Part shown: positions 1 to 64,000 of the stretch, in pieces
Layout: each line of letters begins with the position of its first letter
Position numbering within the stretch: position 1 is the stretch's first letter
NCBI RefSeq assembly: GCF_030013205.1
Contig: NZ_CP122648.1
Reading direction: 5' to 3' (one strand)
Source: Escherichia coli
GTDB taxonomy: Bacteria > Pseudomonadota > Gammaproteobacteria > Enterobacterales > Enterobacteriaceae
Length of the DNA stretch: 64,000 nucleotides
Translations under genes and position numbers: made by a program
Notes under the pieces: generated by a model
What the model was told of the DNA's origin: nothing
The model's database searches: none
What the model saw: only the letters and a program-made list of their open reading frames with translations

Positions 1-1
1 C

Positions 2-493
2 TTCAGTATCACTGACAATCTGATGCTGGAGCCACAACTGCAGTACACCTGGCAGGGACTTTCCCTGGATGACGGCCAGGATAACGCCGGTTATGTGAAG
101 TTCGGGCATGGCAGTGCACAACATGTGCGTGCCGGCTTCCGTCTGGGCAGCCACAACGATATGACCTTTGGTGAAGGCACCTCATCCCGTGACACCCTGC
201 GCGACAGTGCAAAACACAGTGTGCGTGAACTGCCGGTGAACTGGTGGGTACAGCCTTCTGTTATCCGCACCTTCAGTTCCCGGGGTGACATGAGCATGGG
301 GACAGCCGCTGCCGGCAGTAACATGACGTTATCACCGTCACAGAATGGCACGTCACTGGACCTGCAGGCCGGACTGGAAGCCCGTGTCCGGGAAAATATC
401 ACCCTGGGGGTACAGGCCGGTTATGCCCACAGCGTCAGCGGCAGCAGTGCTGAAGGTTATAACGGTCAGGCCACGCTGAATGTGACTTTCTGA
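2..493 (+). CDS. Autotransporter C-terminal (beta-barrel) end, antigen 43/Flu-like; 5' part lies before the window
   Basis: ORF open to window edge, ends ...GQATLNVTF with stop at 491-493; terminal aromatic residue typical of outer-membrane barrels; resembles Ag43 C-terminus from memory. Confidence 0.6.
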   Translation, partial: FSITDNLMLEPQLQYTWQGLSLDDGQDNAGYVKFGHGSAQHVRAGFRLGSHNDMTFGEGTSSRDTLRDSAKHSVRELPVNWWVQPSVIRTFSSRGDMSMGTAAAGSNMTLSPSQNGTSLDLQAGLEARVRENITLGVQAGYAHSVSGSSAEGYNGQATLNVTF

Positions 494-515
494 TAATCAG
501 GTCACTCCCCTTCAG

Positions 516-545
516 GCCCCGGCCATCATGACCGGGGCTTTTTAC
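516..545 (+). terminator. Rho-independent terminator after autotransporter gene
   Basis: GC hairpin ccccgg/ccgggg followed by T-run. Confidence 0.5.
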
Positions 546-753
546 TTTCAGGGAGCAACAGATATGCCTGGTTGTACATCACGTTTATTGCCCGAAGGCC
601 CTTTTGCTGCCAAATGGCATCTGAATCGATCACAGTTTGACCGGTTATTACCCGATCCCGATGGGGTTATTGGGTGATCTCCTTCCATAAAAATACGCAG
701 CTCGCCAGTGAAGGGCTTCTCAGACAATAAACGTCATTCATTTCATCGGTCAG

Positions 754-786
754 GCCGCGTCTTCTCCGGGAGACGCGGCTTTTTCA
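754..786 (+). terminator. Second hairpin plus T-run upstream of DUF932-like gene
   Basis: gccgcgtct / agacgcggc stem followed by ttttt. Confidence 0.4.
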
Positions 787-820
787 TTTATACCGCTAAC
801 TCATTCATAAGGAGCAAATC

Positions 821-1639
821 ATGCGATTAGCAAGTCGTTTTGGTCATGTAAACCAGATACGCCGTGACCGTCCGCTGACACATGAAGAACTGATGCACTA
901 TGTACCCAGTATTTTTGGGGAAGATCGGCATACCTCCCGCAGTGAACGCTATGCGTACATTCCCACCATCACCGTACTGGAAAGCCTGCAGCGGGAAGGT
1001 TTTCAGCCATTCTTCGCCTGCCAGACCCGCGTGCGCGATCCGGGCCGCCGGGGATACACCAGACACATGCTGCGTCTGCGGCGGGCCGGGGAGATAACCG
1101 GACAACATGTCCCTGAAATTATTCTGCTCAACTCCCATGACGGTACCTCCAGCTACCAGATGCTGCCGGGTTACTTCAGATTCGTCTGCCAGAACGGCTG
1201 CGTCTGCGGTCAGTCTCTGGGGGAAGTCCGTGTGCCCCACCGGGGAAATGTGGTGGACAGAGTCATTGAAGGGGCTTACGAGGTAGTGGGCGTTTTTGAC
1301 CGGATTGAGGAAAAGCGTGATGCCATGCAGTCTCTGGTCCTGCCGCCACCGGCACGTCAGGCGCTGGCACAGGCGGCACTGACTTACCGTTATGGTGACG
1401 AACATCAGCCGGTCACCACCGCCGACATTCTGACGCCACGACGCAGGGAGGATTACGGTAAGGACCTGTGGAGTGCATATCAGACCATCCAGGAGAATAT
1501 GCTGAAAGGCGGGATTTCCGGTCGCAGCGCTAAAGGAAAACGTATCCACACCCGTGCCATTCACAGCATCGACACGGACATTAGGCTCAACCGCGCATTG
1601 TGGGTGATGGCAGAAACGCTGCTGGAGAGCCTGCGCTGA
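821..1639 (+). CDS. DUF932-family island protein (YfjQ/YafZ-like)
   Basis: 272-aa ORF with RBS aaggag; translation resembles K-12 cryptic-prophage YfjQ/YafZ proteins (recall). Confidence 0.65.
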   Translation: MRLASRFGHVNQIRRDRPLTHEELMHYVPSIFGEDRHTSRSERYAYIPTITVLESLQREGFQPFFACQTRVRDPGRRGYTRHMLRLRRAGEITGQHVPEIILLNSHDGTSSYQMLPGYFRFVCQNGCVCGQSLGEVRVPHRGNVVDRVIEGAYEVVGVFDRIEEKRDAMQSLVLPPPARQALAQAALTYRYGDEHQPVTTADILTPRRREDYGKDLWSAYQTIQENMLKGGISGRSAKGKRIHTRAIHSIDTDIRLNRALWVMAETLLESLR

Positions 1640-1730
1640 TGCTGTTTCCCTGAAAGTGCAGCCCTGACTCACGTCTGTACCAGTCCCCAGGCATTCTTCC
1701 ATTCATTTGCTTTTTATAAGGAATAATCTC

Positions 1731-2216
1731 ATGACAACCTCTTCGCATAATTCCACCACACCTTCTGTTTCCGTAACCGCTGCATCAGGGAATAACCAGT
1801 CTCAACTGGTTGCCACTCCCGTCCCTGATGAACAGCGCATCAGTTTCTGGCCGCAGCACTTTGGCCTCATTCCACAGTGGGTGACCCTGGAGCCCCGTAT
1901 CTTCGGCTGGATGGACCGTCTGTGTGAAGACTACTGCGGTGGTATCTGGAATCTGTATACCCTGAACAACGGCGGGGCATTTATGGCACCCGAACCGGAT
2001 GACGATGATGACGAAACATGGGTACTGTTCAATGCCATGAACGGTAACCGCGCTGAAATGAGCCCGGAAGCCGCCGGTATTGCCGCCTGTCTGATGACGT
2101 ACAGCCATCATGCCTGTCGTACGGAGTGTTATGCCATGACGGTCCATTATTACCGGCTGCGGGATTACGCCCTGCAGCATCCTGAATGCAGCGCCATTAT
2201 GCGCATCATCGACTGA
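1731..2216 (+). CDS. Antirestriction protein, KlcA/ArdB family (YfjX/YafX-like)
   Basis: ORF 1707-2216; start chosen at MTTSSH; acidic stretch DDDDDE; position before radC-like gene as in CP4-type islands. Confidence 0.6.
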   Translation: MTTSSHNSTTPSVSVTAASGNNQSQLVATPVPDEQRISFWPQHFGLIPQWVTLEPRIFGWMDRLCEDYCGGIWNLYTLNNGGAFMAPEPDDDDDETWVLFNAMNGNRAEMSPEAAGIAACLMTYSHHACRTECYAMTVHYYRLRDYALQHPECSAIMRIID

Positions 2217-2230
2217 GCCGGAGAAGCACA

Positions 2231-2707
2231 ATGCAACAACTTTCCTTTCTGCCCGGAGAGATGACAACCAGAGAGCGCAGTCTCATTCTGCGGGCCCTGA
2301 AAACCCTGGACCGCCATCTTCATGAACCCGGTGTGGCCTTCACCTCCACGCATGCGGCACGGGAATGGCTGATTCTGAACATGGCAGGACTGGAGCGGGA
2401 AGAGTTCCGGGTACTGTATCTGAACAACCAGAATCAGCTGATTGCGGGTGAAACCCTCTTCACCGGCACCATCAACCGCACGGAGGTCCATCCCCGGGAA
2501 GTGATTAAACGTGCCCTGTACCACAATGCCGCTGCCGTGATACTGGCACACAACCACCCGTCCGGTGAAGTCACTCCCAGTAAGGCAGACCGGCTTATTA
2601 CGGAACGTCTGGTACAGGCACTGGCCATGGTGGATATCCGGGTGCCGGACCATCTGATAGTCGGTGGCAGCCAGGTTTTCTCCTTTGCCGAACACGGTCT
2701 GCTTTAA
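2231..2707 (+). CDS. RadC-like JAB-domain protein (YeeS/YkfG/YfjY family)
   Basis: Motif HNHPSG...PS..D (JAMM-like) in translation; start at MQQLSFLPGE. Confidence 0.7.
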   Translation: MQQLSFLPGEMTTRERSLILRALKTLDRHLHEPGVAFTSTHAAREWLILNMAGLEREEFRVLYLNNQNQLIAGETLFTGTINRTEVHPREVIKRALYHNAAAVILAHNHPSGEVTPSKADRLITERLVQALAMVDIRVPDHLIVGGSQVFSFAEHGLL

Positions 2708-2775
2708 CCCGTCACCGTCACAACCACATCACACCTGTTTTCACTTTTATCTTCTGTCTTCAGAGGTATCCCACC

Positions 2776-2997
2776 ATGAAAATTATCACCCGTGGTGAAG
2801 CCATGCGCATTCACCGTCAGCATCCGGCATCCCGTCTTTTTCCGTTCTGCACCGGTAAGTACCGCTGGCACGGCAGCACTGAGGCATATACCGGTCGTGA
2901 AGTGCAGGATATTCCCGGTGTGCTGGCCGTGTTTGCTGAACGCCGTAAGGACAGTTTTGGCCCGTATGTCCGGCTGATGAGTGTAACCCTGAACTGA
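2776..2997 (+). CDS. YeeT/YkfH/YpjJ-family small protein (DUF987)
   Basis: 73-aa ORF MKIITRGEAMRIH... near-identical in my recollection to K-12 YeeT. Confidence 0.7.
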   Translation: MKIITRGEAMRIHRQHPASRLFPFCTGKYRWHGSTEAYTGREVQDIPGVLAVFAERRKDSFGPYVRLMSVTLN

Positions 2998-3015
2998 GTC
3001 AGGAAGGGAATTCTG

Positions 3016-3660
3016 ATGAGCAGAATTATCACCACCACCGTGTATACGCTGGATGAACTTTCCTGCCCGGCACGGGAAAAAGCCCGCGACGGGTACCGTC
3101 AGCATCATGCTGACAGCAACTGGTATGAAAACGTGTATGAAGACTTCAGGGAGGTCTGTGACATTTTCGGGATTAACCTCCGCCAGCGTGTTATCCGGCT
3201 CAGCAGTGGCAGGTTTATGGAAGAGCCGTGCATCTGGTTCAGCGGATTCTGCAGCCAGGGGGACGGAGCCTGTTTTGAAGGACGCTGGCACTGGCAGTCA
3301 GCAACAGCCAGGAGAATCCGGGAGTATGCCCCACAGGACCGTGAAATTCATCGTATCGCGGATGCCCTGCAGTCGGTACAGAAGCGTAACTTCTGGCAGT
3401 TACAGGCTGAAATCAGTCACCGGGGACGTTACTGCCATCCGTACAGCATGGATATCACCGTCACCCGGAACAGTCCGACTGGTCAGGTAATGACAACCGA
3501 TGCGGAAGCCGCTGTCAGCGAAGCCCTGCGCGACCTGGCCTTCTGGTTGTACCGTCAGCTGGAAAACGAGTACGACTGGCTGACCTCAGACGCCGCTGTG
3601 GATGAGGCCCTTCTCATCAACGAATACACCTTCACCGAAGCCGGTCTGCGCGCCGGCTGA
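3016..3660 (+). CDS. Hypothetical Cys/His-rich 214-aa protein, unassigned
   Basis: Clean ORF with RBS aggaagg 8 nt upstream of ATG; sits between yeeT-like and cbeA-like genes where K-12 clusters have no gene (recall). Confidence 0.5.
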   Translation: MSRIITTTVYTLDELSCPAREKARDGYRQHHADSNWYENVYEDFREVCDIFGINLRQRVIRLSSGRFMEEPCIWFSGFCSQGDGACFEGRWHWQSATARRIREYAPQDREIHRIADALQSVQKRNFWQLQAEISHRGRYCHPYSMDITVTRNSPTGQVMTTDAEAAVSEALRDLAFWLYRQLENEYDWLTSDAAVDEALLINEYTFTEAGLRAG

Positions 3661-3709
3661 CTCGTCATCGTTAAACTATCATTCACCGATTTTCTGTGAG
3701 GATTTTATC

Positions 3710-4078
3710 GTGTCAGACACACTCCATGAAACAAATTATCCCGACGACAACAACGACCGCTCCTGGTGGGGGCTACCCTGCACCGTGACGCCCTGTTTCA
3801 GGGCACGTCTGGTGCAGGAAGGGAACCGGTTGCATTACCTTGCAGACCGTGCCGGTATCAGAGGCCGGTTCAGCGACGCGGATGCGTACCATCTGGACCA
3901 GGCCTTTCCGCTGCTGATGAAACAACTGGAACTCATGCTCACCAGCGGTGAACTCAGTCCCCGCCATCAGCATACCGTCACGCTGTATGCAAAAGGGCTG
4001 ACCTGCGAAGCCGACACCCTCGGCAGTTGTGGCTACGTTTATATGGCTGTTTATCCGACGCCCGAAACGAAAAAGTAA
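3710..4078 (+). CDS. Type IV antitoxin, CbeA/YeeU/YfjZ/YafW family
   Basis: 122 codons from GTG 3710; translation closely matches K-12 CbeA (WWGLPCTVTPCF..., LYAKGLTC...) from memory. Confidence 0.75.
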   Translation: MSDTLHETNYPDDNNDRSWWGLPCTVTPCFRARLVQEGNRLHYLADRAGIRGRFSDADAYHLDQAFPLLMKQLELMLTSGELSPRHQHTVTLYAKGLTCEADTLGSCGYVYMAVYPTPETKK

Positions 4079-4167
4079 ATAATCAGAATAACCTTCTGCT
4101 CCGGCCAGGTGCTTTCACCACACCACTTTCCCATTTCTCATCTCTGCATATCAGGAAAATCTTCAGT

Positions 4168-4545
4168 ATGAAAACATTACCTGTATTACCCGGGCAGGCG
4201 GCCGGTTTACGCCCGTCTCCGGTTGAAATCTGGCAGACACTGCTTACCAGACTGCTGGACCAGCATTACGGCCTCACGCTGAATGACACGCCGTTTGCCG
4301 ATGAACGTGTGATTGAGCAGCATATTGAGGCAGGCATATCACTGTGTGATGCGGTGAACTTTCTCGTGGAAAAATACGCGCTGGTGCGTACCGACAAGCC
4401 GGGATTCAACGCCTGTACCCACTCTCAGTTAATAAACAGCATCGATATCCTCCGGGCCCGCCGGGCAACAGGCCTGATGACCCGCGACAATTACAGAACG
4501 GTGAACAATATCACCCGGGGTAAACATTCGGAGGCGAAACGATGA
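4168..4545 (+). CDS. Type IV toxin, CbtA/YeeV/YkfI/YpjF family (cytoskeleton inhibitor)
   Basis: MKTLPVLPGQAA... matches K-12 CbtA N-terminus and length (about 125 aa); directly downstream of the antitoxin. Confidence 0.75.
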   Translation: MKTLPVLPGQAAGLRPSPVEIWQTLLTRLLDQHYGLTLNDTPFADERVIEQHIEAGISLCDAVNFLVEKYALVRTDKPGFNACTHSQLINSIDILRARRATGLMTRDNYRTVNNITRGKHSEAKR

Positions 4546-5030
4546 AACTGACCCTGACACTGGAAGCCGACAGTATTAATGTGCAGGCACTGAACATGGA
4601 GCGAATTGTTGTTGACGTCGATGGTATTGAGCTCGCTGAACTGATTAATAAGGTCGCTGAAAACGGTTATTCACTCCGCGTGGTGGATGCTCCCGAACAG
4701 CAGACAACGGATTCTCCACCATCGTTTACGGCCCTTACCGGCATACGCTGCAGTACCGCACATATCACGGAAAAGGATAACGCCTGGCTGTACTCGCTGT
4801 CACACCAGACCAGTGACTTCGGTGAATCAGAATGGATTCATTTCACAGGTAGCGGATATCTGTTACGTACCGATGCGTGGTCATATCCGGTTCTGCGGCT
4901 TAAACGCCTGGGGCTGTCAAAAACGTTCCGTCGTCTGGTTGTCACACTCATCCAACGTTATGGCGTCAGTCTCATTCATCTGGATGCCAGCGCTGAATGT
5001 CTGCCGGACCTGCCCACTTTCGACTGGTAA
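4542..5030 (+). CDS. YeeW-like protein downstream of the toxin
   Basis: 162-aa ORF whose ATG overlaps the cbtA stop (ATGA); same position as yeeW in CP4-44-type clusters. Confidence 0.5.
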   Translation: MKLTLTLEADSINVQALNMERIVVDVDGIELAELINKVAENGYSLRVVDAPEQQTTDSPPSFTALTGIRCSTAHITEKDNAWLYSLSHQTSDFGESEWIHFTGSGYLLRTDAWSYPVLRLKRLGLSKTFRRLVVTLIQRYGVSLIHLDASAECLPDLPTFDW

Positions 5031-5041
5031 CCAGGAACAAC

Positions 5042-5239
5042 ATGAAATCATTAACCACAGAAACCGCACTGGATATTCTGATTGCGTGGCTACAAGACAA
5101 TATCGACTGCGAATCGGGAATTATCTTTGACAACGATGAGGATAGAACGGATTCGGCAGCACTGTTGCCCTGTATCGAACAGGCCAGAGAGGATGTCCGT
5201 ACCCTGCGTCAGCTGCAGTTTCTGCAACAGAACCGGTGA
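5042..5239 (+). CDS. Small acidic hypothetical protein (65 aa)
   Basis: ATG at 5042 preceded by aggaac; followed by a terminator. Confidence 0.35.
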   Translation: MKSLTTETALDILIAWLQDNIDCESGIIFDNDEDRTDSAALLPCIEQAREDVRTLRQLQFLQQNR

Positions 5240-5267
5240 GTCTTACTCACCAGACTTCATTCCACTG

Positions 5268-5300
5268 ACGCCAGCCTGAATACGGCTGGCGTTTTCGTTT
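5268..5300 (+). terminator. Rho-independent terminator
   Basis: acgccagcc / ggctggcgt hairpin followed by ttttcgttt. Confidence 0.5.
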
Positions 5301-5323
5301 ATCTGCAAAAAGGAATATCGATT

Positions 5324-6166
5324 ATGTCTGAAATCACAGCCTCTCGTCCGGAAGTGGTCAACGGGCATACGGACGTTATCTGCTCAACCAGTATCCGCCA
5401 CATTCTGGCTGTACGAAAGAGTACATTGCTGCAAATCGACACACTTATCCGGCAACTGGCTGAAATATCAGCAATGACAGAAAGTATTGGAGGTAAAACG
5501 GCTCTGGACTGGGCCATGAAACAGGATTTTCGCTGCGGTTGCTGGCTGATGGAGAAACCGGAAACCGCAATGAAAGCCATCACACGCAATCTTGATCGCG
5601 AACTCTGGCGTGATCTGATGCAACGTTCCGGGTTGCTGAGTCTGATGGATGCGCAGACCCGGGACACATGGTACAGGTCACTGGAATATGATAATTTTCC
5701 GGAAATCAGCGAAGCGAACATTCTGAGCACATTTGAACAACTGCACCAGAACAAAGATGAAGTGTTTGAACGGGGAGTGATCAACGTCTTCAAAGGGCTG
5801 AGCTGGGATTACAAAACCAACTCACCCTGTAAATTTGGCAGTAAAATTATCGTCAACAATCTGGTGAGGTGGGACCAGTGGGGATTTCATCTTATCAGTG
5901 GAATGCAGGCAGATCGCCTGGCTGACCTGGAAAGAATGTTGCATCTGCTCAGCGGTAAACCGATCCCCGACAACCGGGGGAATATCACCATTAATCTGGA
6001 TGACCACATACAGTCCGTTCAGGGTAAAGGACGCTATGAAGATGAGATGTTCATCATTAAATACTTTAAGAAGGGATCTGCACACATCACTTTCAAAAGG
6101 CTGGAGCTGATTGACAGAATTAACGATATAATAGCTAGGCACTTTCCTTCTGTGCTCTCAGCCTGA
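5324..6166 (+). CDS. Hypothetical 280-aa island protein (possibly DUF4942-like)
   Basis: ORF with RBS aaaggaa; last gene before the att repeat; family assignment is from memory only. Confidence 0.45.
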   Translation: MSEITASRPEVVNGHTDVICSTSIRHILAVRKSTLLQIDTLIRQLAEISAMTESIGGKTALDWAMKQDFRCGCWLMEKPETAMKAITRNLDRELWRDLMQRSGLLSLMDAQTRDTWYRSLEYDNFPEISEANILSTFEQLHQNKDEVFERGVINVFKGLSWDYKTNSPCKFGSKIIVNNLVRWDQWGFHLISGMQADRLADLERMLHLLSGKPIPDNRGNITINLDDHIQSVQGKGRYEDEMFIIKYFKKGSAHITFKRLELIDRINDIIARHFPSVLSA

Positions 6167-6276
6167 CCCCGAGTTTGATTCCCTTTCGATATCAAAAGGG
6201 ACTGCGGGTACAAAAGAGGGTACATCTTTCACCAAACCAAACAAAATAAACTAATATCAACATGATAGAAGCATTC

Positions 6277-6298
6277 TTCGATTCCGAGTCCGGCACCA
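6277..6298 (+). repeat. 3' fragment of tRNA-Phe (ttcgattccgagtccggcacca): island att direct repeat, not a full tRNA gene
   Basis: Matches T-arm/acceptor end of E. coli tRNA-Phe; no tRNA body upstream; accessory genes stop here and the K-12-like cadC upstream region follows. Confidence 0.7.
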
Positions 6299-6309
6299 AA
6301 TTCATATAA

Positions 6310-6340
6310 ACGGACCTCCACGGAGGTCCGTTTTTCGTTT
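6310..6340 (+). terminator. Rho-independent terminator (probably the native pheU terminator)
   Basis: cggacctcc / ggaggtccg hairpin followed by tttttcgttt. Confidence 0.6.
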
Positions 6341-6914
6341 CAGGACGCCACAATTTAAGCGTTCTGCCTAAAAATCATTTCTACCGAACTCAACCAAATT
6401 CTCCCCACAACACCAGCATTTTGCGGGTATATCCCAATTCGGGAAAATTTGTTCCTGAGCTATAGCGCTGACTGACGTGAAATGTCGTGCGACCCCGTGA
6501 TGCTGTTGAATGTCAAATGACGTCATCAGGAGCGTAACGCATCCATAAAGCACAACACCGGTCTGAACGCCGACTGATGAGATTTTCTGAATGAGAACAA
6601 AGAGAAATGTATCAGTCCGCTTGCTCATGCAAAGACTAACAATCCATAAAAATAGTAAGCGCGCCGGGCAATTTCCCATGGATTATTTTCTGAACATTTT
6701 TCTTTGGCAAAGATGATGAATTTTGATGATAAGGAATATTACTTCTGGTTCTCAGTAAAATCCTTTCGTAATACTATGTAATCAAGAAGTTTATGGCTGG
6801 TAAAAATAACGTCTTGCATTCACCAATAATATGTAAATAAAACCATCTATAGATGGTAAAAATAGGTTGTGGCAATTATCATTGCATCATTCCCTTTTCG
6901 AATGAGTTTCTATT

Positions 6915-8453
6915 ATGCAACAACCTGTAGTTCGCGTTGGCGAATGGCTTGTTACTCCGTCCATAAACCAAATTAGCCGCAATGGGCGTCAACTTACCCT
7001 TGAGCCGAGATTAATCGATCTTCTGGTTTTCTTTGCTCAACACAGTGGCGAAGTACTTAGCAGGGATGAACTTATCGATAATGTCTGGAAGAGAAGTATT
7101 GTCACCAATCACGTTGTGACGCAGAGTATCTCAGAACTACGTAAGTCATTAAAAGATAATGATGAAGATAGTCCTGTCTATATCGCTACTGTACCAAAGC
7201 GCGGCTATAAATTAATGGTGCCGGTTATCTGGTACAGCGAAGAAGAGGGAGAGGAAATAATGCTATCTTCGCCTCCCCCTATACCAGAGGCGGTTCCTGA
7301 CACAGATTCTCCCTCCCACAGTCTTAACATTCAAAACACCGCAACACCACCTGAACAATCCCCTGTTAAAAGCAAACGATTCACTACCTTTTGGGTATGG
7401 TTTTTTTTCCTGTTGTCGTTAGGTATCTGTGTAGCACTGGTAGCGTTTTCAAGTCTTGATACACGTCTTCCGATGAGCAAATCGCGTATTTTGCTCAATC
7501 CACGCGATATTGACATTAATATGGTAAATAAAAGTTGTAACAGCTGGAGTTCCCCGTATCAGCTCTCTTACGCGATAGGCGTGGGTGATTTGGTGGCGAC
7601 ATCACTTAACACCTTCTCCACCTTTATGGTGCATGACAAAATCAACTACAACATTGATGAACCGAGCAGTTCCGGTAAAACATTATCTATTGCGTTTGTT
7701 AATCAGCGCCAATACCGTGCTCAACAATGCTTTATGTCGGTAAAATTGGTAGACAATGCAGATGGTTCAACCATGCTGGATAAACGTTATGTCATCACTA
7801 ACGGTAATCAGCTGGCGATTCAAAATGATTTACTGGAGAGTTTATCAAAAGCGTTAAACCAACCGTGGCCACAACGAATGCAGGAGATGCTCCAGCAAAT
7901 TTTGCCTCATCGTGGTGCGTTATTAACTAATTTTTATCAGGCACATGATTATTTACTGCATGGCGATGATAAATCATTGAACCGTGCCAGTGAATTATTG
8001 GGTGAGATTGTTCAATCATCCCCAGAATTTACCTACGCGAGAGCAGAAAAAGCATTAGTTGATATCGTGCGCCATTCTCAACATCCTTTAGATGAAAAAC
8101 AATTAGCAGCACTGAACACAGAAATAGATAACATTGTTACACTACCGGAATTGAATAACCTGTCCATTATATATCAAATAAAAGCGGTCAGTGCTCTGGT
8201 AAAAGGTAAAACAGATGAGTCTTATCAGGCGATAAATACTGGCATTGATCTTGAAATGTCCTGGCTAAATTATGTATTGCTTGGCAAGGTTTATGAAATG
8301 AAGGGGATGAACCGGGAAGCAGCTGATGCATATCTCACCGCCTTTAATTTACGCCCAGGGGCAAACACCCTTTACTGGATTGAAAATGGTATATTCCAGA
8401 CTTCTGTTCCTTATGTTGTACCTTATCTCGACAAATTTCTCGCTTCAGAATAA
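6915..8453 (+). CDS. cadC: CadC, membrane-integrated ToxR-like transcriptional activator of cadBA
   Basis: 512 aa; N-terminal winged-helix DNA-binding domain, one transmembrane segment, periplasmic sensor; matches K-12 CadC. Confidence 0.95.
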   Translation: MQQPVVRVGEWLVTPSINQISRNGRQLTLEPRLIDLLVFFAQHSGEVLSRDELIDNVWKRSIVTNHVVTQSISELRKSLKDNDEDSPVYIATVPKRGYKLMVPVIWYSEEEGEEIMLSSPPPIPEAVPDTDSPSHSLNIQNTATPPEQSPVKSKRFTTFWVWFFFLLSLGICVALVAFSSLDTRLPMSKSRILLNPRDIDINMVNKSCNSWSSPYQLSYAIGVGDLVATSLNTFSTFMVHDKINYNIDEPSSSGKTLSIAFVNQRQYRAQQCFMSVKLVDNADGSTMLDKRYVITNGNQLAIQNDLLESLSKALNQPWPQRMQEMLQQILPHRGALLTNFYQAHDYLLHGDDKSLNRASELLGEIVQSSPEFTYARAEKALVDIVRHSQHPLDEKQLAALNTEIDNIVTLPELNNLSIIYQIKAVSALVKGKTDESYQAINTGIDLEMSWLNYVLLGKVYEMKGMNREAADAYLTAFNLRPGANTLYWIENGIFQTSVPYVVPYLDKFLASE

Positions 8454-8818
8454 GTAACTCCCGGGTTGATTTATGCTCGGCAATATTTGTTGTTGAGTTT
8501 TTGTATGTTCCTGTTGGTATAATATGTTGCGGCAATTTATTTGCCGCATAATTTTTATTACATAAATTTAACCAGAAAATATCCCGCAATCCATTGTAAA
8601 CATTGAATGTTTATCTTTTCATGATATCAACTTGCGATCCTGATGTGTTAATAAAAAACCTCAAGTTCTCACTTACAGAAACTTTTGTGTTATTTCACCT
8701 AATCTTTAGGATTAATCCTTTTTTCGTGAGTATTCTTAGCACCAGTTTGGTCTGGTCAGGAAATAGTTATACATCATGACCCGGACTCCAAATTCAAAAA
8801 TGAAATTAGGAGAAGAGC
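8454..8818 (+). promoter_or_regulatory. cadBA promoter region (Pcad) with CadC binding sites
   Basis: AT-rich 365-bp intergenic region between cadC and cadB; site positions not resolved. Confidence 0.5.
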
Positions 8819-10153
8819 ATGAGTTCTGCCAAGAAGATCGGGCTATTTGCCTGTACCGGTGTTGTTGCCGGTAATATGATGGGGAGCGGTATTGCATTAT
8901 TACCTGCGAACCTAGCAAGTATCGGTGGTATTGCTATCTGGGGTTGGATTATCTCTATTATTGGTGCAATGTCGCTGGCGTATGTATATGCCCGACTGGC
9001 AACAAAAAACCCGCAACAAGGTGGCCCAATTGCTTATGCCGGAGAAATTTCCCCTGCATTTGGTTTTCAGACAGGTGTTCTTTATTACCATGCTAACTGG
9101 ATTGGTAACCTGGCGATTGGTATTACCGCTGTATCTTATCTTTCCACCTTCTTCCCAGTATTAAATGATCCTGTTCCGGCGGGTATCGCCTGTATTGCTA
9201 TCGTCTGGGTATTTACCTTTGTAAATATGCTCGGCGGTACCTGGGTAAGCCGTTTAACCACTATTGGTCTGGTGCTGGTTCTTATTCCTGTGGTAATGAC
9301 AGCTATTGTTGGCTGGCATTGGTTTGATGCTGCGACTTATGCTGCTAACTGGAATACTGCGGATACCACTGATGGTCATGCGATCATTAAAAGTATTCTG
9401 CTCTGCCTGTGGGCCTTCGTGGGTGTTGAATCCGCAGCTGTAAGTACTGGTATGGTTAAAAACCCGAAACGTACCGTTCCGCTGGCAACCATGCTGGGTA
9501 CTGGTTTAGCAGGTATTGTTTATATCGCTGCGACTCAGGTGCTTTCCGGTATGTATCCGTCTTCTGTAATGGCAGCTTCCGGTGCTCCGTTTGCAATCAG
9601 TGCTTCAACTATCCTCGGTAACTGGGCTGCGCCGCTGGTTTCTGCATTCACCGCCTTTGCGTGCCTGACTTCTCTGGGCTCCTGGATGATGTTGGTAGGC
9701 CAGGCAGGTGTACGTGCCGCTAACGACGGTAACTTCCCGAAAGTTTATGGTGAAGTCGACAGCAACGGTATTCCGAAAAAAGGTCTGCTGCTGGCTGCAG
9801 TGAAAATGACTGCCCTGATGATCCTCATCACTCTGATGAACTCTGCCGGTGGTAAAGCATCTGACCTGTTCGGTGAACTGACCGGTATCGCAGTACTGCT
9901 GACTATGCTGCCGTACTTCTACTCTTGCGTTGACCTGATTCGTTTTGAAGGCGTTAACATCCGCAACTTTGTCAGCCTGATCTGCTCTGTACTGGGTTGC
10001 GTGTTCTGCTTCATCGCGCTGATGGGCGCAAGCTCCTTCGAGCTGGCAGGTACCTTCATCGTCAGCCTGATTATCCTGATGTTCTACGCTCGCAAAATGC
10101 ACGAGCGCCAGAGCCACTCAATGGATAACCACACAGCGTCTAACGCACATTAA
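8819..10153 (+). CDS. cadB: Lysine/cadaverine antiporter
   Basis: 444 aa APC-family transporter; matches K-12 CadB. Confidence 0.95.
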   Translation: MSSAKKIGLFACTGVVAGNMMGSGIALLPANLASIGGIAIWGWIISIIGAMSLAYVYARLATKNPQQGGPIAYAGEISPAFGFQTGVLYYHANWIGNLAIGITAVSYLSTFFPVLNDPVPAGIACIAIVWVFTFVNMLGGTWVSRLTTIGLVLVLIPVVMTAIVGWHWFDAATYAANWNTADTTDGHAIIKSILLCLWAFVGVESAAVSTGMVKNPKRTVPLATMLGTGLAGIVYIAATQVLSGMYPSSVMAASGAPFAISASTILGNWAAPLVSAFTAFACLTSLGSWMMLVGQAGVRAANDGNFPKVYGEVDSNGIPKKGLLLAAVKMTALMILITLMNSAGGKASDLFGELTGIAVLLTMLPYFYSCVDLIRFEGVNIRNFVSLICSVLGCVFCFIALMGASSFELAGTFIVSLIILMFYARKMHERQSHSMDNHTASNAH

Positions 10154-10232
10154 TTAAAAGTATTTTCCGAGGCTCCTCCTTTCATTTTGTCCCATGTGTT
10201 GGGAGGGGCCTTTTTTACCTGGAGATATGACT

Positions 10233-12380
10233 ATGAACGTTATTGCAATATTGAATCACATGGGGGTTTATTTTAAAGAAGAACCCATCCGTGAACTTCA
10301 TCGCGCGCTTGAACGTCTGAACTTCCAGATTGTTTACCCGAACGACCGTGACGACTTATTAAAACTGATCGAAAACAATGCGCGTCTGTGCGGCGTTATT
10401 TTTGACTGGGATAAATATAATCTCGAGCTGTGCGAAGAAATTAGCAAAATGAACGAGAACCTGCCGTTGTACGCGTTCGCTAATACGTATTCCACTCTCG
10501 ATGTAAGCCTGAATGACCTGCGTTTACAGATTAGCTTCTTTGAATATGCGCTGGGTGCTGCTGAAGATATTGCTAATAAGATCAAGCAGACCACTGACGA
10601 ATATATCAACACTATTCTGCCTCCGCTGACCAAAGCACTGTTTAAATATGTTCGTGAAGGTAAATATACTTTCTGTACTCCTGGTCACATGGGCGGTACT
10701 GCATTCCAGAAAAGCCCGGTAGGTAGCCTGTTCTATGATTTCTTTGGTCCGAACACCATGAAATCTGATATTTCCATTTCAGTATCTGAACTGGGTTCTC
10801 TGCTGGATCACAGTGGTCCACACAAAGAAGCAGAACAGTATATCGCTCGCGTCTTTAACGCAGACCGCAGCTACATGGTGACCAACGGTACTTCCACTGC
10901 GAACAAAATTGTTGGTATGTACTCTGCTCCGGCAGGCAGCACCATTCTGATTGACCGTAACTGCCACAAATCGCTGACCCACCTGATGATGATGAGCGAT
11001 GTTACGCCAATCTATTTCCGCCCGACCCGTAACGCTTACGGTATTCTTGGTGGTATCCCACAGAGTGAATTCCAGCACGCTACCATTGCTAAGCGTGTGA
11101 AAGAAACACCAAACGCAACCTGGCCGGTACATGCCGTAATTACTAACTCTACCTATGATGGTCTGCTGTACAACACCGACTTCATCAAGAAAACACTGGA
11201 TGTGAAATCCATCCACTTTGACTCCGCGTGGGTGCCTTACACCAACTTCTCACCGATTTACGAAGGTAAATGCGGTATGAGCGGTGGCCGTGTAGAAGGG
11301 AAAGTGATTTACGAAACCCAGTCCACTCACAAACTGCTGGCGGCGTTCTCTCAGGCTTCCATGATCCACGTTAAAGGTGACGTAAACGAAGAAACCTTTA
11401 ACGAAGCCTACATGATGCACACCACCACTTCTCCGCACTACGGTATCGTGGCGTCCACTGAAACCGCTGCGGCGATGATGAAAGGTAATGCTGGTAAGCG
11501 TCTGATCAACGGTTCCATTGAACGTGCGATCAAATTCCGTAAAGAGATCAAACGCCTGAGAACGGAATCTGATGGCTGGTTCTTTGATGTATGGCAGCCG
11601 GATCATATCGATACGACTGAATGCTGGCCGCTGCGTTCTGACAGCACCTGGCACGGCTTCAAAAACATCGATAACGAGCACATGTATCTTGACCCGATCA
11701 AAGTCACCCTGCTGACTCCGGGGATGGAAAAAGACGGCACCATGAGCGACTTTGGTATTCCGGCCAGCATCGTGGCGAAATACCTCGACGAACATGGCAT
11801 CGTTGTTGAGAAAACCGGTCCGTATAACCTGCTGTTCCTGTTCAGCATCGGTATCGATAAGACCAAAGCACTGAGCCTGCTGCGTGCTCTGACAGACTTC
11901 AAACGTGCGTTCGATCTGAACCTGCGTGTGAAAAACATGCTGCCGTCTCTGTATCGTGAAGATCCTGAATTCTATGAAAACATGCGTATTCAGGAACTGG
12001 CTCAGAATATCCACAAACTGATTGTTCACCACAATCTGCCGGATCTGATGTATCGCGCATTTGAAGTTCTGCCGACCATGGTAATGACTCCGTATGCTGC
12101 GTTCCAGAAAGAGCTGCACGGTATGACCGAAGAAGTTTACCTCGACGAAATGGTAGGTCGTATTAACGCCAATATGATCCTTCCGTATCCGCCGGGAGTT
12201 CCTCTGGTAATGCCGGGTGAAATGATCACCGAAGAAAGCCGTCCGGTTCTGGAGTTCCTGCAGATGCTGTGTGAAATCGGCGCTCACTATCCGGGCTTTG
12301 AAACCGATATTCACGGTGCATACCGTCAGGCTGATGGCCGCTATACCGTTAAGGTATTGAAAGAAGAAAGCAAAAAATAA
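10233..12380 (+). CDS. cadA: Inducible lysine decarboxylase
   Basis: 715 aa from MNVIAILNHMGVYF; PLP motif STHKLL; matches K-12 CadA. Confidence 0.95.
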   Translation: MNVIAILNHMGVYFKEEPIRELHRALERLNFQIVYPNDRDDLLKLIENNARLCGVIFDWDKYNLELCEEISKMNENLPLYAFANTYSTLDVSLNDLRLQISFFEYALGAAEDIANKIKQTTDEYINTILPPLTKALFKYVREGKYTFCTPGHMGGTAFQKSPVGSLFYDFFGPNTMKSDISISVSELGSLLDHSGPHKEAEQYIARVFNADRSYMVTNGTSTANKIVGMYSAPAGSTILIDRNCHKSLTHLMMMSDVTPIYFRPTRNAYGILGGIPQSEFQHATIAKRVKETPNATWPVHAVITNSTYDGLLYNTDFIKKTLDVKSIHFDSAWVPYTNFSPIYEGKCGMSGGRVEGKVIYETQSTHKLLAAFSQASMIHVKGDVNEETFNEAYMMHTTTSPHYGIVASTETAAAMMKGNAGKRLINGSIERAIKFRKEIKRLRTESDGWFFDVWQPDHIDTTECWPLRSDSTWHGFKNIDNEHMYLDPIKVTLLTPGMEKDGTMSDFGIPASIVAKYLDEHGIVVEKTGPYNLLFLFSIGIDKTKALSLLRALTDFKRAFDLNLRVKNMLPSLYREDPEFYENMRIQELAQNIHKLIVHHNLPDLMYRAFEVLPTMVMTPYAAFQKELHGMTEEVYLDEMVGRINANMILPYPPGVPLVMPGEMITEESRPVLEFLQMLCEIGAHYPGFETDIHGAYRQADGRYTVKVLKEESKK

Positions 12381-12391
12381 TTAGCTCGTAC

Positions 12392-12422
12392 AAGGGAAGT
12401 GGCTTGCCACTTCCCTTTTTTG
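12392..12422 (+). terminator. cadBA operon terminator
   Basis: gggaagtgg / ccacttccc hairpin followed by tttttt. Confidence 0.7.
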
Positions 12423-12438
12423 CTCATAAGGAGAACAC

Positions 12439-13896
12439 ATGAAAACACCCTCACAGCCGCGCGCGATATACTATATCGTGGCGATCCAAATCTGGGAGTA
12501 CTTCAGTTTTTACGGCATGCGTGCCTTACTCATTCTCTATCTCACCCATCAGCTTGGTTTTGATGATAACCATGCCATCAGCCTGTTCAGCGCATATGCA
12601 TCTCTGGTTTACGTTACCCCTATTCTCGGCGGCTGGCTTGCCGACCGCCTGCTCGGCAACCGCACTGCAGTGATTGCCGGCGCGCTGTTAATGACCCTTG
12701 GCCATGTGGTGCTGGGCATTGATACAAATTCAACTTTTAGCCTGTATCTGGCGCTGGCAATCATTATTTGTGGCTACGGTTTATTCAAATCAAACATCAG
12801 CTGTTTGCTTGGCGAGCTCTACGACGAGAACGATCATCGACGTGATGGCGGTTTTTCGCTGCTGTATGCTGCGGGCAATATCGGTTCTATCGCAGCCCCA
12901 ATCGCCTGCGGCCTGGCTGCTCAGTGGTATGGATGGCATGTTGGCTTTGCCCTTGCGGGTGGCGGCATGTTTATCGGTTTGTTGATTTTCTTAAGCGGTC
13001 ATCGTCATTTCCAGTCCACGCGTAGTATGGATAAAAAAGCGCTAACAAGCGTTAAATTTGCCTTACCAGTATGGAGCTGGTTAGTGGTGATGCTCTGTTT
13101 AGCCCCTGTATTTTTTACCCTGCTGCTGGAGAACGACTGGTCAGGATATTTGCTGGCGATCGTTTGCCTCATTGCCGCACAAATCATTGCCCGCATGATG
13201 ATCAAATTCCCCGAACACCGCCGTGCTCTTTGGCAAATTGTATTGTTGATGTTTGTCGGGACATTGTTCTGGGTACTGGCACAACAGGGCGGCAGTACCA
13301 TCAGCCTGTTTATCGATCGATTTGTGAATCGTCAGGCATTCAATATTGAAGTACCTACTGCACTATTCCAGTCGGTGAACGCAATTGCGGTGATGCTCGC
13401 TGGGGTTGTACTTGCCTGGCTGGCATCGCCAGAAAGCCACGGTAACTCAACATTGCGCGTCTGGCTGAAGTTTGCCTTTGGTTTACTGCTGATGGCTTGT
13501 GGCTTTATGTTGCTGGCATTTGATGCCCGACATGCAGCGGCTGACGGTCAAGCGTCAATGGGCGTGATGATATCCGGGCTGGCGCTAATGGGCTTTGCCG
13601 AACTCTTTATTGACCCGGTGGCGATTGCGCAAATCACGCGTCTGAAAATGTCTGGCGTATTAACCGGTATTTATATGCTGGCAACAGGCGCGGTCGCCAA
13701 CTGGCTGGCAGGCGTCGTGGCACAGCAGACGACAGAGTCGCAAATTAGCGGTATGGCAATTGCCGCTTACCAGCGATTCTTTTCTCAAATGGGAGAGTGG
13801 ACGTTGGCTTGTGTCGCGATCATCGTCGTATTGGCCTTTGCTGCCCGTTTTCTGTTTAGCACGCCGACGAATATGATACAGGAGAGCAACGATTAA
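12439..13896 (+). CDS. dtpC: Dipeptide/tripeptide:H+ symporter (POT family)
   Basis: 485 aa, polytopic membrane protein; matches K-12 DtpC (YjdL). Confidence 0.9.
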
Positions 13897-14132
13897 CTGT
13901 CGTAAAAACAATTGGTTATGAATAAATTAACTTTCAGTTTATCACACTAGTAAATTGAGATTAATAAGTCATTTAAACCATTTTTATGGTTATTTATTAG
14001 TGATATCAACTTGAGGTAAGCGTTAGTTTCGATAAGATAAACTGAGTTATTAATAGTCGAGGCAGATAATACAGTGTACCGATCTGTCTCTTTATCTACG
14101 CTAAATTGAAAGCTGGATTTAGAGGAACCAAA

Positions 14133-15650
14133 ATGTCTGAACAAGAAACACGGGGAGCCAATGAGGCTATTGATTTTAACGATGAACTGAGAAATCGCCG
14201 CGAAAAACTGGCGGCACTGCGTCAGCAAGGTGTGGCGTTTCCTAATGATTTTCGCCGCGACCATACCTCTGACCAGTTGCACGAAGAGTTTGATGCGAAG
14301 GATAACCAGGAACTGGAATCCTTAAACATTGAAGTCTCGGTTGCTGGCCGAATGATGACCCGTCGTATCATGGGGAAAGCCTCCTTTGTAACGTTGCAGG
14401 ATGTCGGTGGCCGTATTCAACTGTACGTTGCAAGAGATAGCCTGCCAGAAGGTGTTTATAACGATCAGTTTAAAAAATGGGATCTGGGTGACATTATCGG
14501 TGCCCGCGGTACGCTGTTTAAGACGCAAACCGGTGAGCTTTCCATTCACTGTACTGAGCTGCGCCTGCTGACTAAAGCACTACGTCCTTTACCAGATAAA
14601 TTCCATGGTCTGCAGGATCAGGAAGTCCGTTATCGTCAACGTTATCTGGACCTCATCGCTAACGATAAATCCCGTCAAACGTTTGTTGTCCGTTCAAAAA
14701 TTCTGGCCGCTATCCGTCAGTTCATGGTCGCGCGCGGCTTTATGGAAGTAGAAACCCCGATGATGCAGGTAATTCCAGGTGGGGCATCTGCTCGCCCGTT
14801 TATTACCCATCATAACGCTCTGGATTTAGATATGTACCTGCGTATCGCGCCGGAGCTGTATCTGAAACGTCTGGTTGTAGGCGGTTTTGAACGGGTATTC
14901 GAAATCAACCGTAACTTCCGTAATGAAGGTATTTCTGTTCGCCATAATCCTGAGTTCACAATGATGGAACTCTACATGGCGTATGCGGATTACCACGATT
15001 TGATTGAACTGACGGAGTCCCTGTTCCGCACCCTGGCACAAGAAGTTCTGGGTACCACTAAAGTCACTTATGGCGAGCATGTGTTTGATTTCGGCAAACC
15101 GTTTGAAAAACTCACCATGCGCGAAGCAATCAAAAAATATCGTCCAGAAACCGATATGGCCGACCTGGATAATTTTGATGCTGCTAAAGCATTAGCTGAA
15201 TCTATCGGAATTACGGTAGAGAAAAGCTGGGGGCTGGGACGTATTGTCACAGAGATCTTTGATGAAGTGGCAGAAGCACATCTGATTCAGCCAACCTTTA
15301 TTACGGAATATCCGGCAGAAGTGTCCCCGCTGGCGCGCCGTAATGATGTTAACCCGGAAATCACCGACCGTTTTGAATTCTTCATCGGTGGTCGTGAAAT
15401 CGGTAATGGTTTTAGCGAATTAAACGACGCAGAAGATCAGGCTGAACGTTTCCAGGAACAGGTTAACGCTAAAGCTGCAGGTGACGACGAAGCCATGTTC
15501 TATGACGAAGATTACGTGACTGCGCTGGAATATGGTCTGCCGCCAACCGCTGGTCTGGGTATTGGTATCGACCGAATGATTATGCTGTTTACAAACAGTC
15601 ATACTATTCGCGACGTTATTCTCTTCCCGGCGATGCGCCCACAGAAATAA
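14133..15650 (+). CDS. lysU: Lysyl-tRNA synthetase, inducible
   Basis: 505 aa from [12 protein letters not shown]; class II aaRS motifs. Confidence 0.9.
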
Positions 15651-15664
15651 ATTTCACTTAAATG

Positions 15665-15693
15665 AACGAAGCAGTCAGGCGACTGCTTCGTTC
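15665..15693. terminator. Hairpin between convergent lysU and ghoT
   Basis: gaacgaagcagtc / gactgcttcgttc 13-bp stem. Confidence 0.45.
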
Positions 15694-15768
15694 GTCGTTC
15701 CGCAAATCCAGTTATGAGGAGAGACGCTTCGTTTCAAGATAACCAGCGGGTCCACTCAACTACAGCTC

Positions 15769-15942
15769 CTAAAAGAGAGAAAAAAGTAATGCCACAGGCA
15801 GACTCATTGGCCAGGTTATTCCGACCAGGAATGCACTAAGTAAACGAATATGTGTTTTCTCATGTGAGATAAACCAGATAATGACAAAGGATATGTTCAC
15901 ACCAATCACATAAAAAATTAATATTTTAGAGAATAGTGCCAT
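15769..15942 (-). CDS. ghoT: GhoT, type V toxin membrane peptide
   Basis: Not in ORF track (57 aa); reverse complement translates to MALFSKILIFYVIGVNISFVIIWFISHEKTHIRLLSAFLVGITWPMSLPVALLFSLF. Confidence 0.8.
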   Translation of the reverse strand: MALFSKILIFYVIGVNISFVIIWFISHEKTHIRLLSAFLVGITWPMSLPVALLFSLF

Positions 15943-15969
15943 TTTTTATGTTCTTCTTATCCTTCCTGG

Positions 15970-16266
15970 CTACTTGTAAAACTGACGGAAATAATCATCA
16001 ACTGTCATAATGTTGAGGTCAAAGTCAATATCCGGTAAGTCTAAGCATTTAAGCCTGATTAAATCTTCGATTTCACTTGCGGCTAACGATGTCGTTATTG
16101 CGAAGGAGTTTTCATTCAATTGTCGTGGTATCCCATATTCATCAGCCACGATAGAGGAGAAATTCATATCATACATCAATGATCTTAACCTTAAGAACAC
16201 TGAGGAATAAGATGATGGATAATCAAAAGAAACAACATAAGTATTGAACTTGTTTTTACCTTCCAT
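15970..16266 (-). CDS. ghoS: GhoS, type V antitoxin endoribonuclease
   Basis: 98 aa MEGKNKFNTYVVSFDYPSSY...; directly upstream of ghoT on the same strand. Confidence 0.85.
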   Translation of the reverse strand: MEGKNKFNTYVVSFDYPSSYSSVFLRLRSLMYDMNFSSIVADEYGIPRQLNENSFAITTSLAASEIEDLIRLKCLDLPDIDFDLNIMTVDDYFRQFYK

Positions 16267-16492
16267 AATATGACTCCTATCAATATTGAACGCTCTGGGG
16301 ACGCAAAACTTATTAACCCCGATCGATGATTTTCATATAGGAGATATTCTTTTTTTTGCTCAGTAAAGGGGATGACTTGGGACAAAAAAACGCTCTCTCT
16401 GCCCATTCTTTGTGCATCCCCCTACCCTTCAGATGCTCTCCTGCATCACACCGCGGAGAGCATGAAAAATATCGTGACTCTGTACTCTCCCA

Positions 16493-16765
16493 TCAACTGC
16501 GAATATCATCATACTCCCGCGTTTTATCAAATTCGTGTTTCGCAAATGGGCATAGTGGGATAATTTTTCGTTTTTCCCGACGCATTTTTTCCACGACTTT
16601 CGCAACCAGCTGTTTACCAATCCCCTGCCCTTTCAGGCTTTCATCGACATCGGTATGTTCGATAATCGCTAAATTCTCTCCGGTCGGCACAAAGACAATT
16701 TCAGCGATTTGCTTGCCTTGTTCGTCATTAATGTAAAATTTATTGTGGCCTTCGCGTATTTCCAT
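16493..16765 (-). CDS. yjdJ: GNAT-family acetyltransferase
   Basis: 90 aa with Q/RxxGxG/A acetyl-CoA motif (GQGIGKQL). Confidence 0.8.
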
Positions 16766-16776
16766 TTTACCCTCGC

Positions 16777-17007
16777 TTATTTATGACGGTATTTCAGCGC
16801 GCCGCTCGGGCACGTATCAATCACTTTAACCACAGTGGTGACGTCAACTTCATCCGGCATGATCCACGGCTTTCGTTTGAGATTAAATAACTTGCCGTTG
16901 CCACGTACGCAATTGCCAGAATGCTGACATATCGCAGTGTTGAACCAGACATCGATCTTTTCGCCGGTATAGCAGCGATAACCACCGTCCAGTAGATCCT
17001 GATCCAT
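16777..17007 (-). CDS. yjdI: Small Cys-rich protein YjdI
   Basis: 76 aa from [13 protein letters not shown]; ORF track gives a longer upstream start. Confidence 0.7.
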
Positions 17008-17186
17008 GACCTTCCCCCTCTCATCAGTATGGTTTTCGCAATAAGCATAGCCCGGAATCTTCATACCGCACCGGCAGTTTCAGTTTCCAGAGCCTCTTCC
17101 CCTATATAGCCAATCATTCTTACTCCCTTTGAATTACCCGCCTCATCAGAGATAATGCTTAAGAAATTTGTCACACAAGGAAGCTG

Positions 17187-18818
17187 ATGAGACATTCATT
17201 GCCCTACCGCATGTTACGCAAACGTCCGATGAAATTGAGTACCACAGTGATCTTAATGGTCAGCGCGGTACTGTTCTCGGTGCTATTGGTGGTGCATCTG
17301 ATTTACTTCTCGCAAATCAGTGATATGACGCGAGACGGGCTAGCCAACAAGGCACTGGCGGTGGCGCGTACCCTCGCCGACTCGCCGGAAATCCGTCAGG
17401 GCTTGCAGAAAAAACCGCAGGAGAGTGGAATCCAGGCCATCGCGGAAGCCGTACGCAAACGCAACGATCTGCTGTTTATTGTCGTTACCGATATGCAAAG
17501 TCTTCGCTACTCGCACCCTGAAGCCCAGCGTATTGGTCAGCCATTTAAAGGTGATGACATCCTTAAGGCGCTGAATGGCGAAGAAAATGTCGCTATCAAT
17601 CGCGGTTTTCTGGCGCAGGCTTTACGCGTATTTACCCCCATCTACGATGAAAATCATAAACAAATTGGCGTGGTGGCGATCGGCCTTGAGTTAAGTCGCG
17701 TGACCCAACAGATCAATGACAGTCGCTGGAGCATTATCTGGTCGGTATTATTTGGCATGCTGGTCGGACTGATTGGCACCTGCATTCTGGTTAACGTACT
17801 GAAAAAAATTCTTTTTGGCCTGGAACCCTACGAAATCTCCACGCTGTTTGAGCAGCGCCAGGCCATGTTGCAGTCCATCAAAGAAGGCGTCGTTGCCGTG
17901 GACGATCGCGGCGAGGTCACGCTGATCAACGATGCCGCACAAGAATTGCTGAATTACCGTAAGTCGCAGGACGATGAGAAACTGTCGACGCTAAGCCACT
18001 CGTGGTCACAGGTGGTAGATGTCTCGGAAGTGTTACGCGACGGTACCCCGCGCCGCGACGAAGAGATTACGATTAAAGATCGGCTATTACTGATCAACAC
18101 CGTTCCGGTGCGCAGTAATGGCGTTATCATCGGTGCCATTTCAACCTTCAGGGACAAAACTGAAGTACGTAAACTGATGCAGCGACTCGATGGTCTGGTC
18201 AACTATGCTGACGCACTTCGTGAACGATCCCACGAATTTATGAATAAATTGCATGTGATTCTCGGATTATTGCATCTGAAGAGTTATAAGCAGTTGGAAG
18301 ATTACATTCTCAAAACAGCCAATAACTATCAGGAAGAGATTGGCTCTCTGCTGGGTAAGATCAAATCTCCGGTTATCGCTGGTTTTTTAATCAGCAAGAT
18401 TAACCGCGCGACCGATTTAGGCCATACGCTGATTTTAAACAGTGAAAGCCAGCTGCCAGACAGCGGTAGTGAGGATCAGGTCGCGACGCTGATTACCACG
18501 TTGGGAAATCTGATAGAAAACGCGCTGGAGGCATTAGGACCGGAACCCGGTGGCGAAATTAGCGTAACATTGCACTACCGTCACGGCTGGCTGCACTGCG
18601 AAGTTAACGATGATGGACCGGGGATCGCACCCGACAAAATCGATCACATTTTTGACAAAGGTGTCTCGACAAAAGGAAGCGAGCGAGGCGTCGGTTTAGC
18701 ACTTGTCAAACAACAGGTAGAAAATCTCGGCGGCAGCATCGCCGTGGAATCGGAACCCGGGATTTTCACACAATTTTTTGTCCAGATACCCTGGGACGGG
18801 GAGAGGTCGAACAGATGA
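17187..18818 (+). CDS. dcuS: C4-dicarboxylate sensor histidine kinase
   Basis: 543 aa; two transmembrane segments, periplasmic sensor, PAS and HATPase regions. Confidence 0.95.
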   Translation: MRHSLPYRMLRKRPMKLSTTVILMVSAVLFSVLLVVHLIYFSQISDMTRDGLANKALAVARTLADSPEIRQGLQKKPQESGIQAIAEAVRKRNDLLFIVVTDMQSLRYSHPEAQRIGQPFKGDDILKALNGEENVAINRGFLAQALRVFTPIYDENHKQIGVVAIGLELSRVTQQINDSRWSIIWSVLFGMLVGLIGTCILVNVLKKILFGLEPYEISTLFEQRQAMLQSIKEGVVAVDDRGEVTLINDAAQELLNYRKSQDDEKLSTLSHSWSQVVDVSEVLRDGTPRRDEEITIKDRLLLINTVPVRSNGVIIGAISTFRDKTEVRKLMQRLDGLVNYADALRERSHEFMNKLHVILGLLHLKSYKQLEDYILKTANNYQEEIGSLLGKIKSPVIAGFLISKINRATDLGHTLILNSESQLPDSGSEDQVATLITTLGNLIENALEALGPEPGGEISVTLHYRHGWLHCEVNDDGPGIAPDKIDHIFDKGVSTKGSERGVGLALVKQQVENLGGSIAVESEPGIFTQFFVQIPWDGERSNR

Positions 18819-19534
18819 TCAATGTATTAATTATCGATGACGACGCAATGGTCGCGGAGCTGAATCGCCGATACGTGGCACAAATCCCGGGCTTTCAATG
18901 CTGTGGAACGGCTTCGACGCTGGAGAAAGCCAAAGAGATTATCTTCAATAGCGATACGCCTATCGACCTGATATTGCTAGATATCTATATGCAAAAAGAG
19001 AACGGGCTCGATTTACTGCCTGTCCTGCATAACGCGCGTTGCAAAAGTGATGTGATTGTCATCTCCTCCGCAGCCGATGCGGCAACCATTAAAGATTCGC
19101 TGCATTACGGTGTCGTGGATTACCTGATCAAACCCTTCCAGGCTTCCCGCTTTGAAGAGGCGCTCACCGGCTGGCGGCAAAAGAAAATGGCGCTGGAAAA
19201 ACATCAGTATTATGACCAGGCCGAGCTTGATCAGCTAATCCACGGCAGCAGCTCCAACGAGCAGGATCCTCGTCGCTTGCCAAAAGGCTTAACGCCGCAG
19301 ACGTTACGCACGCTGTGCCAGTGGATTGACGCGCATCAGGACTATGAGTTTTCAACCGACGAGCTGGCTAACGAGGTTAACATTTCGCGTGTTTCCTGCC
19401 GTAAATACCTCATCTGGCTGGTCAACTGCCACATCTTGTTCACCAGTATCCATTATGGCGTCACGGGGCGTCCGGTTTACCGTTACCGTATTCAGGCAGA
19501 ACACTACTCACTGCTGAAACAATATTGCCAATAA
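18815..19534 (+). CDS. dcuR: C4-dicarboxylate response regulator
   Basis: 239 aa; receiver domain (DDD...D) plus HTH; overlaps dcuS stop. Confidence 0.95.
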   Translation: MINVLIIDDDAMVAELNRRYVAQIPGFQCCGTASTLEKAKEIIFNSDTPIDLILLDIYMQKENGLDLLPVLHNARCKSDVIVISSAADAATIKDSLHYGVVDYLIKPFQASRFEEALTGWRQKKMALEKHQYYDQAELDQLIHGSSSNEQDPRRLPKGLTPQTLRTLCQWIDAHQDYEFSTDELANEVNISRVSCRKYLIWLVNCHILFTSIHYGVTGRPVYRYRIQAEHYSLLKQYCQ

Positions 19535-20104
19535 CGGATCGCTGGTTATCTGTAAGTAATAATTATTACTGTAATGCAAAATATTCCTGGCACAAGTTAC
19601 ATTCTTCATCAGTAAAACTTGTGCCAGATCAAATATAATTATCCCTCCATCATCGTTAAAAATTAATATCTCTTCAGATGAACGGTGTTTTTAATTTCAA
19701 AACGCTAACAAAAGTTAATTAACTATTATGTCACCCGCATTATGTGTATTTTTACCCACAAATGGGTAGATCAGATTAATCTATAAACCTAATGATATCT
19801 GCCCTGAGAACAAAAAATAGACCGATAAATATCAATAAGATAACAGCAAACAAAACATTAACATCTGCGCAGTACAAACTATAAACCCATCGCCAGAGAG
19901 TTTTTCTCTCTGAAAAAGCCGCTTATCACAGTGCATAAATTTGCCGCTGCTTTAATCAGCCAATATTCACTGTGAGGTATTTGCTAAAGCCGGTAACGAC
20001 CAAACGGATATTTAGTCAGGCTCTGAAAACAGTTCATACAAAACAGAACGTGACTGTGATCTATTCAGCAAAAATTTAAATAGGATTATCGCGAGGGTTC
20101 ACAC

Positions 20105-21445
20105 ATGTTATTTACTATCCAACTTATCATAATACTGATATGTCTGTTTTATGGTGCCAGAAAGGGTGGTATCGCGCTGGGTTTATTAGGCGGTATCGGT
20201 CTGGTCATTCTGGTCTTCGTCTTCCACCTTCAGCCAGGTAAACCACCGGTTGATGTCATGCTGGTTATCATTGCGGTAGTGGCGGCATCGGCGACCTTGC
20301 AAGCTTCGGGCGGTCTTGATGTCATGCTGCAAATTGCCGAGAAGCTGCTGCGCCGCAACCCGAAATATGTCTCAATTGTCGCGCCGTTTGTGACCTGTAC
20401 GCTGACCATTCTTTGCGGTACGGGTCATGTGGTTTACACCATTCTGCCGATCATCTACGACGTCGCCATTAAGAACAACATCCGTCCGGAACGCCCGATG
20501 GCGGCAAGTTCTATCGGTGCACAGATGGGGATTATCGCCAGTCCGGTGTCGGTTGCAGTCGTGTCTCTGGTTGCGATGCTGGGTAATGTCACCTTTGATG
20601 GTCGCCATCTTGAGTTCCTCGACCTGCTGGCAATCACCATTCCATCGACGTTAATCGGTATCCTGGCGATCGGTATCTTCAGCTGGTTCCGCGGTAAAGA
20701 TCTGGATAAAGACGAAGAGTTCCAGAAATTCATCTCCGTACCGGAAAACCGTGAGTATGTTTACGGTGATACTGCGACGCTGCTGGATAAAAAACTGCCG
20801 AAAAGCAACTGGCTGGCAATGTGGATCTTCCTCGGGGCAATCGCTGTAGTCGCCCTTCTTGGTGCTGATTCGGACCTGCGTCCATCCTTCGGTGGCAAAC
20901 CGCTGTCGATGGTACTGGTTATTCAGATGTTTATGCTGCTGACCGGGGCGCTGATTATTATCCTGACCAAAACCAATCCCGCGTCTATCTCAAAAAACGA
21001 AGTCTTCCGTTCCGGTATGATCGCCATCGTGGCGGTGTACGGTATCGCATGGATGGCAGAAACCATGTTCGGTGCGCATATGTCTGAAATTCAGGGCGTA
21101 CTGGGCGAAATGGTGAAAGAGTATCCGTGGGCCTATGCCATTGTTCTGCTGCTGGTTTCCAAGTTTGTAAACTCTCAGGCTGCGGCGCTGGCGGCGATTG
21201 TTCCGGTCGCGCTGGCGATCGGCGTTGATCCGGCATACATCGTGGCTTCAGCACCGGCTTGCTACGGTTATTACATCCTGCCGACTTATCCGAGCGATCT
21301 GGCAGCGATTCAGTTTGACCGTTCCGGCACCACCCACATCGGTCGCTTCGTCATCAACCACAGCTTTATTCTGCCGGGGTTGATTGGTGTGAGCGTATCG
21401 TGCGTCTTCGGCTGGATCTTCGCCGCGATGTACGGGTTCTTATAA
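20105..21445 (+). CDS. dcuB: Anaerobic C4-dicarboxylate (fumarate/succinate) antiporter
   Basis: 446 aa polytopic membrane protein. Confidence 0.95.
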
Positions 21446-21455
21446 ATGCACTTTG

Positions 21456-21490
21456 CGTGCCGCCCGTGACTACGCGGCACGCCATTTTCG
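21456..21490 (+). terminator. Hairpin after dcuB
   Basis: gcgtgccgc / gcggcacgc stem then attttcg. Confidence 0.45.
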
Positions 21491-21522
21491 AATAACAAAT
21501 ACAGAGTTACAGGCTGGAAGCT

Positions 21523-23169
21523 ATGTCAAACAAACCCTTTATCTACCAGGCACCTTTCCCGATGGGGAAAGACAATACCGAATACTATCTACTCACTTCC
21601 GATTACGTTAGCGTTGCCGACTTCGACGGCGAAACCATTCTGAAAGTGGAACCAGAAGCCCTGACCCTGCTGGCGCAGCAAGCCTTTCACGACGCTTCTT
21701 TCATGCTCCGCCCGGCCCACCAGAAACAGGTCGCGGCTATTCTTCACGATCCAGAAGCCAGCGAAAACGACAAGTACGTGGCGCTGCAATTCTTAAGAAA
21801 CTCCGAAATCGCCGCCAAAGGCGTGCTGCCGACCTGCCAGGACACCGGCACTGCGATCATCGTCGGTAAAAAAGGCCAGCGCGTGTGGACCGGTGGCGGT
21901 GATGAAGAAGCGCTGTCGAAAGGCGTCTATAACACCTATATCGAAGATAACCTGCGCTATTCACAGAACGCGCCGCTGGACATGTATAAAGAGGTCAACA
22001 CCGGCACGAACCTGCCTGCGCAAATCGACCTGTACGCGGTAGATGGCGATGAGTACAAATTCCTTTGCGTTGCGAAAGGCGGCGGCTCTGCCAACAAAAC
22101 GTATCTCTACCAGGAAACCAAAGCCCTGCTGACTCCCGGCAAACTGAAAAACTTCCTCGTCGAGAAAATGCGTACCCTCGGTACTGCAGCCTGCCCGCCG
22201 TACCATATCGCGTTTGTGATTGGCGGTACGTCTGCGGAAACCAACCTGAAAACCGTCAAGTTAGCAAGCGCTCACTATTACGATGAACTGCCGACGGAAG
22301 GGAACGAACATGGTCAGGCGTTCCGCGATGTCCAGCTGGAACAGGAACTGCTGGAAGAGGCCCAGAAACTCGGTCTTGGCGCGCAGTTTGGTGGTAAATA
22401 CTTCGCGCACGACATTCGCGTTATCCGTCTGCCGCGTCACGGTGCATCCTGCCCGGTAGGCATGGGCGTCTCCTGCTCCGCTGACCGTAACATTAAAGCG
22501 AAAATCAACCGCGAAGGTATCTGGATCGAAAAACTGGAACACAATCCAGGCCAGTACATTCCACAAGAACTGCGTCAGGCCGGTGAAGGCGAAGCGGTGA
22601 AAGTCGACCTTAACCGCCCGATGAAAGAGATCCTCGCCCAGCTTTCGCAATATCCGGTTTCCACTCGTTTGTCGCTCACCGGCACCATTATTGTGGGTCG
22701 AGATATTGCACACGCCAAGCTGAAAGAGCTGATTGACTCCGGTAAAGAACTTCCGCAGTACATCAAAGATCACCCGATCTACTACGCGGGTCCGGCGAAA
22801 ACGCCTGCCGGTTATCCATCAGGTTCACTTGGCCCAACCACCGCAGGTCGTATGGACTCCTACGTGGATCTGCTGCAATCCCACGGCGGCAGCATGATCA
22901 TGCTGGCGAAAGGTAACCGCAGTCAGCAGGTTACCGACGCGTGTCATAAACACGGCGGCTTCTACCTCGGTAGCATCGGCGGTCCGGCGGCGGTACTGGC
23001 GCAGCAGAGCATCAAGCATCTGGAATGCGTCGCTTATCCGGAGCTGGGTATGGAAGCTATCTGGAAAATCGAAGTAGAAGATTTCCCGGCGTTTATCCTG
23101 GTCGATGACAAAGGCAACGACTTCTTCCAGCAAATCGTCAACAAACAGTGCGCGAACTGCACTAAGTAA
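21523..23169 (+). CDS. fumB: Class I fumarate hydratase, anaerobic
   Basis: 548 aa; Fe-S fumarase; C-terminal CANC motif. Confidence 0.95.
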
Positions 23170-23291
23170 CCTCTTCGGCCCAGCGCCTGGCAGCATGCTG
23201 CCAGGTGATCCCCCTGGGCCACCTCTTTTGCGATTGTAATTTCACGCTTGCTGGTGAATAGTCAGTATTTTCCCTGACTTGCGAACTCACC

Positions 23292-23942
23292 ATGACCCGC
23301 ACACTCAAGCCGTTAATTCTTAACACCGGCGCACTGGCGCTAACGTTAATCCTGATTTATACCGGCATTTCGGCCCGTGACAAACTCACCTGGCTGATGG
23401 AAGTGACACCGGTGATTATTGTCGTGCCGCTACTGCTTGCCACCGCTAAACGTTATCCGTTAACGCCGCTGCTCTATACGCTCATTTTCTTTCACGCCAT
23501 CATCCTGATGGTCGGCGGACAATACACCTACGCGAAAGTCCCCGTTGGTTTTGAGGTGCAGGAATGGCTGGGGTTGAGCCGTAATCCGTATGACAAACTG
23601 GGGCATTTTTTCCAGGGGCTGGTGCCTGCACTGGTGGCACGAGAGATCCTTGTGCGCGGGATGTACGTTCGCGGACATAAGATGGTGGTGTTTCTGGTCT
23701 GCTGCGTGGCGCTGGCGATAAGCGCGATGTATGAATTAATCGAGTGGTGGGCGGCGCTGGCAATGGGCCAGGGAGCGGATGATTTTCTCGGCACCCAGGG
23801 CGACCAGTGGGACACGCAATCCGATATGTTCTGCGCGCTGCTTGGCGCATTAACGACGGTGATATTCCTCGCTCGCTTTCATTGCCGCCAGCTACGGCGC
23901 TTTGGCTTAATCACCAGAGCGCCGGAAGCGATTACCCCTTAA
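23292..23942 (+). CDS. yjdF: Inner membrane protein YjdF, with a C-terminal tail that may differ from K-12
   Basis: 216-codon ORF; I recall K-12 YjdF as 209 aa; stop codon overlaps melA stop. Confidence 0.8.
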   Translation: MTRTLKPLILNTGALALTLILIYTGISARDKLTWLMEVTPVIIVVPLLLATAKRYPLTPLLYTLIFFHAIILMVGGQYTYAKVPVGFEVQEWLGLSRNPYDKLGHFFQGLVPALVAREILVRGMYVRGHKMVVFLVCCVALAISAMYELIEWWAALAMGQGADDFLGTQGDQWDTQSDMFCALLGALTTVIFLARFHCRQLRRFGLITRAPEAITP

Positions 23943-25294
23943 CGGTGCAACCAGCCAGGCAGCCAGTCGCCGTGGGCAGCAATCAAGTCGTCAACAAGAG
24001 CATATATTTCGTCAATGCCCAGCACGGCGGCAGTATGCGGGTCCATCATCGCGGCGTGGTAAACACGGTCGCGATTTTCCGTAAGAATGGCTTCGGTCAG
24101 CAGCGTCTGTACGTTGATGTTGGTTTGCATCAGGGCGGCCAGATGCGAAGGTAGCGTACCGACTTTGGTCGGCTGAATGCCATTAGCATCAACCAGACAG
24201 GCCACTTCCACACAACATCCTTGTGGCAGGTTATCAATCAATCCATCGTTACGGACGTTGCCGTAAATCACACTCGGCTCGCCAGTCCAGATAGCGTTCA
24301 TGATTGTGCTGGCATATTCCCGTGACGGTTTAATATCAATCCGGGAGGCGTTTTTATACTCCTCCAGCTCTTTATGCCAGTTCGCCAGCTGCTCGACGCA
24401 GCGTTTCGGGTACTCATCCAGCGGTACTTTATAACGCTCAATCAAATCCTCACGACCTGGCTTAATAAACCACGGTGTGTACTCAGCAAAATGTTCTGAC
24501 GATTCCGTGACGAAGTAGCCCAGCTTTTTGAACATTTCGTAGCGCACAATATTCTGGCAGCGAGTATTGCCATGAATATTCGGCTTCGGTGCCTGCCCTG
24601 CTTCATAAGCCGCCAGCAGTTCCGGGTAGAGATTCACGTAACTGCCGTCGGCGGTTTTGCGCTCCAGTTCCAGGTAAAACGCCATATGGTTGATACCTGC
24701 ACAACGGTAACGCAGCGTAGACGGGTCGATATTGAGGTCACGCGCCAGCTCTTCCGCCGTTCCCTGCACCGAATGGCACAGCCCTACCTGTTTGATATGC
24801 GGATAGCGGGCATACATCGCCCAGGTATTCATCGCCATTGGGTTAACATAGTTGAGCATGGTGGCATCGGGGCAGACTTCCGTCATGTCCTCGCAAATTT
24901 GCCACAGATGCGGAATGGTACGTAGCGCGCGCATAATACCGCCCGGCCCCAACGTATCGGCAATGGTTTGTTCCAGACCATGCCGCTTACAGACCTCGAA
25001 ATCAGTCACCGTGCAAGGTTCATAACCGCCAATCTGAAATGCCACCACGACAAAATCAGCATCCTGTAAGGCTTCTTTCTGTTGGGTGTGGCAGGTGATT
25101 TTGCCGCTGGCCCCTGCTGAATCCATCAGCTTACGCACCACAATGTGCGACTCTTCCAGGCGGGTGGGATCAATGTCCATCAGGGCAATATGCGCCGTTT
25201 TCAGCGCCTCGCGATGGAACACATCACCAAGAATATTTTTAACGAAAATCGTCGAACCAGCGCCGATAAATGTAATTTTGGGTGCAGACATCAT
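23939..25294 (-). CDS. melA: Alpha-galactosidase (melibiase)
   Basis: 451 aa MMSAPKITFIGAGS... ending GWLHR; NAD-binding GxGS motif. Confidence 0.95.
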   Translation of the reverse strand: MMSAPKITFIGAGSTIFVKNILGDVFHREALKTAHIALMDIDPTRLEESHIVVRKLMDSAGASGKITCHTQQKEALQDADFVVVAFQIGGYEPCTVTDFEVCKRHGLEQTIADTLGPGGIMRALRTIPHLWQICEDMTEVCPDATMLNYVNPMAMNTWAMYARYPHIKQVGLCHSVQGTAEELARDLNIDPSTLRYRCAGINHMAFYLELERKTADGSYVNLYPELLAAYEAGQAPKPNIHGNTRCQNIVRYEMFKKLGYFVTESSEHFAEYTPWFIKPGREDLIERYKVPLDEYPKRCVEQLANWHKELEEYKNASRIDIKPSREYASTIMNAIWTGEPSVIYGNVRNDGLIDNLPQGCCVEVACLVDANGIQPTKVGTLPSHLAALMQTNINVQTLLTEAILTENRDRVYHAAMMDPHTAAVLGIDEIYALVDDLIAAHGDWLPGWLHR

Positions 25295-25372
25295 GCAGAT
25301 CTCCTGGCTTGCTTGAATAACTTCATCATGGCAGGCGAATCTGCAGAAAACCTCCGGCTTCCAGGTTGAGCA

Positions 25373-25426
25373 TTCCCATAAACTCAGATCCTACGTGAAG
25401 CAGCAGTAAATCTGAGTTTATGGGAA
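25373..25426. promoter_or_regulatory. Inverted pair of MelR-type binding sites in the melR-melA divergent promoter
   Basis: ttcccataaactcagatc (25373-25390) and its inverted copy atctgagtttatgggaa (25410-25426). Confidence 0.6.
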
Positions 25427-25576
25427 TAAATTACCTGAAAAGCAGAGTTTTCGGCCTCAGAATGCTCGGACGGTCCCCTCGCCTCTCTGGGAAGAGAGTG
25501 AAAACCGTGCTCCCACTCGCAGTCATCCTCCCTCACTCCTGCCATAATTCTGATATTCCAGGAAAGAGAGCCATCC

Positions 25577-26485
25577 ATGAATAAAGATACGTTTATGTGC
25601 AGTAGCGACGAAAAACAGACCCGCAGCCCGCTATCGCTGTATTCGGAATACCAGCGGATGGAGATTGAGTTTCGCGCACCGCATATCATGCCCACCAGCC
25701 ACTGGCATGGTCAGGTCGAAGTGAATGTGCCTTTCGATGGCGATGTGGAATACCTGATCAACAATGAAAAAGTGAATATCAATCAGGGTCATATCACGCT
25801 GTTCTGGGCCTGTACACCGCACCAACTAACAGATACCGGAACCTGTCAGAGCATGGCGATTTTTAATCTGCCGATGCATCTGTTTCTCTCCTGGCCGCTG
25901 GATAAAGACCTGATTAACCACGTCACTCACGGTATGGTGATCAAATCACTGGCGACACAGCAACTTAGCCCGTTTGAAGTGCGCCGCTGGCAGCAGGAAT
26001 TGAACAGTCCGAACGAGCAAATTCGCCAGCTCGCCATTGATGAAATTGGCCTGATGCTCAAGCGATTTAGCCTCTCTGGCTGGGAACCGATTCTGGTCAA
26101 TAAAACCTCGCGCACACACAAAAACAGCGTCTCGCGCCATGCGCAATTTTATGTCAGCCAGATGCTGGGCTTTATTGCCGAAAACTATGATCAGGCGCTG
26201 ACCATCAACGATGTGGCTGAGCACGTCAAACTTAACGCCAACTATGCAATGGGGATATTCCAGCGGGTCATGCAATTGACGATGAAACAGTACATAACCG
26301 CGATGCGCATCAACCACGTTCGCGCGTTACTGAGCGATACCGATAAAAGTATTCTCGATATTGCCCTGACGGCAGGCTTTCGTTCAAGTAGTCGTTTTTA
26401 CAGCACGTTCGGCAAATATGTCGGCATGTCGCCGCAACAATACCGCAAACTTAGCCAACAGCGCCGCCAGACGTTTCCCGGCTAA
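25577..26485 (+). CDS. melR: Melibiose operon AraC-family activator
   Basis: 302 aa; C-terminal AraC-type HTH. Confidence 0.95.
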   Translation: MNKDTFMCSSDEKQTRSPLSLYSEYQRMEIEFRAPHIMPTSHWHGQVEVNVPFDGDVEYLINNEKVNINQGHITLFWACTPHQLTDTGTCQSMAIFNLPMHLFLSWPLDKDLINHVTHGMVIKSLATQQLSPFEVRRWQQELNSPNEQIRQLAIDEIGLMLKRFSLSGWEPILVNKTSRTHKNSVSRHAQFYVSQMLGFIAENYDQALTINDVAEHVKLNANYAMGIFQRVMQLTMKQYITAMRINHVRALLSDTDKSILDIALTAGFRSSSRFYSTFGKYVGMSPQQYRKLSQQRRQTFPG

Positions 26486-26680
26486 AGACGATATCAGTAT
26501 CAGCCAAAAAAATAGTTTAGCCGTCGATAATAAGCAGTGAGAATAATTTAAAATAATCACATAACCTATTGTTTATAAAAACAAATATTTTAAAAATGTT
26601 TGTTTTTCACGCGCTTTACAGCCCGAAAAGGCCGGAAGATACTTGCCCGCAACGAAGATTCCTTCATAACCGGGTAAGCA

Positions 26681-28951
26681 ATGATGAAAGTATTAATTGT
26701 TGAAAGCGAGTTTCTCCATCAAGACACCTGGGTCGGTAACGCCGTTGAGCGTCTGGCTGATGCTTTAAGCCAGCAAAATGTTACCGTGATTAAATCCACC
26801 TCCTTTGATGATGGTTTTGCCATTCTCTCTTCAAACGAAGCCATTGACTGCCTGATGTTCAGCTATCAAATGGAACATCCGGACGAACATCAAAACGTCA
26901 GACAATTGATCGGTAAGCTTCATGAGCGCCAACAAAACGTGCCGGTCTTCCTGTTGGGCGATCGGGAAAAAGCCCTCGCCGCAATGGACCGGGATCTGCT
27001 GGAGCTTGTCGATGAATTCGCCTGGATTCTGGAAGATACCGCCGACTTTATCGCCGGACGCGCCGTTGCCGCGATGACCCGCTACCGCCAGCAACTGTTA
27101 CCGCCACTGTTCAGCGCGCTGATGAAATATAGCGACATCCATGAATATTCCTGGGCAGCGCCAGGCCACCAGGGTGGCGTTGGTTTTACCAAAACACCCG
27201 CCGGACGTTTCTACCATGACTACTATGGTGAAAACCTGTTCCGCACCGACATGGGCATCGAACGAACTTCCCTCGGTTCTTTGCTTGACCATACTGGCGC
27301 ATTTGGCGAAAGCGAAAAATATGCCGCACGCGTATTTGGTGCCGATCGCTCCTGGTCGGTAGTCGTCGGTACTTCCGGCTCTAACCGCACCATCATGCAG
27401 GCTTGCATGACCGATAACGATGTCGTGGTCGTTGACCGTAACTGCCATAAATCCATCGAACAAGGCTTGATGCTGACAGGCGCGAAACCGGTCTACATGG
27501 TGCCAAGCCGCAACCGCTACGGCATTATCGGGCCAATCTATCCGCAGGAAATGCAACCTGAAACCTTGCAGAAGAAAATCAGTGAAAGCCCGCTGACCAA
27601 AGACAAAGCCGGGCAAAAACCGTCTTACTGCGTGGTGACCAACTGTACCTATGACGGCGTGTGTTATAACGCGAAAGAAGCGCAGGATCTGCTGAAAAAA
27701 ACCTCCGATCGTCTGCACTTTGACGAAGCCTGGTACGGCTATGCACGTTTCAACCCGATCTATGCCGATCACTATGCCATGCGCGGCGAACCTGGCGATC
27801 ACAACGGTCCTACCGTTTTCGCCACCCACTCCACCCACAAACTGCTGAATGCACTGTCACAGGCCTCTTATATTCATGTACGTGAAGGTCGTGGGGCGAT
27901 TAACTTCTCCCGCTTCAACCAGGCCTACATGATGCATGCCACCACCTCCCCGCTGTATGCCATCTGCGCATCCAACGACGTGGCAGTGTCGATGATGGAC
28001 GGCAACAGCGGCCTGTCACTGACGCAGGAAGTGATCGACGAAGCGGTTGATTTCCGTCAGGCGATGGCGCGGCTGTATAAAGAGTTCACCGCTGACGGTA
28101 GCTGGTTCTTCAAACCGTGGAACAAAGAAGTCGTCACCGACCCACAAACCGGCAAAACCTATGACTTTGCTGACGCACCAACTAAACTGCTGACCACCGT
28201 TCAGGACTGCTGGGTCATGCATCCGGGCGAAAGCTGGCACGGCTTCAAAGATATTCCGGATAACTGGAGTATGCTCGACCCGATTAAAGTCAGCATCCTT
28301 GCTCCGGGAATGGGTGAAGATGGTGAACTGGAAGAAACCGGTGTTCCGGCGGCGCTGGTCACAGCCTGGCTTGGTCGCCACGGCATTGTGCCTACCCGTA
28401 CCACTGACTTCCAGATTATGTTCCTGTTCTCTATGGGCGTGACCCGTGGGAAATGGGGGACTCTGGTTAACACCCTTTGCTCCTTCAAACGCCACTATGA
28501 CGCCAACACCCCGCTGGCGCAGGTGATGCCGGAACTTGTTGAACAATATCCTGACACTTACGCGAACATGGGGATTCACGATCTGGGTGACACCATGTTT
28601 GCCTGGCTGAAAGAAAACAACCCTGGCGCACGGTTGAACGAAGCCTATTCCGGCCTGCCGGTGGCGGAAATCACCCCACGTGAAGCGTACAACGCGATTG
28701 TCGACAACAATGTCGAACTGGTATCCATTGAAAATCTGCCAGGACGCATCGCGGCAAACTCAGTTATCCCGTATCCGCCAGGAATCCCGATGCTGCTGTC
28801 TGGTGAAAACTTCGGCGATAAAAACAGTCCGCAAGTAAGTTATTTACGCTCGCTGCAATCCTGGGACCATCATTTCCCTGGGTTTGAACACGAAACAGAA
28901 GGGACAGAAATTATTGACGGTATTTACCACGTTATGTGTGTGAAAGCGTAA
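26681..28951 (+). CDS. adiA: Biodegradative arginine decarboxylase
   Basis: About 755 aa (start at 26681 or 26684); fold-type I PLP decarboxylase; paralogue of cadA. Confidence 0.95.
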   Translation: MMKVLIVESEFLHQDTWVGNAVERLADALSQQNVTVIKSTSFDDGFAILSSNEAIDCLMFSYQMEHPDEHQNVRQLIGKLHERQQNVPVFLLGDREKALAAMDRDLLELVDEFAWILEDTADFIAGRAVAAMTRYRQQLLPPLFSALMKYSDIHEYSWAAPGHQGGVGFTKTPAGRFYHDYYGENLFRTDMGIERTSLGSLLDHTGAFGESEKYAARVFGADRSWSVVVGTSGSNRTIMQACMTDNDVVVVDRNCHKSIEQGLMLTGAKPVYMVPSRNRYGIIGPIYPQEMQPETLQKKISESPLTKDKAGQKPSYCVVTNCTYDGVCYNAKEAQDLLKKTSDRLHFDEAWYGYARFNPIYADHYAMRGEPGDHNGPTVFATHSTHKLLNALSQASYIHVREGRGAINFSRFNQAYMMHATTSPLYAICASNDVAVSMMDGNSGLSLTQEVIDEAVDFRQAMARLYKEFTADGSWFFKPWNKEVVTDPQTGKTYDFADAPTKLLTTVQDCWVMHPGESWHGFKDIPDNWSMLDPIKVSILAPGMGEDGELEETGVPAALVTAWLGRHGIVPTRTTDFQIMFLFSMGVTRGKWGTLVNTLCSFKRHYDANTPLAQVMPELVEQYPDTYANMGIHDLGDTMFAWLKENNPGARLNEAYSGLPVAEITPREAYNAIVDNNVELVSIENLPGRIAANSVIPYPPGIPMLLSGENFGDKNSPQVSYLRSLQSWDHHFPGFEHETEGTEIIDGIYHVMCVKA

Positions 28952-29068
28952 CCACTATTCCGCTGAAGGCGTAATTGTTAAATAACATTACGCCGCCTGG
29001 CTTAAGGCCTTTTAAGTATGGCAACGTTTTCATAAAAATTGCTGCAAACAAAAAATGTCATGCTTTTT

Positions 29069-29096
29069 GCGCGGTCCCACCCCGCGCTTTTTTTTG
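29069..29096 (+). terminator. Rho-independent terminator after adiA
   Basis: gcgcgg / ccgcgc hairpin followed by ttttttttt. Confidence 0.7.
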
Positions 29097-29286
29097 CCTG
29101 TTATTTATCCTTTTTTTAGCCTGTAAAAAAATATGTACATGAGAAATTACTATAAAAATTTGTAATATTAGTAAAACTCGTTATTTTTATGCATGTTTAT
29201 ATTCATCATACAATTATATAACCATTTCCCGGTATCGCTTTGCTTTAGCGAGAACTGGTCTTTTATTCGCACTCAGGAGTACATGT

Positions 29287-30048
29287 ATGAGGATTTGCAG
29301 CGACCAACCTTGTATTGTTTTATTGACTGAAAAAGATGTCTGGATAAGGGTGAATGGGAAAGAACCTATTAGCCTTAAAGCTAACCATATGGCGTTATTA
29401 AATTGTGAAAATAATATTATCGACGTCTCCTCTCTTAATAACACTTTGGTTGCTCATATTAGTCACGACATCATCAAAGATTACCTCCGGTTTCTGAATA
29501 AAGATCTCTCGCAAATACCAGTATGGCAACGTAGCGCTACGCCCATCCTCACTCTGCCATGCCTGACGCCAGACGTCTTTCGCGTTGCCGCGCAACACAG
29601 CATGATGCCCGCTGAAACTGAGTCAGAAAAGGAACGAACACGTGCATTATTATTCACTGTGCTATCCCGTTTTCTCGACAGTAAAAAATTCCTTTCACTA
29701 ATGATGTATATGTTACGTAATTGTGTAAGTGACAGCGTTTATCAAATTATTGAAAGCGATATCCACAAAGACTGGAATCTTAGTATGGTAGCCAGTTGTT
29801 TATGTCTTAGCCCGAGTCTGTTAAAGAAAAAGCTGAAAAGCGAAAACACCAGTTATAGCCAAATAATCACCACCTGCCGCATGCGTTATGCCGTAAATGA
29901 ATTAATGATGGACGGTAAAAATATCTCTCAGGTATCACAGTCCTGCGGCTACAACAGTACGTCGTACTTTATTTCTGTCTTTAAAGACTTCTACGGTATG
30001 ACGCCTCTGCATTATGTTAGTCAGCACAGAGAACGCACTGTCGCCTGA
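29287..30048 (+). CDS. adiY: AraC-family regulator of the adi system
   Basis: 253 aa; C-terminal AraC HTH. Confidence 0.9.
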   Translation: MRICSDQPCIVLLTEKDVWIRVNGKEPISLKANHMALLNCENNIIDVSSLNNTLVAHISHDIIKDYLRFLNKDLSQIPVWQRSATPILTLPCLTPDVFRVAAQHSMMPAETESEKERTRALLFTVLSRFLDSKKFLSLMMYMLRNCVSDSVYQIIESDIHKDWNLSMVASCLCLSPSLLKKKLKSENTSYSQIITTCRMRYAVNELMMDGKNISQVSQSCGYNSTSYFISVFKDFYGMTPLHYVSQHRERTVA

Positions 30049-30184
30049 TTTTTAACCTTAACGAAGAGCTATATTAATAACGGCATCAGCGATAACCTGG
30101 TCGATAATAATTCAACTATCGAATGCAGGCGTATGATATGACGTAATTTATTGTCACGAAGCTCGCCTTCGCAGGAGTTTAATT

Positions 30185-31522
30185 ATGTCTTCGGATGCTG
30201 ATGCTCACAAAGTGGGCTTAATCCCCGTCACCCTGATGGTGTCGGGGAATATTATGGGGTCAGGTGTTTTTCTGTTACCTGCAAACCTGGCCTCCACTGG
30301 CGGGATTGCCATTTATGGATGGTTGGTGACGATTATCGGTGCGCTGGGGCTCTCGATGGTATACGCCAAAATGTCGTTCCTCGACCCAAGTCCTGGTGGT
30401 TCTTACGCTTACGCCCGCCGCTGCTTTGGCCCGTTTCTCGGTTATCAAACCAACGTCCTCTATTGGCTGGCCTGCTGGATCGGCAATATCGCCATGGTGG
30501 TCATTGGCGTAGGTTATTTAAGTTACTTCTTCCCGATTCTGAAAGATCCATTGGTATTAACCATCACCTGCGTCGTGGTGCTGTGGATCTTCGTCCTGCT
30601 GAATATTGTCGGTCCGAAAATGATCACCCGCGTGCAGGCCGTTGCCACCGTGCTGGCGCTGATCCCCATCGTCGGGATTGCCGTATTTGGCTGGTTCTGG
30701 TTCCGTGGTGAAACCTATATGGCGGCATGGAACGTCAGCGGCCTGGGCACCTTCGGCGCGATTCAAAGTACCCTTAACGTTACGCTGTGGTCGTTCATCG
30801 GTGTGGAAAGTGCCTCCGTTGCCGCAGGTGTGGTGAAAAACCCGAAACGCAACGTCCCTATAGCCACCATTGGTGGGGTATTGATTGCCGCCGTTTGCTA
30901 TGTGCTCTCCACCACCGCGATTATGGGGATGATCCCTAATGCCGCACTGCGCGTTTCTGCCTCGCCATTCGGTGATGCCGCACGGATGGCGTTGGGTGAC
31001 ACCGCCGGGGCCATTGTTTCCTTCTGCGCAGCTGCGGGTTGCTTAGGTTCACTGGGCGGCTGGACATTGCTGGCGGGTCAAACGGCGAAAGCCGCTGCCG
31101 ATGACGGACTGTTCCCACCAATTTTTGCCCGTGTTAATAAAGCGGGTACACCAGTGGCGGGGCTGATTATCGTCGGTATTTTGATGACCATCTTCCAGCT
31201 CAGCAGCATTTCACCAAACGCGACCAAAGAGTTCGGTCTGGTTTCTTCCGTCTCGGTCATCTTTACACTGGTGCCATATCTTTACACCTGTGCGGCGTTA
31301 CTGCTGCTCGGCCACGGTCACTTTGGTAAAGCACGCCCGGCATATCTGGCAGTTACTACCATTGCCTTCCTCTACTGCATCTGGGCCGTGGTGGGGTCCG
31401 GGGCGAAAGAGGTTATGTGGTCATTTGTCACCCTGATGGTCATCACCGCCATGTATGCGCTGAATTACAACCGGCTGCATAAAAACCCGTATCCCTTAGA
31501 TGCACCAATAAGCAAAGATTAA
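30185..31522 (+). CDS. adiC: Arginine/agmatine antiporter
   Basis: 445 aa APC family; paralogue of cadB. Confidence 0.95.
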
Positions 31523-31545
31523 TTCCCCTTAATCCAGCAAACATA

Positions 31546-31587
31546 AAAGCCAACCTTAAGAACTTAAGGTTGGCTTAATTTTGCTTT
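31546..31587 (+). terminator. Terminator after adiC
   Basis: aaagccaaccttaag / cttaaggttggcttt stem then aattttgcttt. Confidence 0.65.
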
Positions 31588-31625
31588 GCGAGCATATGCG
31601 CACTTTGTTCGATGGAAACACCGTG

Positions 31626-33269
31626 ATGTTGAAGCGCCTACTAAAAAGACCCTCTTTGAATTTACTCGCCTGGCTATTGTTGGCCGCTTTTTATATCTCT
31701 ATCTGCCTGAATATTGCCTTTTTTAAACAGGTGTTACAGGCGCTGCCGCTGGACTCGCTGCATAACGTACTGGTTTTCTTGTCGATGCCGGTCGTCGCTT
31801 TCAGCGTGATTAATATTGTCCTGACACTAAGCTCTTTCTTATGGCTTAATCGACCGCTGGCCTGCCTGTTTATTCTGGTCGGCGCGGCTGCACAATATTT
31901 CATAATGACTTACGGCATCGTCATCGACCGCTCGATGATTGCCAATATTATTGATACCACTCCGGCAGAAAGTTATGCGTTGATGACGCCACAAATGTTA
32001 TTAACGCTGGGATTCAGCGGCGTGCTTGCTGCGCTGATTGCCTGCTGGATTAAAATCAAACCTGCCGCCTCGCGCCTGCGCAGTGTTCTTTTCCGTGGAG
32101 CCAATATTCTGGTTTCTGTACTGCTGATTTTGCTGGTCGCCGCACTGTTTTATAAAGACTACGCCTCATTGTTCCGCAACAACAAAGAGCTGGTGAAGTC
32201 CTTAAGCCCCTCTAATAGCATTGTTGCCAGCTGGTCATGGTACTCCCATCAGCGACTGGCAAATCTGCCGCTGGTGCGAATTGGAGAAGACGCGCACCGC
32301 AACCCATTAATGCAGAACGAGACACGTAAAAATTTGACCATCCTGATTGTCGGCGAAACCTCGCGGGCGGAGAACTTCTCCCTCAACGGCTACCCGCGTG
32401 AAACTAACCCGCGGTTGGCGAAAGATAACGTGGTCTATTTCCCTAATACCGCATCTTGCGGCACGGCAACGGCAGTTTCAGTACCGTGCATGTTCTCGGA
32501 TATGCCGCGTGAGCACTACAAAGAAGAGCTGGCACAGCACCAGGAAGGCGTGCTGGATATCATTCAGCGAGCGGGCATCAACGTGCTGTGGAATGACAAC
32601 GATGGCGGCTGTAAAGGTGCCTGCGACCGCGTGCCTCACCAGAACGTCACCGCGCTGAATCTGCCTGGTCAGTGCATCAACGGCGAATGCTATGACGAAG
32701 TGCTGTTTCACGGGCTGGAAGAGTACATCAATAACCTGCAGGGTGATGGCGTGATTGTCTTACACACCATCGGCAGCCACGGTCCGACCTATTACAACCG
32801 CTATCCGCCGCAGTTCAGGAAATTTACCCCTACCTGCGACACTAACGAGATCCAGACCTGTACCAAAGAGCAACTGGTGAACACTTACGACAACACGTTG
32901 GTTTACGTCGACTATATTGTTGATAAAGCGATTAATCTGCTGAAAGAACATCAGGATAAATTCACCACCAGCCTGGTTTATCTTTCTGACCACGGTGAGT
33001 CGTTAGGTGAAAATGGCATCTATCTGCACGGTCTGCCTTATGCCATCGCCCCGGATAGCCAAAAACAGGTACCAATGCTGCTGTGGCTGTCGGAGGATTA
33101 TCAAAAACGGTATCAGGTTGACCAGAACTGCCTGCAAAAACAGGCGCAAACGCAACACTATTCACAAGATAATTTATTCTCCACGCTATTGGGATTAACT
33201 GGCGTTGAGACGAAGTATTACCAGGCTGCGGATGATATTCTGCAAACTTGCAGGAGAGTGAGTGAATGA
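31626..33269 (+). CDS. eptA: Lipid A phosphoethanolamine transferase
   Basis: 547 aa from [12 protein letters not shown]; N-terminal transmembrane region plus sulfatase-like domain. Confidence 0.95.
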
Positions 33270-33934
33270 AAATTCTGATTGTTGAAGACGATACGCTGTT
33301 ATTGCAGGGATTGATTCTGGCGGCGCAAACCGAAGGCTACGCGTGCGATGGCGTGACAACCGCGCGGATGGCGGAACAAAGCCTTGAGGCCGGTCATTAC
33401 AGCCTGGTGGTACTGGATTTAGGGTTACCCGACGAAGATGGACTGCATTTTCTCGCCCGTATCCGGCAGAAAAAATACACCCTGCCGGTACTGATCCTCA
33501 CCGCTCGCGATACGCTGACCGACAAAATCGCCGGGCTGGATGTCGGTGCCGATGACTATCTGGTGAAGCCTTTTGCGCTGGAAGAGTTACACGCCCGTAT
33601 CCGCGCCCTGCTACGACGCCATAATAATCAGGGCGAAAGTGAGCTGATTGTTGGCAATCTGACGCTGAATATGGGTCGCCGTCAGGTATGGATGGGCGGT
33701 GAAGAGTTGATTCTGACGCCCAAAGAATATGCTCTGCTGTCACGGTTAATGCTCAAAGCAGGCAGTCCGGTGCATCGGGAAATTCTCTACAACGACATCT
33801 ATAACTGGGACAATGAACCCTCGACTAACACCCTGGAAGTGCATATCCACAATCTGCGCGACAAAGTGGGCAAAGCCCGTATCCGCACCGTGCGCGGATT
33901 TGGCTATATGCTGGTCGCGAATGAGGAAAACTAA
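33266..33934 (+). CDS. basR: Response regulator BasR (PmrA)
   Basis: 222 aa OmpR-family; overlaps eptA stop. Confidence 0.95.
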
Positions 33935-33943
33935 TTGAATCTG

Positions 33944-35035
33944 ATGCGTTTTCTGCGCCGACCAATATCGCTGCGCCAACGGCTGATATTGACCATTGGG
34001 GCCATTTTGTTGGTGTTTGAGCTGATCAGCGTCTTCTGGCTATGGCATGAAAGTACCGAGCAGATTCAGCTGTTTGAGCAGGCGCTACGCGACAATCGCA
34101 ACAACGATCGCCACATCATGCGTGAGATCCGCGAGGCGGTCGCCAGCCTGATCGTCCCCGGCGTCTTTATGGTCAGCCTGACGCTATTTATCTGCTATCA
34201 GGCGGTACGCCGCATCACCCGCCCGCTGGCGGAGCTGCAAAAAGAGCTGGAAGCGCGCACCGCCGACAACTTAACGCCCATTGCCATTCACAGCGCCACC
34301 CTCGAAATCGAAGCGGTGGTTTCGGCGTTAAACGATCTGGTCAGTCGCCTGACCAACACGCTGGATAACGAAAGGTTGTTTACCGCTGACGTCGCGCACG
34401 AACTGCGAACGCCACTGGCGGGGGTGCGTTTGCATCTGGAACTGCTGGCGAAAACGCATCACATTGATGTAGCACCGTTAGTGGCACGGCTTGATCAGAT
34501 GATGGAGAGCGTCTCCCAGCTGCTGCAACTGGCGCGTGCCGGACAGTCATTTTCTTCCGGTAATTATCAACATGTAAAACTGCTGGAAGATGTCATTCTC
34601 CCCTCGTATGACGAACTCAGTACCATGCTCGACCAGCGACAGCAAACCCTGCTATTGCCAGAGAGCGCCGCCGACATCACCGTTCAGGGTGATGCAACCC
34701 TGCTGCGGATGTTATTGCGAAACCTGGTAGAAAACGCCCATCGTTACAGCCCGCAAGGCAGCAACATTATGATTAAGCTGCAAGAAGATGGCGGAGCGGT
34801 CATGGCTGTTGAAGATGAAGGACCGGGTATTGATGAGAGTAAATGCGGGGAGTTGAGTAAAGCATTTGTACGTATGGACAGCCGTTATGGCGGGATTGGT
34901 CTGGGGTTAAGTATTGTCAGCCGCATTACACAGTTGCATCACGGGCAGTTTTTCCTGCAAAACCGGCAAGAGACTTCCGGCACGCGGGCCTGGGTACGGC
35001 TGAAGAAAGATCAGTACGTGGCAAACCAGATATAA
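33944..35035 (+). CDS. basS: Sensor kinase BasS (PmrB)
   Basis: About 363 aa; H-box ELRTPLA; ATG at 33944 (ORF track starts at TTG 33935). Confidence 0.9.
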   Translation: MRFLRRPISLRQRLILTIGAILLVFELISVFWLWHESTEQIQLFEQALRDNRNNDRHIMREIREAVASLIVPGVFMVSLTLFICYQAVRRITRPLAELQKELEARTADNLTPIAIHSATLEIEAVVSALNDLVSRLTNTLDNERLFTADVAHELRTPLAGVRLHLELLAKTHHIDVAPLVARLDQMMESVSQLLQLARAGQSFSSGNYQHVKLLEDVILPSYDELSTMLDQRQQTLLLPESAADITVQGDATLLRMLLRNLVENAHRYSPQGSNIMIKLQEDGGAVMAVEDEGPGIDESKCGELSKAFVRMDSRYGGIGLGLSIVSRITQLHHGQFFLQNRQETSGTRAWVRLKKDQYVANQI

Positions 35036-35100
35036 AGAAAGCTGCTGACCACCAGCACGCTGAACACGGTAGTTAAACTTTCATAAACACGGTTTTTCAT
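35011..35100 (-). CDS. pmrR: PmrR small membrane peptide (29 aa)
   Basis: Not in ORF track; reverse complement gives MKNRVYESLTTVFSVLVVSSFLYIWFATY; 3' end overlaps basS 3' end on the opposite strand. Confidence 0.75.
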   Translation of the reverse strand: MKNRVYESLTTVFSVLVVSSFLYIWFATY

Positions 35101-35103
35101 TGC

Positions 35104-35130
35104 ACTCTCCTCCGTTAACCTGGAGGAGAG
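35104..35130. terminator. Hairpin between convergent basS and proP
   Basis: ctctcctcc / ggaggagag stem. Confidence 0.45.
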
Positions 35131-35211
35131 TATGCGCGTCAGAGATTAAGTGAACCTTAAGACTTCAATTGGCCTGATAAGACAGCGTCACATCAGGCCA
35201 TCCGTTTCAGC

Positions 35212-36714
35212 TTATTCATCAATTCGCGGATGTTGCTGCACCAGGCGAGTACGTTTCGCCTGCAAATCGGCAATCTCGTGGTCAATATCATCGATTTTCT
35301 GCTCGATATTATCGTAATGCTCGACGAGAATTTCCTTCGCTTCCTGTATATCTGACGCCGCCGGTGTCGCACCTTTCAACGGACGATTCGCCGTCTCTTT
35401 CATGGTTACGCCGGTGATTAAACCAACCACCGCCACTACCATCAGGTAATAGGCAGGCATCATCAAATTCTGCGAGCTTTCGACCAGCCAGGCCGCCAGC
35501 GTTGGCGTCAGACCGGCAACCAGCACCGAAATATTAAATGCCGCCGCCAGCGCGCTGTAACGGATATGCGTCGGGAACATCGCTGGCAAGGTAGAGGCCA
35601 TAACGCCCGTAAAGCAGTTAAGGATCACCGCCAGCATCAGTAACCCGGCAAAAATCAGGCCGATGACGTTACTGTTAATCAGAATAAACGCCGGGATCGC
35701 CAACACAAACAGTGCAACACTACCAAGTAGCACAAACGGACGACGGCCAAAACGGTCACTCAGCAAGCCCATCACCGGCTGGACAAACAGCATACCGATC
35801 ATAATGGCGATAATAATCAGCACCCCGTGGTCTTCGGAGTAATGCAGGTTATGCGACAAATAACTCGGCATATAGGTCAGCAACATGTAGTAAGTCACGT
35901 TGGTGGCAATTACCAGACCAATACATGTCAACAGGCTGCGCCAGTATTTAGTGGCAATCTCTTTAAACGAGACTTTCGGGCCATCCTGCAAACCTTCGCG
36001 GTCGCCCTGCTCCAGTTTATCAACATGCTGCTGGAACGCCGGAGTCTCTTCCAGCGCATGGCGCAGGTAAAGCCCGATAATCCCTAACGGCAGAGCAATA
36101 AAGAACGGAATACGCCAGCCCCAGTCGAGGAAGTTCGCTTCGCCGACAATGGTCGAAATTAACACCACCACGCCCGCACCCAGCACAAACCCGGCAATAG
36201 AACCGAAGTCCAGCCAGCTGCCCATAAAGCCACGTTTACGGTCAGGGGAGTATTCCGCAACAAATATCGACGCCCCGGTATATTCACCGCCGACCGAGAA
36301 ACCTTGTGCCATCTTACAGATCAACAGCAGAATCGGTGCCCAAATACCAATCGTGTCGTAGGACGGTATTAAGCCAATACAGAACGTACTGATCGACATA
36401 ATCACAATAGTGATAGCGAGGATCTTCTGGCGACCATATTTATCGCCCAACATACCAAAGAAGAGTCCACCAAGCGGTCGAATCAGAAAGGGAACGGAGA
36501 AAGTGGCAAGTGCAGCAACCATCTGCACGCTGGGGTCAGCCCCCGGGAAAAAAACTTTACCTAATGCGTAAGCAACAAAACCATAAACACCAAAATCGAA
36601 CCATTCCATTGCATTACCCAGTGATGCTGCGGTAATGGCTTTACGCAGTTTACCGTCATCAATAATAGTGACATCACGAAGGGTAATTGGTTTTACTTTT
36701 TTCCTTTTCAGCAT
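35212..36714 (-). CDS. proP: Proline/glycine betaine osmoprotectant symporter
   Basis: 500 aa from MLKRKKVKPITL; MFS with C-terminal coiled coil. Confidence 0.95.
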   Translation of the reverse strand: MLKRKKVKPITLRDVTIIDDGKLRKAITAASLGNAMEWFDFGVYGFVAYALGKVFFPGADPSVQMVAALATFSVPFLIRPLGGLFFGMLGDKYGRQKILAITIVIMSISTFCIGLIPSYDTIGIWAPILLLICKMAQGFSVGGEYTGASIFVAEYSPDRKRGFMGSWLDFGSIAGFVLGAGVVVLISTIVGEANFLDWGWRIPFFIALPLGIIGLYLRHALEETPAFQQHVDKLEQGDREGLQDGPKVSFKEIATKYWRSLLTCIGLVIATNVTYYMLLTYMPSYLSHNLHYSEDHGVLIIIAIMIGMLFVQPVMGLLSDRFGRRPFVLLGSVALFVLAIPAFILINSNVIGLIFAGLLMLAVILNCFTGVMASTLPAMFPTHIRYSALAAAFNISVLVAGLTPTLAAWLVESSQNLMMPAYYLMVVAVVGLITGVTMKETANRPLKGATPAASDIQEAKEILVEHYDNIEQKIDDIDHEIADLQAKRTRLVQQHPRIDE

Positions 36715-36977
36715 AGCTTTCCTCGCAGAGTTGGCCCATTTCCGCAAACGCCAGAAAAATCAGCGCGACGGCCGCAAAAGGGGAGCGGGAATTGCAGGAT
36801 GCAATCTCTGTAACAAGCGTAGCGGGTTTGCTTACACCCTCCGGTTAAGGAATGTACAATCAAACCAGTTGACGCCTGAATTGGGCAGTTAATGACCTTT
36901 TTACCCTACCAGTGTTTAAATTTGTGATCAACTTCACACATGGATTTCGTTTAGGACTCATTGATGTAACTGATTAT

Positions 36978-37856
36978 TTACACCAAATTTACAGAGAAGA
37001 TTTCCTCGACCATTGCCCCCGCCAGACGCTGCGCTGAACAGAGTCGTGGCATCCCCAGCGCGACAGTTTGCCAGCGTTGGGTCACTGACCAGCAAACGGG
37101 TTGTTTATCTGCCGTGGTCCACTTTCCCAGCCAACTTAAAAAATCAGCATGATCCCCGCCCGTCGGAATGGTCGAAGAGGCAAACCACTGATGGTAATAG
37201 TGACGCGTGGTCGGTGCCGCATTGATACTCTCTGCCAGATGTTGTGTCGCTTTCTCGCGCAAATCACCCAGCAACAACGCCACCGCTTGCGGGCTTCCCA
37301 GACGGCAGGCATCGCCAAATGCCCCCCAGCGCAACTCCTCCAGAACGATAAAACAGCGCCCAGGCAACGACCAGGCGTTATACGCCCCAGCACGCCAGCG
37401 GGTAAAAATTTGCTCGCTCTGATCACCTGCCTGCACCAGTAGGCCTCGTTGCGTTAACGCCTTTTCCTTCCAGCGACAACGGGCTGAAAACCACTCATAC
37501 AAGGCGGCAATTTGCTGGGGGAGCTCCGGGAAAGCAGAGTGCTGGCGGTGATCCATTTTTTGCAGCAGCGCCAGATGTTGCGCGATCTGCGTCAGCGCCA
37601 GATGACCGGGATCCAGCATCGACGCCAGTTTTTCCACCAATGTCAGACGCAGGCTAAGCGGCGCATTTAACATCCCGCCGTTCGTCCATGCCTGAAGCTG
37701 CACACGCGCAAGAAGTTCCTGCATCAGTCGTTCACGAAACTGCTGCTGATGGGCTTGTGGATGGCGGGCATCATCGCCCTGCGCCAGATCCACTAAAAAG
37801 CGCGGATGAACCGACTCCAGCACGCGACCGGGGCCGTCCAGTAACGTCTTGATCAA
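36978..37856 (-). CDS. yjcZ: YjcZ
   Basis: 292 aa; start overlaps crfC stop. Confidence 0.85.
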   Translation of the reverse strand: MIKTLLDGPGRVLESVHPRFLVDLAQGDDARHPQAHQQQFRERLMQELLARVQLQAWTNGGMLNAPLSLRLTLVEKLASMLDPGHLALTQIAQHLALLQKMDHRQHSAFPELPQQIAALYEWFSARCRWKEKALTQRGLLVQAGDQSEQIFTRWRAGAYNAWSLPGRCFIVLEELRWGAFGDACRLGSPQAVALLLGDLREKATQHLAESINAAPTTRHYYHQWFASSTIPTGGDHADFLSWLGKWTTADKQPVCWSVTQRWQTVALGMPRLCSAQRLAGAMVEEIFSVNLV

Positions 37857-40081
37857 TATCGTTCTGCCGTGAAAAGTGTTTGAATATCATCGCGTAACAG
37901 CTGAGCGTCGATGTAAATCCAGCTGTGAGTCATCACAGCCTGCTGCAATTGCTGCTGCATCAGCCTGACCACCGATTCATTTTGTTGACGCAGAGCCAGG
38001 CTTTCGCGTAAACGCGTCTGTAATTCCGTCAAACATGAAGCGAACTCAGCGAAAAAAGTATTCATGCCTGCCGTAACAGATTCATCGACCTGCTCTGCCA
38101 AAACTTTAGCCATTTGTTGGCAATAAAGATCGACTTCTGCGCTTAATGCTCGTTGCAACACACTGTAATCAACCGTCTCTGTCGGGGATTTCTCATTTCC
38201 CCGTCCCCAGTCGGGCTGATTCAACCAGCGCGAAAAAGTCTCACGCACAACGCCTAAACGCGTGCTCTGCTCGTCCGTTGCTTCCTGGCGCGAAATGACT
38301 TCACTGAACAGCTGGCGAGTGTTGAAGTGGGGAACTGCGCCGTGAAAAACAGGAAAATGAAACCCAGGACGAAACCCTGACTCGCTCAATTCCATTTTGA
38401 TTTGTTGCTCAATGGGGCGAATAACATCGGTTAACACCCGGCAAAGGGTGGATTCCAGCTCGGCAAAACGCAGCGTAAAGTCGCGACTGATGGTGTTCTG
38501 CGCCGTCTGTAACAGTGTCTCACAGCGGGTACGAATCTCGCTTAACGGCTCCGAATCATCCTGAAACAAGGCGGCAAACTGCGCATTCAGCGCATCTTGC
38601 TGTTGACGCAGAAAGTGGTTGGCGGAGGTCAGGGCCAGCTCGATTTCATGTTTAATCTCGCCGCTCACCTGCGCCTGATTGAGTTGCAATAGCTGCAAAC
38701 TTTCTTCGACCTGATGGATATTTTGCCGCAATTGTTCACAAGCGACGTTTAACCCGTGCGCACGAAAATCCAGGTATTCCCGCGCCTGCTGCGCGTAATT
38801 CAACAGTTTATGCACGGCAGATCGCAGAGCATACAACGAGGCGTTAGCGTAAGCGGCATGAAGCAACGCCTGAATTGGCTGGGCGAACAGCGAATCTTCC
38901 CACAACTGATCGGCAGCATGACGAATATGTTCGAGGTCAGCCAGATCGGCATGACGCCAGCGCCTGCCGAGCGCGGCATGGGCAAAATCTTCCACCCAGC
39001 GTTGTTGCTCTGGCGGTGGTAACTTACCGTTGTTGGCTAACTCATGGCGCGCCCGATTCGCCAGGTAGCCCCACATCGACGACACCGGAAATATCTGCTG
39101 TGGCGTAATACAGCCTTTCATCAGCGTCCCGGAAATCAGTGCCCGCACCTGGTCGGCGTCGTCACTGTTACGATCCTGTTGATCGAACTTATTGACCAGC
39201 ACATACAGCGGCACCGATTGCCCCACCGCCAAAATCGCCTCACGGACCTCTTCATCGGAGATCGATTTCAGTTGCGTATAATCCAGCACCGCCAGTACCG
39301 CCGAGGCGCGTGCCAGCTGCTGGTTAAGCATTTTTTGCAGATGCGGTTGCCCGGCTTCATTTGGCCCGGGGGTATCCAGTAACGTCAATTGACCGGGATA
39401 ACTCTCCAGCCCCGCCAGATGGACAAACTCCACTTCAATCACGGGAATATGCTCAATGGCGGCGTAAGCAGAAAAAGGAAAATCGACGTCCAGCGCCTTC
39501 GCCAGTCGCACCAAATCATTCAAACTTTTCAGACAATGAAAAATAGGCTGGGCACCCAGATAATATTTTTCGAAAGCGACGCCATTTTCGATCCGCTGCA
39601 TAAGCGCACGCATATCTTTATCTATTTCCAGCACATCGGTCAGATGCTTAATATCGCAATCACGCAGGCGCTGTTGTAATTTTTGAATTAAACAATCGAT
39701 TGGCGCGACATGTGAAAAATGCAGTACCGGTTCCTTTTGCCCGGGCGTATGGCGAATAAGCGTCGGCAGCGCAGTCATTGGGCGATTACGATTAGGCAAA
39801 ACCTCCGTACCAACAATGGCATTAATGGTGGTTGATTTCCCTGCTTTCATGGTACCGACAATCGCCAGCACCATTTCCAGTCGGGAAATTTTACGCAACT
39901 CATTATTCAGCATCGCGTGACGTTCGGCGATATTAGGCTGACTCCAGGGTAAAGCCAGTTGTGGCGCATCGTCTCCGGGGACAGAGAGAGGCATTTTTTC
40001 CAGTAACTGCAACTGTTGGCGAGAAAGCTGTAACAGGCGTTCAGCCTCCTGACTTAACTCATACAGGGTCTGTGTGTACAT
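37853..40081 (-). CDS. crfC: Dynamin-like GTPase CrfC (YjdA)
   Basis: 742 aa from MYTQTLYELSQEAERL; P-loop GTMKAGKST; ORF track extension beyond 40081 runs into IS1 and is an artefact. Confidence 0.9.
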   Translation of the reverse strand: MYTQTLYELSQEAERLLQLSRQQLQLLEKMPLSVPGDDAPQLALPWSQPNIAERHAMLNNELRKISRLEMVLAIVGTMKAGKSTTINAIVGTEVLPNRNRPMTALPTLIRHTPGQKEPVLHFSHVAPIDCLIQKLQQRLRDCDIKHLTDVLEIDKDMRALMQRIENGVAFEKYYLGAQPIFHCLKSLNDLVRLAKALDVDFPFSAYAAIEHIPVIEVEFVHLAGLESYPGQLTLLDTPGPNEAGQPHLQKMLNQQLARASAVLAVLDYTQLKSISDEEVREAILAVGQSVPLYVLVNKFDQQDRNSDDADQVRALISGTLMKGCITPQQIFPVSSMWGYLANRARHELANNGKLPPPEQQRWVEDFAHAALGRRWRHADLADLEHIRHAADQLWEDSLFAQPIQALLHAAYANASLYALRSAVHKLLNYAQQAREYLDFRAHGLNVACEQLRQNIHQVEESLQLLQLNQAQVSGEIKHEIELALTSANHFLRQQQDALNAQFAALFQDDSEPLSEIRTRCETLLQTAQNTISRDFTLRFAELESTLCRVLTDVIRPIEQQIKMELSESGFRPGFHFPVFHGAVPHFNTRQLFSEVISRQEATDEQSTRLGVVRETFSRWLNQPDWGRGNEKSPTETVDYSVLQRALSAEVDLYCQQMAKVLAEQVDESVTAGMNTFFAEFASCLTELQTRLRESLALRQQNESVVRLMQQQLQQAVMTHSWIYIDAQLLRDDIQTLFTAERY

Positions 40082-40100
40082 AGAAAATTCTTCCTTAAAG

Positions 40101-40109
40101 CAAATTTTG
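40101..40109. repeat. Target-site duplication, left copy (caaattttg)
   Basis: Identical 9-mer immediately flanks both IS1 ends. Confidence 0.85.
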
Positions 40110-40164
40110 GGTGATGCTGCCAACTTACTGATTTAGTGTATGATGGTGTTTTTGAGGTGCTCCA

Positions 40165-40440
40165 GTGGCTTCTGTTTCTATCAGCTGTCCCTCCTGTTCA
40201 GCTACTGACGGGGTGGTGCGTAACGGCAAAAGCACCGCCGGACATCAGCGCTATCTCTGCTCTCACTGCCGTAAAACATGGCAACTACAGTTCACTTACG
40301 CCGCCTCTCAGCCCGGTACGCACCAGAAAATCATTGATATGGCCATGAATGGCGTCGGATGTCGCGCCAGTGCACGCATTATTGGCGTTGGCCTCAACAC
40401 GATTTTCCGCCACTTAAAAAACTCAGGCCGCAGTCGGTAA
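40165..40440 (+). CDS. insA: IS1 InsA
   Basis: 91 aa [23 protein letters not shown]... zinc-finger/HTH repressor. Confidence 0.95.
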
Positions 40441-40862
40441 CCTCGCGCATACAACCGGGCAGTGATGTGATTGTCTGCGCTGAAATGGACGAACAGTGGG
40501 GCTACGTCGGTGCTAAATCACGTCAGCGCTGGCTGTTTTACGCGTATGACAGGATGCGGAGGACGGTTGTGGCGCACGTCTTCGGTGAACGCACTCTGGC
40601 CACACTGGAGCGTCTTCTGAGCCTGCTGTCGGCCTTTGAGGTCGTGGTATGGATGACGGATGGCTGGCCGCTGTATGAATCACGCCTGAAGGGAAAGCTG
40701 CACGTTATCAGCAAGCGTTATACTCAGCGCATTGAGCGGCATAACCTGAATCTGAGACAACATCTGGCAAGGCTGGGACGGAAGTCACTGTCGTTCTCAA
40801 AATCGGTGGAGCTGCATGACAAGGTCATCGGGCATTATCTGAACATAAAACACTATCAGTAA
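40359..40862 (+). CDS. insB: IS1 insB frame; transposase InsAB' is made by -1 frameshift from insA
   Basis: 167-codon frame overlapping insA 3' end; slippery A6C at 40416-40422. Confidence 0.9.
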
Positions 40863-40877
40863 GTTGGAGTCATTACC

Positions 40878-40886
40878 CAAATTTTG
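40878..40886. repeat. Target-site duplication, right copy (caaattttg)
   Basis: See left copy. Confidence 0.85.
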
Positions 40887-41259
40887 TTACTTTTATTTAG
40901 CCAGATTGTTTTTGAGTTCTGTTTTCGGCTTTTATAATTACTGCAAGAAATAATTTTATATTTAGAGTGTTGTTTTTTATTAGAATAAATAACGTCTTCC
41001 GATACGTTTAAAACGTCAGAAAGATAAAAATATCATTTGAATTAAAAAAAGAACAAGTAGAGCATTAACCTTATCTTAAATAATAAATGGAGGCAAAAAG
41101 ATTATTTTCTTTTTGCGTTTCCTTTCAAATGAAAACGATCGTCGTCTAAAATCAGCAGTACCCCCGACAAACTCAGGGATTTTGTGTATAATTGCGGCCT
41201 TTTTCGGCAATCTGCCGTTTTTTGGCGCTTTTGCCCTGCTGACTTTTGAGGAAATCCAC

Positions 41260-41595
41260 ATGTCATTACCACACTGCCCAAAATGCAACTCCGAATACAC
41301 CTACGAAGATAACGGCATGTACATCTGCCCGGAATGTGCCTACGAATGGAACGACGCAGAACCTGCACAGGAAAGCGACGAGCTGATCGTTAAAGATGCT
41401 AACGGCAATCTGCTGGCTGACGGCGACAGCGTTACCATCATTAAAGATCTGAAGGTGAAAGGTAGCTCTTCGATGCTGAAAATTGGCACCAAAGTGAAAA
41501 ACATCCGCCTGGTTGAAGGCGACCATAACATCGATTGCAAAATCGACGGTTTTGGTCCGATGAAACTGAAATCTGAGTTTGTGAAAAAGAACTGA
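41260..41595 (+). CDS. yjdM: PhnA-family zinc-ribbon protein
   Basis: 111 aa from [13 protein letters not shown] with two CxxC pairs; longer ORF-track start rejected. Confidence 0.9.
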
Positions 41596-41609
41596 TTGTA
41601 TTGTGATCG

Positions 41610-41690
41610 GTAAGCCGGATAAGGCGCTCGCGCCGCATCCGGCAACGATGCCGACTGCCTGATGCGACGCTGACCGCGTCTTATCAGGCT
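41610..41690. repeat. REP/BIME-type extragenic palindromes
   Basis: gccggataaggcgctcgcgccgcatccggc and gcctgatgcgacgctgaccgcgtcttatcaggc. Confidence 0.7.
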
Positions 41691-41754
41691 TCCCTCTCAT
41701 CTGTATAAATTTCGAACTACACTTAACTGGCTTCTCTTAACTGAGGTCACCATC

Positions 41755-42198
41755 ATGCCGTTAAGTCCCTACCTCTCTTTTGCCGGTAACTGTGCCGACG
41801 CAATTGCTTATTATCAACGTACGTTGGGCGCTGAACTGATCTATAAAATCAGCTTCGGCGAAATGCCAAAATCAGCGCAGGACAGCGCCGAGAACTGCCC
41901 TTCCGGAATGCAATTTCCCGATACCGCCATCGCCCACGCCAATGTGCGCATTGCCGGAAGCGATATCATGATGAGCGATGCTATACCGTCAGGAAAAGCC
42001 AGCTACTCCGGCTTTACGTTAGTGCTCGATTCGCAACAGGTCGAAGAAGGGAAACGCTGGTTTGACAATCTTGCCGCCAACGGAAAAATCGAAATGGCCT
42101 GGCAGGAAACTTTCTGGGCGCATGGCTTCGGCAAAGTCACCGATAAATTTGGCGTACCGTGGATGATTAATGTCGTCAAACAACAACCAACGCAATAA
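41755..42198 (+). CDS. yjdN: Glyoxalase/VOC-family protein YjdN (PhnB)
   Basis: 147 aa. Confidence 0.85.
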   Translation: MPLSPYLSFAGNCADAIAYYQRTLGAELIYKISFGEMPKSAQDSAENCPSGMQFPDTAIAHANVRIAGSDIMMSDAIPSGKASYSGFTLVLDSQQVEEGKRWFDNLAANGKIEMAWQETFWAHGFGKVTDKFGVPWMINVVKQQPTQ

Positions 42199-42223
42199 TC
42201 CGCCGGGAGGCCCGCCCTCCCGC

Positions 42224-42290
42224 ACTGTCATCGAATTCCCGTTAACTCTTCATCTGTTAGTCACTTTTAATTAACCAAATCGTCACAATA
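42224..42290 (+). promoter_or_regulatory. phnC promoter region with candidate Pho box
   Basis: ctgtcat ... ctgttagtcac repeats upstream of phnC; Pho-regulon control is established, exact box not verified. Confidence 0.4.
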
Positions 42291-42330
42291 ATCCGCCACG
42301 ATGGAGCCACTTTTTTAGGGAGGCTGCATC

Positions 42331-43119
42331 ATGCAAACGATTATCCGTGTCGAGAAGCTCGCCAAAACCTTCAATCAGCATCAGGCGCTGCACGCGGTTG
42401 ATCTGAACATTCATCACGGTGAAATGGTGGCTCTGCTTGGGCCGTCGGGTTCCGGCAAATCCACCCTTTTACGTCACTTAAGCGGTTTGATTACCGGCGA
42501 TAAATCTGCCGGTAGCCATATCGAGCTGCTGGGTCGCACAGTCCAGCGCGAAGGCCGCCTGGCCCGCGATATCCGCAAAAGCCGCGCCAACACCGGCTAC
42601 ATCTTCCAACAATTCAACCTGGTGAATCGCCTGAGCGTACTGGAGAACGTGCTGATTGGCGCGCTCGGCAGCACGCCATTCTGGCGCACCTGTTTTAGCT
42701 ACTTCACCCGCGAGCAGAAACAACGCGCGTTACAGGCGCTGACCCGCGTTGGCATGGTGCATTTTGCCCATCAGCGCGTTTCCACCCTCTCCGGCGGGCA
42801 ACAGCAGCGTGTGGCGATTGCCCGCGCGCTGATGCAGCAGGCGAAGGTGATTCTGGCGGACGAACCCATCGCCTCGCTGGACCCGGAATCAGCGCGCATC
42901 GTGATGGACACCCTGCGCGACATCAACCAGAACGACGGCATTACCGTGGTCGTCACGCTGCATCAGGTGGATTACGCCCTGCGCTACTGCGAACGCATCG
43001 TCGCCCTGCGCCAGGGGCACGTCTTCTACGACGGCAGCAGCCAACAGTTTGATAACGAACGCTTTGATCATCTCTATCGCAGCATCAACCGCGTCGAAGA
43101 GAACGCGAAAGCTGCCTGA
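42331..43119 (+). CDS. phnC: Phosphonate ABC transporter ATPase
   Basis: 262 aa; Walker [10 protein letters not shown]. Confidence 0.95.
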
Positions 43120-43143
43120 CATCCCCATCATTGAGGAAAACGA

Positions 43144-44160
43144 ATGAACGCTAAGATAATTGCCTCGCTGGCCTTCACCAGCATGTTCAGCCTCAGCACC
43201 CTGTTAAGCCCGGCGCACGCCGAAGAGCAGGAAAAGGCGTTGAATTTCGGCATTATTTCAACGGAATCACAGCAAAACCTGAAACCGCAATGGACGCCGT
43301 TCTTGCAGGATATGGAGAAGAAGCTGGGCGTGAAGGTCAACGCCTTCTTTGCCCCGGACTACGCGGGCATTATCCAGGGGATGCGCTTCAATAAAGTGGA
43401 TATCGCCTGGTACGGCAATCTGTCGGCGATGGAAGCGGTGGATCGCGCCAACGGTCAGGTCTTCGCCCAGACGGTCGCGGCGGATGGATCGCCGGGTTAC
43501 TGGAGCGTGTTGATCGTCAACAAAGATAGTCCGATCAACAACCTGAACGATCTGCTGGCGAAGCGGAAAGATCTCACCTTCGGCAATGGCGATCCTAACT
43601 CCACCTCTGGCTTCCTCGTCCCCGGTTACTACGTCTTTGCCAAAAACAATATCTCCGCCAGCGACTTCAAACGCACCGTCAACGCCGGGCATGAAACCAA
43701 CGCGCTGGCCGTCGCCAACAAGCAGGTGGATGTGGCGACCAACAACACCGAAAACCTCGACAAGCTGAAAACCTCCGCGCCAGAGAAGCTGAAAGAACTG
43801 AAGGTGATCTGGAAGTCGCCGCTGATCCCAGGCGATCCGATCGTCTGGCGCAAAAATCTGTCCGAAACCACCAAAGACAAGATCTACGACTTCTTTATGA
43901 ACTACGGCAAAACGCCGGAAGAGAAAGCGGTGCTGGAGCGCCTGGGCTGGGCCCCGTTCCGCGCCTCCAGCGACCTGCAACTGGTGCCGATTCGCCAGCT
44001 CGCACTGTTTAAAGAGATGCAGGGCGTGAAAAGCAATAAAGGGCTGAATGAGCAGGACAAGCTGGCAAAAACTAGCGCCATTCAGGCGCAGCTGGATGAC
44101 CTGGACCGCCTGAACAACGCGTTAAGCGCGATGAGTTCGGTGAGTAAAGCGGTGCAGTAA
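43144..44160 (+). CDS. phnD: Phosphonate ABC transporter periplasmic binding protein
   Basis: 338 aa with signal peptide. Confidence 0.95.
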   Translation: MNAKIIASLAFTSMFSLSTLLSPAHAEEQEKALNFGIISTESQQNLKPQWTPFLQDMEKKLGVKVNAFFAPDYAGIIQGMRFNKVDIAWYGNLSAMEAVDRANGQVFAQTVAADGSPGYWSVLIVNKDSPINNLNDLLAKRKDLTFGNGDPNSTSGFLVPGYYVFAKNNISASDFKRTVNAGHETNALAVANKQVDVATNNTENLDKLKTSAPEKLKELKVIWKSPLIPGDPIVWRKNLSETTKDKIYDFFMNYGKTPEEKAVLERLGWAPFRASSDLQLVPIRQLALFKEMQGVKSNKGLNEQDKLAKTSAIQAQLDDLDRLNNALSAMSSVSKAVQ

Positions 44161-44220
44161 TGTGCTCGATCGGTCCCCTCTCCCACAGGGAGAGGGAGAA
44201 AACATTAAACGGAGCAATAT

Positions 44221-45000
44221 ATGCAAACCATCACCATCGCCCCACCCAAGCGCAGCTGGTTCTCGCTTCTGAGCTGGGCCATTGTTCTCGCCGTGCTGGT
44301 CGTCTCGTGGCAGGGCGCGGAAATGGCCCCGCTCACGCTGATTAAAGACGGCGGCAACATGGCAACCTTCGCCGCCGACTTCTTCCCGCCCGATTTCAGC
44401 CAGTGGCAGGATTACCTCACCGAAATGGCCGTCACGCTGCAAATCGCCGTCTGGGGCACCGCGCTGGCGGTGGTTCTCTCCATCCCCTTCGGTCTGATGA
44501 GCGCCGAAAACCTGGTGCCGTGGTGGGTTTACCAGCCCGTACGCCGCCTGATGGACGCCTGCCGCGCCATTAACGAAATGGTCTTCGCCATGCTGTTCGT
44601 GGTCGCCGTTGGCCTTGGCCCGTTCGCTGGCGTGCTGGCGCTGTTTATCCACACCACCGGCGTGCTCTCCAAACTGCTTTCCGAAGCGGTAGAAGCAATT
44701 GAACCCGGCCCGGTGGAAGGTATTCGCGCCACCGGTGCCAACAAGCTCGAAGAGATCCTCTACGGCGTGCTGCCGCAGGTGATGCCGCTGCTGATCTCCT
44801 ACTCCCTCTATCGCTTCGAATCCAACGTCCGTTCGGCCACCGTTGTTGGCATGGTCGGCGCTGGCGGGATCGGCGTCACCCTGTGGGAAGCGATTCGCGG
44901 TTTCCAGTTCCAGCAAACCTGCGCCCTGATGGTGCTGATTATCGTCACGGTCAGCCTGCTGGATTTCCTCTCTCAACGGTTGCGTAAGCACTTTATCTGA
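44221..45000 (+). CDS. phnE: Phosphonate ABC transporter permease, intact frame
   Basis: 259-codon uninterrupted ORF; two copies of a short gctggcg-type repeat at 44626-44643. Confidence 0.85.
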
Positions 45001-45020
45001 TAAGCGAGGCATTGATATCT

Positions 45021-45746
45021 ATGCACTTGTCTACACATCCGACCAGCTACCCAACACGCTATCAGGAGATAGCCGCAAAACTTGAGCAGGAGCTTCGTCA
45101 ACACTACCGCTGCGGCGACTATCTTCCCGCCGAGCAGCAACTGGCGGCGCGCTTTGAGGTGAACCGCCACACCCTGCGCCGCGCCATCGACCAACTGGTG
45201 GAAAAAGGCTGGGTACAGCGCCGTCAGGGCGTCGGCGTGCTGGTGCTGATGCGCCCGTTCGATTACCCGCTCAACGCCCAGGCGCGTTTTAGCCAGAACC
45301 TGCTGGATCAGGGCAGCCATCCCACCAGCGAAAAACTGCTGTCTGTGCTGCGCCCGGCCTCCGGTCACGTCGCTGACGCGCTGGGGATAACCGAGGGCGA
45401 GAACGTTATCCACCTGCGCACCCTGCGCCGGGTCAACGGCGTCGCGCTCTGTTTAATCGACCACTACTTTGCGGACCTCACCCTCTGGCCGACGCTGCAA
45501 CGCTTCGACAGCGGCTCGCTGCACGATTTTCTGCGCGAGCAAACGGGGATTGCGCTGCGCCGCAGCCAGACGCGGATCAGCGCCCGCCGCGCCCAGGCCA
45601 AAGAGTGCCAGCGTCTTGAAATCCCGAATATGTCGCCGCTGCTGTGCGTGCGCACCCTTAACCACCGTGACGGTGAAAGCAGCCCGGCGGAGTACTCCGT
45701 CAGCCTGACGCGCGCCGACATGATTGAATTCACTATGGAGCACTGA
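45021..45746 (+). CDS. phnF: GntR-family regulator of phosphonate use
   Basis: 241 aa from MHLSTHPTSY. Confidence 0.9.
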   Translation: MHLSTHPTSYPTRYQEIAAKLEQELRQHYRCGDYLPAEQQLAARFEVNRHTLRRAIDQLVEKGWVQRRQGVGVLVLMRPFDYPLNAQARFSQNLLDQGSHPTSEKLLSVLRPASGHVADALGITEGENVIHLRTLRRVNGVALCLIDHYFADLTLWPTLQRFDSGSLHDFLREQTGIALRRSQTRISARRAQAKECQRLEIPNMSPLLCVRTLNHRDGESSPAEYSVSLTRADMIEFTMEH

Positions 45747-46199
45747 ATGCACGCAGATACCGCGACCCGCCAGCACTGGATGTCCGTACTGGCACACAGC
45801 CAACCGGCTGAACTGGCAGCCCGCCTGAAGGCGCTGAACATCACTGCCGACTATGAAGTAATCCGCGCCGCTGAAACCGGCCTGGTGCAGATTCAGGCGC
45901 GGATGGGTGGCACCGGCGAACGCTTTTTTGCTGGCGACGCCACGCTCACCCGCGCCACCGTACGCCTGACTGACGGCACGCTCGGCTACAGCTGGGTGCT
46001 GGGGCGCGACAAACAGCACGCCGAACGCTGCGCGCTGATTGACGCGCTGATGCAGCAAACCCGCCATTTTCAAAACTTATCAGAAACCCTTATTGCCCCG
46101 CTGGACGCTGACCGTATGGCACGCATTGCCGCACGCCAGGCCGAAGTGAACGCCAGCCGGGTCGACTTCTTTACGATGGTTCGCGGAGATAACGCATGA
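45747..46199 (+). CDS. phnG: C-P lyase subunit PhnG
   Basis: 150 aa. Confidence 0.9.
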
Positions 46200-46780
46200 C
46201 CCTGGAAACCGCTTTTATGCTTCCTGTGCAGGATGCCCAGCACAGTTTTCGTCGCCTGTTAAAAGCCATGAGCGAGCCGGGCGTGATTGTCGCCCTGCAT
46301 CAGCTCAAACGCGGCTGGCAGCCGCTGAATATCGCCACCACCAGCGTGCTGCTGACGCTGGCCGATAACGACACGCCGGTGTGGCTTTCTGCGCCATTAA
46401 GTAACGATATCGTCAGCCAGAGCCTGCGTTTTTATACCAACGCGCCGCTGGTCAATCAGCCGGAACTGGCGACCTTCGCGGTAACGGATGAGGCGATTTC
46501 CAGCGAACAGCTTAACGCCCTTTCCAGCGGCACCGCTGTTGCGCCAGAAGCGGGCGCGACGCTGATTTTACAGGTCGTCAGCCTGAGCGGCGGGCGCATG
46601 CTGCGCCTTACTGGCGCGGGTATTGCCGAAGAACGAATGATCGCTCCGCAGCTGCCGGAGTGCATTCTGCACGAACTTACCGAGCGCCCGCACCCGTTCC
46701 CGCTCGGCATCGACCTGATCCTGACCTGCGGCGAGCGCCTGCTGGCTATCCCGCGAACCACTCATGTGGAGGTGTGCTGA
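46196..46780 (+). CDS. phnH: C-P lyase subunit PhnH
   Basis: 194 aa; overlaps neighbours. Confidence 0.9.
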
Positions 46781-47844
46781 TGTACGTTGCCGTGAAAGGG
46801 GGCGAAAAGGCGATCGACGCCGCCCACGCCCTGCAAGAGAGCCGACGCCGGGGCAATACCGATTTGCCTGAACTGAGCGTCGCCCAGATTGAACAGCAGC
46901 TTAATCTTGCAGTAGATCGCGTGATGACCGAAGGCGGCATTGCCGACCGCGAACTGGCGGCGCTGGCGCTGAAACAGGCCAGCGGCGATAACGTCGAAGC
47001 GATTTTCCTGCTACGCGCCTACCGCACCACGCTGGCGAAGCTGGCGGTAAGCGAGCCGCTCGACACCACCGGGATGCGTCTCGAACGGCGTATTTCAGCG
47101 GTTTATAAAGATATTCCCGGCGGCCAGCTGCTTGGCCCAACCTACGACTACACCCATCGCCTGCTCGATTTCACCCTGCTGGCAAACGGCGAAGCGCCGA
47201 CGCTGACCACAGCCGACAGCGAACAACAGCCGTCGCCGCACGTTTTCAGCCTGCTGGCGCGTCAGGGGCTGGCGAAGTTTGAAGAAGATAGCGGCGCACA
47301 GCCGGACGACATCACCCGCACGCCGCCGGTTTACCCCTGCTCACGCTCCTCCCGCCTGCAACAATTAATGCGCGGCGACGAAGGCTATTTGCTGGCGCTG
47401 GCCTACTCCACCCAGCGTGGTTACGGGCGCAATCACCCGTTCGCGGGCGAGATCCGCAGTGGCTATATCGACGTGTCTATTGTGCCGGAAGAGCTGGGAT
47501 TTGCGGTGAACGTCGGCGAACTGCTGATGACCGAATGTGAAATGGTCAACGGTTTTATCGACCCGCCGGATGAGCCGCCGCACTTCACGCGCGGCTACGG
47601 GCTGGTGTTCGGCATGAGCGAGCGCAAAGCGATGGCGATGGCGCTGGTTGACCGCGCTCTACAAGCCCCGGAGTACGGCGAGCACGCGACAGGCCCGGCG
47701 CAGGATGAAGAGTTCGTGCTGGCGCATGCCGACAACGTCGAAGCCGCAGGCTTTGTCTCGCACCTTAAACTCCCGCACTACGTCGATTTCCAGGCCGAAC
47801 TGGAGCTACTCAAACGTCTGCAACAGGAGCAGAACCATGGCTAA
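46779..47844 (+). CDS. phnI: C-P lyase subunit PhnI
   Basis: 354 aa from [13 protein letters not shown]; ATG overlaps phnH stop. Confidence 0.9.
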
Positions 47845-48682
47845 TCTGAGCGGCTACAACTTTGCCTACCTCGACGAGCAGACCAAGCGCATGATCCGCC
47901 GCGCCATCTTAAAAGCGGTGGCGATCCCCGGTTATCAGGTGCCGTTTGGCGGGCGCGAGATGCCGATGCCGTACGGCTGGGGAACTGGTGGTATCCAGCT
48001 TACCGCCAGCGTGATTGGCGAAAGCGACGTGTTGAAGGTGATTGACCAGGGTGCGGATGACACCACCAACGCCGTATCAATTCGCAACTTCTTTAAGCGC
48101 GTGACCGGGGTAAACACCACTGAACGTACGGACGATGCGACGCTTATCCAGACGCGCCACCGCATCCCCGAAACGCCGCTGACCGAAGATCAGATCATTA
48201 TTTTCCAGGTGCCGATCCCCGAACCGCTGCGCTTTATCGAGCCGCGCGAAACGGAGACCCGCACTATGCACGCGCTGGAGGAGTACGGCGTGATGCAGGT
48301 GAAGCTGTATGAAGATATCGCCCGCTTCGGTCATATCGCCACCACCTATGCCTATCCGGTGAAGGTGAACGGGCGCTACGTGATGGACCCGTCGCCGATC
48401 CCGAAATTCGATAACCCAAAAATGGACATGATGCCCGCCCTGCAGCTGTTCGGCGCAGGACGCGAGAAGCGCATCTATGCGGTGCCGCCGTTTACCCGCG
48501 TGGAAAGCCTCGATTTCGACGATCACCCGTTCACCGTTCAACAGTGGGATGAGCCGTGCGCCATCTGCGGATCGACCCACAGCTATCTCGACGAAGTGGT
48601 ACTGGATGACGCCGGAAACCGCATGTTTGTCTGCTCCGATACCGATTATTGCCGCCAACAGAGCGAGGCGAAAAGCCAATGA
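47837..48682 (+). CDS. phnJ: C-P lyase catalytic subunit PhnJ
   Basis: 281 aa from MANLSGYNFAYLDEQ; C-terminal Cys cluster CAICGS...C. Confidence 0.9.
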   Translation: MANLSGYNFAYLDEQTKRMIRRAILKAVAIPGYQVPFGGREMPMPYGWGTGGIQLTASVIGESDVLKVIDQGADDTTNAVSIRNFFKRVTGVNTTERTDDATLIQTRHRIPETPLTEDQIIIFQVPIPEPLRFIEPRETETRTMHALEEYGVMQVKLYEDIARFGHIATTYAYPVKVNGRYVMDPSPIPKFDNPKMDMMPALQLFGAGREKRIYAVPPFTRVESLDFDDHPFTVQQWDEPCAICGSTHSYLDEVVLDDAGNRMFVCSDTDYCRQQSEAKSQ

Positions 48683-49437
48683 ATCAACCGTTACTTTCGG
48701 TCAATAACCTGACCCACCTTTACGCGCCGGGCAAAGGCTTTAGCGATGTCTCTTTTGATTTATGGCCGGGGGAAGTGCTGGGCATCGTCGGGGAATCCGG
48801 CTCCGGGAAGACCACGCTGCTGAAATCAATCTCCGCGCGCCTGACGCCGCAGCAGGGGGAGATTCGCTATGAAAACCGCTCCCTCTATGGCATGAGCGAG
48901 GCCGACCGCCGTCGCCTGCTGCGCACCGAATGGGGCGTGGTGCATCAGCATCCGCTCGACGGCCTGCGCCGCCAGGTGTCGGCAGGCGGCAATATCGGCG
49001 AGCGGCTGATGGCGACCGGGGCGCGTCATTACGGCGATATTCGCGCCACCGCGCAGAAGTGGCTGGAGGAGGTGGAGATTCCCTCCAACCGGATCGACGA
49101 CCTGCCGACCACCTTTTCCGGCGGTATGCAGCAACGTTTGCAGATTGCCCGCAACCTGGTGACGCATCCGAAGCTGGTGTTTATGGACGAGCCAACCGGC
49201 GGGCTGGATGTATCGGTACAGGCGCGCCTGCTCGATCTGCTGCGCGGTCTGGTGGTGGAGCTGAATCTGGCGGTGGTGATTGTCACCCACGATCTGGGCG
49301 TCGCCCGCCTGCTGGCGGACCGTTTGCTGGTGATGAAACAGGGGCAAGTGGTGGAGAGTGGGTTAACCGACCGCGTGCTCGACGACCCGCATCATCCGTA
49401 TACCCAGCTGCTGGTGTCATCGGTTTTGCAGAATTGA
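48679..49437 (+). CDS. phnK: C-P lyase-associated ATPase PhnK
   Basis: 252 aa; Walker [10 protein letters not shown]. Confidence 0.9.
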
Positions 49438-49439
49438 GC

Positions 49440-49530
49440 CAGTGCCGGATACGGCGTAAACGCCTTATCCGGCCGACAAATGCGCTCCCCGTAGGTCGGA
49501 TAAGACGCGTCAGCGTCGCATCCGACACCC
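49440..49530. repeat. REP/BIME palindromes between phnK and phnL
   Basis: gccggatacggcgtaaacgccttatccggcc and cggataagacgcgtcagcgtcgcatccg. Confidence 0.7.
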
Positions 49531-49547
49531 GAACCACGAGGCGAAAA

Positions 49548-50228
49548 ATGATTAACGTACAAAACGTCAGTAAAACCTTCATCCTGCACCAGCAAAACGG
49601 CGTGCGCCTGCACGTCTTACAACGTGCCTCGCTCACCGTCAACGCAGGCGAATGCGTGGTACTCCACGGCCACTCCGGCAGTGGAAAATCAACCCTGCTA
49701 CGCTCGCTGTACGCCAACTATCTGCCCGATGAAGGTCAAATCCAGATCAAACACGGTGATGAGTGGGTAGACCTGATCACCGCGCCAGCCCGCAAAGTGG
49801 TGGAGATCCGCAAAACCACCATCGGCTGGGTGAGCCAGTTTCTGCGCGTCATCCCGCGTATTTCGGCACTGGAAGTGGTGATGCAGCCTCTGCTCGATAC
49901 CGGCGTACCGCGTGAAGCCTGCGCCGCTAAAGCCGCGCGTCTGCTCACCCGCCTGAACGTGCCTGAACGCCTGTGGCACCTGGCACCATCGACCTTCTCC
50001 GGCGGCGAACAGCAGCGCGTCAACATCGCCCGTGGCTTTATCGTCGACTATCCGATTCTGCTGCTCGACGAACCTACCGCCTCGCTGGACGCTAAAAACA
50101 GCGCCGCCGTAGTGGAACTGATCCGCGAAGCCAAAGCCCGCGGCGCGGCCATCGTCGGTATCTTCCATGACGAAGCCGTACGCAATGACGTCGCCGACCG
50201 CCTGCACCCGATGGGAGCCTCTTCATGA
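49548..50228 (+). CDS. phnL: C-P lyase-associated ATPase PhnL
   Basis: 226 aa from [11 protein letters not shown]; Walker [10 protein letters not shown]. Confidence 0.9.
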
Positions 50229-51361
50229 TTATCAATAACGTCAAACTGGTGCTGGAAAATGAAGTGGTGCACGGTTCACTGGAAGTACAGGATGGCGAAA
50301 TTCGCGCCTTTGCCGAAAGCCAGAGCCGCCAGCCGGAAGCGATGGACGGTGAAGGTGGCTGGCTACTGCCCGGACTGATTGAGCTGCATACCGACAACCT
50401 CGATAAATTCTTCACCCCGCGCCCGAAAGTCGACTGGCCCGCCCATTCGGCGATGAGCAGCCACGACGCGCTGATGGTGGCAAGCGGCATCACCACCGTA
50501 CTGGACGCCGTGGCGATTGGTGATGTGCGCGACGGCGGCGATCGGCTGGAGAATCTGGAGAAGATGATCAACGCCATCGAAGAGACGCAGAAACGCGGCG
50601 TCAACCGCGCCGAGCACCGCCTGCACCTGCGCTGCGAACTGCCGCACCACACCACGTTGCCGCTGTTTGAAAAACTGGTGCAGCGCGAACCGGTGACGCT
50701 GGTATCGCTGATGGACCACTCGCCAGGCCAGCGCCAGTTCGCCAATCGCGAGAAGTATCGCGAATATTATCAGGGCAAATACTCGCTCACCGATGTGCAG
50801 ATGCAGCAGTACGAAGAGGAACAGCTGGCGCTTGCCGCACGCTGGTCACAGCCGAATCGCGAATCCATCGCCGCCCTGTGCCGCGCGCGACAAATTGCGC
50901 TCGCCAGCCATGATGACGCCACGCACGCACACGTTGCCGAATCCCACCAGCTTGGCAGCGTGATCGCCGAATTTCCCACCACGTTCGAAGCGGCACAAGC
51001 CTCGCGCAAGCATGGCATGAACGTGCTGATGGGCGCGCCGAATATCGTGCGCGGCGGTTCGCACTCCGGCAACGTGGCGGCCAGTGAACTGGCGCAGCTT
51101 GGCCTGCTGGATATCCTCTCTTCCGACTACTACCCCGCCAGCCTGCTCGATGCGGCATTTCGCGTCGCCGATGACGAGAGCAACCGCTTTACGCTGCCGC
51201 AGGCGGTGAAGCTGGTGACTAAAAATCCGGCGCAGGCGCTTAATCTTCAGGATCGCGGAGTGATTGGCGAGGGCAAACGCGCCGACCTGGTGCTGGCGCA
51301 TCGCAAGGGCAACCACATTCATATCGACCACGTCTGGCGTCAGGGTAAAAGGGTGTTCTGA
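50225..51361 (+). CDS. phnM: PhnM, amidohydrolase-family triphosphate hydrolase
   Basis: 378 aa. Confidence 0.9.
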
Positions 51362-51918
51362 TGACGGGAAAACTGATTTGGTTAATGGGGGCCTCTGGCT
51401 CCGGAAAAGACAGTCTGTTGACGGAACTCCGCCAGCGGGAACAAACTCAGCTACTGGTAGCGCATCGCTACATCACGCGCGCCGCCAGCGCCGGAAGTGA
51501 AAATCATATCGCCCTGAGCGAGCAGGAGTTTTTTACCCGCGCGGGGCAGAACCTTCTGGCCTTAAGCTGGCACGCCAACGGCCTGTATTATGGCATCGGC
51601 GTCGAGATTGACCTCTGGCTGCACGCTGGATTTGACGTGGTGGTCAACGGCTCACGCGCCCATCTGCCGCAGGCGCGGGCGCGCTATCAATCGGCGCTGC
51701 TGCCCATTTGCTTACAGGTTTCGCTGGAGATCCTGCGCCAGCGCCTGGAAAACCGTGGCCGTGAAAACGCAAGTGAAATTAACGCCCGGCTGGCGCGCGC
51801 CGCCCGCTATACTCCTCAGGATTGTCTTACGCTCAATAATGACGGCAGCCTGCGCCAGTCGGTCGACACGCTGCTGACGCTGATTCATCAGAAGGAGAAA
51901 CACCATGCCTGCTTGTGA
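51361..51918 (+). CDS. phnN: Ribose 1,5-bisphosphate phosphokinase PhnN
   Basis: 185 aa; P-loop GASGSGKDS. Confidence 0.9.
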
Positions 51919-52339
51919 GCTTCGCCCGGCCACGCAGTACGATACCGACGCAGTTTACGCGCTGATTTGTGAGCTAAAACAGGCGGAGTTTGACCACCAC
52001 GCGTTTCGCGTGGGCTTTAACGCCAACCTGCGCGACCCGAACATGCGCTACCATCTGGCGCTGCTGGATGGCGAAGTTGTCGGCATGATCGGCCTGCATT
52101 TGCAGTTTCATCTGCATCATGTCAACTGGATCGGCGAAATTCAGGAATTGGTGGTGATGCCGCAGGCGCGCGGTCTGAATGTCGGCAGTAAATTACTGGC
52201 ATGGGCAGAAGAAGAAGCCCGCCAGGCCGGGGCCGAAATGACCGAGCTTTCCACCAACGTCAAGCGCCACGACGCGCACCGTTTCTATCTGCGCGAAGGC
52301 TATGAGCAGAGCCACTTCCGCTTCACCAAGGCGCTGTAA
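51905..52339 (+). CDS. phnO: Aminoalkylphosphonate N-acetyltransferase PhnO
   Basis: 144 aa GNAT. Confidence 0.9.
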
Positions 52340-52340
52340 C

Positions 52341-53099
52341 ATGAGCCTGACCCTCACACTTACTGGCACTGGCGGCGCACAGGGCGTTCCCGCATGGGGC
52401 TGTGAGTGCGTGGCCTGCGTCAGAGCGCGGCGCTCACCGCAGTATCGCCGCCAGCCATGCAGCGGCGTCGTGAAGTTTAACGACGCGATCACCCTGATCG
52501 ACGCCGGGCTGCACGATCTCGCCGATCGCTGGTCGCCCGGATCGTTCCAGCAGTTTTTGCTGACGCACTACCATATGGATCACGTGCAGGGGCTGTTTCC
52601 GCTGCGCTGGGGCGTGGGCGATTCGATCCCGATCTACGGCCCGCCGGATGAACAGGGCTGCGACGATCTGTTTAAACATCCGGGCCTGCTTGATTTCAGC
52701 CACACGATGGAACCGTTTGTGGTGTTTGATTTACAGGGGTTACAGGTCACGCCCCTGCCGCTCAACCACTCAAAACTGACCTTCGGTTATCTGCTGGAAA
52801 CGGCACATAGCCGGGTGGCGTGGCTGTCTGACACCGCAGGCCTACCGGAAAAAACGCTGAAATTTTTACGCAATAATCAACCGCAGGTGATGGTGATTGA
52901 TTGCAGCCACCCACCGCGCGAGGATGCACCGCGTAATCACTGTGATTTAAATACCGTGCTTGCGCTGAATGAAGTTATCCGCTCGCCGCGCGTGGTTCTG
53001 ACCCATATCAGCCATCAGTTTGATGCGTGGCTGATGGAGAACTTACTGCCGTCAGGGTTTGAGGCGGGGTTTGATGGGATGGAGATTGGGGTGGCGTGA
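52341..53099 (+). CDS. phnP: PhnP, metallo-beta-lactamase-fold phosphodiesterase
   Basis: 252 aa from [12 protein letters not shown]; HxHxDH motif THYHMDH. Confidence 0.9.
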
Positions 53100-53126
53100 G
53101 GGAAAATACCCGCGCCGGCCCCTATA

Positions 53127-53456
53127 TCAACGCCCATACTCATCTTCCATTCTCCGCTCTTCATCTTCTAGCTGCCGACGCTCCTGATCAAGCTGGCGCT
53201 GGCGATCGTCCAGCTGCCTGCGGCGATCTTCAAACTGGCGGCGGCGATCGTCATATTGTCTGCGCCGATCGTCGTTCACTTCACGCTGCCAGCCGTCGTC
53301 GCGCGAATCTTCATAGTCTCGCCCACGGTCAGGGTTATAAGCATCGTTAATCGCCTGCTGAATATTGCCAATGGTGTCGTCGATAATATCGGCCTGGGCC
53401 GGAACGGTGGACAGCGTGAGCAGGGTGAATAAAAGAAATAGCGGAAAGCGTTTCAT
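53127..53456 (-). CDS. yjdP: YjdP, secreted repeat-rich small protein
   Basis: 109 aa; signal peptide then charged DDRRRQ repeats. Confidence 0.8.
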   Translation of the reverse strand: MKRFPLFLLFTLLTLSTVPAQADIIDDTIGNIQQAINDAYNPDRGRDYEDSRDDGWQREVNDDRRRQYDDRRRQFEDRRRQLDDRQRQLDQERRQLEDEERRMEDEYGR

Positions 53457-53524
53457 TAGCCAACCTCAAAAAGAAACTCTATCCACATTAGTCATTACTC
53501 ATCCATGCAAGTAGTGGATGAATC

Positions 53525-53974
53525 TCAATTTCTCCGCTGCTCTATTGCCGTAATCGCCTCCACGCGTTGTTGATGACGACCGCCTTCGTACTGCGCGCCC
53601 AGCCACGCATCCACAATCATTTTTGCCAGTTCGAGGCCAACCACTCGTGAACCAAAAGCCAGCACGTTGGTGTCGTTATGCTGCCGCGAAAGTTGCGCGG
53701 AATAAGGTTCGCTACAAACGACCGCGCGAATTCCGGCAAACTTGTTCGCCGCTATCGAAATACCGACGCCAGTGCCACAAATCAAAATCCCGCCATCAGC
53801 CTCTCCGCCAGCAACGGCCAGTGCGACTTGACTGGCGTAATGCGGATAATCAGTACGCTCTGACGACCAGGTTCCTTTATCAATCACTTCAACGCCACGC
53901 TCAACTAAATGTGCCACTATTTCATGTTTTAAAATGAAACCGACATGATCACAGCCAAATGCAATCTTTTTCAT
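53525..53974 (-). CDS. rpiB: Ribose-5-phosphate isomerase B / allose-6-phosphate isomerase
   Basis: 149 aa. Confidence 0.9.
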   Translation of the reverse strand: MKKIAFGCDHVGFILKHEIVAHLVERGVEVIDKGTWSSERTDYPHYASQVALAVAGGEADGGILICGTGVGISIAANKFAGIRAVVCSEPYSAQLSRQHNDTNVLAFGSRVVGLELAKMIVDAWLGAQYEGGRHQQRVEAITAIEQRRN

Positions 53975-54332
53975 TCATCTTCCCCGCCCGCGCAAAAATT
54001 CACAATCAAAAAACATTTGTGATGTAAATGAATTAAAAACACCCAAAATCTATGAAATCCGCCTTCCAGATCTGTTTTACAGAGTTACATCTGACAGCGC
54101 AATAGCGTTAAAGACACTCACTATCCAGCAACATCTATCATCTAATAAACCAGGAAAACAAATAACATAATGTTTTTAAAGTGATTAAATGAAATGAAAT
54201 TTTAAGCCACTCTCCGTTATTCACAACAAAACAAACTTTATAAATTTTATTTTTTTGTGAAGTTGACAGCATCTTTTCTGTTCTTGCTGTGGTGATATAG
54301 TGGCGTCTTCAATTCAAGGACAAGAGAACGTG

Positions 54333-55223
54333 ATGAGCCAGTCAGAGTTTGATTCAGCGCTTCCGAACGGTATCGGGTTAGCGCCTTACCTGCGAATGAA
54401 GCAGGAAGGAATGACAGAAAACGAAAGCCGCATCGTGGAGTGGTTACTCAAACCCGGTAACCTGAGTTGTGCACCCGCAATTAAAGATGTCGCAGAAGCT
54501 CTGGCGGTATCTGAAGCGATGATAGTTAAGGTATCAAAGCTGCTGGGGTTTAGCGGCTTTCGTAACTTACGCAGTGCGCTGGAAGATTATTTTTCTCAGT
54601 CAGAACAGGTATTGCCTTCCGAGTTGGCTTTTGATGAAGCGCCGCAGGATGTGGTGAATAAGGTATTTAACATCACTTTACGCACCATTATGGAAGGTCA
54701 GTCGATCGTCAACGTTGATGAGATCCACCGTGCCGCCCGCTTTTTCTATCAGGCCAGACAGCGGGATTTGTACGGTGCCGGAGGATCAAATGCTATCTGT
54801 GCTGATGTACAGCACAAGTTTTTACGCATTGGCGTACGCTGCCAGGCCTATCCGGACGCTCACATCATGATGATGTCTGCTTCGTTGTTACAGGAAGGAG
54901 ATGTGGTGCTGGTGGTGACCCATTCCGGGCGAACCAGTGATGTAAAAGCGGCTGTAGAACTGGCAAAAAAGAACGGGGCAAAGATTATTTGTATAACGCA
55001 TAGCTACCATTCACCGATAGCGAAGCTGGCCGATTATATTATTTGCTCACCGGCCCCGGAAACACCGTTATTAGGTCGTAATGCCTCGGCAAGAATATTA
55101 CAACTAACTTTGCTGGACGCGTTTTTTGTCTCTGTCGCCCAGCTCAACATTGAACAAGCTAATATTAATATGCAAAAAACCGGCGCAATTGTTGATTTCT
55201 TCTCACCAGGCGCGCTGAAATAA
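54333..55223 (+). CDS. rpiR: RpiR-family repressor of the als operon
   Basis: 296 aa from MSQSEFDSALPNG; HTH plus SIS domain. Confidence 0.9.
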   Translation: MSQSEFDSALPNGIGLAPYLRMKQEGMTENESRIVEWLLKPGNLSCAPAIKDVAEALAVSEAMIVKVSKLLGFSGFRNLRSALEDYFSQSEQVLPSELAFDEAPQDVVNKVFNITLRTIMEGQSIVNVDEIHRAARFFYQARQRDLYGAGGSNAICADVQHKFLRIGVRCQAYPDAHIMMMSASLLQEGDVVLVVTHSGRTSDVKAAVELAKKNGAKIICITHSYHSPIAKLADYIICSPAPETPLLGRNASARILQLTLLDAFFVSVAQLNIEQANINMQKTGAIVDFFSPGALK

Positions 55224-55281
55224 GAAAAAGGTAATTCCGCCATCGCGGAGTTACCTATACCCTTACCGTGAGAACATGATT

Positions 55282-56217
55282 ATGAATAAATATCTGAAAT
55301 ATTTCAGCGGCACACTCGTGGGCTTAATGTTGTCAACCAGCGCTTTTGCTGCCGCCGAATATGCTGTCGTATTGAAAACACTCTCCAACCCATTTTGGGT
55401 AGATATGAAAAAAGGCATTGAAGATGAAGCAAAAACGCTGGGCGTCAGCGTTGATATTTTTGCCTCTCCTTCAGAAGGCGATTTTCAATCTCAATTGCAG
55501 TTATTTGAAGATCTCAGTAATAAAAATTACAAAGGTATCGCCTTCGCGCCATTATCCTCAGTGAATCTGGTCATGCCTGTCGCCCGCGCATGGAAAAAAG
55601 GCATTTATCTGGTTAATCTCGATGAAAAAATCGACATGGATAATCTGAAAAAAGCTGGCGGCAATGTGGAAGGTTTTGTCACCACCGATAACGTTGCTGT
55701 CGGGGCGAAAGGCGCGTCGTTCATTATTGACAAATTGGGCGCTGAAGGTGGTGAAGTCGCAATCATTGAGGGTAAAGCCGGTAACGCCTCCGGTGAAGCG
55801 CGTCGTAATGGTGCCACCGAAGCCTTCAAAAAAGCAAGCCAGATCAAGCTTGTCGCCAGCCAGCCTGCCGACTGGGACCGTATTAAAGCACTGGATGTCG
55901 CCACTAACGTGTTGCAACGTAATCCGAATATTAAAGCGATCTATTGCGCGAATGACACGATGGCAATGGGTGTTGCTCAGGCAGTCGCAAACGCCGGAAA
56001 AACGGGCAAAGTGTTGGTCGTCGGTACAGATGGAATTCCGGAAGCCCGCAAAATGGTGGAAGCCGGACAAATGACCGCGACGGTTGCCCAGAACCCGGCG
56101 GATATCGGCGCAACGGGTCTGAAGCTGATGGTTGACGCTGAGAAATCCGGCAAGGTTATCCCGCTGGATAAAGCACCGGAATTTAAACTGGTCGATTCAA
56201 TCCTGGTCACTCAATAA
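55282..56217 (+). CDS. alsB: D-allose periplasmic binding protein
   Basis: 311 aa with signal peptide. Confidence 0.9.
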   Translation: MNKYLKYFSGTLVGLMLSTSAFAAAEYAVVLKTLSNPFWVDMKKGIEDEAKTLGVSVDIFASPSEGDFQSQLQLFEDLSNKNYKGIAFAPLSSVNLVMPVARAWKKGIYLVNLDEKIDMDNLKKAGGNVEGFVTTDNVAVGAKGASFIIDKLGAEGGEVAIIEGKAGNASGEARRNGATEAFKKASQIKLVASQPADWDRIKALDVATNVLQRNPNIKAIYCANDTMAMGVAQAVANAGKTGKVLVVGTDGIPEARKMVEAGQMTATVAQNPADIGATGLKLMVDAEKSGKVIPLDKAPEFKLVDSILVTQ

Positions 56218-56344
56218 AACTGAATGATGCCGGATGATGATGCTAATGAAGAGTCTTATCCGGCCAACAAAATAACCTGAACGTAGACCTGATAAGTGTA
56301 GCCCATCAGGCAATAATACGATATTTCGTGCAGAGAGGTTATTT

Positions 56345-57877
56345 ATGGCCACGCCATATATATCGATGGCGGGGATCGGCAAGACCTTTGGTCCGGTTCA
56401 CGCATTAAAGTCGGTTAATTTAACGGTTTATCCTGGTGAAATACATGCATTACTAGGAGAAAATGGCGCGGGTAAATCCACGCTAATGAAAGTTTTATCC
56501 GGAATACATGAGCCGACCAAAGGCACCATTACCATTAATAACATTAACTATAACAAGCTGGATCATAAATTAGCGGCACAACTCGGCATCGGGATTATTT
56601 ATCAAGAACTCAGCGTTATTGATGAATTAACCGTACTGGAAAATTTATATATTGGTCGTCATCTGACGAAAAAAATCTGCGGTGTCAATATTATCGACTG
56701 GCGAGAAATGCGTGTCCGCGCCGCAATGATGTTATTACGCGTGGGCTTGAAAGTTGATTTAGATGAGAAAGTGGCGAATTTATCTATCAGCCACAAGCAG
56801 ATGCTGGAAATTGCCAAAACGCTGATGCTCGATGCCAAAGTCATCATCATGGATGAACCCACCTCCTCACTCACCAATAAAGAGGTGGACTATTTGTTTC
56901 TGATCATGAATCAGTTGCGTAAGGAGGGTACGGCTATCGTCTATATCTCGCATAAATTGGCGGAAATTCGCCGTATTTGCGACCGCTATACGGTGATGAA
57001 AGACGGCAGCAGCGTTTGCAGCGGCATGGTGAGCGATGTGTCAAATGACGATATCGTCCGTCTGATGGTAGGCCGCGAACTGCAAAACCGTTTTAACGCG
57101 ATGAAGGAGAATGTCAGCAACCTTGCGCACGAAACGGTTTTTGAGGTGCGGAACGTCACCAGTCGTGACAGAAAAAAGGTCCGGGATATCTCATTTAGCG
57201 TCTGCCGGGGAGAAATATTAGGCTTTGCCGGACTGGTCGGTTCCGGACGTACTGAACTGATGAACTGCCTGTTTGGCGTTGATAAACGCGCTGGCGGAGA
57301 AATCCGTCTTAATGGCAAAGATATCTCTCCACGTTCTCCCCTGGATGCCGTGAAAAAAGGGATGGCTTACATCACTGAAAGCCGCCGGGATAACGGCTTT
57401 TTCCCCAACTTTTCTATCGCTCAGAACATAGCTATCAGCCGCAGTCTGAAAGACGGCGGCTATAAAGGCGCGATGGGGTTGTTTCATGAAGTTGACGAGC
57501 AACGTACCGCTGAAGCCCAGCGCGAACTGCTGGCGCTGAAATGTCATTCGGTAAACCAGAACATCACTGAACTCTCCGGCGGTAACCAGCAGAAAGTCCT
57601 GATCTCCAAATGGCTGTGCTGTCACCCGGAAGTGATCATTTTCGATGAACCTACCCGTGGCATCGACGTTGGCGCGAAAGCCGAAATTTACAAAGTGATG
57701 CGCCAACTGGCGGACGACGGAAAAGTCATCCTGATGGTGTCATCTGAACTACCTGAAATTATCACCGTCTGCGACCGCATCGCCGTGTTCTGCGAAGGAC
57801 GACTGACGCAAATCCTGACCAATCGCGATGACATGAGCGAAGAGGAGATTATGGCATGGGCTTTACCACACGAGTAA
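56345..57877 (+). CDS. alsA: D-allose ABC transporter ATPase (duplicated ABC domains)
   Basis: 510 aa; Walker A GENGAGKST. Confidence 0.9.
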   Translation: MATPYISMAGIGKTFGPVHALKSVNLTVYPGEIHALLGENGAGKSTLMKVLSGIHEPTKGTITINNINYNKLDHKLAAQLGIGIIYQELSVIDELTVLENLYIGRHLTKKICGVNIIDWREMRVRAAMMLLRVGLKVDLDEKVANLSISHKQMLEIAKTLMLDAKVIIMDEPTSSLTNKEVDYLFLIMNQLRKEGTAIVYISHKLAEIRRICDRYTVMKDGSSVCSGMVSDVSNDDIVRLMVGRELQNRFNAMKENVSNLAHETVFEVRNVTSRDRKKVRDISFSVCRGEILGFAGLVGSGRTELMNCLFGVDKRAGGEIRLNGKDISPRSPLDAVKKGMAYITESRRDNGFFPNFSIAQNIAISRSLKDGGYKGAMGLFHEVDEQRTAEAQRELLALKCHSVNQNITELSGGNQQKVLISKWLCCHPEVIIFDEPTRGIDVGAKAEIYKVMRQLADDGKVILMVSSELPEIITVCDRIAVFCEGRLTQILTNRDDMSEEEIMAWALPHE

Positions 57878-58836
57878 AAAGCGAAGCGAGCGAGAAGAAA
57901 CCGTTCAACTTTGCGCTGTTCTGGGATAAATACGGCACCTTTTTTATCCTGGCGATCATCGTCGCCATTTTTGGTTCGCTGTCGCCAGAATATTTTCTGA
58001 CCACCAATAATATTACCCAGATTTTTGTGCAAAGCTCCGTGACGGTACTGATCGGCATGGGGGAATTCTTCGCTATCCTGGTCGCCGGTATCGACCTTTC
58101 GGTTGGCGCGATTCTGGCGCTTTCCGGTATGGTGACCGCTAAACTGATGTTGGCAGGTATTGATCCGTTTCTCGCGGCGCTAATTGGCGGTGTACTGGTT
58201 GGCGGCGCACTGGGGGCGATCAACGGCTGCCTGGTCAACTGGACGGGGCTACACCCGTTCATTATCACCCTTGGCACCAACGCTATTTTCCGTGGGATCA
58301 CGCTGGTGATCTCCGATGCCAACTCGGTATACGGCTTCTCATTTGACTTCGTGAACTTCTTTGCCGCCAGCGTAATTGGGATACCTGTCCCCGTTATCTT
58401 CTCGCTAATTGTCGCGCTCATCCTTTGGTTTCTGACAACGCGTATGCGGCTCGGCCGCAACATCTACGCACTGGGCGGCAACAAAAACTCGGCGTTCTAT
58501 TCCGGGATTGACGTGAAATTCCACATCCTGGTGGTGTTTATCATCTCCGGTGTTTGTGCAGGTCTGGCAGGCGTCGTCTCAACTGCACGACTCGGTGCCG
58601 CAGAACCGCTTGCCGGTATGGGGTTTGAAACCTATGCCATTGCCAGCGCCATCATTGGCGGCACCAGTTTCTTCGGCGGCAAGGGGCGCATTTTCTCTGT
58701 GGTGATTGGCGGGTTGATCATCGGCACCATCAACAACGGTCTGAATATTTTGCAGGTACAAACCTATTACCAACTGGTGGTGATGGGCGGATTAATTATC
58801 GCGGCTGTCGCCCTTGACCGTCTTATCAGTAAGTAA
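57856..58836 (+). CDS. alsC: D-allose ABC transporter permease
   Basis: 326 aa. Confidence 0.9.
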   Translation: MGFTTRVKSEASEKKPFNFALFWDKYGTFFILAIIVAIFGSLSPEYFLTTNNITQIFVQSSVTVLIGMGEFFAILVAGIDLSVGAILALSGMVTAKLMLAGIDPFLAALIGGVLVGGALGAINGCLVNWTGLHPFIITLGTNAIFRGITLVISDANSVYGFSFDFVNFFAASVIGIPVPVIFSLIVALILWFLTTRMRLGRNIYALGGNKNSAFYSGIDVKFHILVVFIISGVCAGLAGVVSTARLGAAEPLAGMGFETYAIASAIIGGTSFFGGKGRIFSVVIGGLIIGTINNGLNILQVQTYYQLVVMGGLIIAAVALDRLISK

Positions 58837-58846
58837 GGAATTAAAC

Positions 58847-60455
<1,609 letters not shown>

Positions 60456-60462
60456 GTAAAGC

Positions 60463-60500
60463 GTTGGCACAGTAGCGCAATGTCCCGCTGTGCCAACGAC
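60463..60500 (+). terminator. Hairpin after alsK
   Basis: cgttggcacag / ctgtgccaacg stem. Confidence 0.4.
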
Positions 60501-60727
60501 AGGTACAATATATATAATAATTACATAAAACAGCCCATATTATTCCCAGCAATGATAATTCTACTGTAATTTTCCCTCTTCAGCACAAATGCCTAATAAA
60601 ATGGCTCGTTCCGCTCACACTTCCACTTATTAAAGTCGAAATTTCCCAATTATGATAACGCCAGCTTTAAATGACGTATTTTGCATGGATTACATATTTA
60701 CAATACAAATGATAAATGGAGATTTAT

Positions 60728-62713
60728 ATGAATAACTCTCGGTTATTCCGTTTGAGCAGGATTGTTATTGCGTTAACTGCTGCCAGCAGCATGATGGTAA
60801 ATACCGCTAATGCGAAAGAGGAAGCGAAAGCCGCCACTCAATATACCCAACAGGTTAATCAGAATTACGCCAAATCATTACCGTTTAGCGATCGTCAAGA
60901 TTTTGACGATGCCCAGCGTGGATTTATCGCCCCGCTGCTGGATGAAGGTATTCTGCGTGATGCGAACGGTAAAGTTTACTACCGCGCAGACGATTACAAA
61001 TTTGATATTAATGCCGCTGCGCCGGAAACCGTAAACCCCAGCCTGTGGCGTCAGTCGCAAATCAACGGTATTTCTGGCCTGTTCAAAGTCACCGATAAAA
61101 TGTATCAGGTGCGCGGCCAGGATATCTCTAACATTACGTTCGTTGAGGGCGAGAAAGGCATTATTGTTATCGACCCGCTGGTGACGCCGCCTGCCGCAAA
61201 AGCCGCACTTGATCTTTACTTCCAGCATCGTCCGCAAAAACCGATTGTTGCTGTGATTTACACCCACAGCCACGCCGACCATTATGGCGGTGTGAAAGGC
61301 ATTATCTCTGAAGCGGATGTTAAATCCGGCAAAGTGCAGGTGATCGCTCCGGCAGGCTTTATGGACGAAGCCATCAGCGAAAACGTGCTGGCGGGTAACA
61401 TCATGAGCCGCCGTGCACTCTACTCTTACGGTCTGTTACTGCCGCACAACGCGCAAGGCAATGTGGGCAACGGCCTGGGCGTGACGCTGGCAACGGGCGA
61501 CCCGAGCATTATTGCACCGACTAAAACTATCGTCAGAACTGGCGAGAAGATGATTATCGACGGCCTGGAATTTGACTTCCTTATGACCCCTGGTAGCGAA
61601 GCGCCAGCCGAAATGCACTTCTATATTCCGGCCCTGAAAGCCCTGTGTACCGCCGAGAACGCCACGCATACCCTGCACAACTTCTACACTCTGCGCGGCG
61701 CGAAAACCCGCGATACCAGCAAGTGGACCGAGTACCTGAACGAAACGCTGGATATGTGGGGTAACGACGCGGAAGTACTGTTTATGCCGCACACCTGGCC
61801 GGTCTGGGGCAATAAGCATATCAATGATTATATTGGTAAATATCGCGATACCATCAAGTACATTCACGACCAGACCCTGCACCTGGCGAACCAGGGCTAC
61901 ACCATGAATGAAATCGGCGACATGATTAAGCTGCCGCCTGCGCTTGCCAATAACTGGGCCAGCCGCGGCTATTACGGTTCTGTCAGCCACAACGCCCGCG
62001 CGGTGTATAACTTCTATCTTGGCTATTACGACGGTAACCCGGCTAACCTGCATCCGTATGGTCAGGTGGAGATGGGTAAACGTTACGTGCAGGCGCTGGG
62101 CGGTTCTGCCCGTGTCATCAACCTGGCGCAAGAAGCGAACAAGCAAGGTGATTACCGCTGGTCGGCAGAACTGCTGAAACAGGTGATTGCCGCCAACCCT
62201 GGTGACCAGGTCGCGAAGAATCTGCAAGCGAATAACTTTGAACAGCTGGGCTATCAGGCCGAGTCCGCCACCTGGCGCGGTTTCTACCTGACCGGCGCGA
62301 AAGAGCTGCGCGAAGGGGTGCATAAATTCAGCCACGGCACCACCGGTTCCCCGGACACCATTCGCGGAATGTCGGTCGAAATGCTGTTCGACTTTATGTC
62401 CGTTCGCCTCGATAGTGCGAAAGCCGCGGGTAAAAATATCAGCCTGAACTTCAATATGAGCAACGGCGATAACCTCAACCTGACGCTGAACGATAGCGTG
62501 CTTAACTACCGTAAAACGCTGCAACCGCAAGCCGACGCCTCTTTCTACATCAGCCGTGAAGATCTGCATGCCGTGCTGACCGGACAAGTCAAAATAGTGG
62601 ATCTGGTAAAAGCGAAGAAAGCCAAAATTATTGGCAATGGCGCGGAACTGGAAGAAATTATTGCCTGTCTGGATAATTTCGATTTGTGGGTGAATATCGT
62701 AACCCCAAATTAA
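60728..62713 (+). CDS. yjcS: Alkyl/aryl sulfatase-like metallo-beta-lactamase-fold protein
   Basis: 661 aa from [11 protein letters not shown] with signal peptide; motif [10 protein letters not shown]. Confidence 0.9.
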
Positions 62714-62724
62714 TGCCACTCACT

Positions 62725-62752
62725 TTTGGGGGCCCTTAAGCCCCCAAAAGCA
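62725..62752 (+). terminator. Rho-independent terminator after yjcS
   Basis: cttttgggggc / gcccccaaaag hairpin. Confidence 0.65.
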
Positions 62753-62921
62753 TTTATTTAAAAAATATATACAGCAAATTAATACATAAAATATATAAGT
62801 TATGAATGCGGTGGCTGAATAAAGCTATTTTTATTCATCGAGAAAATAGCCATACTGACGCCTTCAATGGATATTGATATTCACTACAGATATTGTTCGC
62901 AGCAGACAGGATGTATTTAAT

Positions 62922-63197
62922 ATGCCAACAGTTCTCTCTCGCATGGCGATGCAACTCAAAAAAACAGCCTGGATAATTCCCGTCTTCATGGTTTCGGGAT
63001 GCTCATTATCTCCGGCAATCCCGGTGATCGGCGCTTATTATCCCAGCTGGTTTTTCTGCGCCATTGCCAGCCTTATTTTGACTCTCATCACGAGGCGAAT
63101 TATTCAGCGGACAAATATCAATCTGGCATTTGTCGGAATTATTTATACCGCCCTTTTTGCTCTCTACGCCATGCTGTTCTGGCTGGCATTTTTCTAA
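62922..63197 (+). CDS. ytcA: YtcA small lipoprotein
   Basis: 91 aa from MPTVLSRMAMQLKK; lipobox VSGC. Confidence 0.8.
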   Translation: MPTVLSRMAMQLKKTAWIIPVFMVSGCSLSPAIPVIGAYYPSWFFCAIASLILTLITRRIIQRTNINLAFVGIIYTALFALYAMLFWLAFF

Positions 63198-63215
63198 TCT
63201 ATTTGAGACGCGCTC

Positions 63216-64000
63216 ATGGAAAGTACGCCGAAAAAAGCTCCTCGCAGTAAATTCCCTGCTCTGTTAGTGGTTGCGTTGGCGCTGGTTGCCCTTGTTTTCG
63301 TTATCTGGCGCGTAGACAGTGCGCCATCAACTAATGACGCTTACGCGTCAGCAGATACCATTGATGTGGTGCCGGAAGTCAGCGGTCGCATTGTAGAACT
63401 GGCGGTCACCGACAACCAGGCGGTGAAACAGGGCGATTTGCTGTTCCGCATCGACCCGCGCCCGTACGAAGCCAATCTGGCGAAAGCCGAAGCCTCCCTC
63501 GCGGCGCTGGATAAGCAAATTATGCTCACCCAGCGTAGCGTTGACGCACAACAGTTTGGTGCCGACTCGGTTAATGCCACGGTAGAAAAAGCCCGTGCCG
63601 CTGCAAAACAGGCCAGCGATACATTACGCCGCACCGAGCCATTACTGAAAGAAGGTTTTGTCTCAGCGGAAGACGTTGACCGTGCAAAAACGGCGCAGCG
63701 CGCCGCAGAAGCCGATCTTAACGCCGTTTTATTACAGGCGCAGTCAGCCGCCAGCGCCGTCAGCGGCGTGGATGCATTAGTTGCCCAGCGTGCGGCAGTG
63801 GAAGCGGATATTGCGTTGACCAAACTGCATCTGGAAATGGCGACCGTTCGCGCACCGTTTGATGGCCGGGTCATTTCCCTCAAAACCTCCGTCGGGCAAT
63901 TTGCTTCTGCCATGCGCCCTATTTTCACCCTAATCGACACTCGTCACTGGTACGTGATCGCCAATTTCCGCGAAACTGATCTGAAAAATATTCGCTCAGG
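63216..64000 (+). CDS. mdtN: MdtN multidrug efflux membrane-fusion protein; 3' end beyond window
   Basis: Not in ORF track because it is open at the window edge; ATG 63216 translates MESTPKKAPRSKFPALLVVALAL... Confidence 0.85.
   Translation, partial: MESTPKKAPRSKFPALLVVALALVALVFVIWRVDSAPSTNDAYASADTIDVVPEVSGRIVELAVTDNQAVKQGDLLFRIDPRPYEANLAKAEASLAALDKQIMLTQRSVDAQQFGADSVNATVEKARAAAKQASDTLRRTEPLLKEGFVSAEDVDRAKTAQRAAEADLNAVLLQAQSAASAVSGVDALVAQRAAVEADIALTKLHLEMATVRAPFDGRVISLKTSVGQFASAMRPIFTLIDTRHWYVIANFRETDLKNIRS

Follow-up and report, generated by a model that had tools for sequence, protein, structure and literature searches.

Genomic islands with intP4 integrases that occupy the tRNA-Phe genes (GI-pheV/GI-pheU, for example PAI-CFT073-pheU, PAI V of strain 536, the LEE variants at pheU, and SHI-3) are the closest described relatives of the locus analyzed here, with which they share both the tRNA-Phe site and the integrase family. 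A 22-bp repeat with a one-base shift has been reported for pheU/pheV inserts, and a DUF4942 gene, the 'Z1226 putative methylase' of the literature, lies near their 3' end (PMC6174562), as it does here. The attR string of these islands, TTCGATTCCGAGTCCGG-CACCA, is identical to ours, the same 22 nt being printed in Table 1 of PMC11537424. The cargo differs, with CBASS, Qat, Hha and Ag43 here versus P pili, aerobactin or LEE in the known islands, and the 31.1 kb of the present island is at the small end of their size range. Related gene sets are found in the K-12 elements CP4-44, CP4-57 (at ssrA) and CP4-6 (at thrW), and a related attachment site in phage P4.

The window, i.e. the whole stretch of E. 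coli DNA that was analyzed (64,000 nucleotides), begins in foreign DNA (positions 1-6276), which is followed by a copy of the tRNA-Phe 3' end (6277-6298), a terminator and the cadC upstream region. Positions 1-6298 are almost certainly the right (attR) end of a P4-integrase ('CP4') type integrative genomic island of about 31 kb, inserted in the 3' end of pheU in a porcine-type E. coli. A sequence-only reading had placed a tRNA-Phe island end next to cadC; this was correct to the base, and every testable part of that interpretation held. An island of this type at pheU beside cadC is ordinary and already well described, and its structure is known rather than new. Our result has little significance beyond correct annotation; it fixes the exact right boundary (6298) of a pheU island in one porcine-type E. 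coli. The features are as follows.

1-493, + strand: 3' part of a gene for an autotransporter adhesin of the Ag43/Cah type, covering the final ~160 codons with the beta-barrel (hit to NCBIfam NF033177 auto_Ag43 with E 6.5e-110, profile positions 793-948 of 948)
821-1639, + strand: DUF932 protein, YfjQ/YafZ homologue (74-75% protein identity to CP4-57 yfjQ and CP4-6 yafZ; PGAP name; PHROG 12094)
1731-2216, + strand: antirestriction protein, YfjX/YafX homologue (67-68% identity to the CP4-57 and CP4-6 homologues; PHROG 10132 anti-restriction protein, E 1e-62)
2231-2707, + strand: RadC-like JAB-domain protein, YeeS homologue (95% identity to CP4-44 YeeS; NCBIfam TIGR00608 above cut-off)
2776-2997, + strand: DUF987 protein, YeeT homologue (96% identity to CP4-44 YeeT)
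3016-3660, + strand: 214-aa protein, function unknown (E 1e-35 to PHROG 5162, itself without assigned function)
3710-4078, + strand: YeeU/CbeA-family type IV antitoxin, GTG start (88% identity to K-12 CbeA; PGAP name)
4168-4545, + strand: CbtA-family toxin (91% identity to K-12 CbtA; PGAP name)
4542-5030, + strand: DUF5983 protein, the K-12 YeeW protein in full length (60% identical to YeeW, confined to the first 64 aa)
5042-5239, + strand: DUF957 protein (PGAP name; CP4-44 retains just a 30-codon remnant)
5324-6166, + strand: DUF4942 protein, last gene of the island (Pfam PF13708, E 2.6e-66; weak match to PHROG 6263 DNA methyltransferase, E 1e-15)
6203-6226, + strand: two tandem 12-nt arm-type repeats, CTGCGGGTACAA and AAGAGGGTACAT, putative integrase arm-binding sites of the attachment site
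6277-6298, + strand: attR core, 22 nt copied from the tRNA-Phe 3' end, one G short
6299-6732, + strand: remains of an earlier P4-type integrase locus (pseudogene yjdQ in K-12), aligned with the int region at attL
6308-6333, + strand: Rho-independent terminator (11-bp stem with 6 G-C pairs, 4-nt loop, T tail)
6915-8453, + strand: cadC, the intact core gene nearest to the island on its right

The attR core TTCGATTCCGAGTCCGGCACCA corresponds to the tRNA-Phe 3' end TTCGATTCCGAGTCCGGGCACCA minus one G, i.e. the last 23 nt less one. It occurs a single time in the window, at 6277-6298 on the + strand, even with three mismatches allowed, and it was matched in 0 of 100 shuffles; the 22-bp copy had been announced at exactly these coordinates. 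No tRNA was found anywhere in the window by ARAGORN, and no tRNA match at E <= 1 was obtained with Rfam in 1-9000. There is thus no intact tRNA gene at 6220-6300: the tRNA-Phe cloverleaf is incomplete there, with the last 22 nt only. A private mutation or an assembly error as the origin of the missing G was rejected, since five further pheU islands have the identical one-G-short variant, as do published pheV islands (PMC11537424). The shortening of the repeat by one base is conserved in the pheU/pheV island family and is not a sequencing error. The 22-mer is short and imperfect, and could on that account be read as a decayed tRNA pseudogene or a chance match with no attachment site. The shuffles argue against this reading, which is refuted by two further observations and retains a negligible probability: similarity to empty-site genomes breaks exactly at the first base of the 22-mer, and the same variant terminates six independent pheU islands, counting the window, together with many pheV islands (PMC11537424).

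The empty site is found in K-12, where pheU is joined straight to the sequence from 6299 onward. The gap between pheU and cadC is 616 bp, without island, in agreement with the distance of about 0.6 kb that had been anticipated, and the gene set of 1-6276 is absent from this position. Among the 5,426 complete E. coli genomes, DNA matching positions 1-6340 is present in 5,417, at a median of four places each, and the same island end and junction in 710. Most genomes of a rank-spread sample drawn from all matching genomes lose similarity exactly at 6277 (query base 378 corresponds to window position 6277). That similarity stops precisely at the tRNA repeat speaks against a module ancestral to E. 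coli at this position, with K-12 representing a deletion. The G+C content is 53% in the island part versus 51% in the rest of the window, and base composition was set aside as uninformative.

On the right side, the terminator that had been noticed after the tRNA copy is real and strong. It is the one that follows pheU in empty-site genomes, and it is identical in K-12, directly after pheU. The region up to cadC had been taken for core sequence. It is indeed common to all E. coli, but is itself an old integrase scar (yjdQ), comprising an int upstream region, the first ~10 int codons (6462-6491) fused to int codons ~359-420 (6496-6646), and int downstream sequence. The 22-nt core plus the first part of the fossil (6277-6431, the fossil part being 6299-6431) shows 89% identity to the DNA upstream of int at attL, and 6494-6732 shows 71% identity to the int 3' end. 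In many genomes, an integrase pseudogene is annotated at this place by PGAP. The cadC-side 'core' thus already holds an older integrase scar in every E. coli examined, namely K-12, the window and the five other island-bearing strains.

The left 25 kb of the island lies outside the window and its content is deduced from two chromosomes that are identical over positions 1-6340. Positions 1-6340 are 100% identical to eight pig E. coli chromosomes, two of which, ETEC1748 (Belgium) and O139:H1 P15-25 (France), were read leftwards. In both, dicD and the island are separated by an intact tRNA-Phe gene (pheU) and a gene for a 420-aa tyrosine integrase, at a distance of 31.1 kb leftwards; an integrase and an intact tRNA had been predicted beyond the window. 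The island measures 31,100 bp in ETEC1748. Over 97% of its length, this integrase matches phage P4 Int at 55% identity; it contains the Arm-DNA-bind_3, Phage_int_M and Phage_integrase domains, and has a full-length, intact reading frame; IS fragments adjoin it in the island annotation. As variable cargo to the left of the window, the two genomes carry type I CBASS and QatABCD anti-phage systems, whose proteins were matched by PADLOC, and an annotated Hha. The Ag43 gene, which runs off the left edge of the window, is annotated in ETEC1748 as full-length (2847 bp). The cargo in these two genomes thus includes two anti-phage systems and an adhesin.

The attachment site is laid out like attP and int in P4, with two tandem arm repeats, ~55 nt, a core that matches the 3' end of a tRNA, ~115 nt, two further tandem arm repeats and an inverted repeat at the start of int. 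By inspection against the annotated P4 attP, arm-type repeats flank the core on both sides in our island, the partner repeats at attL being located between pheU and int. Those in the window lie 51-74 nt left of the core, compared with 54-77 nt for the annotated attP arm repeats left of the P4 core. The arm motif is GGGGCAYA in P4, which targets leuX, and GGGTAYA in the island; the GGGTA core of the latter is invariant in the six pheU island ends. By analogy with P4, the island tyrosine integrase would bind the arm repeats on either side of the core, itself a copy of the tRNA 3' end, and this core would then recombine with the chromosomal tRNA. Such an event would leave the intact tRNA and the integrase on the left (attL, outside the window) and, on the right, the 22-nt partial copy followed by the original pheU terminator and cadC. 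The two ends differ in having GGG on the left versus GG on the right, and the base 10 nt past the tRNA is C at the left end but A at the right end and in K-12. Because of these differences, strand exchange may be placed within about 14 nt around the CCA end, assuming that the incoming element had GG and C.

With a P4-like integrase and arm repeats of P4 geometry, the region could be suspected to belong to a complete P4-like satellite, of which it would be one end and which a helper phage can still package, the more so as the island also encodes a protein of the YfjI family and a small, possibly AlpA-like helix-turn-helix protein. This is very improbable: over the full 31 kb as annotated by PGAP in the two genomes, no P4 replication, capsid-size or Psu/Delta/Sid gene is named, nor any primase gene or cos site; the integrase is adjoined by IS fragments; and in size and cargo (Ag43, CBASS, Qat) the island goes beyond the 11.6-kb P4 genome. 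That the integrative island is now a fixed, immobile remnant in this lineage, inherited vertically or moved by homologous recombination, with att sites that are mere relics, is a serious possibility to which we give somewhat less than even chances. The left and right repeats are imperfect, differing by one base, and single mismatches can reduce excision by orders of magnitude (PMC11537424). The IS fragments abutting the integrase and the occurrence of a near-identical island in several porcine strains, which fits clonal inheritance, point in the same direction, while the intact integrase frame and the conserved arm repeats point in the other. The question bears on present activity and not on the nature of the structure. 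The island may have entered this lineage through homologous recombination of its flanks rather than by fresh site-specific integration.

The cryptic-prophage-type genes seen in 1-6276 are the Ag43 3' end and ten further CP4-type genes, all within 1-6166. The remark that this content differs from the K-12 CP4 clusters, however, put the emphasis wrongly: the module is the same conserved one, differing only in genes that K-12 has lost or truncated. RadC, DUF987, CbeA and CbtA share 88-96% protein identity with YeeS, YeeT, CbeA and CbtA of CP4-44, and DUF932 and the antirestriction protein 67-75% with their homologues in CP4-57 and CP4-6. CP4-44 (flu-yeeR-yeeS-yeeT-cbeA-cbtA-yeeW) has the same gene order from Ag43 through CbtA, with about 88-93% DNA identity. 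It is not located at pheU, carries yeeR in place of the DUF932 and antirestriction genes, and lacks the 214-aa gene and DUF4942; its yeeW and DUF957 genes are truncated, and because of the yeeW truncation the match of our DUF5983 protein to YeeW is confined to its first 64 aa. The distal modules of CP4-57 and CP4-6 show the same order (GTPase, DUF932, antirestriction, RadC, DUF987, antitoxin, toxin) with 57-82% protein identity, but these elements use other attachment genes and a different integrase branch (IntA, 35% identical), and are without Ag43, DUF5983, DUF957 and DUF4942. Judged by these similarities, the gene set is the CP4-44/CP4-57/CP4-6 module in a more complete form than in K-12, a conserved distal module of such islands.

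The predicted CbeA/CbtA type IV toxin-antitoxin genes are adjacent and in the same order as K-12 cbeA and cbtA, and a role of the pair in stabilising the island is plausible. Of the ten module proteins, eight received no name from NCBIfam. The 214-aa protein has no Pfam or NCBIfam match, and none of the three CP4 elements of K-12 has its gene; the alignment of CP4-44 by blastn skips positions 3041-3685. By analogy with the leading region of conjugative plasmids, the attR-proximal module (DUF932, antirestriction, RadC, DUF987, the 214-aa protein, CbeA/CbtA, DUF5983, DUF957 and DUF4942) could be imagined as one functional cassette that protects and anchors the island on its entry into a new cell. 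We regard this as unlikely; if true, the 214-aa protein would be an undescribed component of the cassette. Finally, a sub-threshold Rfam match to MicL at 481-546 (20 bits versus a gathering score of 56, under relaxed thresholds) was rejected as a small RNA and corresponds to the terminator hairpin after the Ag43 gene.

Positions 1-6298 of the window almost certainly form the attR (right) end of a genomic island of the P4-integrase type, which would have arisen by site-specific integration at pheU. Its boundaries and the empty site are established, as are the family of its integrase, the architecture of its repeats and the homology of its gene module. The features of this end and of the region up to cadC are as follows.

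1-493, + strand, 3' part (~160 codons) of a gene for an Ag43 autotransporter
821-1639, + strand, DUF932 gene
1731-2216, + strand, antirestriction protein gene
2231-2707, + strand, RadC-like protein gene
2776-2997, + strand, DUF987 gene
3016-3660, + strand, gene for a 214-aa protein of no family, between the DUF987 and antitoxin genes
3710-4078, + strand, YeeU/CbeA antitoxin gene
4168-4545, + strand, CbtA toxin gene
4542-5030, + strand, DUF5983 gene
5042-5239, + strand, DUF957 gene
5324-6166, + strand, DUF4942 gene
6203-6226, tandem pair of 12-nt repeats (CTGCGGGTACAA, AAGAGGGTACAT), 51-74 nt left of the core
6308-6333, terminator with an 11-bp stem
6915, cadC start

The 22-bp copy of the tRNA-Phe 3' end proposed from the sequence alone, with a terminator and cadC beyond it, is located at 6277-6298. 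This string, TTCGATTCCGAGTCCGGCACCA, occurs once in the 64 kb with up to three mismatches allowed, was matched in none of 100 shuffles, and equals the tRNA-Phe 3' end (TTCGATTCCGAGTCCGGGCACCA) except that its G-run is one G shorter. A private mutation does not account for this, as the identical 22-mer is present in five further pheU islands, from unrelated strains and with divergent terminal sequences, and in published pheV islands: the same string, as TTCGATTCCGAGTCCGG-CACCA, is listed as the attR of many of them (PMC11537424, Table 1). Inserts at both pheU and pheV with a 22-bp repeat and a one-base shift have also been described (PMC6174562), and pheU is named as an island site in reviews (PMC7545054; PMC11537424). 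The finding of the sequence-only reading is thus real and was correctly read; the structure is a textbook one, and its exact attR string was already in print.

In K-12 MG1655, which lacks the island, pheU is directly joined to the sequence found 3' of the 22-mer and lies 616 bp from cadC, in agreement with the predicted 0.6 kb. Among 5,426 complete E. coli genomes searched with window 5900-6700, the entire junction was covered in 710. In most of 40 records sampled at even rank steps from the matches, the match started at query base 378 (window 6277), where tRNA-Phe is annotated. The island interpretation stands because the gene set is absent from this position in island-free K-12 and no intact tRNA gene lies at 6220-6300: ARAGORN detected no tRNA across the window, and Rfam none within 1-9000.

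Eight complete chromosomes match window 1-6340 with 100% identity; seven are from pigs, and one is from an O139:H1 strain of a domestic pig. The intact tRNA-Phe and P4-type integrase expected beyond the left edge are present in ETEC1748 (Belgium) and, with the same arrangement and an identical integrase protein accession, in O139:H1 P15-25 (France). In ETEC1748 the relevant features are:

4538885-4538960, intact tRNA-Phe, directly after dicD
4539158-4540420, tyrosine integrase of 420 aa, after tRNA-Phe
4570060, end of the attR repeat
L002 42151-44062 and L001 851-5410 (loci left of the window), two-gene type I CBASS and complete QatABCD

From the tRNA-Phe, integrase and attR-repeat coordinates, this island measures 31,100 bp. 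Its integrase has an intact reading frame with Arm-DNA-bind_3, Phage_int_M and Phage_integrase domains, and shares 55% identity with phage P4 Int across 97% of its length, but only 35% with K-12 IntA of CP4-57. A full P4-like satellite is unlikely, as no P4 hallmark genes are annotated in the island.

The non-coding end of the pheU island spans 110 bp (6167-6276) and includes the tandem repeats. At attL, the left end, the pheU-int interval carries TGTGGGTATAAT, TGCGGGTATACC and, close to the int start, an inverted copy. The annotated P4 attP has the same overall layout, with arm-repeat pairs 54-77 nt left and 113-136 nt right of the core and an inverted arm repeat overlapping the int start. 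Its motif reads GGGGCAYA in P4; in the island motif, the GGGTA part is invariant across six pheU island ends. By this analogy, the repeats at 6203-6226 and at attL are putative integrase arm-binding sites. The attL has GGG, and C ten bases beyond the tRNA; attR has GG, and A at that position, as in K-12. If the incoming element had GG and C, strand exchange would fall within ~14 nt around the CCA end. The island may still excise, its integrase frame being intact, but the tRNA-end repeats at its two ends differ by one base, and single mismatches can lower excision by orders of magnitude (PMC11537424).

The gene content had been described as different from the K-12 CP4 clusters. It is instead an ordinary CP4 module, in the same gene order, in a more complete state. 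Protein identities to CP4-44 are 95% (RadC-like, YeeS), 96% (DUF987, YeeT), 88% (antitoxin, CbeA) and 91% (toxin, CbtA); those to CP4-57 and CP4-6 are 74-75% for DUF932 (YfjQ, YafZ) and 67-68% for the antirestriction protein. CP4-44 lacks DUF4942 and the 214-aa gene (the blastn match jumps over window 3041-3685), retains DUF5983 (yeeW) for its first 64 codons alone, and has a mere remnant of DUF957; K-12 thus differs by loss. DNA matching 1-6340 is found in 5,417 of the 5,426 genomes, and the median number of sites in each is four. The 214-aa ORF has no family match in Pfam or NCBIfam and corresponds to PHROG 5162, of unknown function. CbtA/CbeA may have a stabilising role for the island. A sub-threshold Rfam match to MicL at 481-546 scores 20 bits, where the gathering score is 56, and reflects nothing more than the terminator hairpin that follows the Ag43 gene.

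Left of the window, the island of ETEC1748 and P15-25 contains IS fragments, Hha, a YfjI-family protein, a YeeP-like GTPase, a type I CBASS (oligonucleotide cyclase, E 9e-177; 2TM effector, E 2e-82) and QatA-D, each of these four with a strong PADLOC match. Since it carries both CBASS and QatABCD, the island is also a defence island. E. coli defence systems are documented to reside in mobile elements at tRNA hotspots (PMC10121019). The Ag43 gene measures 1527 bp in P15-25 (L008 7230-8756) versus 2847 bp in ETEC1748, the island being otherwise identical; an internal passenger-domain deletion may explain the difference.

The spacer 6299-6732, common to the window and K-12, lies between the island end and cadC. 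Window 6277-6431 shows 89% identity to the tRNA end and int-upstream DNA of the live island, 6462-6491 encodes IALTDVKCRA (MALTDAKIRA in the integrase), 6496-6646 aligns with integrase residues ~359-418, and DNA similarity to the integrase locus extends to 6732. The spacer is thus the fossil of a P4-type integrase locus, in which the int upstream region and about 10 N-terminal codons are followed by codons ~359-420, some 350 codons having been deleted internally. The present island is inserted upstream of this older remnant, which was overlooked in the sequence-only reading and is already known from annotation, part of it being pseudogene yjdQ in K-12 and many genomes having it marked by PGAP as an integrase pseudogene.

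Elsewhere in the window, melB is deleted (~23938-23960): the melA stop codon lies within about 20 nt of the yjdF 3' end, where about 1.66 kb with melB separates them in K-12. This is a common polymorphism, since 1,264 of the 5,426 genomes share the junction. An IS1 copy occupies ~40164-40861 in the crfC-yjdM interval, as annotated in the identical ETEC1748 record.

Follow-up and report, generated by a model that had tools for sequence, protein, structure and literature searches.

The ghoS–ghoT Toxin–Antitoxin Genes in 64,000 Nucleotides of Escherichia coli DNA

Organization of the Locus

The DNA considered here, referred to below as the window, is a stretch of 64,000 nucleotides from Escherichia coli. 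Positions 15769–16266 of its minus strand are occupied by two consecutive genes, ghoS and ghoT, these positions marking exactly the outer limits of the pair: 15769 is the final base of the ghoT stop codon, and 16266 the base with which the ghoS start codon opens. Open reading frames (ORFs) were listed with a floor of 20 aa, which places ghoT directly downstream of ghoS on the same strand, and the minus strand was read directly over positions 15400–16700. The features of the locus are as follows.

15970–16266, minus strand: ghoS coding sequence, 98 aa and a TAG stop (ATG...TAG ORF); antitoxin, predicted Cas2-like endoribonuclease
15769–15942, minus strand: ghoT coding sequence, 57 aa and a TAG stop (ATG...TAG ORF); small hydrophobic protein, predicted membrane toxin
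15943–15969, minus strand: ghoS–ghoT spacer of 27 nt, CCAGGAAGGATAAGAAGAACATAAAAA, read from the sequence
15943–15969, minus strand: the same spacer, purine-rich (GGAAGGATAAGAAG), as presumed ribosome-binding region of ghoT
16274–16278, minus strand: AGGAG, putative Shine-Dalgarno sequence of ghoS, 7 nt ahead of the ATG, read from the sequence
16267–16492, minus strand: yjdJ–ghoS intergenic region of 226 nt, presumed location of the ghoST promoter
15664–15693, no strand assigned: hairpin between ghoT and lysU, which converge here, obtained by RNA folding; its perfectly paired stem of 13 bp encloses a loop of 4 nt (GAACGAAGCAGTC-GCCT-GACTGCTTCGTTC)

The arrangement is bicistronic: the antitoxin gene precedes the toxin gene on the same strand, and a short spacer separates them; co-transcription is predicted. 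The original prediction had described a 57-codon toxin gene that translates cleanly downstream of ghoS on the minus strand, and the ATG...TAG ORF at 15769–15942 is exactly such a frame. It had also held that the toxin was missed by the ORF track. This is correct for the track itself, since the default floor of the ORF tool is 60 aa and the 57-aa ghoT was dropped for this reason, but the public annotation has no gap. In the nearest genome, RefSeq lists a 'type V toxin-antitoxin system toxin GhoT' and an 'endoribonuclease antitoxin GhoS' at the same coordinates. A floor of 60 codons hides known small toxin genes, and short ORFs beside recognised antitoxins therefore merit inspection.

The G+C content is about 35% in ghoS and in ghoT each, as opposed to 51% in the whole window, and window positions 15750–16450 form a local AT-rich trough around the two genes. 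This AT-rich islet suggests an old horizontal acquisition of ghoST.

The gene order, dcuR-dcuS followed by yjdI-yjdJ-ghoS-ghoT, convergent with lysU-dtpC-cadABC, is that of K-12. Several details of the neighbouring genes depend on how they are called. The mechanical ORF of lysU (14106–15650) starts with TTG at 14106 and the annotated start is an ATG at 14133; the orthologue of this gene in strain ETEC4067 bears the PGAP label 'lysS'. The mechanical ORF of yjdI (16777–17064) has 95 aa, and the annotated gene 76 aa (16777–17007). The dcuB gene (20105–21445) is an intact ORF of 446 aa in the window and is annotated as frameshifted in ETEC4067, the frameshift being the sole indel between the window and that genome over 40.5 kb.

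Identity of the Two Proteins

Protein alignment with K-12 MG1655 gave full identity for both products: 57 of 57 residues for GhoT (YjdO, b4559) and 98 of 98 residues for GhoS (YjdK, b4128). This is the comparison by which the original prediction of a ghoS–ghoT type V toxin–antitoxin pair was to be checked. The mismatch to GhoT that would have spoken against it was not found, and the gene order, strand relation, spacer, context and RefSeq labels agree with it. The sequence of PDB entry 2LLZ is likewise 100% identical to GhoS; this solved structure was deposited as "uncharacterized protein yjdK".

Family membership was judged by Pfam's own gathering thresholds. The small protein belongs to Toxin_GhoT_OrtT (PF10753; E 8.9e-26, 90.4 bits against a cutoff of 22.1) and the larger one to GhoS (PF11080; E 6.1e-41, 138.8 bits against a cutoff of 21). 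Neither GhoS nor GhoT was matched in a search of the NCBIfam HMMs; this silence is not counted against membership, because RefSeq evidently names both proteins by other rules. The PADLOC defence models did not match ghoS–ghoT either, so that nothing supports listing the two genes among the catalogued anti-phage systems.

At the DNA level the locus is 98.3% identical to K-12 over the 842 nt from yjdJ to lysU. Of the 14 nucleotide differences, 10 are intergenic (6 upstream of the pair and 4 downstream of it), and the other 4 are synonymous changes within ghoS; the spacer and ghoT show none. Besides the proteins, the 27-nt spacer and the ghoT DNA, the two strains share the neighbours yjdI, yjdJ and lysU, the distribution of GCU triplets over the two genes, and residues R28 of GhoS and F38 of GhoT. 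They differ in the changes just listed and in strain background.

The features that define ghoST at the level of sequence are all present here, and nothing was found to speak against the identification; the caveats given below concern the mechanism. The locus can thus be identified, almost with certainty, as ghoST, the chromosomal E. coli operon that founded type V among the toxin–antitoxin systems. Judged by its sequence, the pair is already known and characterised, as both proteins are the K-12 versions. A textbook E. coli locus that is publicly annotated and protein-identical to the studied K-12 pair has little discovery value.

Conservation and Distribution

Ten E. coli lineages, including K-12, O157:H7, O111 and ST131 EC958, were aligned over the locus. 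Variable columns make up 2.3% of ghoT, 3.0% of ghoS and 10–11% of the flanking intergenic DNA, i.e., the coding regions are about four times less variable than their intergenic flanks. All changes in ghoT are synonymous; the GhoT protein is invariant and carries one RefSeq accession throughout. GhoS has two single-residue variants (N85S and K6R), and the 27-nt spacer has one variable position. The most variable part of the locus is the yjdJ–ghoS intergenic region, with 11% variable columns. The low variability of the coding sequences against that of their flanks indicates purifying selection on both ghoS and ghoT.

A search of 5426 complete E. coli genomes found the ghoST locus in 5342 of them (about 98%); porcine ETEC isolates match it best, at 100%. 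Some genomes lack ghoST altogether, and strain ET734 keeps only 47 nt of the 842-nt query.

The coding reality of both ORFs is confirmed by the Pfam E-values, the identity to K-12 and the low variability relative to the flanks, all of which lie far beyond chance. For the 57-codon frame taken separately, one could suppose that the AT-rich sequence following ghoS is open by accident and holds no gene, as stop-free stretches of such size are less rare at 35% G+C and many short ORFs of 20–70 aa overlap the region on both strands. The chance of this being so is vanishingly small: the Toxin_GhoT_OrtT score, the complete match to GhoT of K-12, a protein studied by experiment, and the invariance of the protein across the ten lineages, next to flanks four-fold more variable, rule it out, and the gene is annotated in RefSeq. 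The small protein could also be taken for the orphan paralogue OrtT (YdcX), in which case there would be no pair. OrtT has 57 aa as well, belongs to PF10753, has two predicted transmembrane segments and the conserved F38, and is 63% identical to GhoT; no antitoxin gene lies next to it, GhoS does not neutralise it, and its mRNA has two GCU sites (PMC4344625). The gene described here has no GCU site, ghoS lies directly upstream of it, the yjdJ/lysU context is that of ghoST, and its product matches GhoT at 57 of 57 residues. This identity, the neighbouring ghoS and the GCU pattern together rule out OrtT, the probability of which is equally negligible.

Functional Features and Proposed Mode of Action

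GhoT is strongly hydrophobic (GRAVY +1.5), with hydrophobic stretches at approximately residues 4–26 and 34–57 around a polar SHEKTHIR loop. Both GhoT and OrtT have been described with two transmembrane segments, in agreement with this profile (PMC4344625). F38 is present in GhoT, and its replacement (F38R) abolishes toxicity (PMC4344625). In GhoS, R28 is present and L25 and M31 are in register with the published numbering of PMC4010927, where R28 is reported as the most important residue for RNase activity.

On the model of K-12, a single minus-strand transcript would cover ghoS and, after it, ghoT. GhoS, a stable endoribonuclease of 98 residues with a Cas2-like fold, would cleave the ghoT mRNA, so that little GhoT is made; neutralisation would thus proceed without binding of the toxin protein. 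GhoT, with its 57 residues, could insert into the inner membrane when made, leading to membrane damage, a drop in ATP and slower growth. Under stress, as proposed for K-12, the type II toxin MqsR could cut at GCU sites, destroying the ghoS part of the message and sparing the GCU-free ghoT, which would release toxin synthesis.

For K-12, cleavage of ghoT mRNA by GhoS is reported with reference to Wang et al. 2012, and the MqsR-dependent enrichment of ghoT mRNA with reference to Wang et al. 2013. Type V systems are defined by an antitoxin that cleaves the toxin mRNA instead of binding the toxin, according to PMC4344625, PMC4010927, PMC4905990 and PMC5086665. GhoT production results in membrane damage, lowered ATP and growth arrest, as stated in PMC4344625, which cites Cheng et al. 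2014. For K-12, PMC4905990 and PMC10305079 state that MqsR preferentially cleaves the ghoS part of the transcript, which enriches ghoT mRNA. The biochemical evidence for the mechanism stems essentially from one group of laboratories. In the present strain, cleavage of ghoT mRNA by GhoS would be expected, since the two proteins and the ghoT message are the same as in K-12; the RNase activity, the membrane damage and the MqsR cascade are all carried over from the K-12 literature by identity and should be regarded as predicted.

Two other systems resemble the pair in part. GhoS has been called a structural homologue of Cas2 of CRISPR-Cas with five conserved catalytic residues (PMC4010927), a likeness that here rests on the identity of GhoS to PDB 2LLZ. 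In contrast to Cas2, GhoS stands alone beside a toxin gene, and the window has no CRISPR array or cas genes nearby.

Type I toxins such as TisB and Hok damage the inner membrane and are controlled at the level of the toxin mRNA. GhoT resembles them in its small size and hydrophobic nature, in the reported damage to the inner membrane and drop in ATP, and in the control through the toxin mRNA (PMC4344625, introduction). The antitoxin of type I systems is an antisense RNA, whereas that of ghoST is a protein RNase, which is the defining feature of type V.

Transcription Signals

A scan of positions 15600–16800 for sigma-70-like promoters gave five sites, against 3.4 ± 1.9 in shuffled sequences, and none of them lies in the yjdJ–ghoS intergenic region. 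This region folds into hairpins just past the yjdJ stop codon. At the other end of the pair, the stretch 15651–15768, folded as minus-strand RNA, has a z-score of −2.97 as a whole. The hairpin at 15664–15693 is probably the shared transcript end of ghoT and lysU, its role as a terminator being inferred. A terminator scan of 15600–16800 called nothing; the hairpin goes uncalled because no U-tract follows the stem.

Since GhoT is small, hydrophobic and membrane-active like the type I toxins, an antisense RNA could also, or instead, keep ghoT repressed, as happens in type I systems, and two weak promoter-like matches do lie on the opposite strand (15896–15925 and 15982–16011). Both are only 9/12 matches, however, the total count of sites is within chance, Rfam families are absent at the ghoST locus, and no antisense RNA for ghoT is described in the literature consulted. 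Antisense control is therefore very improbable, and this reading was dropped on the grounds of the chance-level promoter matches and the absence of Rfam families.

GCU Sites and the Relation to MqsR

GCT triplets occur three times in ghoS (nt 121, 213 and 221) and are absent from ghoT. According to the literature, ghoT is among the few E. coli mRNAs that lack the MqsR site GCU (PMC4905990, PMC4344625), and the pattern of three sites in ghoS to none in ghoT is kept in 10 of the 10 lineages sampled. The probability of zero GCT in ghoT depends on the null model used.

Mononucleotide shuffling: 0.098
Recoding with the codon usage of nine core genes of the window: 0.027
Redistribution of the codons present in ghoT over synonymous positions: 0.74

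On its own, the lack of GCU in ghoT is thus weak evidence of selection, because it is mostly explained by AT-rich codon choice.

The mqsRA genes, the only activator proposed for ghoST, were found in 2298 of the 5426 complete E. coli genomes (42%), against the 5342 that carry ghoST, and they are absent from the 64,000-nt window. In the AIEC strain NRG857c, ghoST is present and mqsRA absent, and ghoT is nevertheless regulated under acid and bile stress (PMC7232551). MqsR cannot be the general trigger of the system, because mqsRA is far rarer than ghoST and a published strain has ghoST without mqsRA. The much wider spread of ghoST limits the generality of the published cascade from MqsR to GhoT.

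The genes being ghoS and ghoT, their control could accordingly be independent of MqsR and exerted by another RNase, or at the transcriptional or translational level, or the pair could be effectively always off. The unequal distribution of mqsRA and ghoST, the observations on NRG857c, and the base and codon composition that largely accounts for the lack of GCU in ghoT argue for such control. The constancy of the GCU pattern in all ten lineages sampled argues against it, as does the MqsR-dependent enrichment of ghoT mRNA reported for K-12 in PMC4905990 and PMC10305079. On balance, MqsR-independent control is the one live alternative, with somewhat less than an even chance, and it touches the regulation of the pair, not its identity. 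The related view that something other than MqsR sets GhoT free in the majority of strains, this one perhaps among them, or that the pair has a role unconnected with the cascade, falls only just short of even. If true, it would concern the biology of a known system and would add no new element; it is hinted at in PMC7232551.

Other Features of the Window

The whole window was mapped onto K-12 and onto ETEC4067. The DNA of window positions 1–6299 is absent from K-12 at this place. Positions 1–6276 constitute the tail of a genomic island, which ends at a 23-nt 3' fragment of the tRNA-Phe gene pheU (6277–6299); the window contains no intact tRNA. Among the island genes are the terminal part of an Ag43-type autotransporter gene and genes for a DUF932 protein, an antirestriction protein, RadC, and DUF987, DUF5983, DUF957 and DUF4942 proteins. 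The island also carries a second toxin–antitoxin pair at 3602–4545, of type IV (CbeA/CbtA), with both genes intact: the CbeA/YeeU antitoxin ORF at 3602–4078 (Pfam E 2.9e-53) and the CbtA toxin at 4168–4545 (E 8.3e-57).

ETEC4067, elsewhere nearly identical to the window, carries positions 2258–3871 (1614 bp) in exactly the opposite orientation, with 100% identity. The segment contains RadC, DUF987, a 214-aa ORF without known identity and the 5' part of cbeA, so that in ETEC4067 the antitoxin gene cbeA is interrupted by the inversion and cbtA remains whole. Its flanks have no inverted repeat of at least 20 nt. The difference in orientation may reflect either a genuine inversion or the way the genomes were assembled.

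Compared with K-12, melB is deleted, K-12 positions 4343267–4344931 being replaced by about 20 nt at window positions 23918–23939. The yjdF ORF (23292–23942) now runs into the end of melA and has 216 aa (209 aa in K-12). Immediately ahead of rdcA/crfC, an IS1 element of 768 bp (40110–40877) has been inserted together with a target duplication of 9 bp; K-12 lacks this element. Two RNAs scored above the Rfam gathering score, namely the sRNA STnc630 at 35004–35169 on the minus strand (181 bits), which overlaps pmrR and the end of pmrB, and naRNA4/CssrE at 41613–41690 on the plus strand (87 bits) in the yjdM–yjdN repeat region. The latter region comprises about 420 bp more DNA in K-12.

Follow-up and report, generated by a model that had tools for sequence, protein, structure and literature searches.

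Evidence for a melB-deletion allele of the mel locus in Escherichia coli and other Escherichia

The window analyzed here, a stretch of 64,000 nucleotides of Escherichia coli contig NZ_CP122648.1, showed the gene order dcuB-fumB-yjdF-melA-melR-adiA, without melB, and the ORF list and the raw sequence were in agreement on this point. The features of the locus are the following:

23292..23942, plus strand: yjdF, encoding a DUF2238 inner-membrane protein in a long form of 216 aa (...ITRAPEAITP*), with its TAA stop at 23940-23942 (ORF list).
23895..23924, no strand assigned: inverted repeat (hairpin) across the junction, with its left arm in native yjdF and its right arm in the linker; the 11-nt arms are 91% complementary.
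23916..23938, no strand assigned: 23-bp linker, encoding the extra YjdF tail RAPEAITP (BLAST breakpoints and sequence comparison).
23939..23942, no strand assigned: 4-nt overlap of the yjdF and melA ORFs, TTAA, with interlocked stop codons (ORF list, raw sequence and RefSeq annotation).
23939..25294, minus strand: melA, intact, encoding an alpha-galactosidase of 451 aa, its stop being the reverse complement of 23939-23941.
25295..25576, no strand assigned: divergent melR-melA regulatory spacer, equal in length to that of K-12 and identical to it at 274/282 positions.
25577..26485, plus strand: melR, intact, encoding the AraC-family activator of the melibiose operon (302 aa), with 1 aa differing from K-12 (99.7% identical).

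MelA of the window aligned with that of K-12 over 451/451 aa with 3 substitutions (99.3% identity), and residues 1 to 208 of YjdF were 96% identical to those of K-12. In K-12 the melR-melA spacer contains the MelR/CRP-controlled promoters. Of the K-12-type melibiose regulon, the window retains MelR, the MelR/CRP-type promoter region and an intact melA, and lacks melB, the Na+/H+/Li+:melibiose symporter gene 3' of melA. No gene for a Na+/H+-coupled melibiose permease was present at the locus or elsewhere in the window: blastn and tblastn searches of the 64 kb with K-12 melB as the query detected neither melB nor a GPH-family paralog, only short REP-like matches. The same yjdF/melA overlap and an identical yjdF gene are annotated by RefSeq in the identical genome K_EC180. 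The first-pass annotation had proposed that melB was missing between melA, ending at 23939, and a convergent yjdF, ending at 23942, so that the strain kept its alpha-galactosidase and lacked the dedicated transporter; the ORF list, the raw sequence and the alignment to K-12 confirmed the absence, both coordinates were exact, and melA and melR were intact. As the yjdF-melA junction is a structural difference and not a statistical pattern, chance is not an issue.

The alignment to the K-12 melAB-yjdF region that the same annotation had suggested was run and defined the endpoints, 1,668 bp in K-12 against 23 bp in the window. According to the BLAST breakpoints, positions 4343267-4344934 of NC_000913.3 are replaced by AGAGCGCCGGAAGCGATTACCCC, at 23916-23938. 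The segment lost with respect to K-12 comprises the melA-melB spacer, melB, the REP-bearing melB-yjdF spacer, and the final codon of yjdF with its stop. On the yjdF side, 23101-23915 was 96.8% identical to K-12 MG1655, and from the melA stop onward, 23939-25400 was 98.6% identical to it. K-12 YjdF has 209 aa and ends in ...RRFGLITG*, whereas the 216-aa YjdF of the window ends in ...RRFGLITRAPEAITP*; the 7 extra codons result from the position of the deletion junction at the yjdF 3' end. The suspicion that yjdF was longer than its K-12 counterpart and that this would fit a 3' deletion junction was therefore borne out, and the possibility that K-12 YjdF had the same C-terminal tail failed, K-12 YjdF ending in LITG* with no long tail.

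The origin of the 23-bp linker was less sharply defined. It is probably, from its sequence, what is left of the melA-melB spacer at its melA-proximal end. Its breakpoint was ambiguous by about 6 nt, and its local alignment with the K-12 spacer (GCGCCGGAA...CCCC) was equalled or bettered by 42 of 3000 shuffled sequences, a similarity that is only moderately significant, so that the exact right-hand breakpoint is uncertain. A further small deletion must also be postulated. The RNA fold of the junction hairpin on the plus strand reached -24.9 kcal/mol (z = -3.4) and was weaker in E. whittamii and E. albertii. We found no intrinsic terminator with a T-tract between the convergent yjdF and melA genes, only this hairpin, which might, speculatively, act as a 3'-end structure for both transcripts.

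Frequencies were counted over 5,426 complete E. coli genomes. The contiguous yjdF-melA segment was present in 1,267 of them, the 151-nt junction in 1,264 and melB DNA in 4,136. The junction and melB sets were nearly complementary (1,267 + 4,136 = 5,403 of 5,426), with some 23 genomes showing neither. E. coli is thus polymorphic at the locus, about 76% of the complete genomes being melB+ and about 23% carrying the deletion. Known junction carriers include Nissle 1917 (junction 100% identical), JJ1886/ST131 and EC488, and the TTAA-overlap geometry was the same in JJ1886, Nissle, EC488, E1V33, SCPM-O-B-8794 and E. whittamii. For its part, the window matched 14 porcine ETEC/O139:H1 genomes at 100% identity over 24 kb, the next best match being 98%, and O139:H1 ST1 has been typed as phylogroup D (PMC11052496). 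The window was about equally far from Nissle (B2) and K-12 (A), at roughly 98 to 99% in most 500-nt windows. This lineage should not be classed as B2; the Clermont markers chuA, yjaA, TspE4.C2 and arpA lie outside the window. Sliding identity to Nissle, JJ1886 and EC488 was a mosaic, mostly 96 to 99% with dips to about 92 to 94%. The data did not support a recent transfer of the allele from B2 to the ST1 lineage, there being no near-identical tract around the junction.

The junction was also found outside E. coli. E. whittamii, Escherichia sp. E1V33 and 'E. coli' SCPM-O-B-8794, which are 5 to 8% divergent at the locus, carried an identical junction and a 216-aa YjdF. In E. albertii and 12 'E. 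coli' genomes the YjdF tail was followed by the last 33 nt of melA, joined to the region upstream of adiA; survival of the junction as this remnant argues that the deletion is ancient. That the melB-less locus is a deletion and not an ancestral absence is indicated by three comparisons of sequence and gene order: the melA-melB order is conserved in Citrobacter and Kluyvera, the K-12 YjdF end LITG* is colinear with LIAG*/LIG* in Citrobacter amalonaticus and S. arizonae, and the linker resembles the K-12 spacer. Two other resemblances were discarded. In C. amalonaticus AUH, which has no mel genes, YjdF ends in ...LTRPDA*, but the DNA of this tail is not convincingly alignable with that of the RAPE tail. 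A 13-nt likeness between the 3' ends of E. coli yjdF and the Citrobacter SemiSWEET gene was put down to coincidence because the end of Citrobacter yjdF is the better match for that of K-12 yjdF.

Between carriers, the dS of melA ranged from 0.22 to 0.43, similar to the values for fumB and adiA, which points to a deletion that is old rather than recently spread. Among melB-less lineages, dN/dS was 0.007 to 0.026 for melA and 0.015 to 0.039 for melR, and both genes are under strong purifying selection in these lineages. We did not find a divergence peak beside the junction between melB+ and deletion alleles within E. coli: K-12 and the window differed at 2/46 and 3/100 positions, and these differences were no more frequent than in comparisons within each class. 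A signature of long-term balanced alleles in the form of a flank divergence peak was therefore rejected, as no signal existed at the junction.

Taken together, the window carries, with a probability that we put at about 0.88, a melB-deletion allele of the Escherichia mel locus. The allele is ancient and is not private to this strain, a context that goes beyond the first reading of the sequence. That reading had implied a recent, strain-specific loss in this isolate, and against K-12 the locus does look like a clean 1.6-kb deletion. However, the identical junction in about 1,264 complete E. coli genomes, its presence in other Escherichia species with flanks 5 to 13% divergent, and melA dS values of up to 0.43 between carriers make such an event extremely improbable. 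Even less credit can be given to a region collapsed by an assembly or sequencing artefact, since more than 1,200 independent complete assemblies share the structure, neither reading frame is disrupted, and RefSeq annotates the gene. Relocation of melB to another part of the genome or to a plasmid, which the first-pass annotation had named as a possible refutation, is very improbable as well. Nothing was found in its favor, and there were only two plasmid melB matches among 20,395 records; the 64-kb window contains neither melB nor a GPH-family paralog, the near-complementary counts over the 5,426 genomes leave at most a handful with both junction and melB, and melB was missing from whole B2 genomes in the scoring by Touchon et al.

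Another alternative concerns the polarity within the genus: following an early deletion, the melB-less state would be ancestral for Escherichia, and melB+ E. coli (A, B1, C, E and others) would have regained the gene through homologous recombination with an unsampled Escherichia relative in which it had survived, followed by a sweep through most of the species. Every non-coli Escherichia representative recovered had the junction or the remnant, although E. fergusonii, E. marmotae and E. ruysiae were not recognizably among the sampled genomes. The melB gene is unusually uniform, at least 99% identical to K-12 in 4,127 of the 4,136 genomes, a band that holds only 2,926 of 5,399 for melA and 1,637 of 5,413 for yjdF, and Escherichia sp. 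MOD1-EC7003 has a melB 99.5% identical to that of K-12 between flanks of 96.0 to 98.0%. Yet the diversity gap among sampled rows was modest (melB, 99.0 to 100%; melA without the yjdF overlap, roughly 98.4 to 100%), no donor lineage was found, and the flanks of melB+ alleles are E. coli-like up to both breakpoints. In addition, melB and melA of E. coli diverge in proportion from their Citrobacter and Kluyvera counterparts, which is what vertical inheritance of a native gene predicts. We consider this re-acquisition unlikely. Import of E. coli melB from Citrobacter or Kluyvera themselves was rejected, the melB/melA divergence ratio between E. coli and Citrobacter (about 1.45) being close to the 1.36 to 1.42 found among Citrobacter and Kluyvera.

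The melB-deletion allele probably arose as follows. The ancestral Escherichia chromosome would have had the order adiA-melR-melA-melB-yjdF-fumB, and a single illegitimate deletion would have taken out everything from the last codon and stop of yjdF through the yjdF-melB spacer and melB into the melA-melB spacer, leaving some 23 bp of the latter. yjdF would then run for 8 codons through this vestige and stop in the TTAA shared with the melA stop. The event would predate, or have crossed, the separation of E. coli, E. whittamii, other cryptic Escherichia lineages and E. albertii. In the last of these a later second deletion would have removed melA-melR, leaving the 33 nt of melA. Within E. coli, the whole of phylogroup B2 carries the deletion, as does the porcine O139:H1/ST1 lineage to which the window belongs. 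If the origin was single and ancient, long-lived polymorphism or recombination between lineages is needed to account for melB+ E. coli. On balance, we give even odds to a fuller account in which the junction is one event older than the E. coli/E. whittamii/E. albertii split, persisted beside the melB+ allele as a trans-species presence/absence polymorphism or was followed by re-import of melB into most E. coli, and left an orphan melR-melA pair kept by strong purifying selection, which would imply a MelB-independent role, with LacY or a different carrier serving for uptake, and possibly a trade-off tied to MelB.

The strong purifying selection on melA and melR without melB indicates that the alpha-galactosidase is still used, and alpha-galactosides would then need a different way into the cell. 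Melibiose is a substrate of LacY in K-12, and LacY is established as the second carrier of this sugar in E. coli, so that loss of MelB need not abolish melibiose use. Uptake in melB-less strains presumably takes place through a permease other than MelB, for example LacY or, as a further possibility, a plasmid Raf permease. Standard tables give 75% of E. coli as melibiose positive (PMC11546641), a value which, next to the 76% of melB+ genomes, suggests that many melB-less strains are negative in routine tests. Our literature search on the melibiose phenotype of B2, Nissle or ST131 strains found nothing specific. Expression of melA and its importance for fitness have been described for some ExPEC/ESBL strains, which may or may not carry melB.

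The practical value of the deletion allele is small: it probably accounts for part of the classical score of about 75% melibiose-positive E. coli, and it marks B2, O139:H1/ST1 and related groups as lineages. Long conservation of an alpha-galactosidase and its regulator without their cognate permease shows that the textbook melAB operon is not the sole stable configuration, and in about a quarter of E. coli melibiose or other alpha-galactosides would reach MelA by another route. Were the single old event true, the alpha-galactosidase would have a physiological role independent of MelB, possibly with a selective trade-off tied to MelB. The identical scar across Escherichia species is a modest evolutionary curiosity, and the allele opens no long-standing question.

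In comparison with known systems, melR-melAB-yjdF of K-12 (b4118-b4121) has the same neighbors and orientation as the window, but it contains a 102-nt melA-melB spacer, the 1,422-nt melB and a 138-nt melB-yjdF spacer with REP elements, where the window has the 23-bp linker. That a major E. coli lineage lacks melB has been known since 2009, when Touchon et al. (PLoS Genet, Table 5; PMC2617782) listed the gene as specifically absent in group B2. As in the window, melB is gone there and melA and melR are kept, and the B2 genomes that we examined (Nissle 1917 and JJ1886/ST131) show the junction, the 216-aa YjdF and the TTAA overlap of the window. That study, covering 20 genomes, went no further than listing the gene as absent and gave this as a trait specific to B2, whereas the allele described here also occurs in the O139:H1/ST1 porcine lineage typed as D and in other Escherichia species. 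E. albertii and the 12 'E. coli' genomes have a long YjdF tail (RAPEALNL/RAPEVFNL) at the junction of the window, but a second deletion has taken melA and melR, both of which the window keeps. This complete loss of the mel operon may be compared with the '70mel' deletion described for O80:H2 STEC (PMC11945584), whose fragment could equal the remnant; the paper gives no sequence for it. Finally, melA-only loci in the Citrobacter freundii complex (C. youngae and Citrobacter sp. Cu233, wls619 and MGH106) have the same yjdF-melA-melR-adiA order without melB as the window, but through an independent junction, with a YjdF of 210 aa (...SAN*) and a 58-nt spacer bearing a REP-like hairpin before the melA stop, while related Citrobacter and Kluyvera species that keep melB also carry a SemiSWEET gene after it that is absent from Escherichia.

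The genes around the junction were taken from an ORF list and from the raw sequence.

Features of the locus (ORF list and raw sequence)
20105-21445, plus strand, dcuB
21523-23169, plus strand, fumB
23292-23942, plus strand, yjdF (216 aa), stop codon TAA at 23940-23942
23939-25294, minus strand, melA (451 aa), stop codon the reverse complement of 23939-23941
25577-26485, plus strand, melR
26681-28951, plus strand, adiA

Given the positions of the two stop codons, the convergent yjdF and melA ORFs share 4 nt, TTAA, exactly where the first-pass annotation had placed the overlap. Compared with the order in K-12 MG1655 (adiA-melR-melA-melB-yjdF-fumB-dcuB), melB is absent between melA and yjdF. A BLAST search with positions 23101-25400 against the K-12 locus yielded two blocks, 23101-23915 matching the yjdF side (96.8%) and 23939-25400 matching K-12 from the melA stop codon onward (98.6%). 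Between them, a 23-bp linker, AGAGCGCCGGAAGCGATTACCCC (23916-23938), stands in place of 1,668 bp of K-12 (NC_000913.3 4343267-4344934), so that the 102-nt melA-melB spacer, melB, the REP-bearing melB-yjdF spacer, the yjdF stop codon and Gly209 are missing. Thus, while K-12 YjdF has 209 residues, ends in RRFGLITG and lacks a long tail, that of the window has 216 and ends in RRFGLITRAPEAITP. The first-pass annotation, which had claimed the loss of melB and a lengthened yjdF that would fit a deletion junction at its 3' end, was therefore correct in observation and interpretation. Its implication of something remarkable in this particular strain did not hold, since the allele occurs in >1,200 complete E. 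coli genomes and in other Escherichia. When the 64-kb window was searched for melB elsewhere (blastn and tblastn with K-12 melB), only short REP-like matches were obtained.

A GC-rich hairpin spans the junction within the yjdF coding tail (23895-23924; -24.9 kcal/mol, z = -3.4), native yjdF contributing one arm and the linker the second. A T-tract was looked for at this hairpin and none was found; E. whittamii and E. albertii have weaker equivalents. Speculatively, the structure might act at the transcript 3' ends of both convergent genes.

Three lines of evidence point to the melB-less state as the derived one. The melA-melB order beside yjdF is kept in several Citrobacter species, Kluyvera and another Enterobacteriaceae genome. 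The end of K-12 YjdF (LITG, TTGATAACCGGATAA) is colinear with those of C. amalonaticus S646 (LIAG, TTGATTGCCGGATAA) and S. arizonae (LIG), and thus the short form is ancestral and the RAPE tail new. Lastly, the linker is similar to the portion of the K-12 melA-melB spacer closest to melA (GCGCCGGAA..AT..CCCC), CAGAG preceding both. This similarity is only moderately significant (42 of 3000 shuffles scored as well), and a vestige of the spacer requires an additional loss of ∼25 nt beside the melA stop codon; for these reasons the right-hand breakpoint is placed in the spacer only as probable. The left one is ambiguous within ∼6 nt (ACC[A/G]GA). A recent import of E. coli melB from Citrobacter or Kluyvera was also considered, and was rejected because the ratio of melB to melA divergence from those genera (24.5 to 26.7% and 16 to 18.5% of DNA positions, respectively) is as among the genera themselves.

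Of 5,426 complete E. coli genomes examined for the allele, 1,267 have yjdF and melA in one contiguous segment (a 151-nt junction-spanning probe was fully covered in 1,264) and 4,136 have K-12 melB DNA, which makes 5,403 together; melA is entirely lacking from another 27. At most a handful could carry both the junction and a melB copy, and the near-complementary counts thus argue against a relocated melB. Carriers include Nissle 1917, with a 100% identical junction, JJ1886/ST131 and EC488; in Nissle 1917, yjdF (locus L062, 19441-20083) is annotated as a frameshifted pseudogene. Standard tables give 75% of E. coli as melibiose positive (quoted in PMC11546641), a suggestive but purely numerical match to the 76% of melB-positive genomes here. 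Separately, E. coli WP5-S18-ESBL-07 contains a 165-nt fragment similar to the melB 3' end (94.5% identity; NZ_AP022159.1 4606279-4606438), annotated as "hypothetical protein" and adjoining crfC, away from the mel locus.

Over positions 30000-54000, the window has 100% identity to 14 porcine genomes (K_EC180, a set of ETEC strains, and O139:H1 strains P15-25 and W13-16), with 98% for the best genome outside this group. O139:H1 edema-disease strains of ST1 have been typed as phylogroup D (PMC11052496), and the assignment rests on that typing, the Clermont markers lying outside the window. Across the locus, Nissle 1917 (B2) and K-12 (A) lie at about the same distance from the window. Taken together, these data show that the melB-less allele extends beyond B2, a group to which the window should not be assigned. 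Positions 23500-24000 share only 94.2% identity with Nissle 1917; in general, no other gene of the locus is as variable as yjdF, whose identity to K-12 falls to ∼94% even within melB-positive E. coli. Positions 31500-32500 (eptA-basRS/proP), 86 to 92% identical to Nissle 1917 and ∼98 to 99% to EC488, appear to be a locally diverged stretch that recombined between lineages.

The window YjdF was then used to scan one genome from each GTDB species, followed by tblastn mapping of neighbors and inspection of tails. A 216-aa YjdF ending in RAPEA(I/T)TP was found in Escherichia sp. E1V33, "E. coli" SCPM-O-B-8794 (a separate species representative) and E. whittamii, where melA abuts yjdF in the same overlap, tblastn mapping detected no melB, and the genes are 89.6 to 97.3% identical to K-12 DNA. 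In E. albertii, the 216-aa YjdF (RAPEALNL) is directly followed by adiA. There and in 14EC047, labeled E. coli, the linker persists together with 33 nt from the 3' end of melA (L009, 6001-6900, E. albertii NBRC 107761; L004, 6092-6990, 14EC047), with 29 of 34 aligned positions as in the window, after which the sequence jumps to the adiA upstream region. Hence the melB junction came first and the melA-melR deletion later. Twelve complete genomes labeled E. coli (14EC047, 14EC017, 14EC007, 2013C-4991, HCP5S3_I4, 25-07338/07233/06685, LB858871, ML35, D1 and 19KM2326N) share this arrangement, without melA, melR and melB, and with an E. albertii-like yjdF (∼87% identical to K-12) and the remaining 33 nt of melA joined to the adiA upstream region. 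This arrangement may correspond to the "70mel" fragment, described in O80:H2 STEC as of "unknown origin" (PMC11945584), and would then be an introgressed E. albertii-type allele.

Between junction carriers, melA dS values were 0.13 (window versus JJ1886), 0.27 (E1V33) and 0.39 to 0.43 (E. whittamii and SCPM-O-B-8794), comparable to those of fumB (0.10 to 0.33) and adiA (0.37 to 0.47), and the junction-adjacent alignment has diverged as much as the rest. Thus, the junction has not spread recently; it is either as old as the carrier lineages or the result of a long-ago transfer between them. Within E. coli no divergence peak between melB-positive and melB-less alleles was observed beside the junction, which is compatible with within-species recombination homogenizing the flanks. 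That melB was re-acquired by, or swept through, melB-positive E. coli seems unlikely, even though melB varies somewhat less than the flanking genes (identity to K-12 of at least 99% in 4,127 of 4,136 genomes, versus 2,926 of 5,399 for melA and 1,637 of 5,413 for yjdF). In its favor is also Escherichia sp. MOD1-EC7003, with a K-12-type 209-aa YjdF, whose melB (L008, 6772-8190) is 99.5% identical to that of K-12, versus 98.0% for dcuB, 96.6% for fumB, 96.0% for yjdF and 96.7% for melA; this suggests recent exchange of melB between that lineage and E. coli by recombination. The alternative is a polymorphism of long standing, accompanied by lineage sorting and recombination.

The retained genes are well conserved. 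MelA differs from K-12 at three residues and MelR at one, and the divergent melR-melA promoter spacer has the same length and 274 of 282 identical positions. Among melB-less lineages, dN/dS was 0.007 to 0.026 for melA and 0.015 to 0.039 for melR, low values matched by those of fumB and adiA; the orphan regulator-enzyme pair has been kept by selection since the deletion. Alpha-galactosides would still enter the cytoplasm through another carrier. K-12 LacY carries melibiose, which induces lac; LacY would be a candidate, with Raf plasmids a further possibility in porcine strains. Constraint on yjdF is weaker but clear (dN/dS, 0.06 to 0.19), and the variable ends of its new tail (AITP, ATTP, ALNL, VFNL) indicate that the extension is probably neutral.

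As in the window, four species representatives of the Citrobacter freundii complex have lost melB and kept melA and melR. Their junction is unlike that of Escherichia (L011, L012 and L013, ∼6633-6691; L015, 4631-4689), with a 210-aa YjdF and then 58 nt of spacer that contain a REP-like hairpin. The mel genes are wholly missing from C. werkmanii and C. amalonaticus AUH_CA_2023_1. Since the Citrobacter losses are independent, Enterobacteriaceae have repeatedly lost melB while retaining melA. In every melB-positive Citrobacter, Kluyvera and other Enterobacteriaceae locus, an 84-aa SemiSWEET gene (NCBIfam NF037968 SemiSWEET_2, 105 bits, cutoff 80) lies immediately downstream of melB (L018, 6657-6911, minus strand; also L017, L019, L020, L021, L052 and L056); it is absent from every Escherichia locus and from the melB-less Citrobacter loci compared. 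The unit at these melB-positive loci is melA-melB-semiSWEET, whereas K-12 has REP elements at the SemiSWEET position.

The absence of melB from phylogroup B2 was reported by Touchon et al. in 2009 (Table 5, PMC2617782), so the basic fact is already published, and the window locus is a member of this known melB-less class, first reported for B2. To it are added here the junction anatomy, its presence in the O139:H1/ST1 lineage, the evidence of continued selection on melA and melR, and the occurrence of the allele in E. whittamii, in two further species representatives and, in remnant form, in E. albertii; the age of this trans-species allele is the sole part that might merit a short note.

Follow-up and report, generated by a model that had tools for sequence, protein, structure and literature searches.

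The perfect inverted repeat between melR and melA in a 64-kb stretch of Escherichia coli DNA, here called the window, almost certainly consists of the two strong MelR operators of the divergent melAB/melR regulatory region, Site 2 (25372-25389, proximal to melA) and Site 1 (25410-25427). We assign the sites in this way because both arms are identical to K-12 and fit every property stated in the text of Samarasinghe et al. 2008 (PMC2377442); the identification is based on that text together with the K-12 sequence. The feature is already known, a well-studied, textbook operator pair of the AraC family, and is real but ordinary. Observed directly in this analysis were the identity to the K-12 sequence, the agreement in geometry, the intactness of the cognate regulator and the conservation of the sites in evolution. 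A sequence-only reading of the window had proposed paired MelR binding sites in the melR-melA promoter, and this proposal appears to be borne out by the K-12-identical arms and the published geometry.

The repeat has 18-bp arms at 25372-25389 (ATTCCCATAAACTCAGAT) and 25410-25427 (ATCTGAGTTTATGGGAAT), separated by a spacer of exactly 20 bp at 25390-25409 (CCTACGTGAAGCAGCAGTAA), and positions 25370-25429 as a whole read gcATTCCCATAAACTCAGAT-CCTACGTGAAGCAGCAGTAA-ATCTGAGTTTATGGGAATaa. The arms had previously been given as 17 bp, separated by about 20 bp. Such arms are present at that position, but the true perfect length is one base more, 18 bp, and the spacing between the 18-bp arms is exactly 20 bp. 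The outermost pair of the repeat is 25372 A / 25427 T; one step further out, 25371 C and 25428 A do not match. The repeat can be extended to 42-nt arms at 76% complementarity, with perfect pairing limited to the 18-bp core. As the arms are exact reverse complements, the repeat consists of two identical 18-bp copies in inverted orientation, as do MelR Sites 1 and 2. No other perfect inverted repeat with arms of at least 16 bp and a spacer of at most 60 bp is present in the 64-kb window, where the analytic chance expectation for an 18-bp inverted repeat is about 6e-5. When up to three mismatches were allowed, the 18-mer still occurred in just two copies in the 64 kb, the two arms themselves, against an expectation of 0.02 from shuffled sequences.

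Intact melR and melA adjoin the repeat in divergent arrangement. The genes of the surrounding region, and the junction between melA and yjdF, are as follows.

21523-23169, plus strand: fumB
23292-23942, plus strand: yjdF
23919-23938, no strand assigned: filler at the melA-yjdF junction, 20 bp in place of 1665 bp
23939-25294, minus strand: melA, alpha-galactosidase, the gene of the MelR-dependent promoter (451 aa, 448/451 identical to K-12)
25577-26485, plus strand: melR, the AraC/XylS-family regulator that would bind these sites (302 aa, 301/302 identical to K-12)
26681-28951, plus strand: adiA

The 282-bp melR-melA intergenic region differs from that of K-12 MG1655 at 8 of 282 positions (97.2% identity by megablast), and both arms are identical. 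The region is matched in 5400 of the 5426 complete E. coli genomes, and a swine isolate has it at 100% identity; the melA-yjdF region is likewise 100% identical to that of many porcine ETEC/O139:H1 genomes. Within the spacer there is a single change from K-12, C to T at 25393, adjoining a TCACG half-site. The exact 56-mer of the window (arms plus spacer with T at 25393) was found in only 23 of the 5426 genomes. Set against K-12 MelR Sites 1 and 2 (PMC2377442), the 18-bp arms, the 20-bp spacing, the flanking promoter sequence, Site 1' and Site R are identical, whereas the window carries the one change in the CRP1 spacer (25393) and a downstream operon that consists of melA alone, melB being deleted.

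According to PMC2377442, MelR sites are 18 bp long, the consensus is present at both Site 1 and Site 2, and it has G at positions 5 and 13, which are contacted by N222 and R273. The same paper centres Site 2 at -174.5 relative to the melR start, places the melR start 237 bp upstream of the melAB start, and has CRP binding between the site pairs 2/2' and 1/1'. It further describes Site R, which lies over the melR start with G at position 5, a non-consensus A at position 13 and an orientation opposite to that of Site 2, and Site 2', which exists and is unoccupied without melibiose. Read as ATCTGAGTTTATGGGAAT, each arm in the window has G at positions 5 and 13 (the contacts themselves being taken from PMC2377442). 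The MelR encoded in the window keeps both N222 and R273 and scores 634 bits against the NCBIfam MelR equivalog NF007693, for which the cut-off is 253. The layout that we assign to the regulatory region is given below.

25318, minus strand: predicted melAB transcript start, placed by means of Site 2 at -174.5 and the distance of 237 bp between the starts (PMC2377442)
25352-25369, no strand assigned: weak MelR Site 2', expected position only (centre -42.5), derived from the 20-bp spacing and PMC2377442
25372-25389, minus strand: MelR Site 2, reading ATCTGAGTTTATGGGAAT in the melA sense; 18/18 consensus match, identical to K-12
25390-25409, no strand assigned: 20-bp spacer separating Sites 2 and 1, expected to hold CRP1 of the melAB promoter
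25410-25427, plus strand: MelR Site 1, the same 18-mer as Site 2, inverted; 18/18 consensus match, identical to K-12
25430-25447, minus strand: probable MelR Site 1', CTCTGCTTTTCAGGTAAT; 12/18 consensus match with G5 and G13, the third-best intergenic match
25548-25565, plus strand: MelR Site R, TTCTGATATTCCAGGAAA; 11/18 matches with G5 and a non-consensus A13, overlapping the predicted melR start
25555, plus strand: predicted melR transcript start, derived from the Site 2 centre at 25380.5 plus 174.5 (PMC2377442)

Site 2 is centred at 25380.5, which is -62.5 from the predicted melAB start and -174.5 from the predicted melR start; the two starts are 237 bp apart, and Site R lies over the latter. 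Relative to the predicted melAB start, Site 1 is centred at -100.5 and Site 1' at -120.5, and Site R is at -238.5 on the strand opposite to Site 2. These are the four best matches in a consensus scan of the intergenic region (-62.5 with 18/18, -100.5 with 18/18, -120.5 with 12/18 and -238.5 with 11/18), and we take them to be the published positions of Sites 2, 1, 1' and R in the literature of the Busby laboratory. The centre of CRP1 presumably falls at -81.5, and just one half of a CRP recognition sequence can be discerned by eye in the spacer, the TCACG on the minus strand. Among the approximately 128,000 18-mers in the window, 20 match the consensus at exactly 12 of 18 positions and 26 match at 12 or more. 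All three traits given for Site R in PMC2377442 (overlap with the melR start, G5/A13, and orientation relative to Site 2) hold in the window.

A -10-like hexamer, CATGAT, is present on the minus strand at 25325-25330 with the predicted melAB start 7 bp downstream, and the -10 hexamer CATAAT at 25543-25548 has the predicted melR start at the same distance. A simple sigma-70 scan found no promoter-like consensus site; this result fits activator-dependent promoters and is therefore uninformative. The consensus scan of the intergenic region gave no good match for Site 2' at 25352-25369, in agreement with a weak site that is occupied only in the presence of melibiose. A full-text literature search for the site sequence returned unrelated primer coincidences only. 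The sequence-only reading had named MelR sites mapped elsewhere in the intergenic region as the outcome that would speak against it; the published properties of the K-12 sites match the repeat itself.

The proposed mechanism follows the K-12 literature, from which MelR and CRP occupancy, activation and repression in this strain are deduced. Each 18-bp arm would be asymmetric and would be contacted by the two helix-turn-helix motifs of a single MelR molecule, and the arms would be inverted because the two MelR molecules face opposite ways, with CRP bound to the 20-bp spacer. When melibiose is present, Sites 1', 1, 2 and 2' would each hold a MelR molecule, and these four together with a CRP dimer would make up the complex that activates the melAB promoter, which in this strain would drive melA alone. 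In the absence of melibiose, MelR at Sites 2, 1 and 1' would act together with Site R to repress melR (autorepression via Site R). The earlier idea of a pair therefore needs a qualification: the repeat would indeed comprise two MelR sites, but not a single dimer operator, the arms belonging to two different pairs (2/2' and 1/1') and being the strong site in each. A related arrangement is known from the AraC sites I1, I2, O1 and O2 of araBAD/araC. Both regulators belong to the AraC/XylS family, and a monomer of either contacts an asymmetric site of about 17-18 bp through two helix-turn-helix motifs. In both systems the promoters of regulator and operon diverge, there is co-dependence on CRP, and the regulator represses its own gene via distant sites. 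They differ in that the strong sites of the mel region are inverted and flank the CRP site.

Conservation outside E. coli was assessed by scanning species-representative genomes for the pattern CATAAACTCAG-N18-26-CTGAGTTTATG. Five loci were retrieved, from Citrobacter braakii, C. portucalensis, Serratia oryzae and two non-coli Escherichia. The arm cores are kept in these five other species, and the spacers and flanks diverge. In the two loci with ORFs listed (Serratia oryzae and C. portucalensis) the repeat adjoins ORFs of the sizes of melR, melA and melB. The spacer in C. braakii and C. portucalensis (L007 112-167 and L009 1340-1395) is 21 bp long, not 20, and its sequence is unrelated to that of E. 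coli.

Within E. coli, two alleles of the central intergenic region (window 25392-25520) were found, with approximately 33 differences per 200 bp compared to 1-2% in the flanking genes. The B2-type allele is carried by about 1011-1036 genomes, among them Nissle 1917, ST131 and other UPEC/APEC-type strains; the loci used for comparison were L002 5427-5708 and, in both L003 and L004, 4001-4282. Amid the heavy divergence of this allele, Site 1 and Site 1' stand out as an island without a single change. Its Site 2 carries either A11T or C3A (all five sampled genomes are changed in Site 2), and a 56-mer search found the perfect repeat in 0 of 1036 B2-type genomes. The two alleles differ at 8 of the 20 positions of the CRP1 spacer, and the Site 2' region has two changed positions in two of the three B2-type genomes compared. 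The exact K-12 56-mer is present in 2066 genomes. From the roughly 1900 K-12-type genomes that differ from it, a sample with one mismatch was drawn (L011-L013 121-176, L017), and all three genomes sampled carried G15T in Site 1 (ATCTGAGTTTATGTAAT-type, position 15); the one carrier checked for melB was melB-positive. Since imperfect arms occur in both B2-type and K-12-type genomes, perfection of the repeat is not required. Positions 5 and 13 were unchanged in all arm variants seen, the variant positions being 3, 11, 14 and 15.

A BLAST comparison with K-12 revealed that 1665 bp (L001 5268-6932) are replaced in the window by 20 bp at 23919-23938. The lost K-12 segment takes in melB with the spacers on either side (melA-melB and melB-yjdF, the latter with the yjdF stop codon), and yjdF is lengthened to 216 aa, overlapping the melA stop codon by 4 bp. 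melB was not found anywhere in the 64-kb window. At 41615-41644 a stretch of 30 bp matches (87%) the REP-like sequence that follows melB in K-12 and is probably one of the dispersed REP elements. The same deletion junction was detected in 1263 of the 5426 complete E. coli genomes (about 23%) at 95.7-100% identity, among them Nissle 1917 and ST131; every sampled carrier of the B2-type allele has it. In Nissle 1917, yjdF (L002 3432-4074) is annotated as a frameshifted pseudogene; the copy in the window is an intact 216-aa ORF. The junction is not recent, because its 1263 carriers have diverged by up to about 4% at this location, and the melB deletion is a common natural variant and an old polymorphism. 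In the literature we found nothing specific describing melB loss in phylogroup B2. The locus of E. coli AQ15 (L005, NZ_CP043487.1, 1900-6500), near tRNA-Phe, is a patchwork of truncated genes with about twenty short partial-gene fragments (cadC, melR, pmrB, proP, phn, als and others). It was left out of the comparison; an assembly artefact, or else extensive rearrangement or deletion, may account for it.

The absence of melB raises the alternative that the sites are vestigial, the mel system no longer serving melibiose use and the operators persisting for lack of time to decay. The window does lack melB, in most melB-less genomes (those of the B2 type) Site 2 is imperfect and the Site 2' region is changed at two positions, and the share of melibiose-positive E. 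coli given in one paper, 75% (PMC11546641), resembles the 77% of genomes that lack the deletion junction. We nevertheless consider this explanation improbable. Lack of time is hard to reconcile with a junction shared by 1263 genomes at up to about 4% divergence. Neither melA nor melR is truncated in any of the five melB-less genomes examined, and the differences found in them are almost all synonymous (37 nucleotide and 0 amino acid differences between the melA genes of Nissle 1917 and RMDEC465). Arm variants also occur in a melB-positive genome, positions 5 and 13 are constant in every variant seen, and MelA can still receive its substrate, as LacY transports melibiose (PMC4308713). The sequence-only reading had remarked that the regulatory sites are retained although melB is missing. 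The gene is truly absent, but retention is unremarkable and is to be expected, because the operators serve two intact, selected genes, melA and melR.

Two further explanations dispense with MelR altogether, and we give each of them hardly any weight. Perfect 18-bp arms could in principle pair as the stem of an RNA or DNA hairpin (a terminator, an attenuator, a small-RNA stem or a cruciform) instead of binding protein, and weak matches to plant miRNA precursor hairpins in Rfam do extend over the repeat. However, the repeat lies upstream of both predicted divergent starts and is not expected to be transcribed, no T-run is present, and a scan found no terminator-like site. In E. coli variants, moreover, a change in one arm is not compensated in its partner, as would be required of a stem. 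The Rfam matches reach 19-27 bits against gathering scores of 100 or more, and the plant miRNA hairpin was rejected as a far sub-threshold, generic hairpin artefact. Inverted symmetry, and nothing else, speaks for a palindromic operator of some other dimeric regulator or for the ends of a small mobile element with terminal inverted repeats. The 38 bp between the arm centres is too great a distance for one dimer operator, and no further copy of the 18-mer occurs in the 64 kb, even at three mismatches. Moreover, the repeat is found at the orthologous melR-melA position in several genera, and the published properties of the MelR sites fit in full. The assignment to MelR Sites 2 and 1 is thus by far the preferred reading.

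What is mildly new in these data is at the population level only, namely the frequency and age of the melB deletion, the dimorphism of the promoter alleles and the natural operator variants. The single-base variants at positions 3, 11, 14 and 15, with positions 5 and 13 constant, constitute a natural mutational data set that is consistent with the published contact map. The melB deletion may explain the classic observation that approximately 25% of E. coli are melibiose-negative, the similarity of the frequencies being suggestive only. The lineage of the window combines the melB-less junction with a K-12-type promoter and perfect sites; B2 strains have a divergent promoter with altered Site 2, Site 2' and CRP1 spacer. 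This difference might reflect regulatory retuning after loss of the transporter. More broadly, it is possible, if rather doubtful, that the loss of melB is ancient in about a quarter of E. coli (the present swine lineage and B2-type strains, for example Nissle 1917 and ST131), that melR, melA and their operators have stayed under purifying selection, and that MelR and MelA now operate as a module with a different transporter (LacY, or in pig strains a raffinose permease) or act on a different alpha-galactoside.

Follow-up and report, generated by a model that had tools for sequence, protein, structure and literature searches.

pmrR at the 3' end of basS in Escherichia coli: a known small gene and its 25-nt antisense overlap

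Introduction

When a very short open reading frame runs into the 3' end of a sensor kinase gene on the opposite strand, is it a gene, and does the overlap itself do anything? The question is posed by the basS (pmrB) locus in a 64,000-nt stretch of Escherichia coli DNA (GCF_030013205.1, NZ_CP122648.1), referred to here as the window, in which all positions are counted from the first letter. A sequence-only reading of the window had placed the small gene pmrR antisense to the last 25 nt of basS and described its product as a 29-codon membrane peptide and a known, PmrA-regulated feedback peptide; it further held that the overlap implies coupled sequence constraints and a possible antisense interaction. 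These are claims of different kinds, and they are treated separately below.

LpxT is the enzyme by which position 1 of lipid A receives its second phosphate. For Salmonella, published work describes a negative feedback of PmrR on PmrB through reduced Fe3+ binding. The primary Salmonella PmrR paper is reportedly that of Kato et al. 2012, which is also said to be the PmrR-LpxT binding study. According to the mechanism proposed in published work, phosphorylated PmrA (BasR) would activate the pmrR promoter, and the PmrR peptide would insert in the inner membrane and inhibit LpxT. Position 1 of lipid A would then be free for phosphoethanolamine addition by EptA, and this modification would lower the negative charge of the surface, increase polymyxin resistance and decrease deoxycholate resistance.

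In E. coli, pmrR has been described as overlapping pmrB, and its PmrA box alone was deleted in order to spare pmrB; a PmrA-constitutive strain treated in this way became polymyxin-sensitive and deoxycholate-resistant, and deletion of lpxT on top restored polymyxin resistance, which is genetic evidence for LpxT in this species (PMC8129183). In another study, Ribo-RET start-site reads of pmrR rose 5-fold in low Mg2+, a condition in which a reporter of the pmrR promoter was not significantly induced, PmrR-6xHis was located in the membrane fraction of E. coli, and the growth defect of a pmrR deletion was complemented by pmrR and not by an ATG-to-TAA mutant (PMC11429745). The same growth defect was independent of lpxT, so LpxT may not be the sole target of PmrR (PMC11429745). 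For E. coli the literature already covers the gene, its regulation and function, its overlap with basS and the overlap of the transcripts. Our own additions are small: the shared phasing of wobble positions in the overlap, the overlap lengths of 25, 7 and 0 nt in three genera, a likely origin of the overlap by stop loss, and the coincidence of the hairpin at the pmrR Shine-Dalgarno sequence with a reported 3' end.

Results

Identity of the 29-codon frame

The frame in question lies on the minus strand at 35011-35100 and runs from ATG to TGA over 29 codons and a stop (Table 1). A frameshift or a stop within it, which the sequence-only reading had named as a possible refutation, was looked for in the ORF list and in the sequence, and neither is present. 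Because the basS/pmrB frame on the plus strand ends at 35035, its stop included, the two coding sequences overlap by the 25 nt predicted. As many as 72 ORFs of at least 20 aa are found in the surrounding 5 kb, and an open frame of 29 codons is therefore by itself no evidence for a gene.

Table 1. Features of the pmrR-basS region and of the related promoter upstream of eptA, in window coordinates; arrows give the direction of reading on the minus strand
Feature	Position	Strand	Details
basS/pmrB sensor kinase CDS	33944-35035	+	K-12-style ATG start, 363 aa; Pfam HAMP, HisKA, HATPase_c
pmrR ORF	35011-35100	-	ATG to TGA; peptide MKNRVYESLTTVFSVLVVSSFLYIWFATY (ORF list)
Antisense overlap of the two CDSs	35011-35035	.	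25 nt; shared third codon positions 35014, 35017 ... 35032
Codons of the BasS tail YVANQI	35015-35032	+	six residues, in Escherichia only among 15 sequences
Terminator-like hairpin TGCTGGTGGTCAGCA with T-rich tail	35033-35057	-	inside the pmrR CDS, about codons 15-23; terminator scan
Conserved 11-bp hairpin	35103-35132	.	core arms CTCTCCTCC / GGAGGAGAG, 8-nt loop
Putative -10-like hexamer CATACT	35134->35129	-	10 nt downstream of the PmrA box; overlaps the hairpin 5' arm
PmrA box CTTAAGGTTCACTTAAT	35161->35145	-	exact YTTAAK-N5-YTTAAK; pmrR promoter
REP-like inverted repeat GGCCTGATAAGACAGCGTCACATCAGGCC	35171-35199	.	between the proP stop codon and the PmrA box; hairpin in the intergenic fold
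Other exact PmrA box in the window	31563-31579	+	upstream of eptA-basRS

The identity of the frame was established at the levels of peptide, DNA and gene order. The peptide-level database searches covered family libraries (NCBIfam and Pfam). In NCBIfam the 29-aa peptide matched the equivalog model NF033224, 'LpxT activity modulator PmrR', with 74.2 bits (E = 5.2e-21) against a curated cut-off of 30 bits, and the match was full-length, peptide residues 1-29 lying on profile positions 1-29 of 29. The Pfam search with the peptide returned no family for PmrR, its sole match being a weak and meaningless one to a transmembrane family. Alignment to K-12, which had been suggested as a check, showed that the DNA of the window is identical over 34900-35162, a segment that includes pmrR; in K-12 MG1655, pmrR (b4703) occupies 4332116-4332205 and basS 4332181-4333272, with an annotated overlap that is likewise 25 nt. 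A 361-nt query around the ORF had matches in 5408 of 5426 complete E. coli genomes. Under all matches listed, pmrB, pmrR and proP are annotated, pmrB being missing in one truncated match, and RefSeq has pmrR at this position in all E. coli records examined. The gene has proP on one side and pmrB/basS, with which it is convergent, on the other, as read from the ORFs, the RefSeq annotation of the identical region and K-12; ORFs in those Citrobacter and Salmonella loci that have long enough flanks show the same proP-pmrR-pmrB arrangement.

A strong Shine-Dalgarno sequence, GGAGG, lies 8 nt upstream of the ATG. The peptide begins with a short basic segment, MKNR, and its residues 9-27 form a hydrophobic stretch (mean Kyte-Doolittle value 1.94, 19-residue window), which is consistent with one predicted membrane-spanning segment. 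We conclude, with little room for doubt, that the ORF is pmrR, an already described protein-coding gene that is transcribed towards basS. The antisense position, the identity and the PmrA regulation given in the sequence-only reading were thus all borne out, the last of these by an exact PmrA box at 35145-35161 and by published work (PMC8129183, PMC11429745).

Some copies of the gene lie in other surroundings. Four of the 5410 matches to the 361-nt pmrB-pmrR-proP query were on plasmid-labelled records, and two copies were found in one genome. In E. coli PI7 (NZ_CP074033.1), an IS1B transposase gene (2248-3096) lies about 60 nt from the pmrR stop codon, eptA-basRS is absent, and yjdF and fumB are next in line; pmrR is intact and annotated there, without neighbouring regulator genes.

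Coding evidence across genera

For comparison, the window was aligned with 14 enterobacterial loci (three from Escherichia, ten from Citrobacter and one from Salmonella enterica subsp. arizonae), giving a set of 15 sequences. These loci, the usable ones among the matches listed, came from a contig scan in which the arms of the hairpin upstream of pmrR plus an ATG served as the pattern and which yielded at least 120 matches, mostly unrelated repeats (Verrucomicrobia, Rhodovibrio and others). The sample is small and biased to loci that keep the exact hairpin arms, and since the arms were fixed by the pattern it is uninformative on the conservation of the arms themselves.

The length of pmrR is 29 codons in all 15 sequences and in all three genera. 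Variable alignment columns number 16, 5 and 22 at codon positions 1, 2 and 3, respectively, and the pairwise codon differences comprise 658 synonymous and 657 non-synonymous ones. As judged from this alignment, the synonymous share is far above the expectation for unconstrained sequence and points to a coding-type pattern. The amino-acid replacements in PmrR are mostly conservative (V/I/L, S/T).

The scan pattern, CTCTCCTCC-N(4-12)-GGAGGAGAG-N(2-8)-ATG, also occurred on many contigs of single genomes, which among the matches listed included several Verrucomicrobia MAGs, a Pedosphaera MAG and at least eight contigs of Rhodovibrio sodomensis. This suggests that the pattern corresponds in those organisms to a repeat element, or to an anti-Shine-Dalgarno hairpin that is common there.

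The 25-nt overlap with basS

In the overlap, the two genes are phased so that their third codon positions coincide (Table 1). Among the Escherichia sequences the overlap contains six substitutions, five of which fall on the shared wobble positions and are silent in both frames; one of these five changes the basS stop from TAA to TAG. The sixth, in E. albertii, alters both proteins (A27T in PmrR and A360V in BasS). With wobble positions shared in this way, the overlap would cost little, and both genes can change silently together. On the BasS side, the HATPase_c match ends at residue 356 of 363 (Pfam), so that the YVANQI tail encoded in the overlap lies past the kinase domain match. An alternative start of basS, a TTG at 33935 that would give 366 aa (ORF list, PGAP), abuts the basR stop codon.

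The extent of the overlap differs between genera: Escherichia has 25 nt, Citrobacter, with a PmrB that ends in ...KDQ, has 7 nt, and S. arizonae has none, the two genes being separated there by an 8-nt gap. The difference between Escherichia and Citrobacter can be traced to one codon. BasS codon 358 (35015-35017) is TAC in Escherichia and a TAA stop in the Citrobacter loci with a readable pmrB, and the base that distinguishes the two is the wobble position of pmrR codon 28, which is, for instance, ACT in Citrobacter sp. R56 as against ACG in E. coli, Thr in either case. We infer from this comparison that the Escherichia overlap probably arose by stop loss: an ancestral pmrB TAA would have become TAC, and PmrB would as a consequence read through six added residues, YVANQI, antisense to pmrR, to the next stop.

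The claim that the overlap imposes coupled constraints was borne out only weakly by these observations. The coincidence of third codon positions and the five of six Escherichia substitutions that are silent in both genes speak for it; against it stands the fact that the overlapped part of BasS is only the six-residue tail past HATPase_c, absent in Citrobacter and S. arizonae. The simplest reading of the comparison is that the 25-nt overlap would be a tolerated, Escherichia-specific by-product and no device, with pmrR setting the sequence and the BasS tail following it.

The pmrR promoter

Exact matches to YTTAAK-N5-YTTAAK occur twice in the 64-kb window, against 0.09 expected by chance, and the two lie upstream of pmrR and of eptA-basRS. 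Each of the 15 sequences compared has the pmrR box 14 nt upstream of the core hairpin arm. The PmrA dependence of the gene is taken from published work in which deletion of this box in E. coli led to LpxT-dependent phenotypes (PMC8129183). Downstream of the box, the A at position 2 and the T at position 6 of the -10-like hexamer are invariant in 15 of 15 sequences, and we propose CATACT as the putative -10 element of pmrR. A scan for the sigma-70 consensus found no full promoter near pmrR, a result to be expected of, and uninformative for, a promoter that requires an activator.

The PmrA box of eptA lies inside the 3' arm of a 13-bp terminator-like hairpin (31547-31576) that is followed by a T-rich run and located downstream of adiC; this hairpin is therefore probably the adiC terminator. 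At adiC/eptA and proP/pmrR alike, a PmrA-dependent promoter is embedded in the 3' end of the gene before it.

A hairpin at the Shine-Dalgarno sequence

The Shine-Dalgarno sequence of pmrR forms, on the pmrR strand, the 3' arm (35113->35105) of the conserved hairpin, which has a predicted folding energy of -19.9 kcal/mol (z = -4.6) and is also present in the consensus structure of the Rfam family STnc630. In Salmonella, one of its flanking pairs is changed from A-U to G-C. Published 3'-end data place two transcript ends on the pmrR strand: one at K-12 position 4332117, equivalent to 35099 in the window and 4 nt past the stem, and a 'primary' pmrR 3' end at K-12 4332305, equivalent to 34911, 100 nt beyond the pmrR stop and inside the basS CDS (PMC10687069 supplement). 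In the main text of the same work, SEnd-seq is reported to show termination of the upstream gene inside the pmrR coding sequence (PMC10687069); the upstream gene on this strand of the window is proP.

The overlap of the -10-like hexamer with the hairpin's 5' arm makes it probable that transcription driven by PmrA begins within this arm or downstream of it. Judged from this arrangement, such transcripts would probably lack the 5' arm and have a free Shine-Dalgarno sequence, and RNA arriving from proP would probably have the Shine-Dalgarno sequence paired and end at the hairpin. A broader and distinctly tentative proposal, which we regard as possible and hold with low confidence, is that the hairpin does three jobs: it would hold the 3' end of proP RNA, hide the Shine-Dalgarno sequence in read-through from proP, and overlap the core of the PmrA promoter, with the result that translation would be confined to transcripts that PmrA initiates within the 5' arm. 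Their translation could in turn suppress the terminator-like hairpin within the pmrR CDS at 35043-35057. As a parallel to such a multi-job hairpin we cite the PmrA box seen nested in the terminator hairpin of the upstream gene at eptA.

Two further structures were considered downstream of the start codon. The stem of the terminator-like hairpin within the CDS also appears in the STnc630 consensus, and its conservation between genera is partial. A terminator of pmrR was looked for inside basS, where the RNA downstream of pmrR folds like shuffled sequence (z about 0). One candidate, CCGGAAG...CTTGCCGG-TTTT, was rejected as weak, the region folding no better than shuffled sequence, and with a weak candidate and an ordinary fold no pmrR terminator is annotated.

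The region just described has also been dissected in plasmid constructs by Xu et al., who note a 90-bp ORF with a 25-bp overlap downstream of pmrB (PMC8004244). In their work, 103-126 bp downstream of pmrB were required for colistin resistance from a pmrB mutant allele, and the downstream region, the site of pmrR, raised both pmrB mRNA and colistin resistance, which the authors regarded as a misfit with the Salmonella feedback model (PMC8004244). Placed on the window, a mapping that is ours and not the authors', the construct end points at +86, +103 and +126 after the basS stop fall at 35121, 35138 and 35161: the first cuts the hairpin, the second has the whole hairpin and the -10-like hexamer, and the third is the exact last base of the PmrA box. 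The reported outcomes at these end points were susceptible, 4 ug/mL and 16 ug/mL colistin, respectively (PMC8004244). The stepwise rise in colistin MIC could mean that the longer constructs regain the 3' hairpin of basS, the pmrR promoter, or both.

The Rfam family STnc630

The Rfam model RF02052, STnc630 ('Enterobacterial sRNA'), matches the minus strand at 35169->35004 with 181.4 bits against a gathering score of 55, over model positions 1-166 of 166. The model extends from the PmrA box through the Shine-Dalgarno hairpin to include the entire pmrR ORF; since all three fall within it, STnc630 and pmrR are the same locus. The name STnc630 seems to be an earlier designation of the pmrR mRNA together with its promoter. 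A search under the name STnc630 found no literature.

Discussion

Three other accounts of the locus have to be weighed against its reading as a protein-coding gene with an incidental overlap. That the frame is open by chance, antisense to basS, would fit the abundance of short ORFs in the surrounding 5 kb, but only 25 of its 90 nt lie inside basS, and chance is made improbable by the Shine-Dalgarno sequence and PmrA box, by a peptide conserved across genera and by the family match; we give this account practically no credence. Equally plainly rejected is the related idea of a frame that only mirrors basS and its codon usage, since 65 of the 90 nt are outside basS. Slightly less improbable, though still very hard to sustain, is the account in which the locus is a non-coding sRNA and the ORF is incidental. 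The full-length match to RF02052, 181 bits against a gathering score of 55, and the Rfam family type would favour it, but this model contains box, hairpin and complete ORF and is thus pmrR under another name. The ORF is moreover fixed at 29 codons, its second codon positions are the least variable (5 columns, compared with 16 and 22), an equivalog protein model exists in NCBIfam, and published work provides a Ribo-RET initiation signal, a membrane-fraction peptide and complementation that is lost when ATG is changed to TAA (PMC11429745). Non-coding action as the exclusive explanation is contradicted by these data; STnc630 does not behave as an sRNA should, and the account is effectively excluded.

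The least improbable of the three accounts is that the overlap is regulatory. Convergent transcription of pmrR and eptA-basRS would produce complementary RNA ends or polymerase collision, thereby lowering basS expression or altering the pmrR mRNA, and this RNA-level feedback (an 'excludon') would be added to the action of the peptide. The pair pmrR-basS is indeed among 165 convergent excludons of E. coli MG1655, listed on the criterion of RNA-seq coverage in at least 50% of 58 samples (PMC12288877); one of the mapped 3' ends, attributed to pmrR, falls about 100 nt beyond the stop of this gene, inside the basS CDS (PMC10687069 supplement); and in plasmid constructs the pmrB mRNA level shifts about 315-fold with the length of DNA downstream of pmrB (PMC8004244). 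However, both transcription units are under PmrA-dependent promoters (PMC8129183), with an exact PmrA box upstream of each in the window, so that joint induction is expected, and not the either-or expression by which an excludon is defined. The coding overlap itself varies, at 25, 7 and 0 nt in the three genera, the RNA downstream of pmrR has a fold z of about 0 relative to shuffled sequence, and induction of arnT by PmrA was unchanged after deletion of the PmrA box of pmrR (PMC8129183). We therefore consider a regulatory role of the overlap unlikely. As for the sequence-only reading, overlap of the transcripts is described in the literature (PMC12288877, PMC10687069), an antisense interaction is only weakly indicated, and the significance attached to the overlap was overstated.

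PmrR is relevant to resistance against polymyxin and bile salts, as it determines which group, phosphate or phosphoethanolamine, is added at position 1 of lipid A. For annotation, the locus is instructive in that ORF callers with a length limit miss pmrR and Rfam labels it as an sRNA. The overlap would be a small, clean case of antisense overlap arising without selection for overlap, in which one change silent in pmrR sufficed, and its probable origin by stop loss warns against reading function into it.

In comparison with known systems, the nearest relative is K-12 pmrR itself (b4703), from which the gene in the window shows no difference: the DNA, the peptide, the position between proP and basS, the 25-nt overlap, the PmrA box and the length are all the same. 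The PmrR of S. arizonae differs at 11 of 29 positions, and its gene does not overlap pmrB. Rfam STnc630 shares the locus and the strand; it is classed as an sRNA, while the evidence is for an mRNA encoding a 29-aa peptide, and the model includes promoter DNA. Within the PhoPQ/PmrAB network, MgrB and MgtS are, like PmrR, short single-pass membrane peptides that are induced by two-component systems and act on a membrane protein (PMC11429745). Their published targets differ, MgrB acting on PhoQ, MgtS on MgtA and PmrR on the enzyme LpxT, and no sequence relationship was found between PmrR and MgrB or MgtS. With convergent excludons, pmrR-basS has overlapping convergent transcripts in common: the two are convergent neighbours whose coding sequences overlap by 25 nt and whose transcript overlap is known from the literature (PMC12288877, PMC10687069), and the excludome compiled for E. 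coli includes the pair (PMC12288877). It is unlike the excludon type in that both partners are activated by the same regulator (PMC8129183).

Follow-up and report, generated by a model that had tools for sequence, protein, structure and literature searches.

A complete IS1 element has inserted into the spacer between crfC (also called rdcA or yjdA) and yjdM in part of one porcine clone of Escherichia coli. The element stands just upstream of crfC, and it separates the gene from its native, H-NS-bound promoter region, with a fall in crfC transcription as the expected outcome. We give this reading as a whole (insertion within the clone, displacement of the promoter, and lowered crfC expression) a probability of roughly 0.7. 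The insertion in itself is ordinary: the element and its position are already in the RefSeq annotation, and the mechanism is textbook. RefSeq annotates it in 14 complete genomes, which makes it a routine mobile-element case for genome annotation.

The IS1 element and its neighborhood

The window (the whole 64-kb stretch of DNA analysed) is identical to the genome of strain K_EC180, and the gene coordinates were transferred from the RefSeq annotation of that genome base for base. In the window, crfC (37853-40081, minus strand) is an intact open reading frame of 742 codons, with its ATG at 40081 and a ribosome-binding site, AAGGAAG, at 40090-40096 (minus strand; -15 to -9 from the ATG). The gene downstream is yjcZ (rdcB; 36978-37856, minus strand). 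The divergent neighbor on the other side is yjdM (41260-41595, plus strand), beyond which lie yjdN and the phn operon. IS1 occupies 40110-40877, and thus lies between the two genes, as the sequence-only reading had placed it. The distance from the A of the crfC ATG to its first base is 29 nt, as given in that reading, and 28 nt (40082-40109) are left between element and gene. A promoter-like site for yjdM, CCGACA-17-TATAAT (41164-41192, plus strand), is intact between IS1 and yjdM. The crfC reading frame can be extended to a TTG at 40123, within the left inverted repeat, giving 756 instead of the annotated 742 amino acids. The extension (minus strand, 40082-40123) was rejected as an ORF-calling artefact of the insertion and is no evidence of a fusion protein.

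Sequence reading together with a repeat finder defines the element as a 768-bp IS1 on the plus strand. Its terminal inverted repeats are imperfect and about 23 bp long. IRL (40110-40132; left end GGTGATGCTGCCAACTTACTGAT) faces crfC and is identical to the IRL of K-12 IS1A, and IRR (40855-40877; right end the reverse complement of GGTAATGACTCCAACTTACTGAT) faces yjdM and is one base off its K-12 IS1A counterpart. RefSeq places the transposase gene at 40165-40862 (plus strand) and labels it 'IS1 family transposase, programmed frameshift'. [quoted passage not shown] The slippery site is the A6C motif TTAAAAAAC (40414-40422, plus strand), where one A is re-read. The InsAB' fusion reconstructed across this site has 232 aa and is open throughout. 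It matches the equivalog profile NF033558 of NCBIfam, 'IS1 family transposase', at 242.8 bits (cutoff, 100 bits) over the full profile length (1-199/199). With the ends, insA, insB' and the A6C site all intact, the element is complete, as had been claimed. A standard promoter scan also reports CTGCCA-16-TATGAT (40117-40144, plus strand) inside IRL, reading into insA, which from its position we take to be IS1's own pIRL promoter.

This is the only IS1 copy in the 64-kb window. When compared with three K-12 isoforms, the nearest is IS1F (96.0% identity, 31 mismatches), followed by IS1A (93.4%, 51 mismatches) and IS1D (93.2%, 52 mismatches); the differences from IS1A are confined to element positions 178-750. 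The PGAP name goes no further than 'IS1 family'. Elsewhere in the window (~23292-25294), melA (23939-25294, minus strand) and yjdF (23292-23942, plus strand) converge, with a 4-bp overlap of their 3' ends; melB, which lies between these two genes in K-12, appears to be missing from this clone.

Target duplication and the empty site

Both ends of IS1 abut the 9-mer CAAATTTTG. The left copy (40101-40109) represents the ancestral target and spans -20 to -28 from the crfC ATG, and the right copy (40878-40886) adjoins the IRR end. The two are identical, 777 nt apart, and each is flush against one end of the element. The word itself is not rare, occurring three times in 64 kb when about 1.45 occurrences are expected, and the chance of finding it exactly at both IS1 ends is about 4e-6 (for a fixed position). 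Because the 9-mer alone is common, the evidence for a target duplication is carried by its exact abutment to the IS1 ends and by the existence of real empty sites.

Empty sites are abundant. In K-12, the crfC-yjdM spacer is 400 bp long and has a single CAAATTTTG at the matching place. An empty site of 424 nt, reconstructed from the window, is uninterrupted in 5329 of the 5426 complete E. coli genomes, and in several of these it is 100% identical. The closest relatives without IS1 were sought with a flank-only query (window 30000-40109), since a 22-kb query across IS1 is unfit for ranking empty-site relatives, the loss of coverage outweighing identity. Four swine isolates outside the IS1-bearing set, three from Japan (EC556, EC571 and EC581) and one from Denmark (CFSAN018748), have a left flank that is 100% identical to the window or has one mismatch. 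The empty site was examined in two of the four, EC556 and CFSAN018748, whose left flanks (10.1 kb) are 100% identical to that of the window. Both agree at every base with an empty site reconstructed over 400 nt, with one CAAATTTTG in a plain 401-bp spacer, and in both the CrfC accession of the window clone, WP_063086381.1, is also annotated. EC556 differs from the window by one mismatch in 4224 nt of flank.

Judged from these sequences, the event is a simple, recent and lineage-specific transposition. The sequence-only reading had deduced a simple transposition from a perfect 9-bp direct repeat, and both parts of that claim are borne out, the repeat by the identity of the two 9-mers and the transposition by the exact empty sites in K-12, EC556 and CFSAN018748. 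The comparison with island-free references that it had proposed turned up the single-copy site; the site is plain and no island is involved, and IS1 is absent from almost all references. The 'island' that it had in mind is probably a cluster beside cadC (window 462-6165), which is unrelated to the IS1 site. This island-like cluster has genes for a GTPase family protein and an Ag43/Cah autotransporter adhesin, together with DUF5983, DUF957 and DUF4942 gene fragments, some of them pseudogenes.

IS1 is also known for adjacent deletions and cointegrates, the clone has many copies of the element, and the unrelated genome EC488 shows a rearranged IS1 in the same region. The element in the window might accordingly be viewed as the scar of a rearrangement (inversion, deletion or resolved cointegrate) or as one end of a composite transposon. 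However, the 9-bp duplication is perfect, the window has only one IS1, the gene order proP-yjcZ-crfC-yjdM-yjdN-phn is conserved, and the flanks are colinear to the base with K-12 and with the near-isogenic empty sites. Because the empty sites of K-12 and of the sister strains match, the rearrangement reading is excluded for all practical purposes.

Distribution of the insertion and of the isoform

The left junction was searched for with a query of 120 nt of flank and 120 nt of IS1, to be matched in one piece. Of 5426 complete E. coli genomes, 14 have it: K_EC180, W13-16, P15-25, ETEC1701, ETEC1748, ETEC4067-4071, ETEC4075, ETEC4079 and ETEC6333/6334. These all come from swine or wild boar, and over 22 kb each of them is ~100% identical to the window. 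The two serotyped carriers, W13-16 and P15-25, are edema-disease STEC of type O139:H1 ST1 (PMC8798679). The insertion marks a subset of one porcine clone and splits the porcine O139:H1 ST1-type strains into IS1-bearing and empty-site groups. Since near-identical sister strains keep the empty site, the insertion can be placed within this edema-disease clone, where it would have arisen. It is at least not strongly deleterious, since 14 genomes from several countries have kept it. The literature search turned up no paper dealing with it.

The clone has IS1 in ~12-24 places per chromosome. Copies that are 100% identical to the window element over 768 bp are concentrated on the chromosomes and virulence plasmids of porcine ETEC and STEC, and most E. 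coli IS1 copies match it at only 90-99% identity. One identical copy is on NZ_CP080237.1, a 54,694-bp plasmid of W13-16, which is the F18/haemolysin plasmid pW1316-2 (PMC8798679). These results suggest that one IS1 isoform is expanding within pig-associated lineages, and spread from plasmid to chromosome is a plausible route. The intact features of the window copy, and identical copies at many sites in relatives, also suggest recent activity of the element.

The displaced crfC promoter region

The native upstream region of crfC (40887-41259, minus strand) is AT-rich, with about 32-40% GC, and is now displaced 777 bp from the gene. The crfC promoter must lie in this region because the 28 nt that remain next to the gene, half of them ribosome-binding site and spacer, hold no promoter and leader. 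The standard scan reports only one sigma-70-like site directed toward crfC here, TTGAAA-16-AATAAT (41128-41101, minus strand). H-NS is a repressor of crfC that binds its promoter region, and crfC mRNA is markedly increased in Δhns (PMC6374313). The H-NS high-affinity motif TCGATAAATT has no match in the intergenic region when up to two mismatches are allowed, and no mapped native transcription start site of crfC was found in the literature. At ~333 nt from the crfC ATG on the upstream side, the region has a single perfect DnaA box, TTATACACA, and an Rfam scan of K-12 shows no known RNA elements between crfC and yjdM. On the far side of yjdM, the yjdM-yjdN spacer measures 159 bp in the window (41596-41754) as against 657 bp in K-12 (locus L002, 4243-4899); the K-12 spacer has two copies of naRNA4 (CssrE/REP-type; Rfam RF02564, 111 and 95 bits) that are missing here.

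A FliA promoter upstream of crfC, which IS1 would have cut off, was considered and rejected. No convincing TAAAGTTT-N11-GCCGATAA is present in the intergenic DNA, and the sole FliA-like trace upstream of crfC is a -10-like box, GCCGAAAA (-71 to -64), whose -35 is poor. According to Fitzgerald et al., the earlier upstream prediction was wrong and the true promoter lies inside yjdA (PMC4183435). In K-12, ChIP-seq and RNA-seq place this FliA promoter within yjdA/crfC, from where it drives yjcZ (PMC4183435; also bioRxiv 10.1101/188474). In the window, the corresponding FliA (sigma-28) promoter, TAAAGTTTTGGCAGAGCAGGTCGATGAA, is in the 3' part of crfC (38081-38108, minus strand), with one mismatch to the K-12 motif. 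Its -35 is the consensus TAAAGTTT, as against TAAAGTTC in K-12. The motif, left untouched by IS1, predicts that yjcZ (rdcB) retains its own internal promoter and is not necessarily silenced. The claim that IS1 separates crfC-yjcZ from its native upstream region therefore stands for crfC, with the refinement that yjcZ is not fully cut off.

Expected effect on crfC expression

The course of events can be pictured as follows. IS1 transposed by cut and staggered join into the AT-rich crfC-yjdM spacer, duplicating CAAATTTTG. All DNA upstream of -28, with any promoter of crfC and its H-NS-bound regulatory sequence, was thereby moved 777 bp away, and a transcript begun there would reach crfC only after running through the 768 bp of IS1, antisense to insAB'. 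An IS1 insertion is polar in either orientation, as is known from the classical genetics of gal and lac. An intrinsic terminator was considered as the source of such polarity, and the crfC-directed strand of IS1 offers a weak hairpin only (z = -1.7, no T-run). Polarity would thus be Rho-dependent, there being no convincing intrinsic terminator on that strand. A strong fall in transcription of crfC (rdcA) would be predicted, with yjcZ (rdcB) still served by its internal FliA promoter, on account of which polarity would not silence the whole crfC-yjcZ unit, and yjdM by its own promoter. Some crfC mRNA could nonetheless come from low-level read-through or from a weak hybrid promoter. Altogether, a knock-down of crfC by IS1 is the probable outcome and is favored over activation.

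The effect would bear on two processes. Acting together, RdcA and RdcB activate DgcE, a diguanylate cyclase by way of which they also turn on csgD, curli and cellulose (PMC6510439), and CrfC aids nucleoid equipartition (PMC6374313). If crfC is knocked down, one may speculate that matrix production is lower and chromosome partitioning mildly affected. The IS1-bearing and empty-site strains are natural near-isogenic pairs, suited to testing the loss of the crfC/rdcA promoter in a pathogen, with respect to both DgcE-dependent curli and cellulose and chromosome partitioning.

Another view is that the insertion is a neutral passenger, a clonal marker carried along by drift or hitch-hiking as IS1 expanded in this lineage, with crfC either adequately expressed by way of read-through or dispensable in the niche. 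The abundance of IS1 in the clone agrees with this view, as does the non-essentiality of crfC, of which deletion mutants have been made (PMC6374313; PMC6510439), and other lineages have IS1 in or upstream of crfC without obvious consequence. However, neutrality in fitness is compatible with a drop in expression, being a matter of selection and not of mechanism, and adequate read-through over IS1 is unlikely given the classical polarity. We consider the passenger view unlikely, although it is the strongest of the alternatives, and retain a knock-down of crfC as the preferred reading.

A candidate hybrid promoter at the junction

As an alternative to disruption of the crfC promoter, the sequence-only reading allowed that IS1 could supply an outward-reading one. 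IS1 hybrid promoters combine an outward -35 in the inverted repeat with a -10 in the flank, which must be correctly spaced (PMC8764528). On the crfC-directed strand the sequence reads ...GTAAGTTGGCAGCATCACC and then CAAAATTTGCTTTAAGGAAGAATTTTCTATG, with the junction between the two. The IRL facing crfC does have an outward -35, TTGGCA (40123-40118), matching in five of six positions. With a spacer of 18 nt, it is followed by TTTAAG (40099-40094), a -10 that matches in four of six, lacking A2 and T6, and is preceded by TG. This candidate, TTGGCA-18-TTTAAG (40094-40123, minus strand), is the sole crfC-directed one in a relaxed scan. Spacings of 16 and 17 nt give -10 matches of only one to two in six, and in the standard, stricter scan the minus strand has no promoter-like site either within IS1 or at the junction. 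The candidate -10 overlaps the crfC ribosome-binding site, and the predicted start is ~5-8 nt before the ATG, downstream of that site. From these features, the candidate is judged weak or non-functional.

Were it functional, crfC would be activated by a promoter free of the H-NS-repressed native one and possibly under InsA control. IS1 inverted repeats can form strong hybrid promoters, as at afaA in ST131, acrEF and blaTEM (PMC8764528; PMC9330008), and the -35, the 18-nt spacer, the partial -10 and the TG before it, which makes an extended -10-like TGcTTTAAG, speak in favor of activation. But the two bases missing from the -10 are the most critical ones, the site escapes the stricter scan, and an mRNA starting downstream of AAGGAAG would be poorly translated. 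Further, InsA binds IRL, and InsA from the ~12-24 IS1 places per chromosome would tend to repress a promoter there. IS1 does not always activate its neighbors: in ST131 it raised transcription of afaA, lowered that of osmB, and left ugd unchanged (PMC8764528). We regard activation of crfC by a hybrid promoter as very unlikely. Of the two effects foreseen in the sequence-only reading, disruption of the crfC promoter is favored and the outward-reading promoter disfavored.

Recurrent insertion in the crfC-yjdM spacer

The insertion at -29 is not the only one near the 5' end of crfC. Junction searches identified other genomes with IS1 there, 13 in the same orientation and 8 in the opposite one. 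Most of these elements are in the crfC-yjdM spacer, and the copy in strain 4848 is just inside crfC. The IS1 ends and duplications were mapped in 17 of these genomes (loci L006-L022). In what follows, positions are counted from the crfC ATG to the first base of IS1, and an element is in the same orientation if its IRL faces crfC, like that of the window clone at -29.

Closer to the gene than the window element are the insertions in PigCaeca_2 (-10; IS1X2) and NH-21 (-14), both in the opposite orientation. Farther upstream, IS1 is found at -69/-70 in EC596, ET846, TOE17 and M15 (same) and in TOK-001 and CX12/CX08 (opposite), at -112 in EC488 (same), at -139 in MEW and -162 in TW10573 (both opposite), at -228 in a group of four including 503829 and at -238 in NCCP 13717 (both same), at -264 in PRO_A-2576 (same) and PI7 (opposite, with the target offset by 1 bp), and at -290 in N921 (same). 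Ec-U1 likely shares the -264 site of PRO_A-2576, judging from an identical junction span. IS1 is also found inside crfC, ~50 nt into the gene in strain 4848 and deeper in 503829 and CX12.

The sites at -69/-70 form a hot spot, CTGTTTTCG (window 40920-40928), which has been hit by at least four IS1 isoforms and in both orientations, the copies differing pairwise at up to 67-68 of 768 nt. As isoforms and orientations differ, the insertions at CTGTTTTCG must be independent. In total, 35 genomes have IS1 here when about 4 are expected, the expectation being a crude, uniform one (~10 IS1 per 5-Mb genome x 400 bp x 5426 genomes) and the genomes not being independent, with ~17 apparently independent events among them, spread over unrelated lineages. 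IS1 is described as preferring AT-rich DNA (Zerbib et al., 1985, as cited in PMC9330008), and the excess of hits fits such a preference. The recurrent hits in this H-NS-bound spacer would then be a further example of regional target preference of IS1.

The copy in EC488 (locus L006, 1653-2522) has a different structure. In place of an 8-9-bp duplication, a perfect direct duplication of 51 bp flanks it, beginning at CTGTTTTCG. The element itself has a chimeric look, differing from IS1B-like copies at 21 positions and from the window isoform at 32. These features fit recombination within IS1 between alleles that had the element at sites 42 bp apart.

Recurrence could also mean repeated selection in host-associated E. 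coli to lower or rewire the input of RdcA-RdcB, via DgcE and CsgD, into c-di-GMP and biofilm control, an interpretation that we find quite improbable. If it were true, the -29 insertion would be the edema-disease clone's version of that adaptation.

Comparison with known systems

In its structure, the window element follows the IS1 elements of K-12 (IS1A, IS1D and IS1F): it is 768 bp long, with 23-bp repeats and an insA/insB' pair joined by the A6C frameshift, and its target is a 9-bp duplication with C and G at the ends and an AT-rich core. It differs in being an isoform apart from these three, all mismatches being internal.

In its position, the element resembles the classical polar insertions in gal and lac. 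In these cases also IS1 stands between the promoter region and the coding sequence, and loss of downstream expression is expected. At crfC, however, the effect is predicted from the arrangement, and the second gene of the unit, yjcZ (rdcB), has an internal FliA promoter (PMC4183435).

The IS1 hybrid promoters offer a second comparison. The one at blaTEM reportedly goes back to Prentki and colleagues in 1986. As at blaTEM, acrEF and afaA, an outward -35 faces the gene at a short distance in the window. Unlike them, the window junction lacks an adequate, properly spaced -10, and transcription would start downstream of the ribosome-binding site. In this respect, the junction is closer to osmB and ugd of ST131, where IS1 is present without activation.

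The recurrent hits have a parallel in the regulatory DNA of the H-NS-silenced bgl operon, which takes IS1 and IS5 insertions either way over ~200 bp of H-NS-bound sequence (PMC11043490). The crfC-yjdM spacer is likewise an AT-rich, H-NS-bound region of a few hundred bp, hit by IS1 repeatedly and in either orientation. But at bgl the activating insertions are upstream of an intact promoter, whereas the window element is downstream of any crfC promoter: with IS1 at -29 and the ribosome-binding site at -9 to -15, no complete promoter fits downstream of the element. Relief of H-NS silencing of the bgl type cannot help crfC for this reason. The two regions thus share the pattern of IS1 insertion and differ in where the element stands relative to the promoter.
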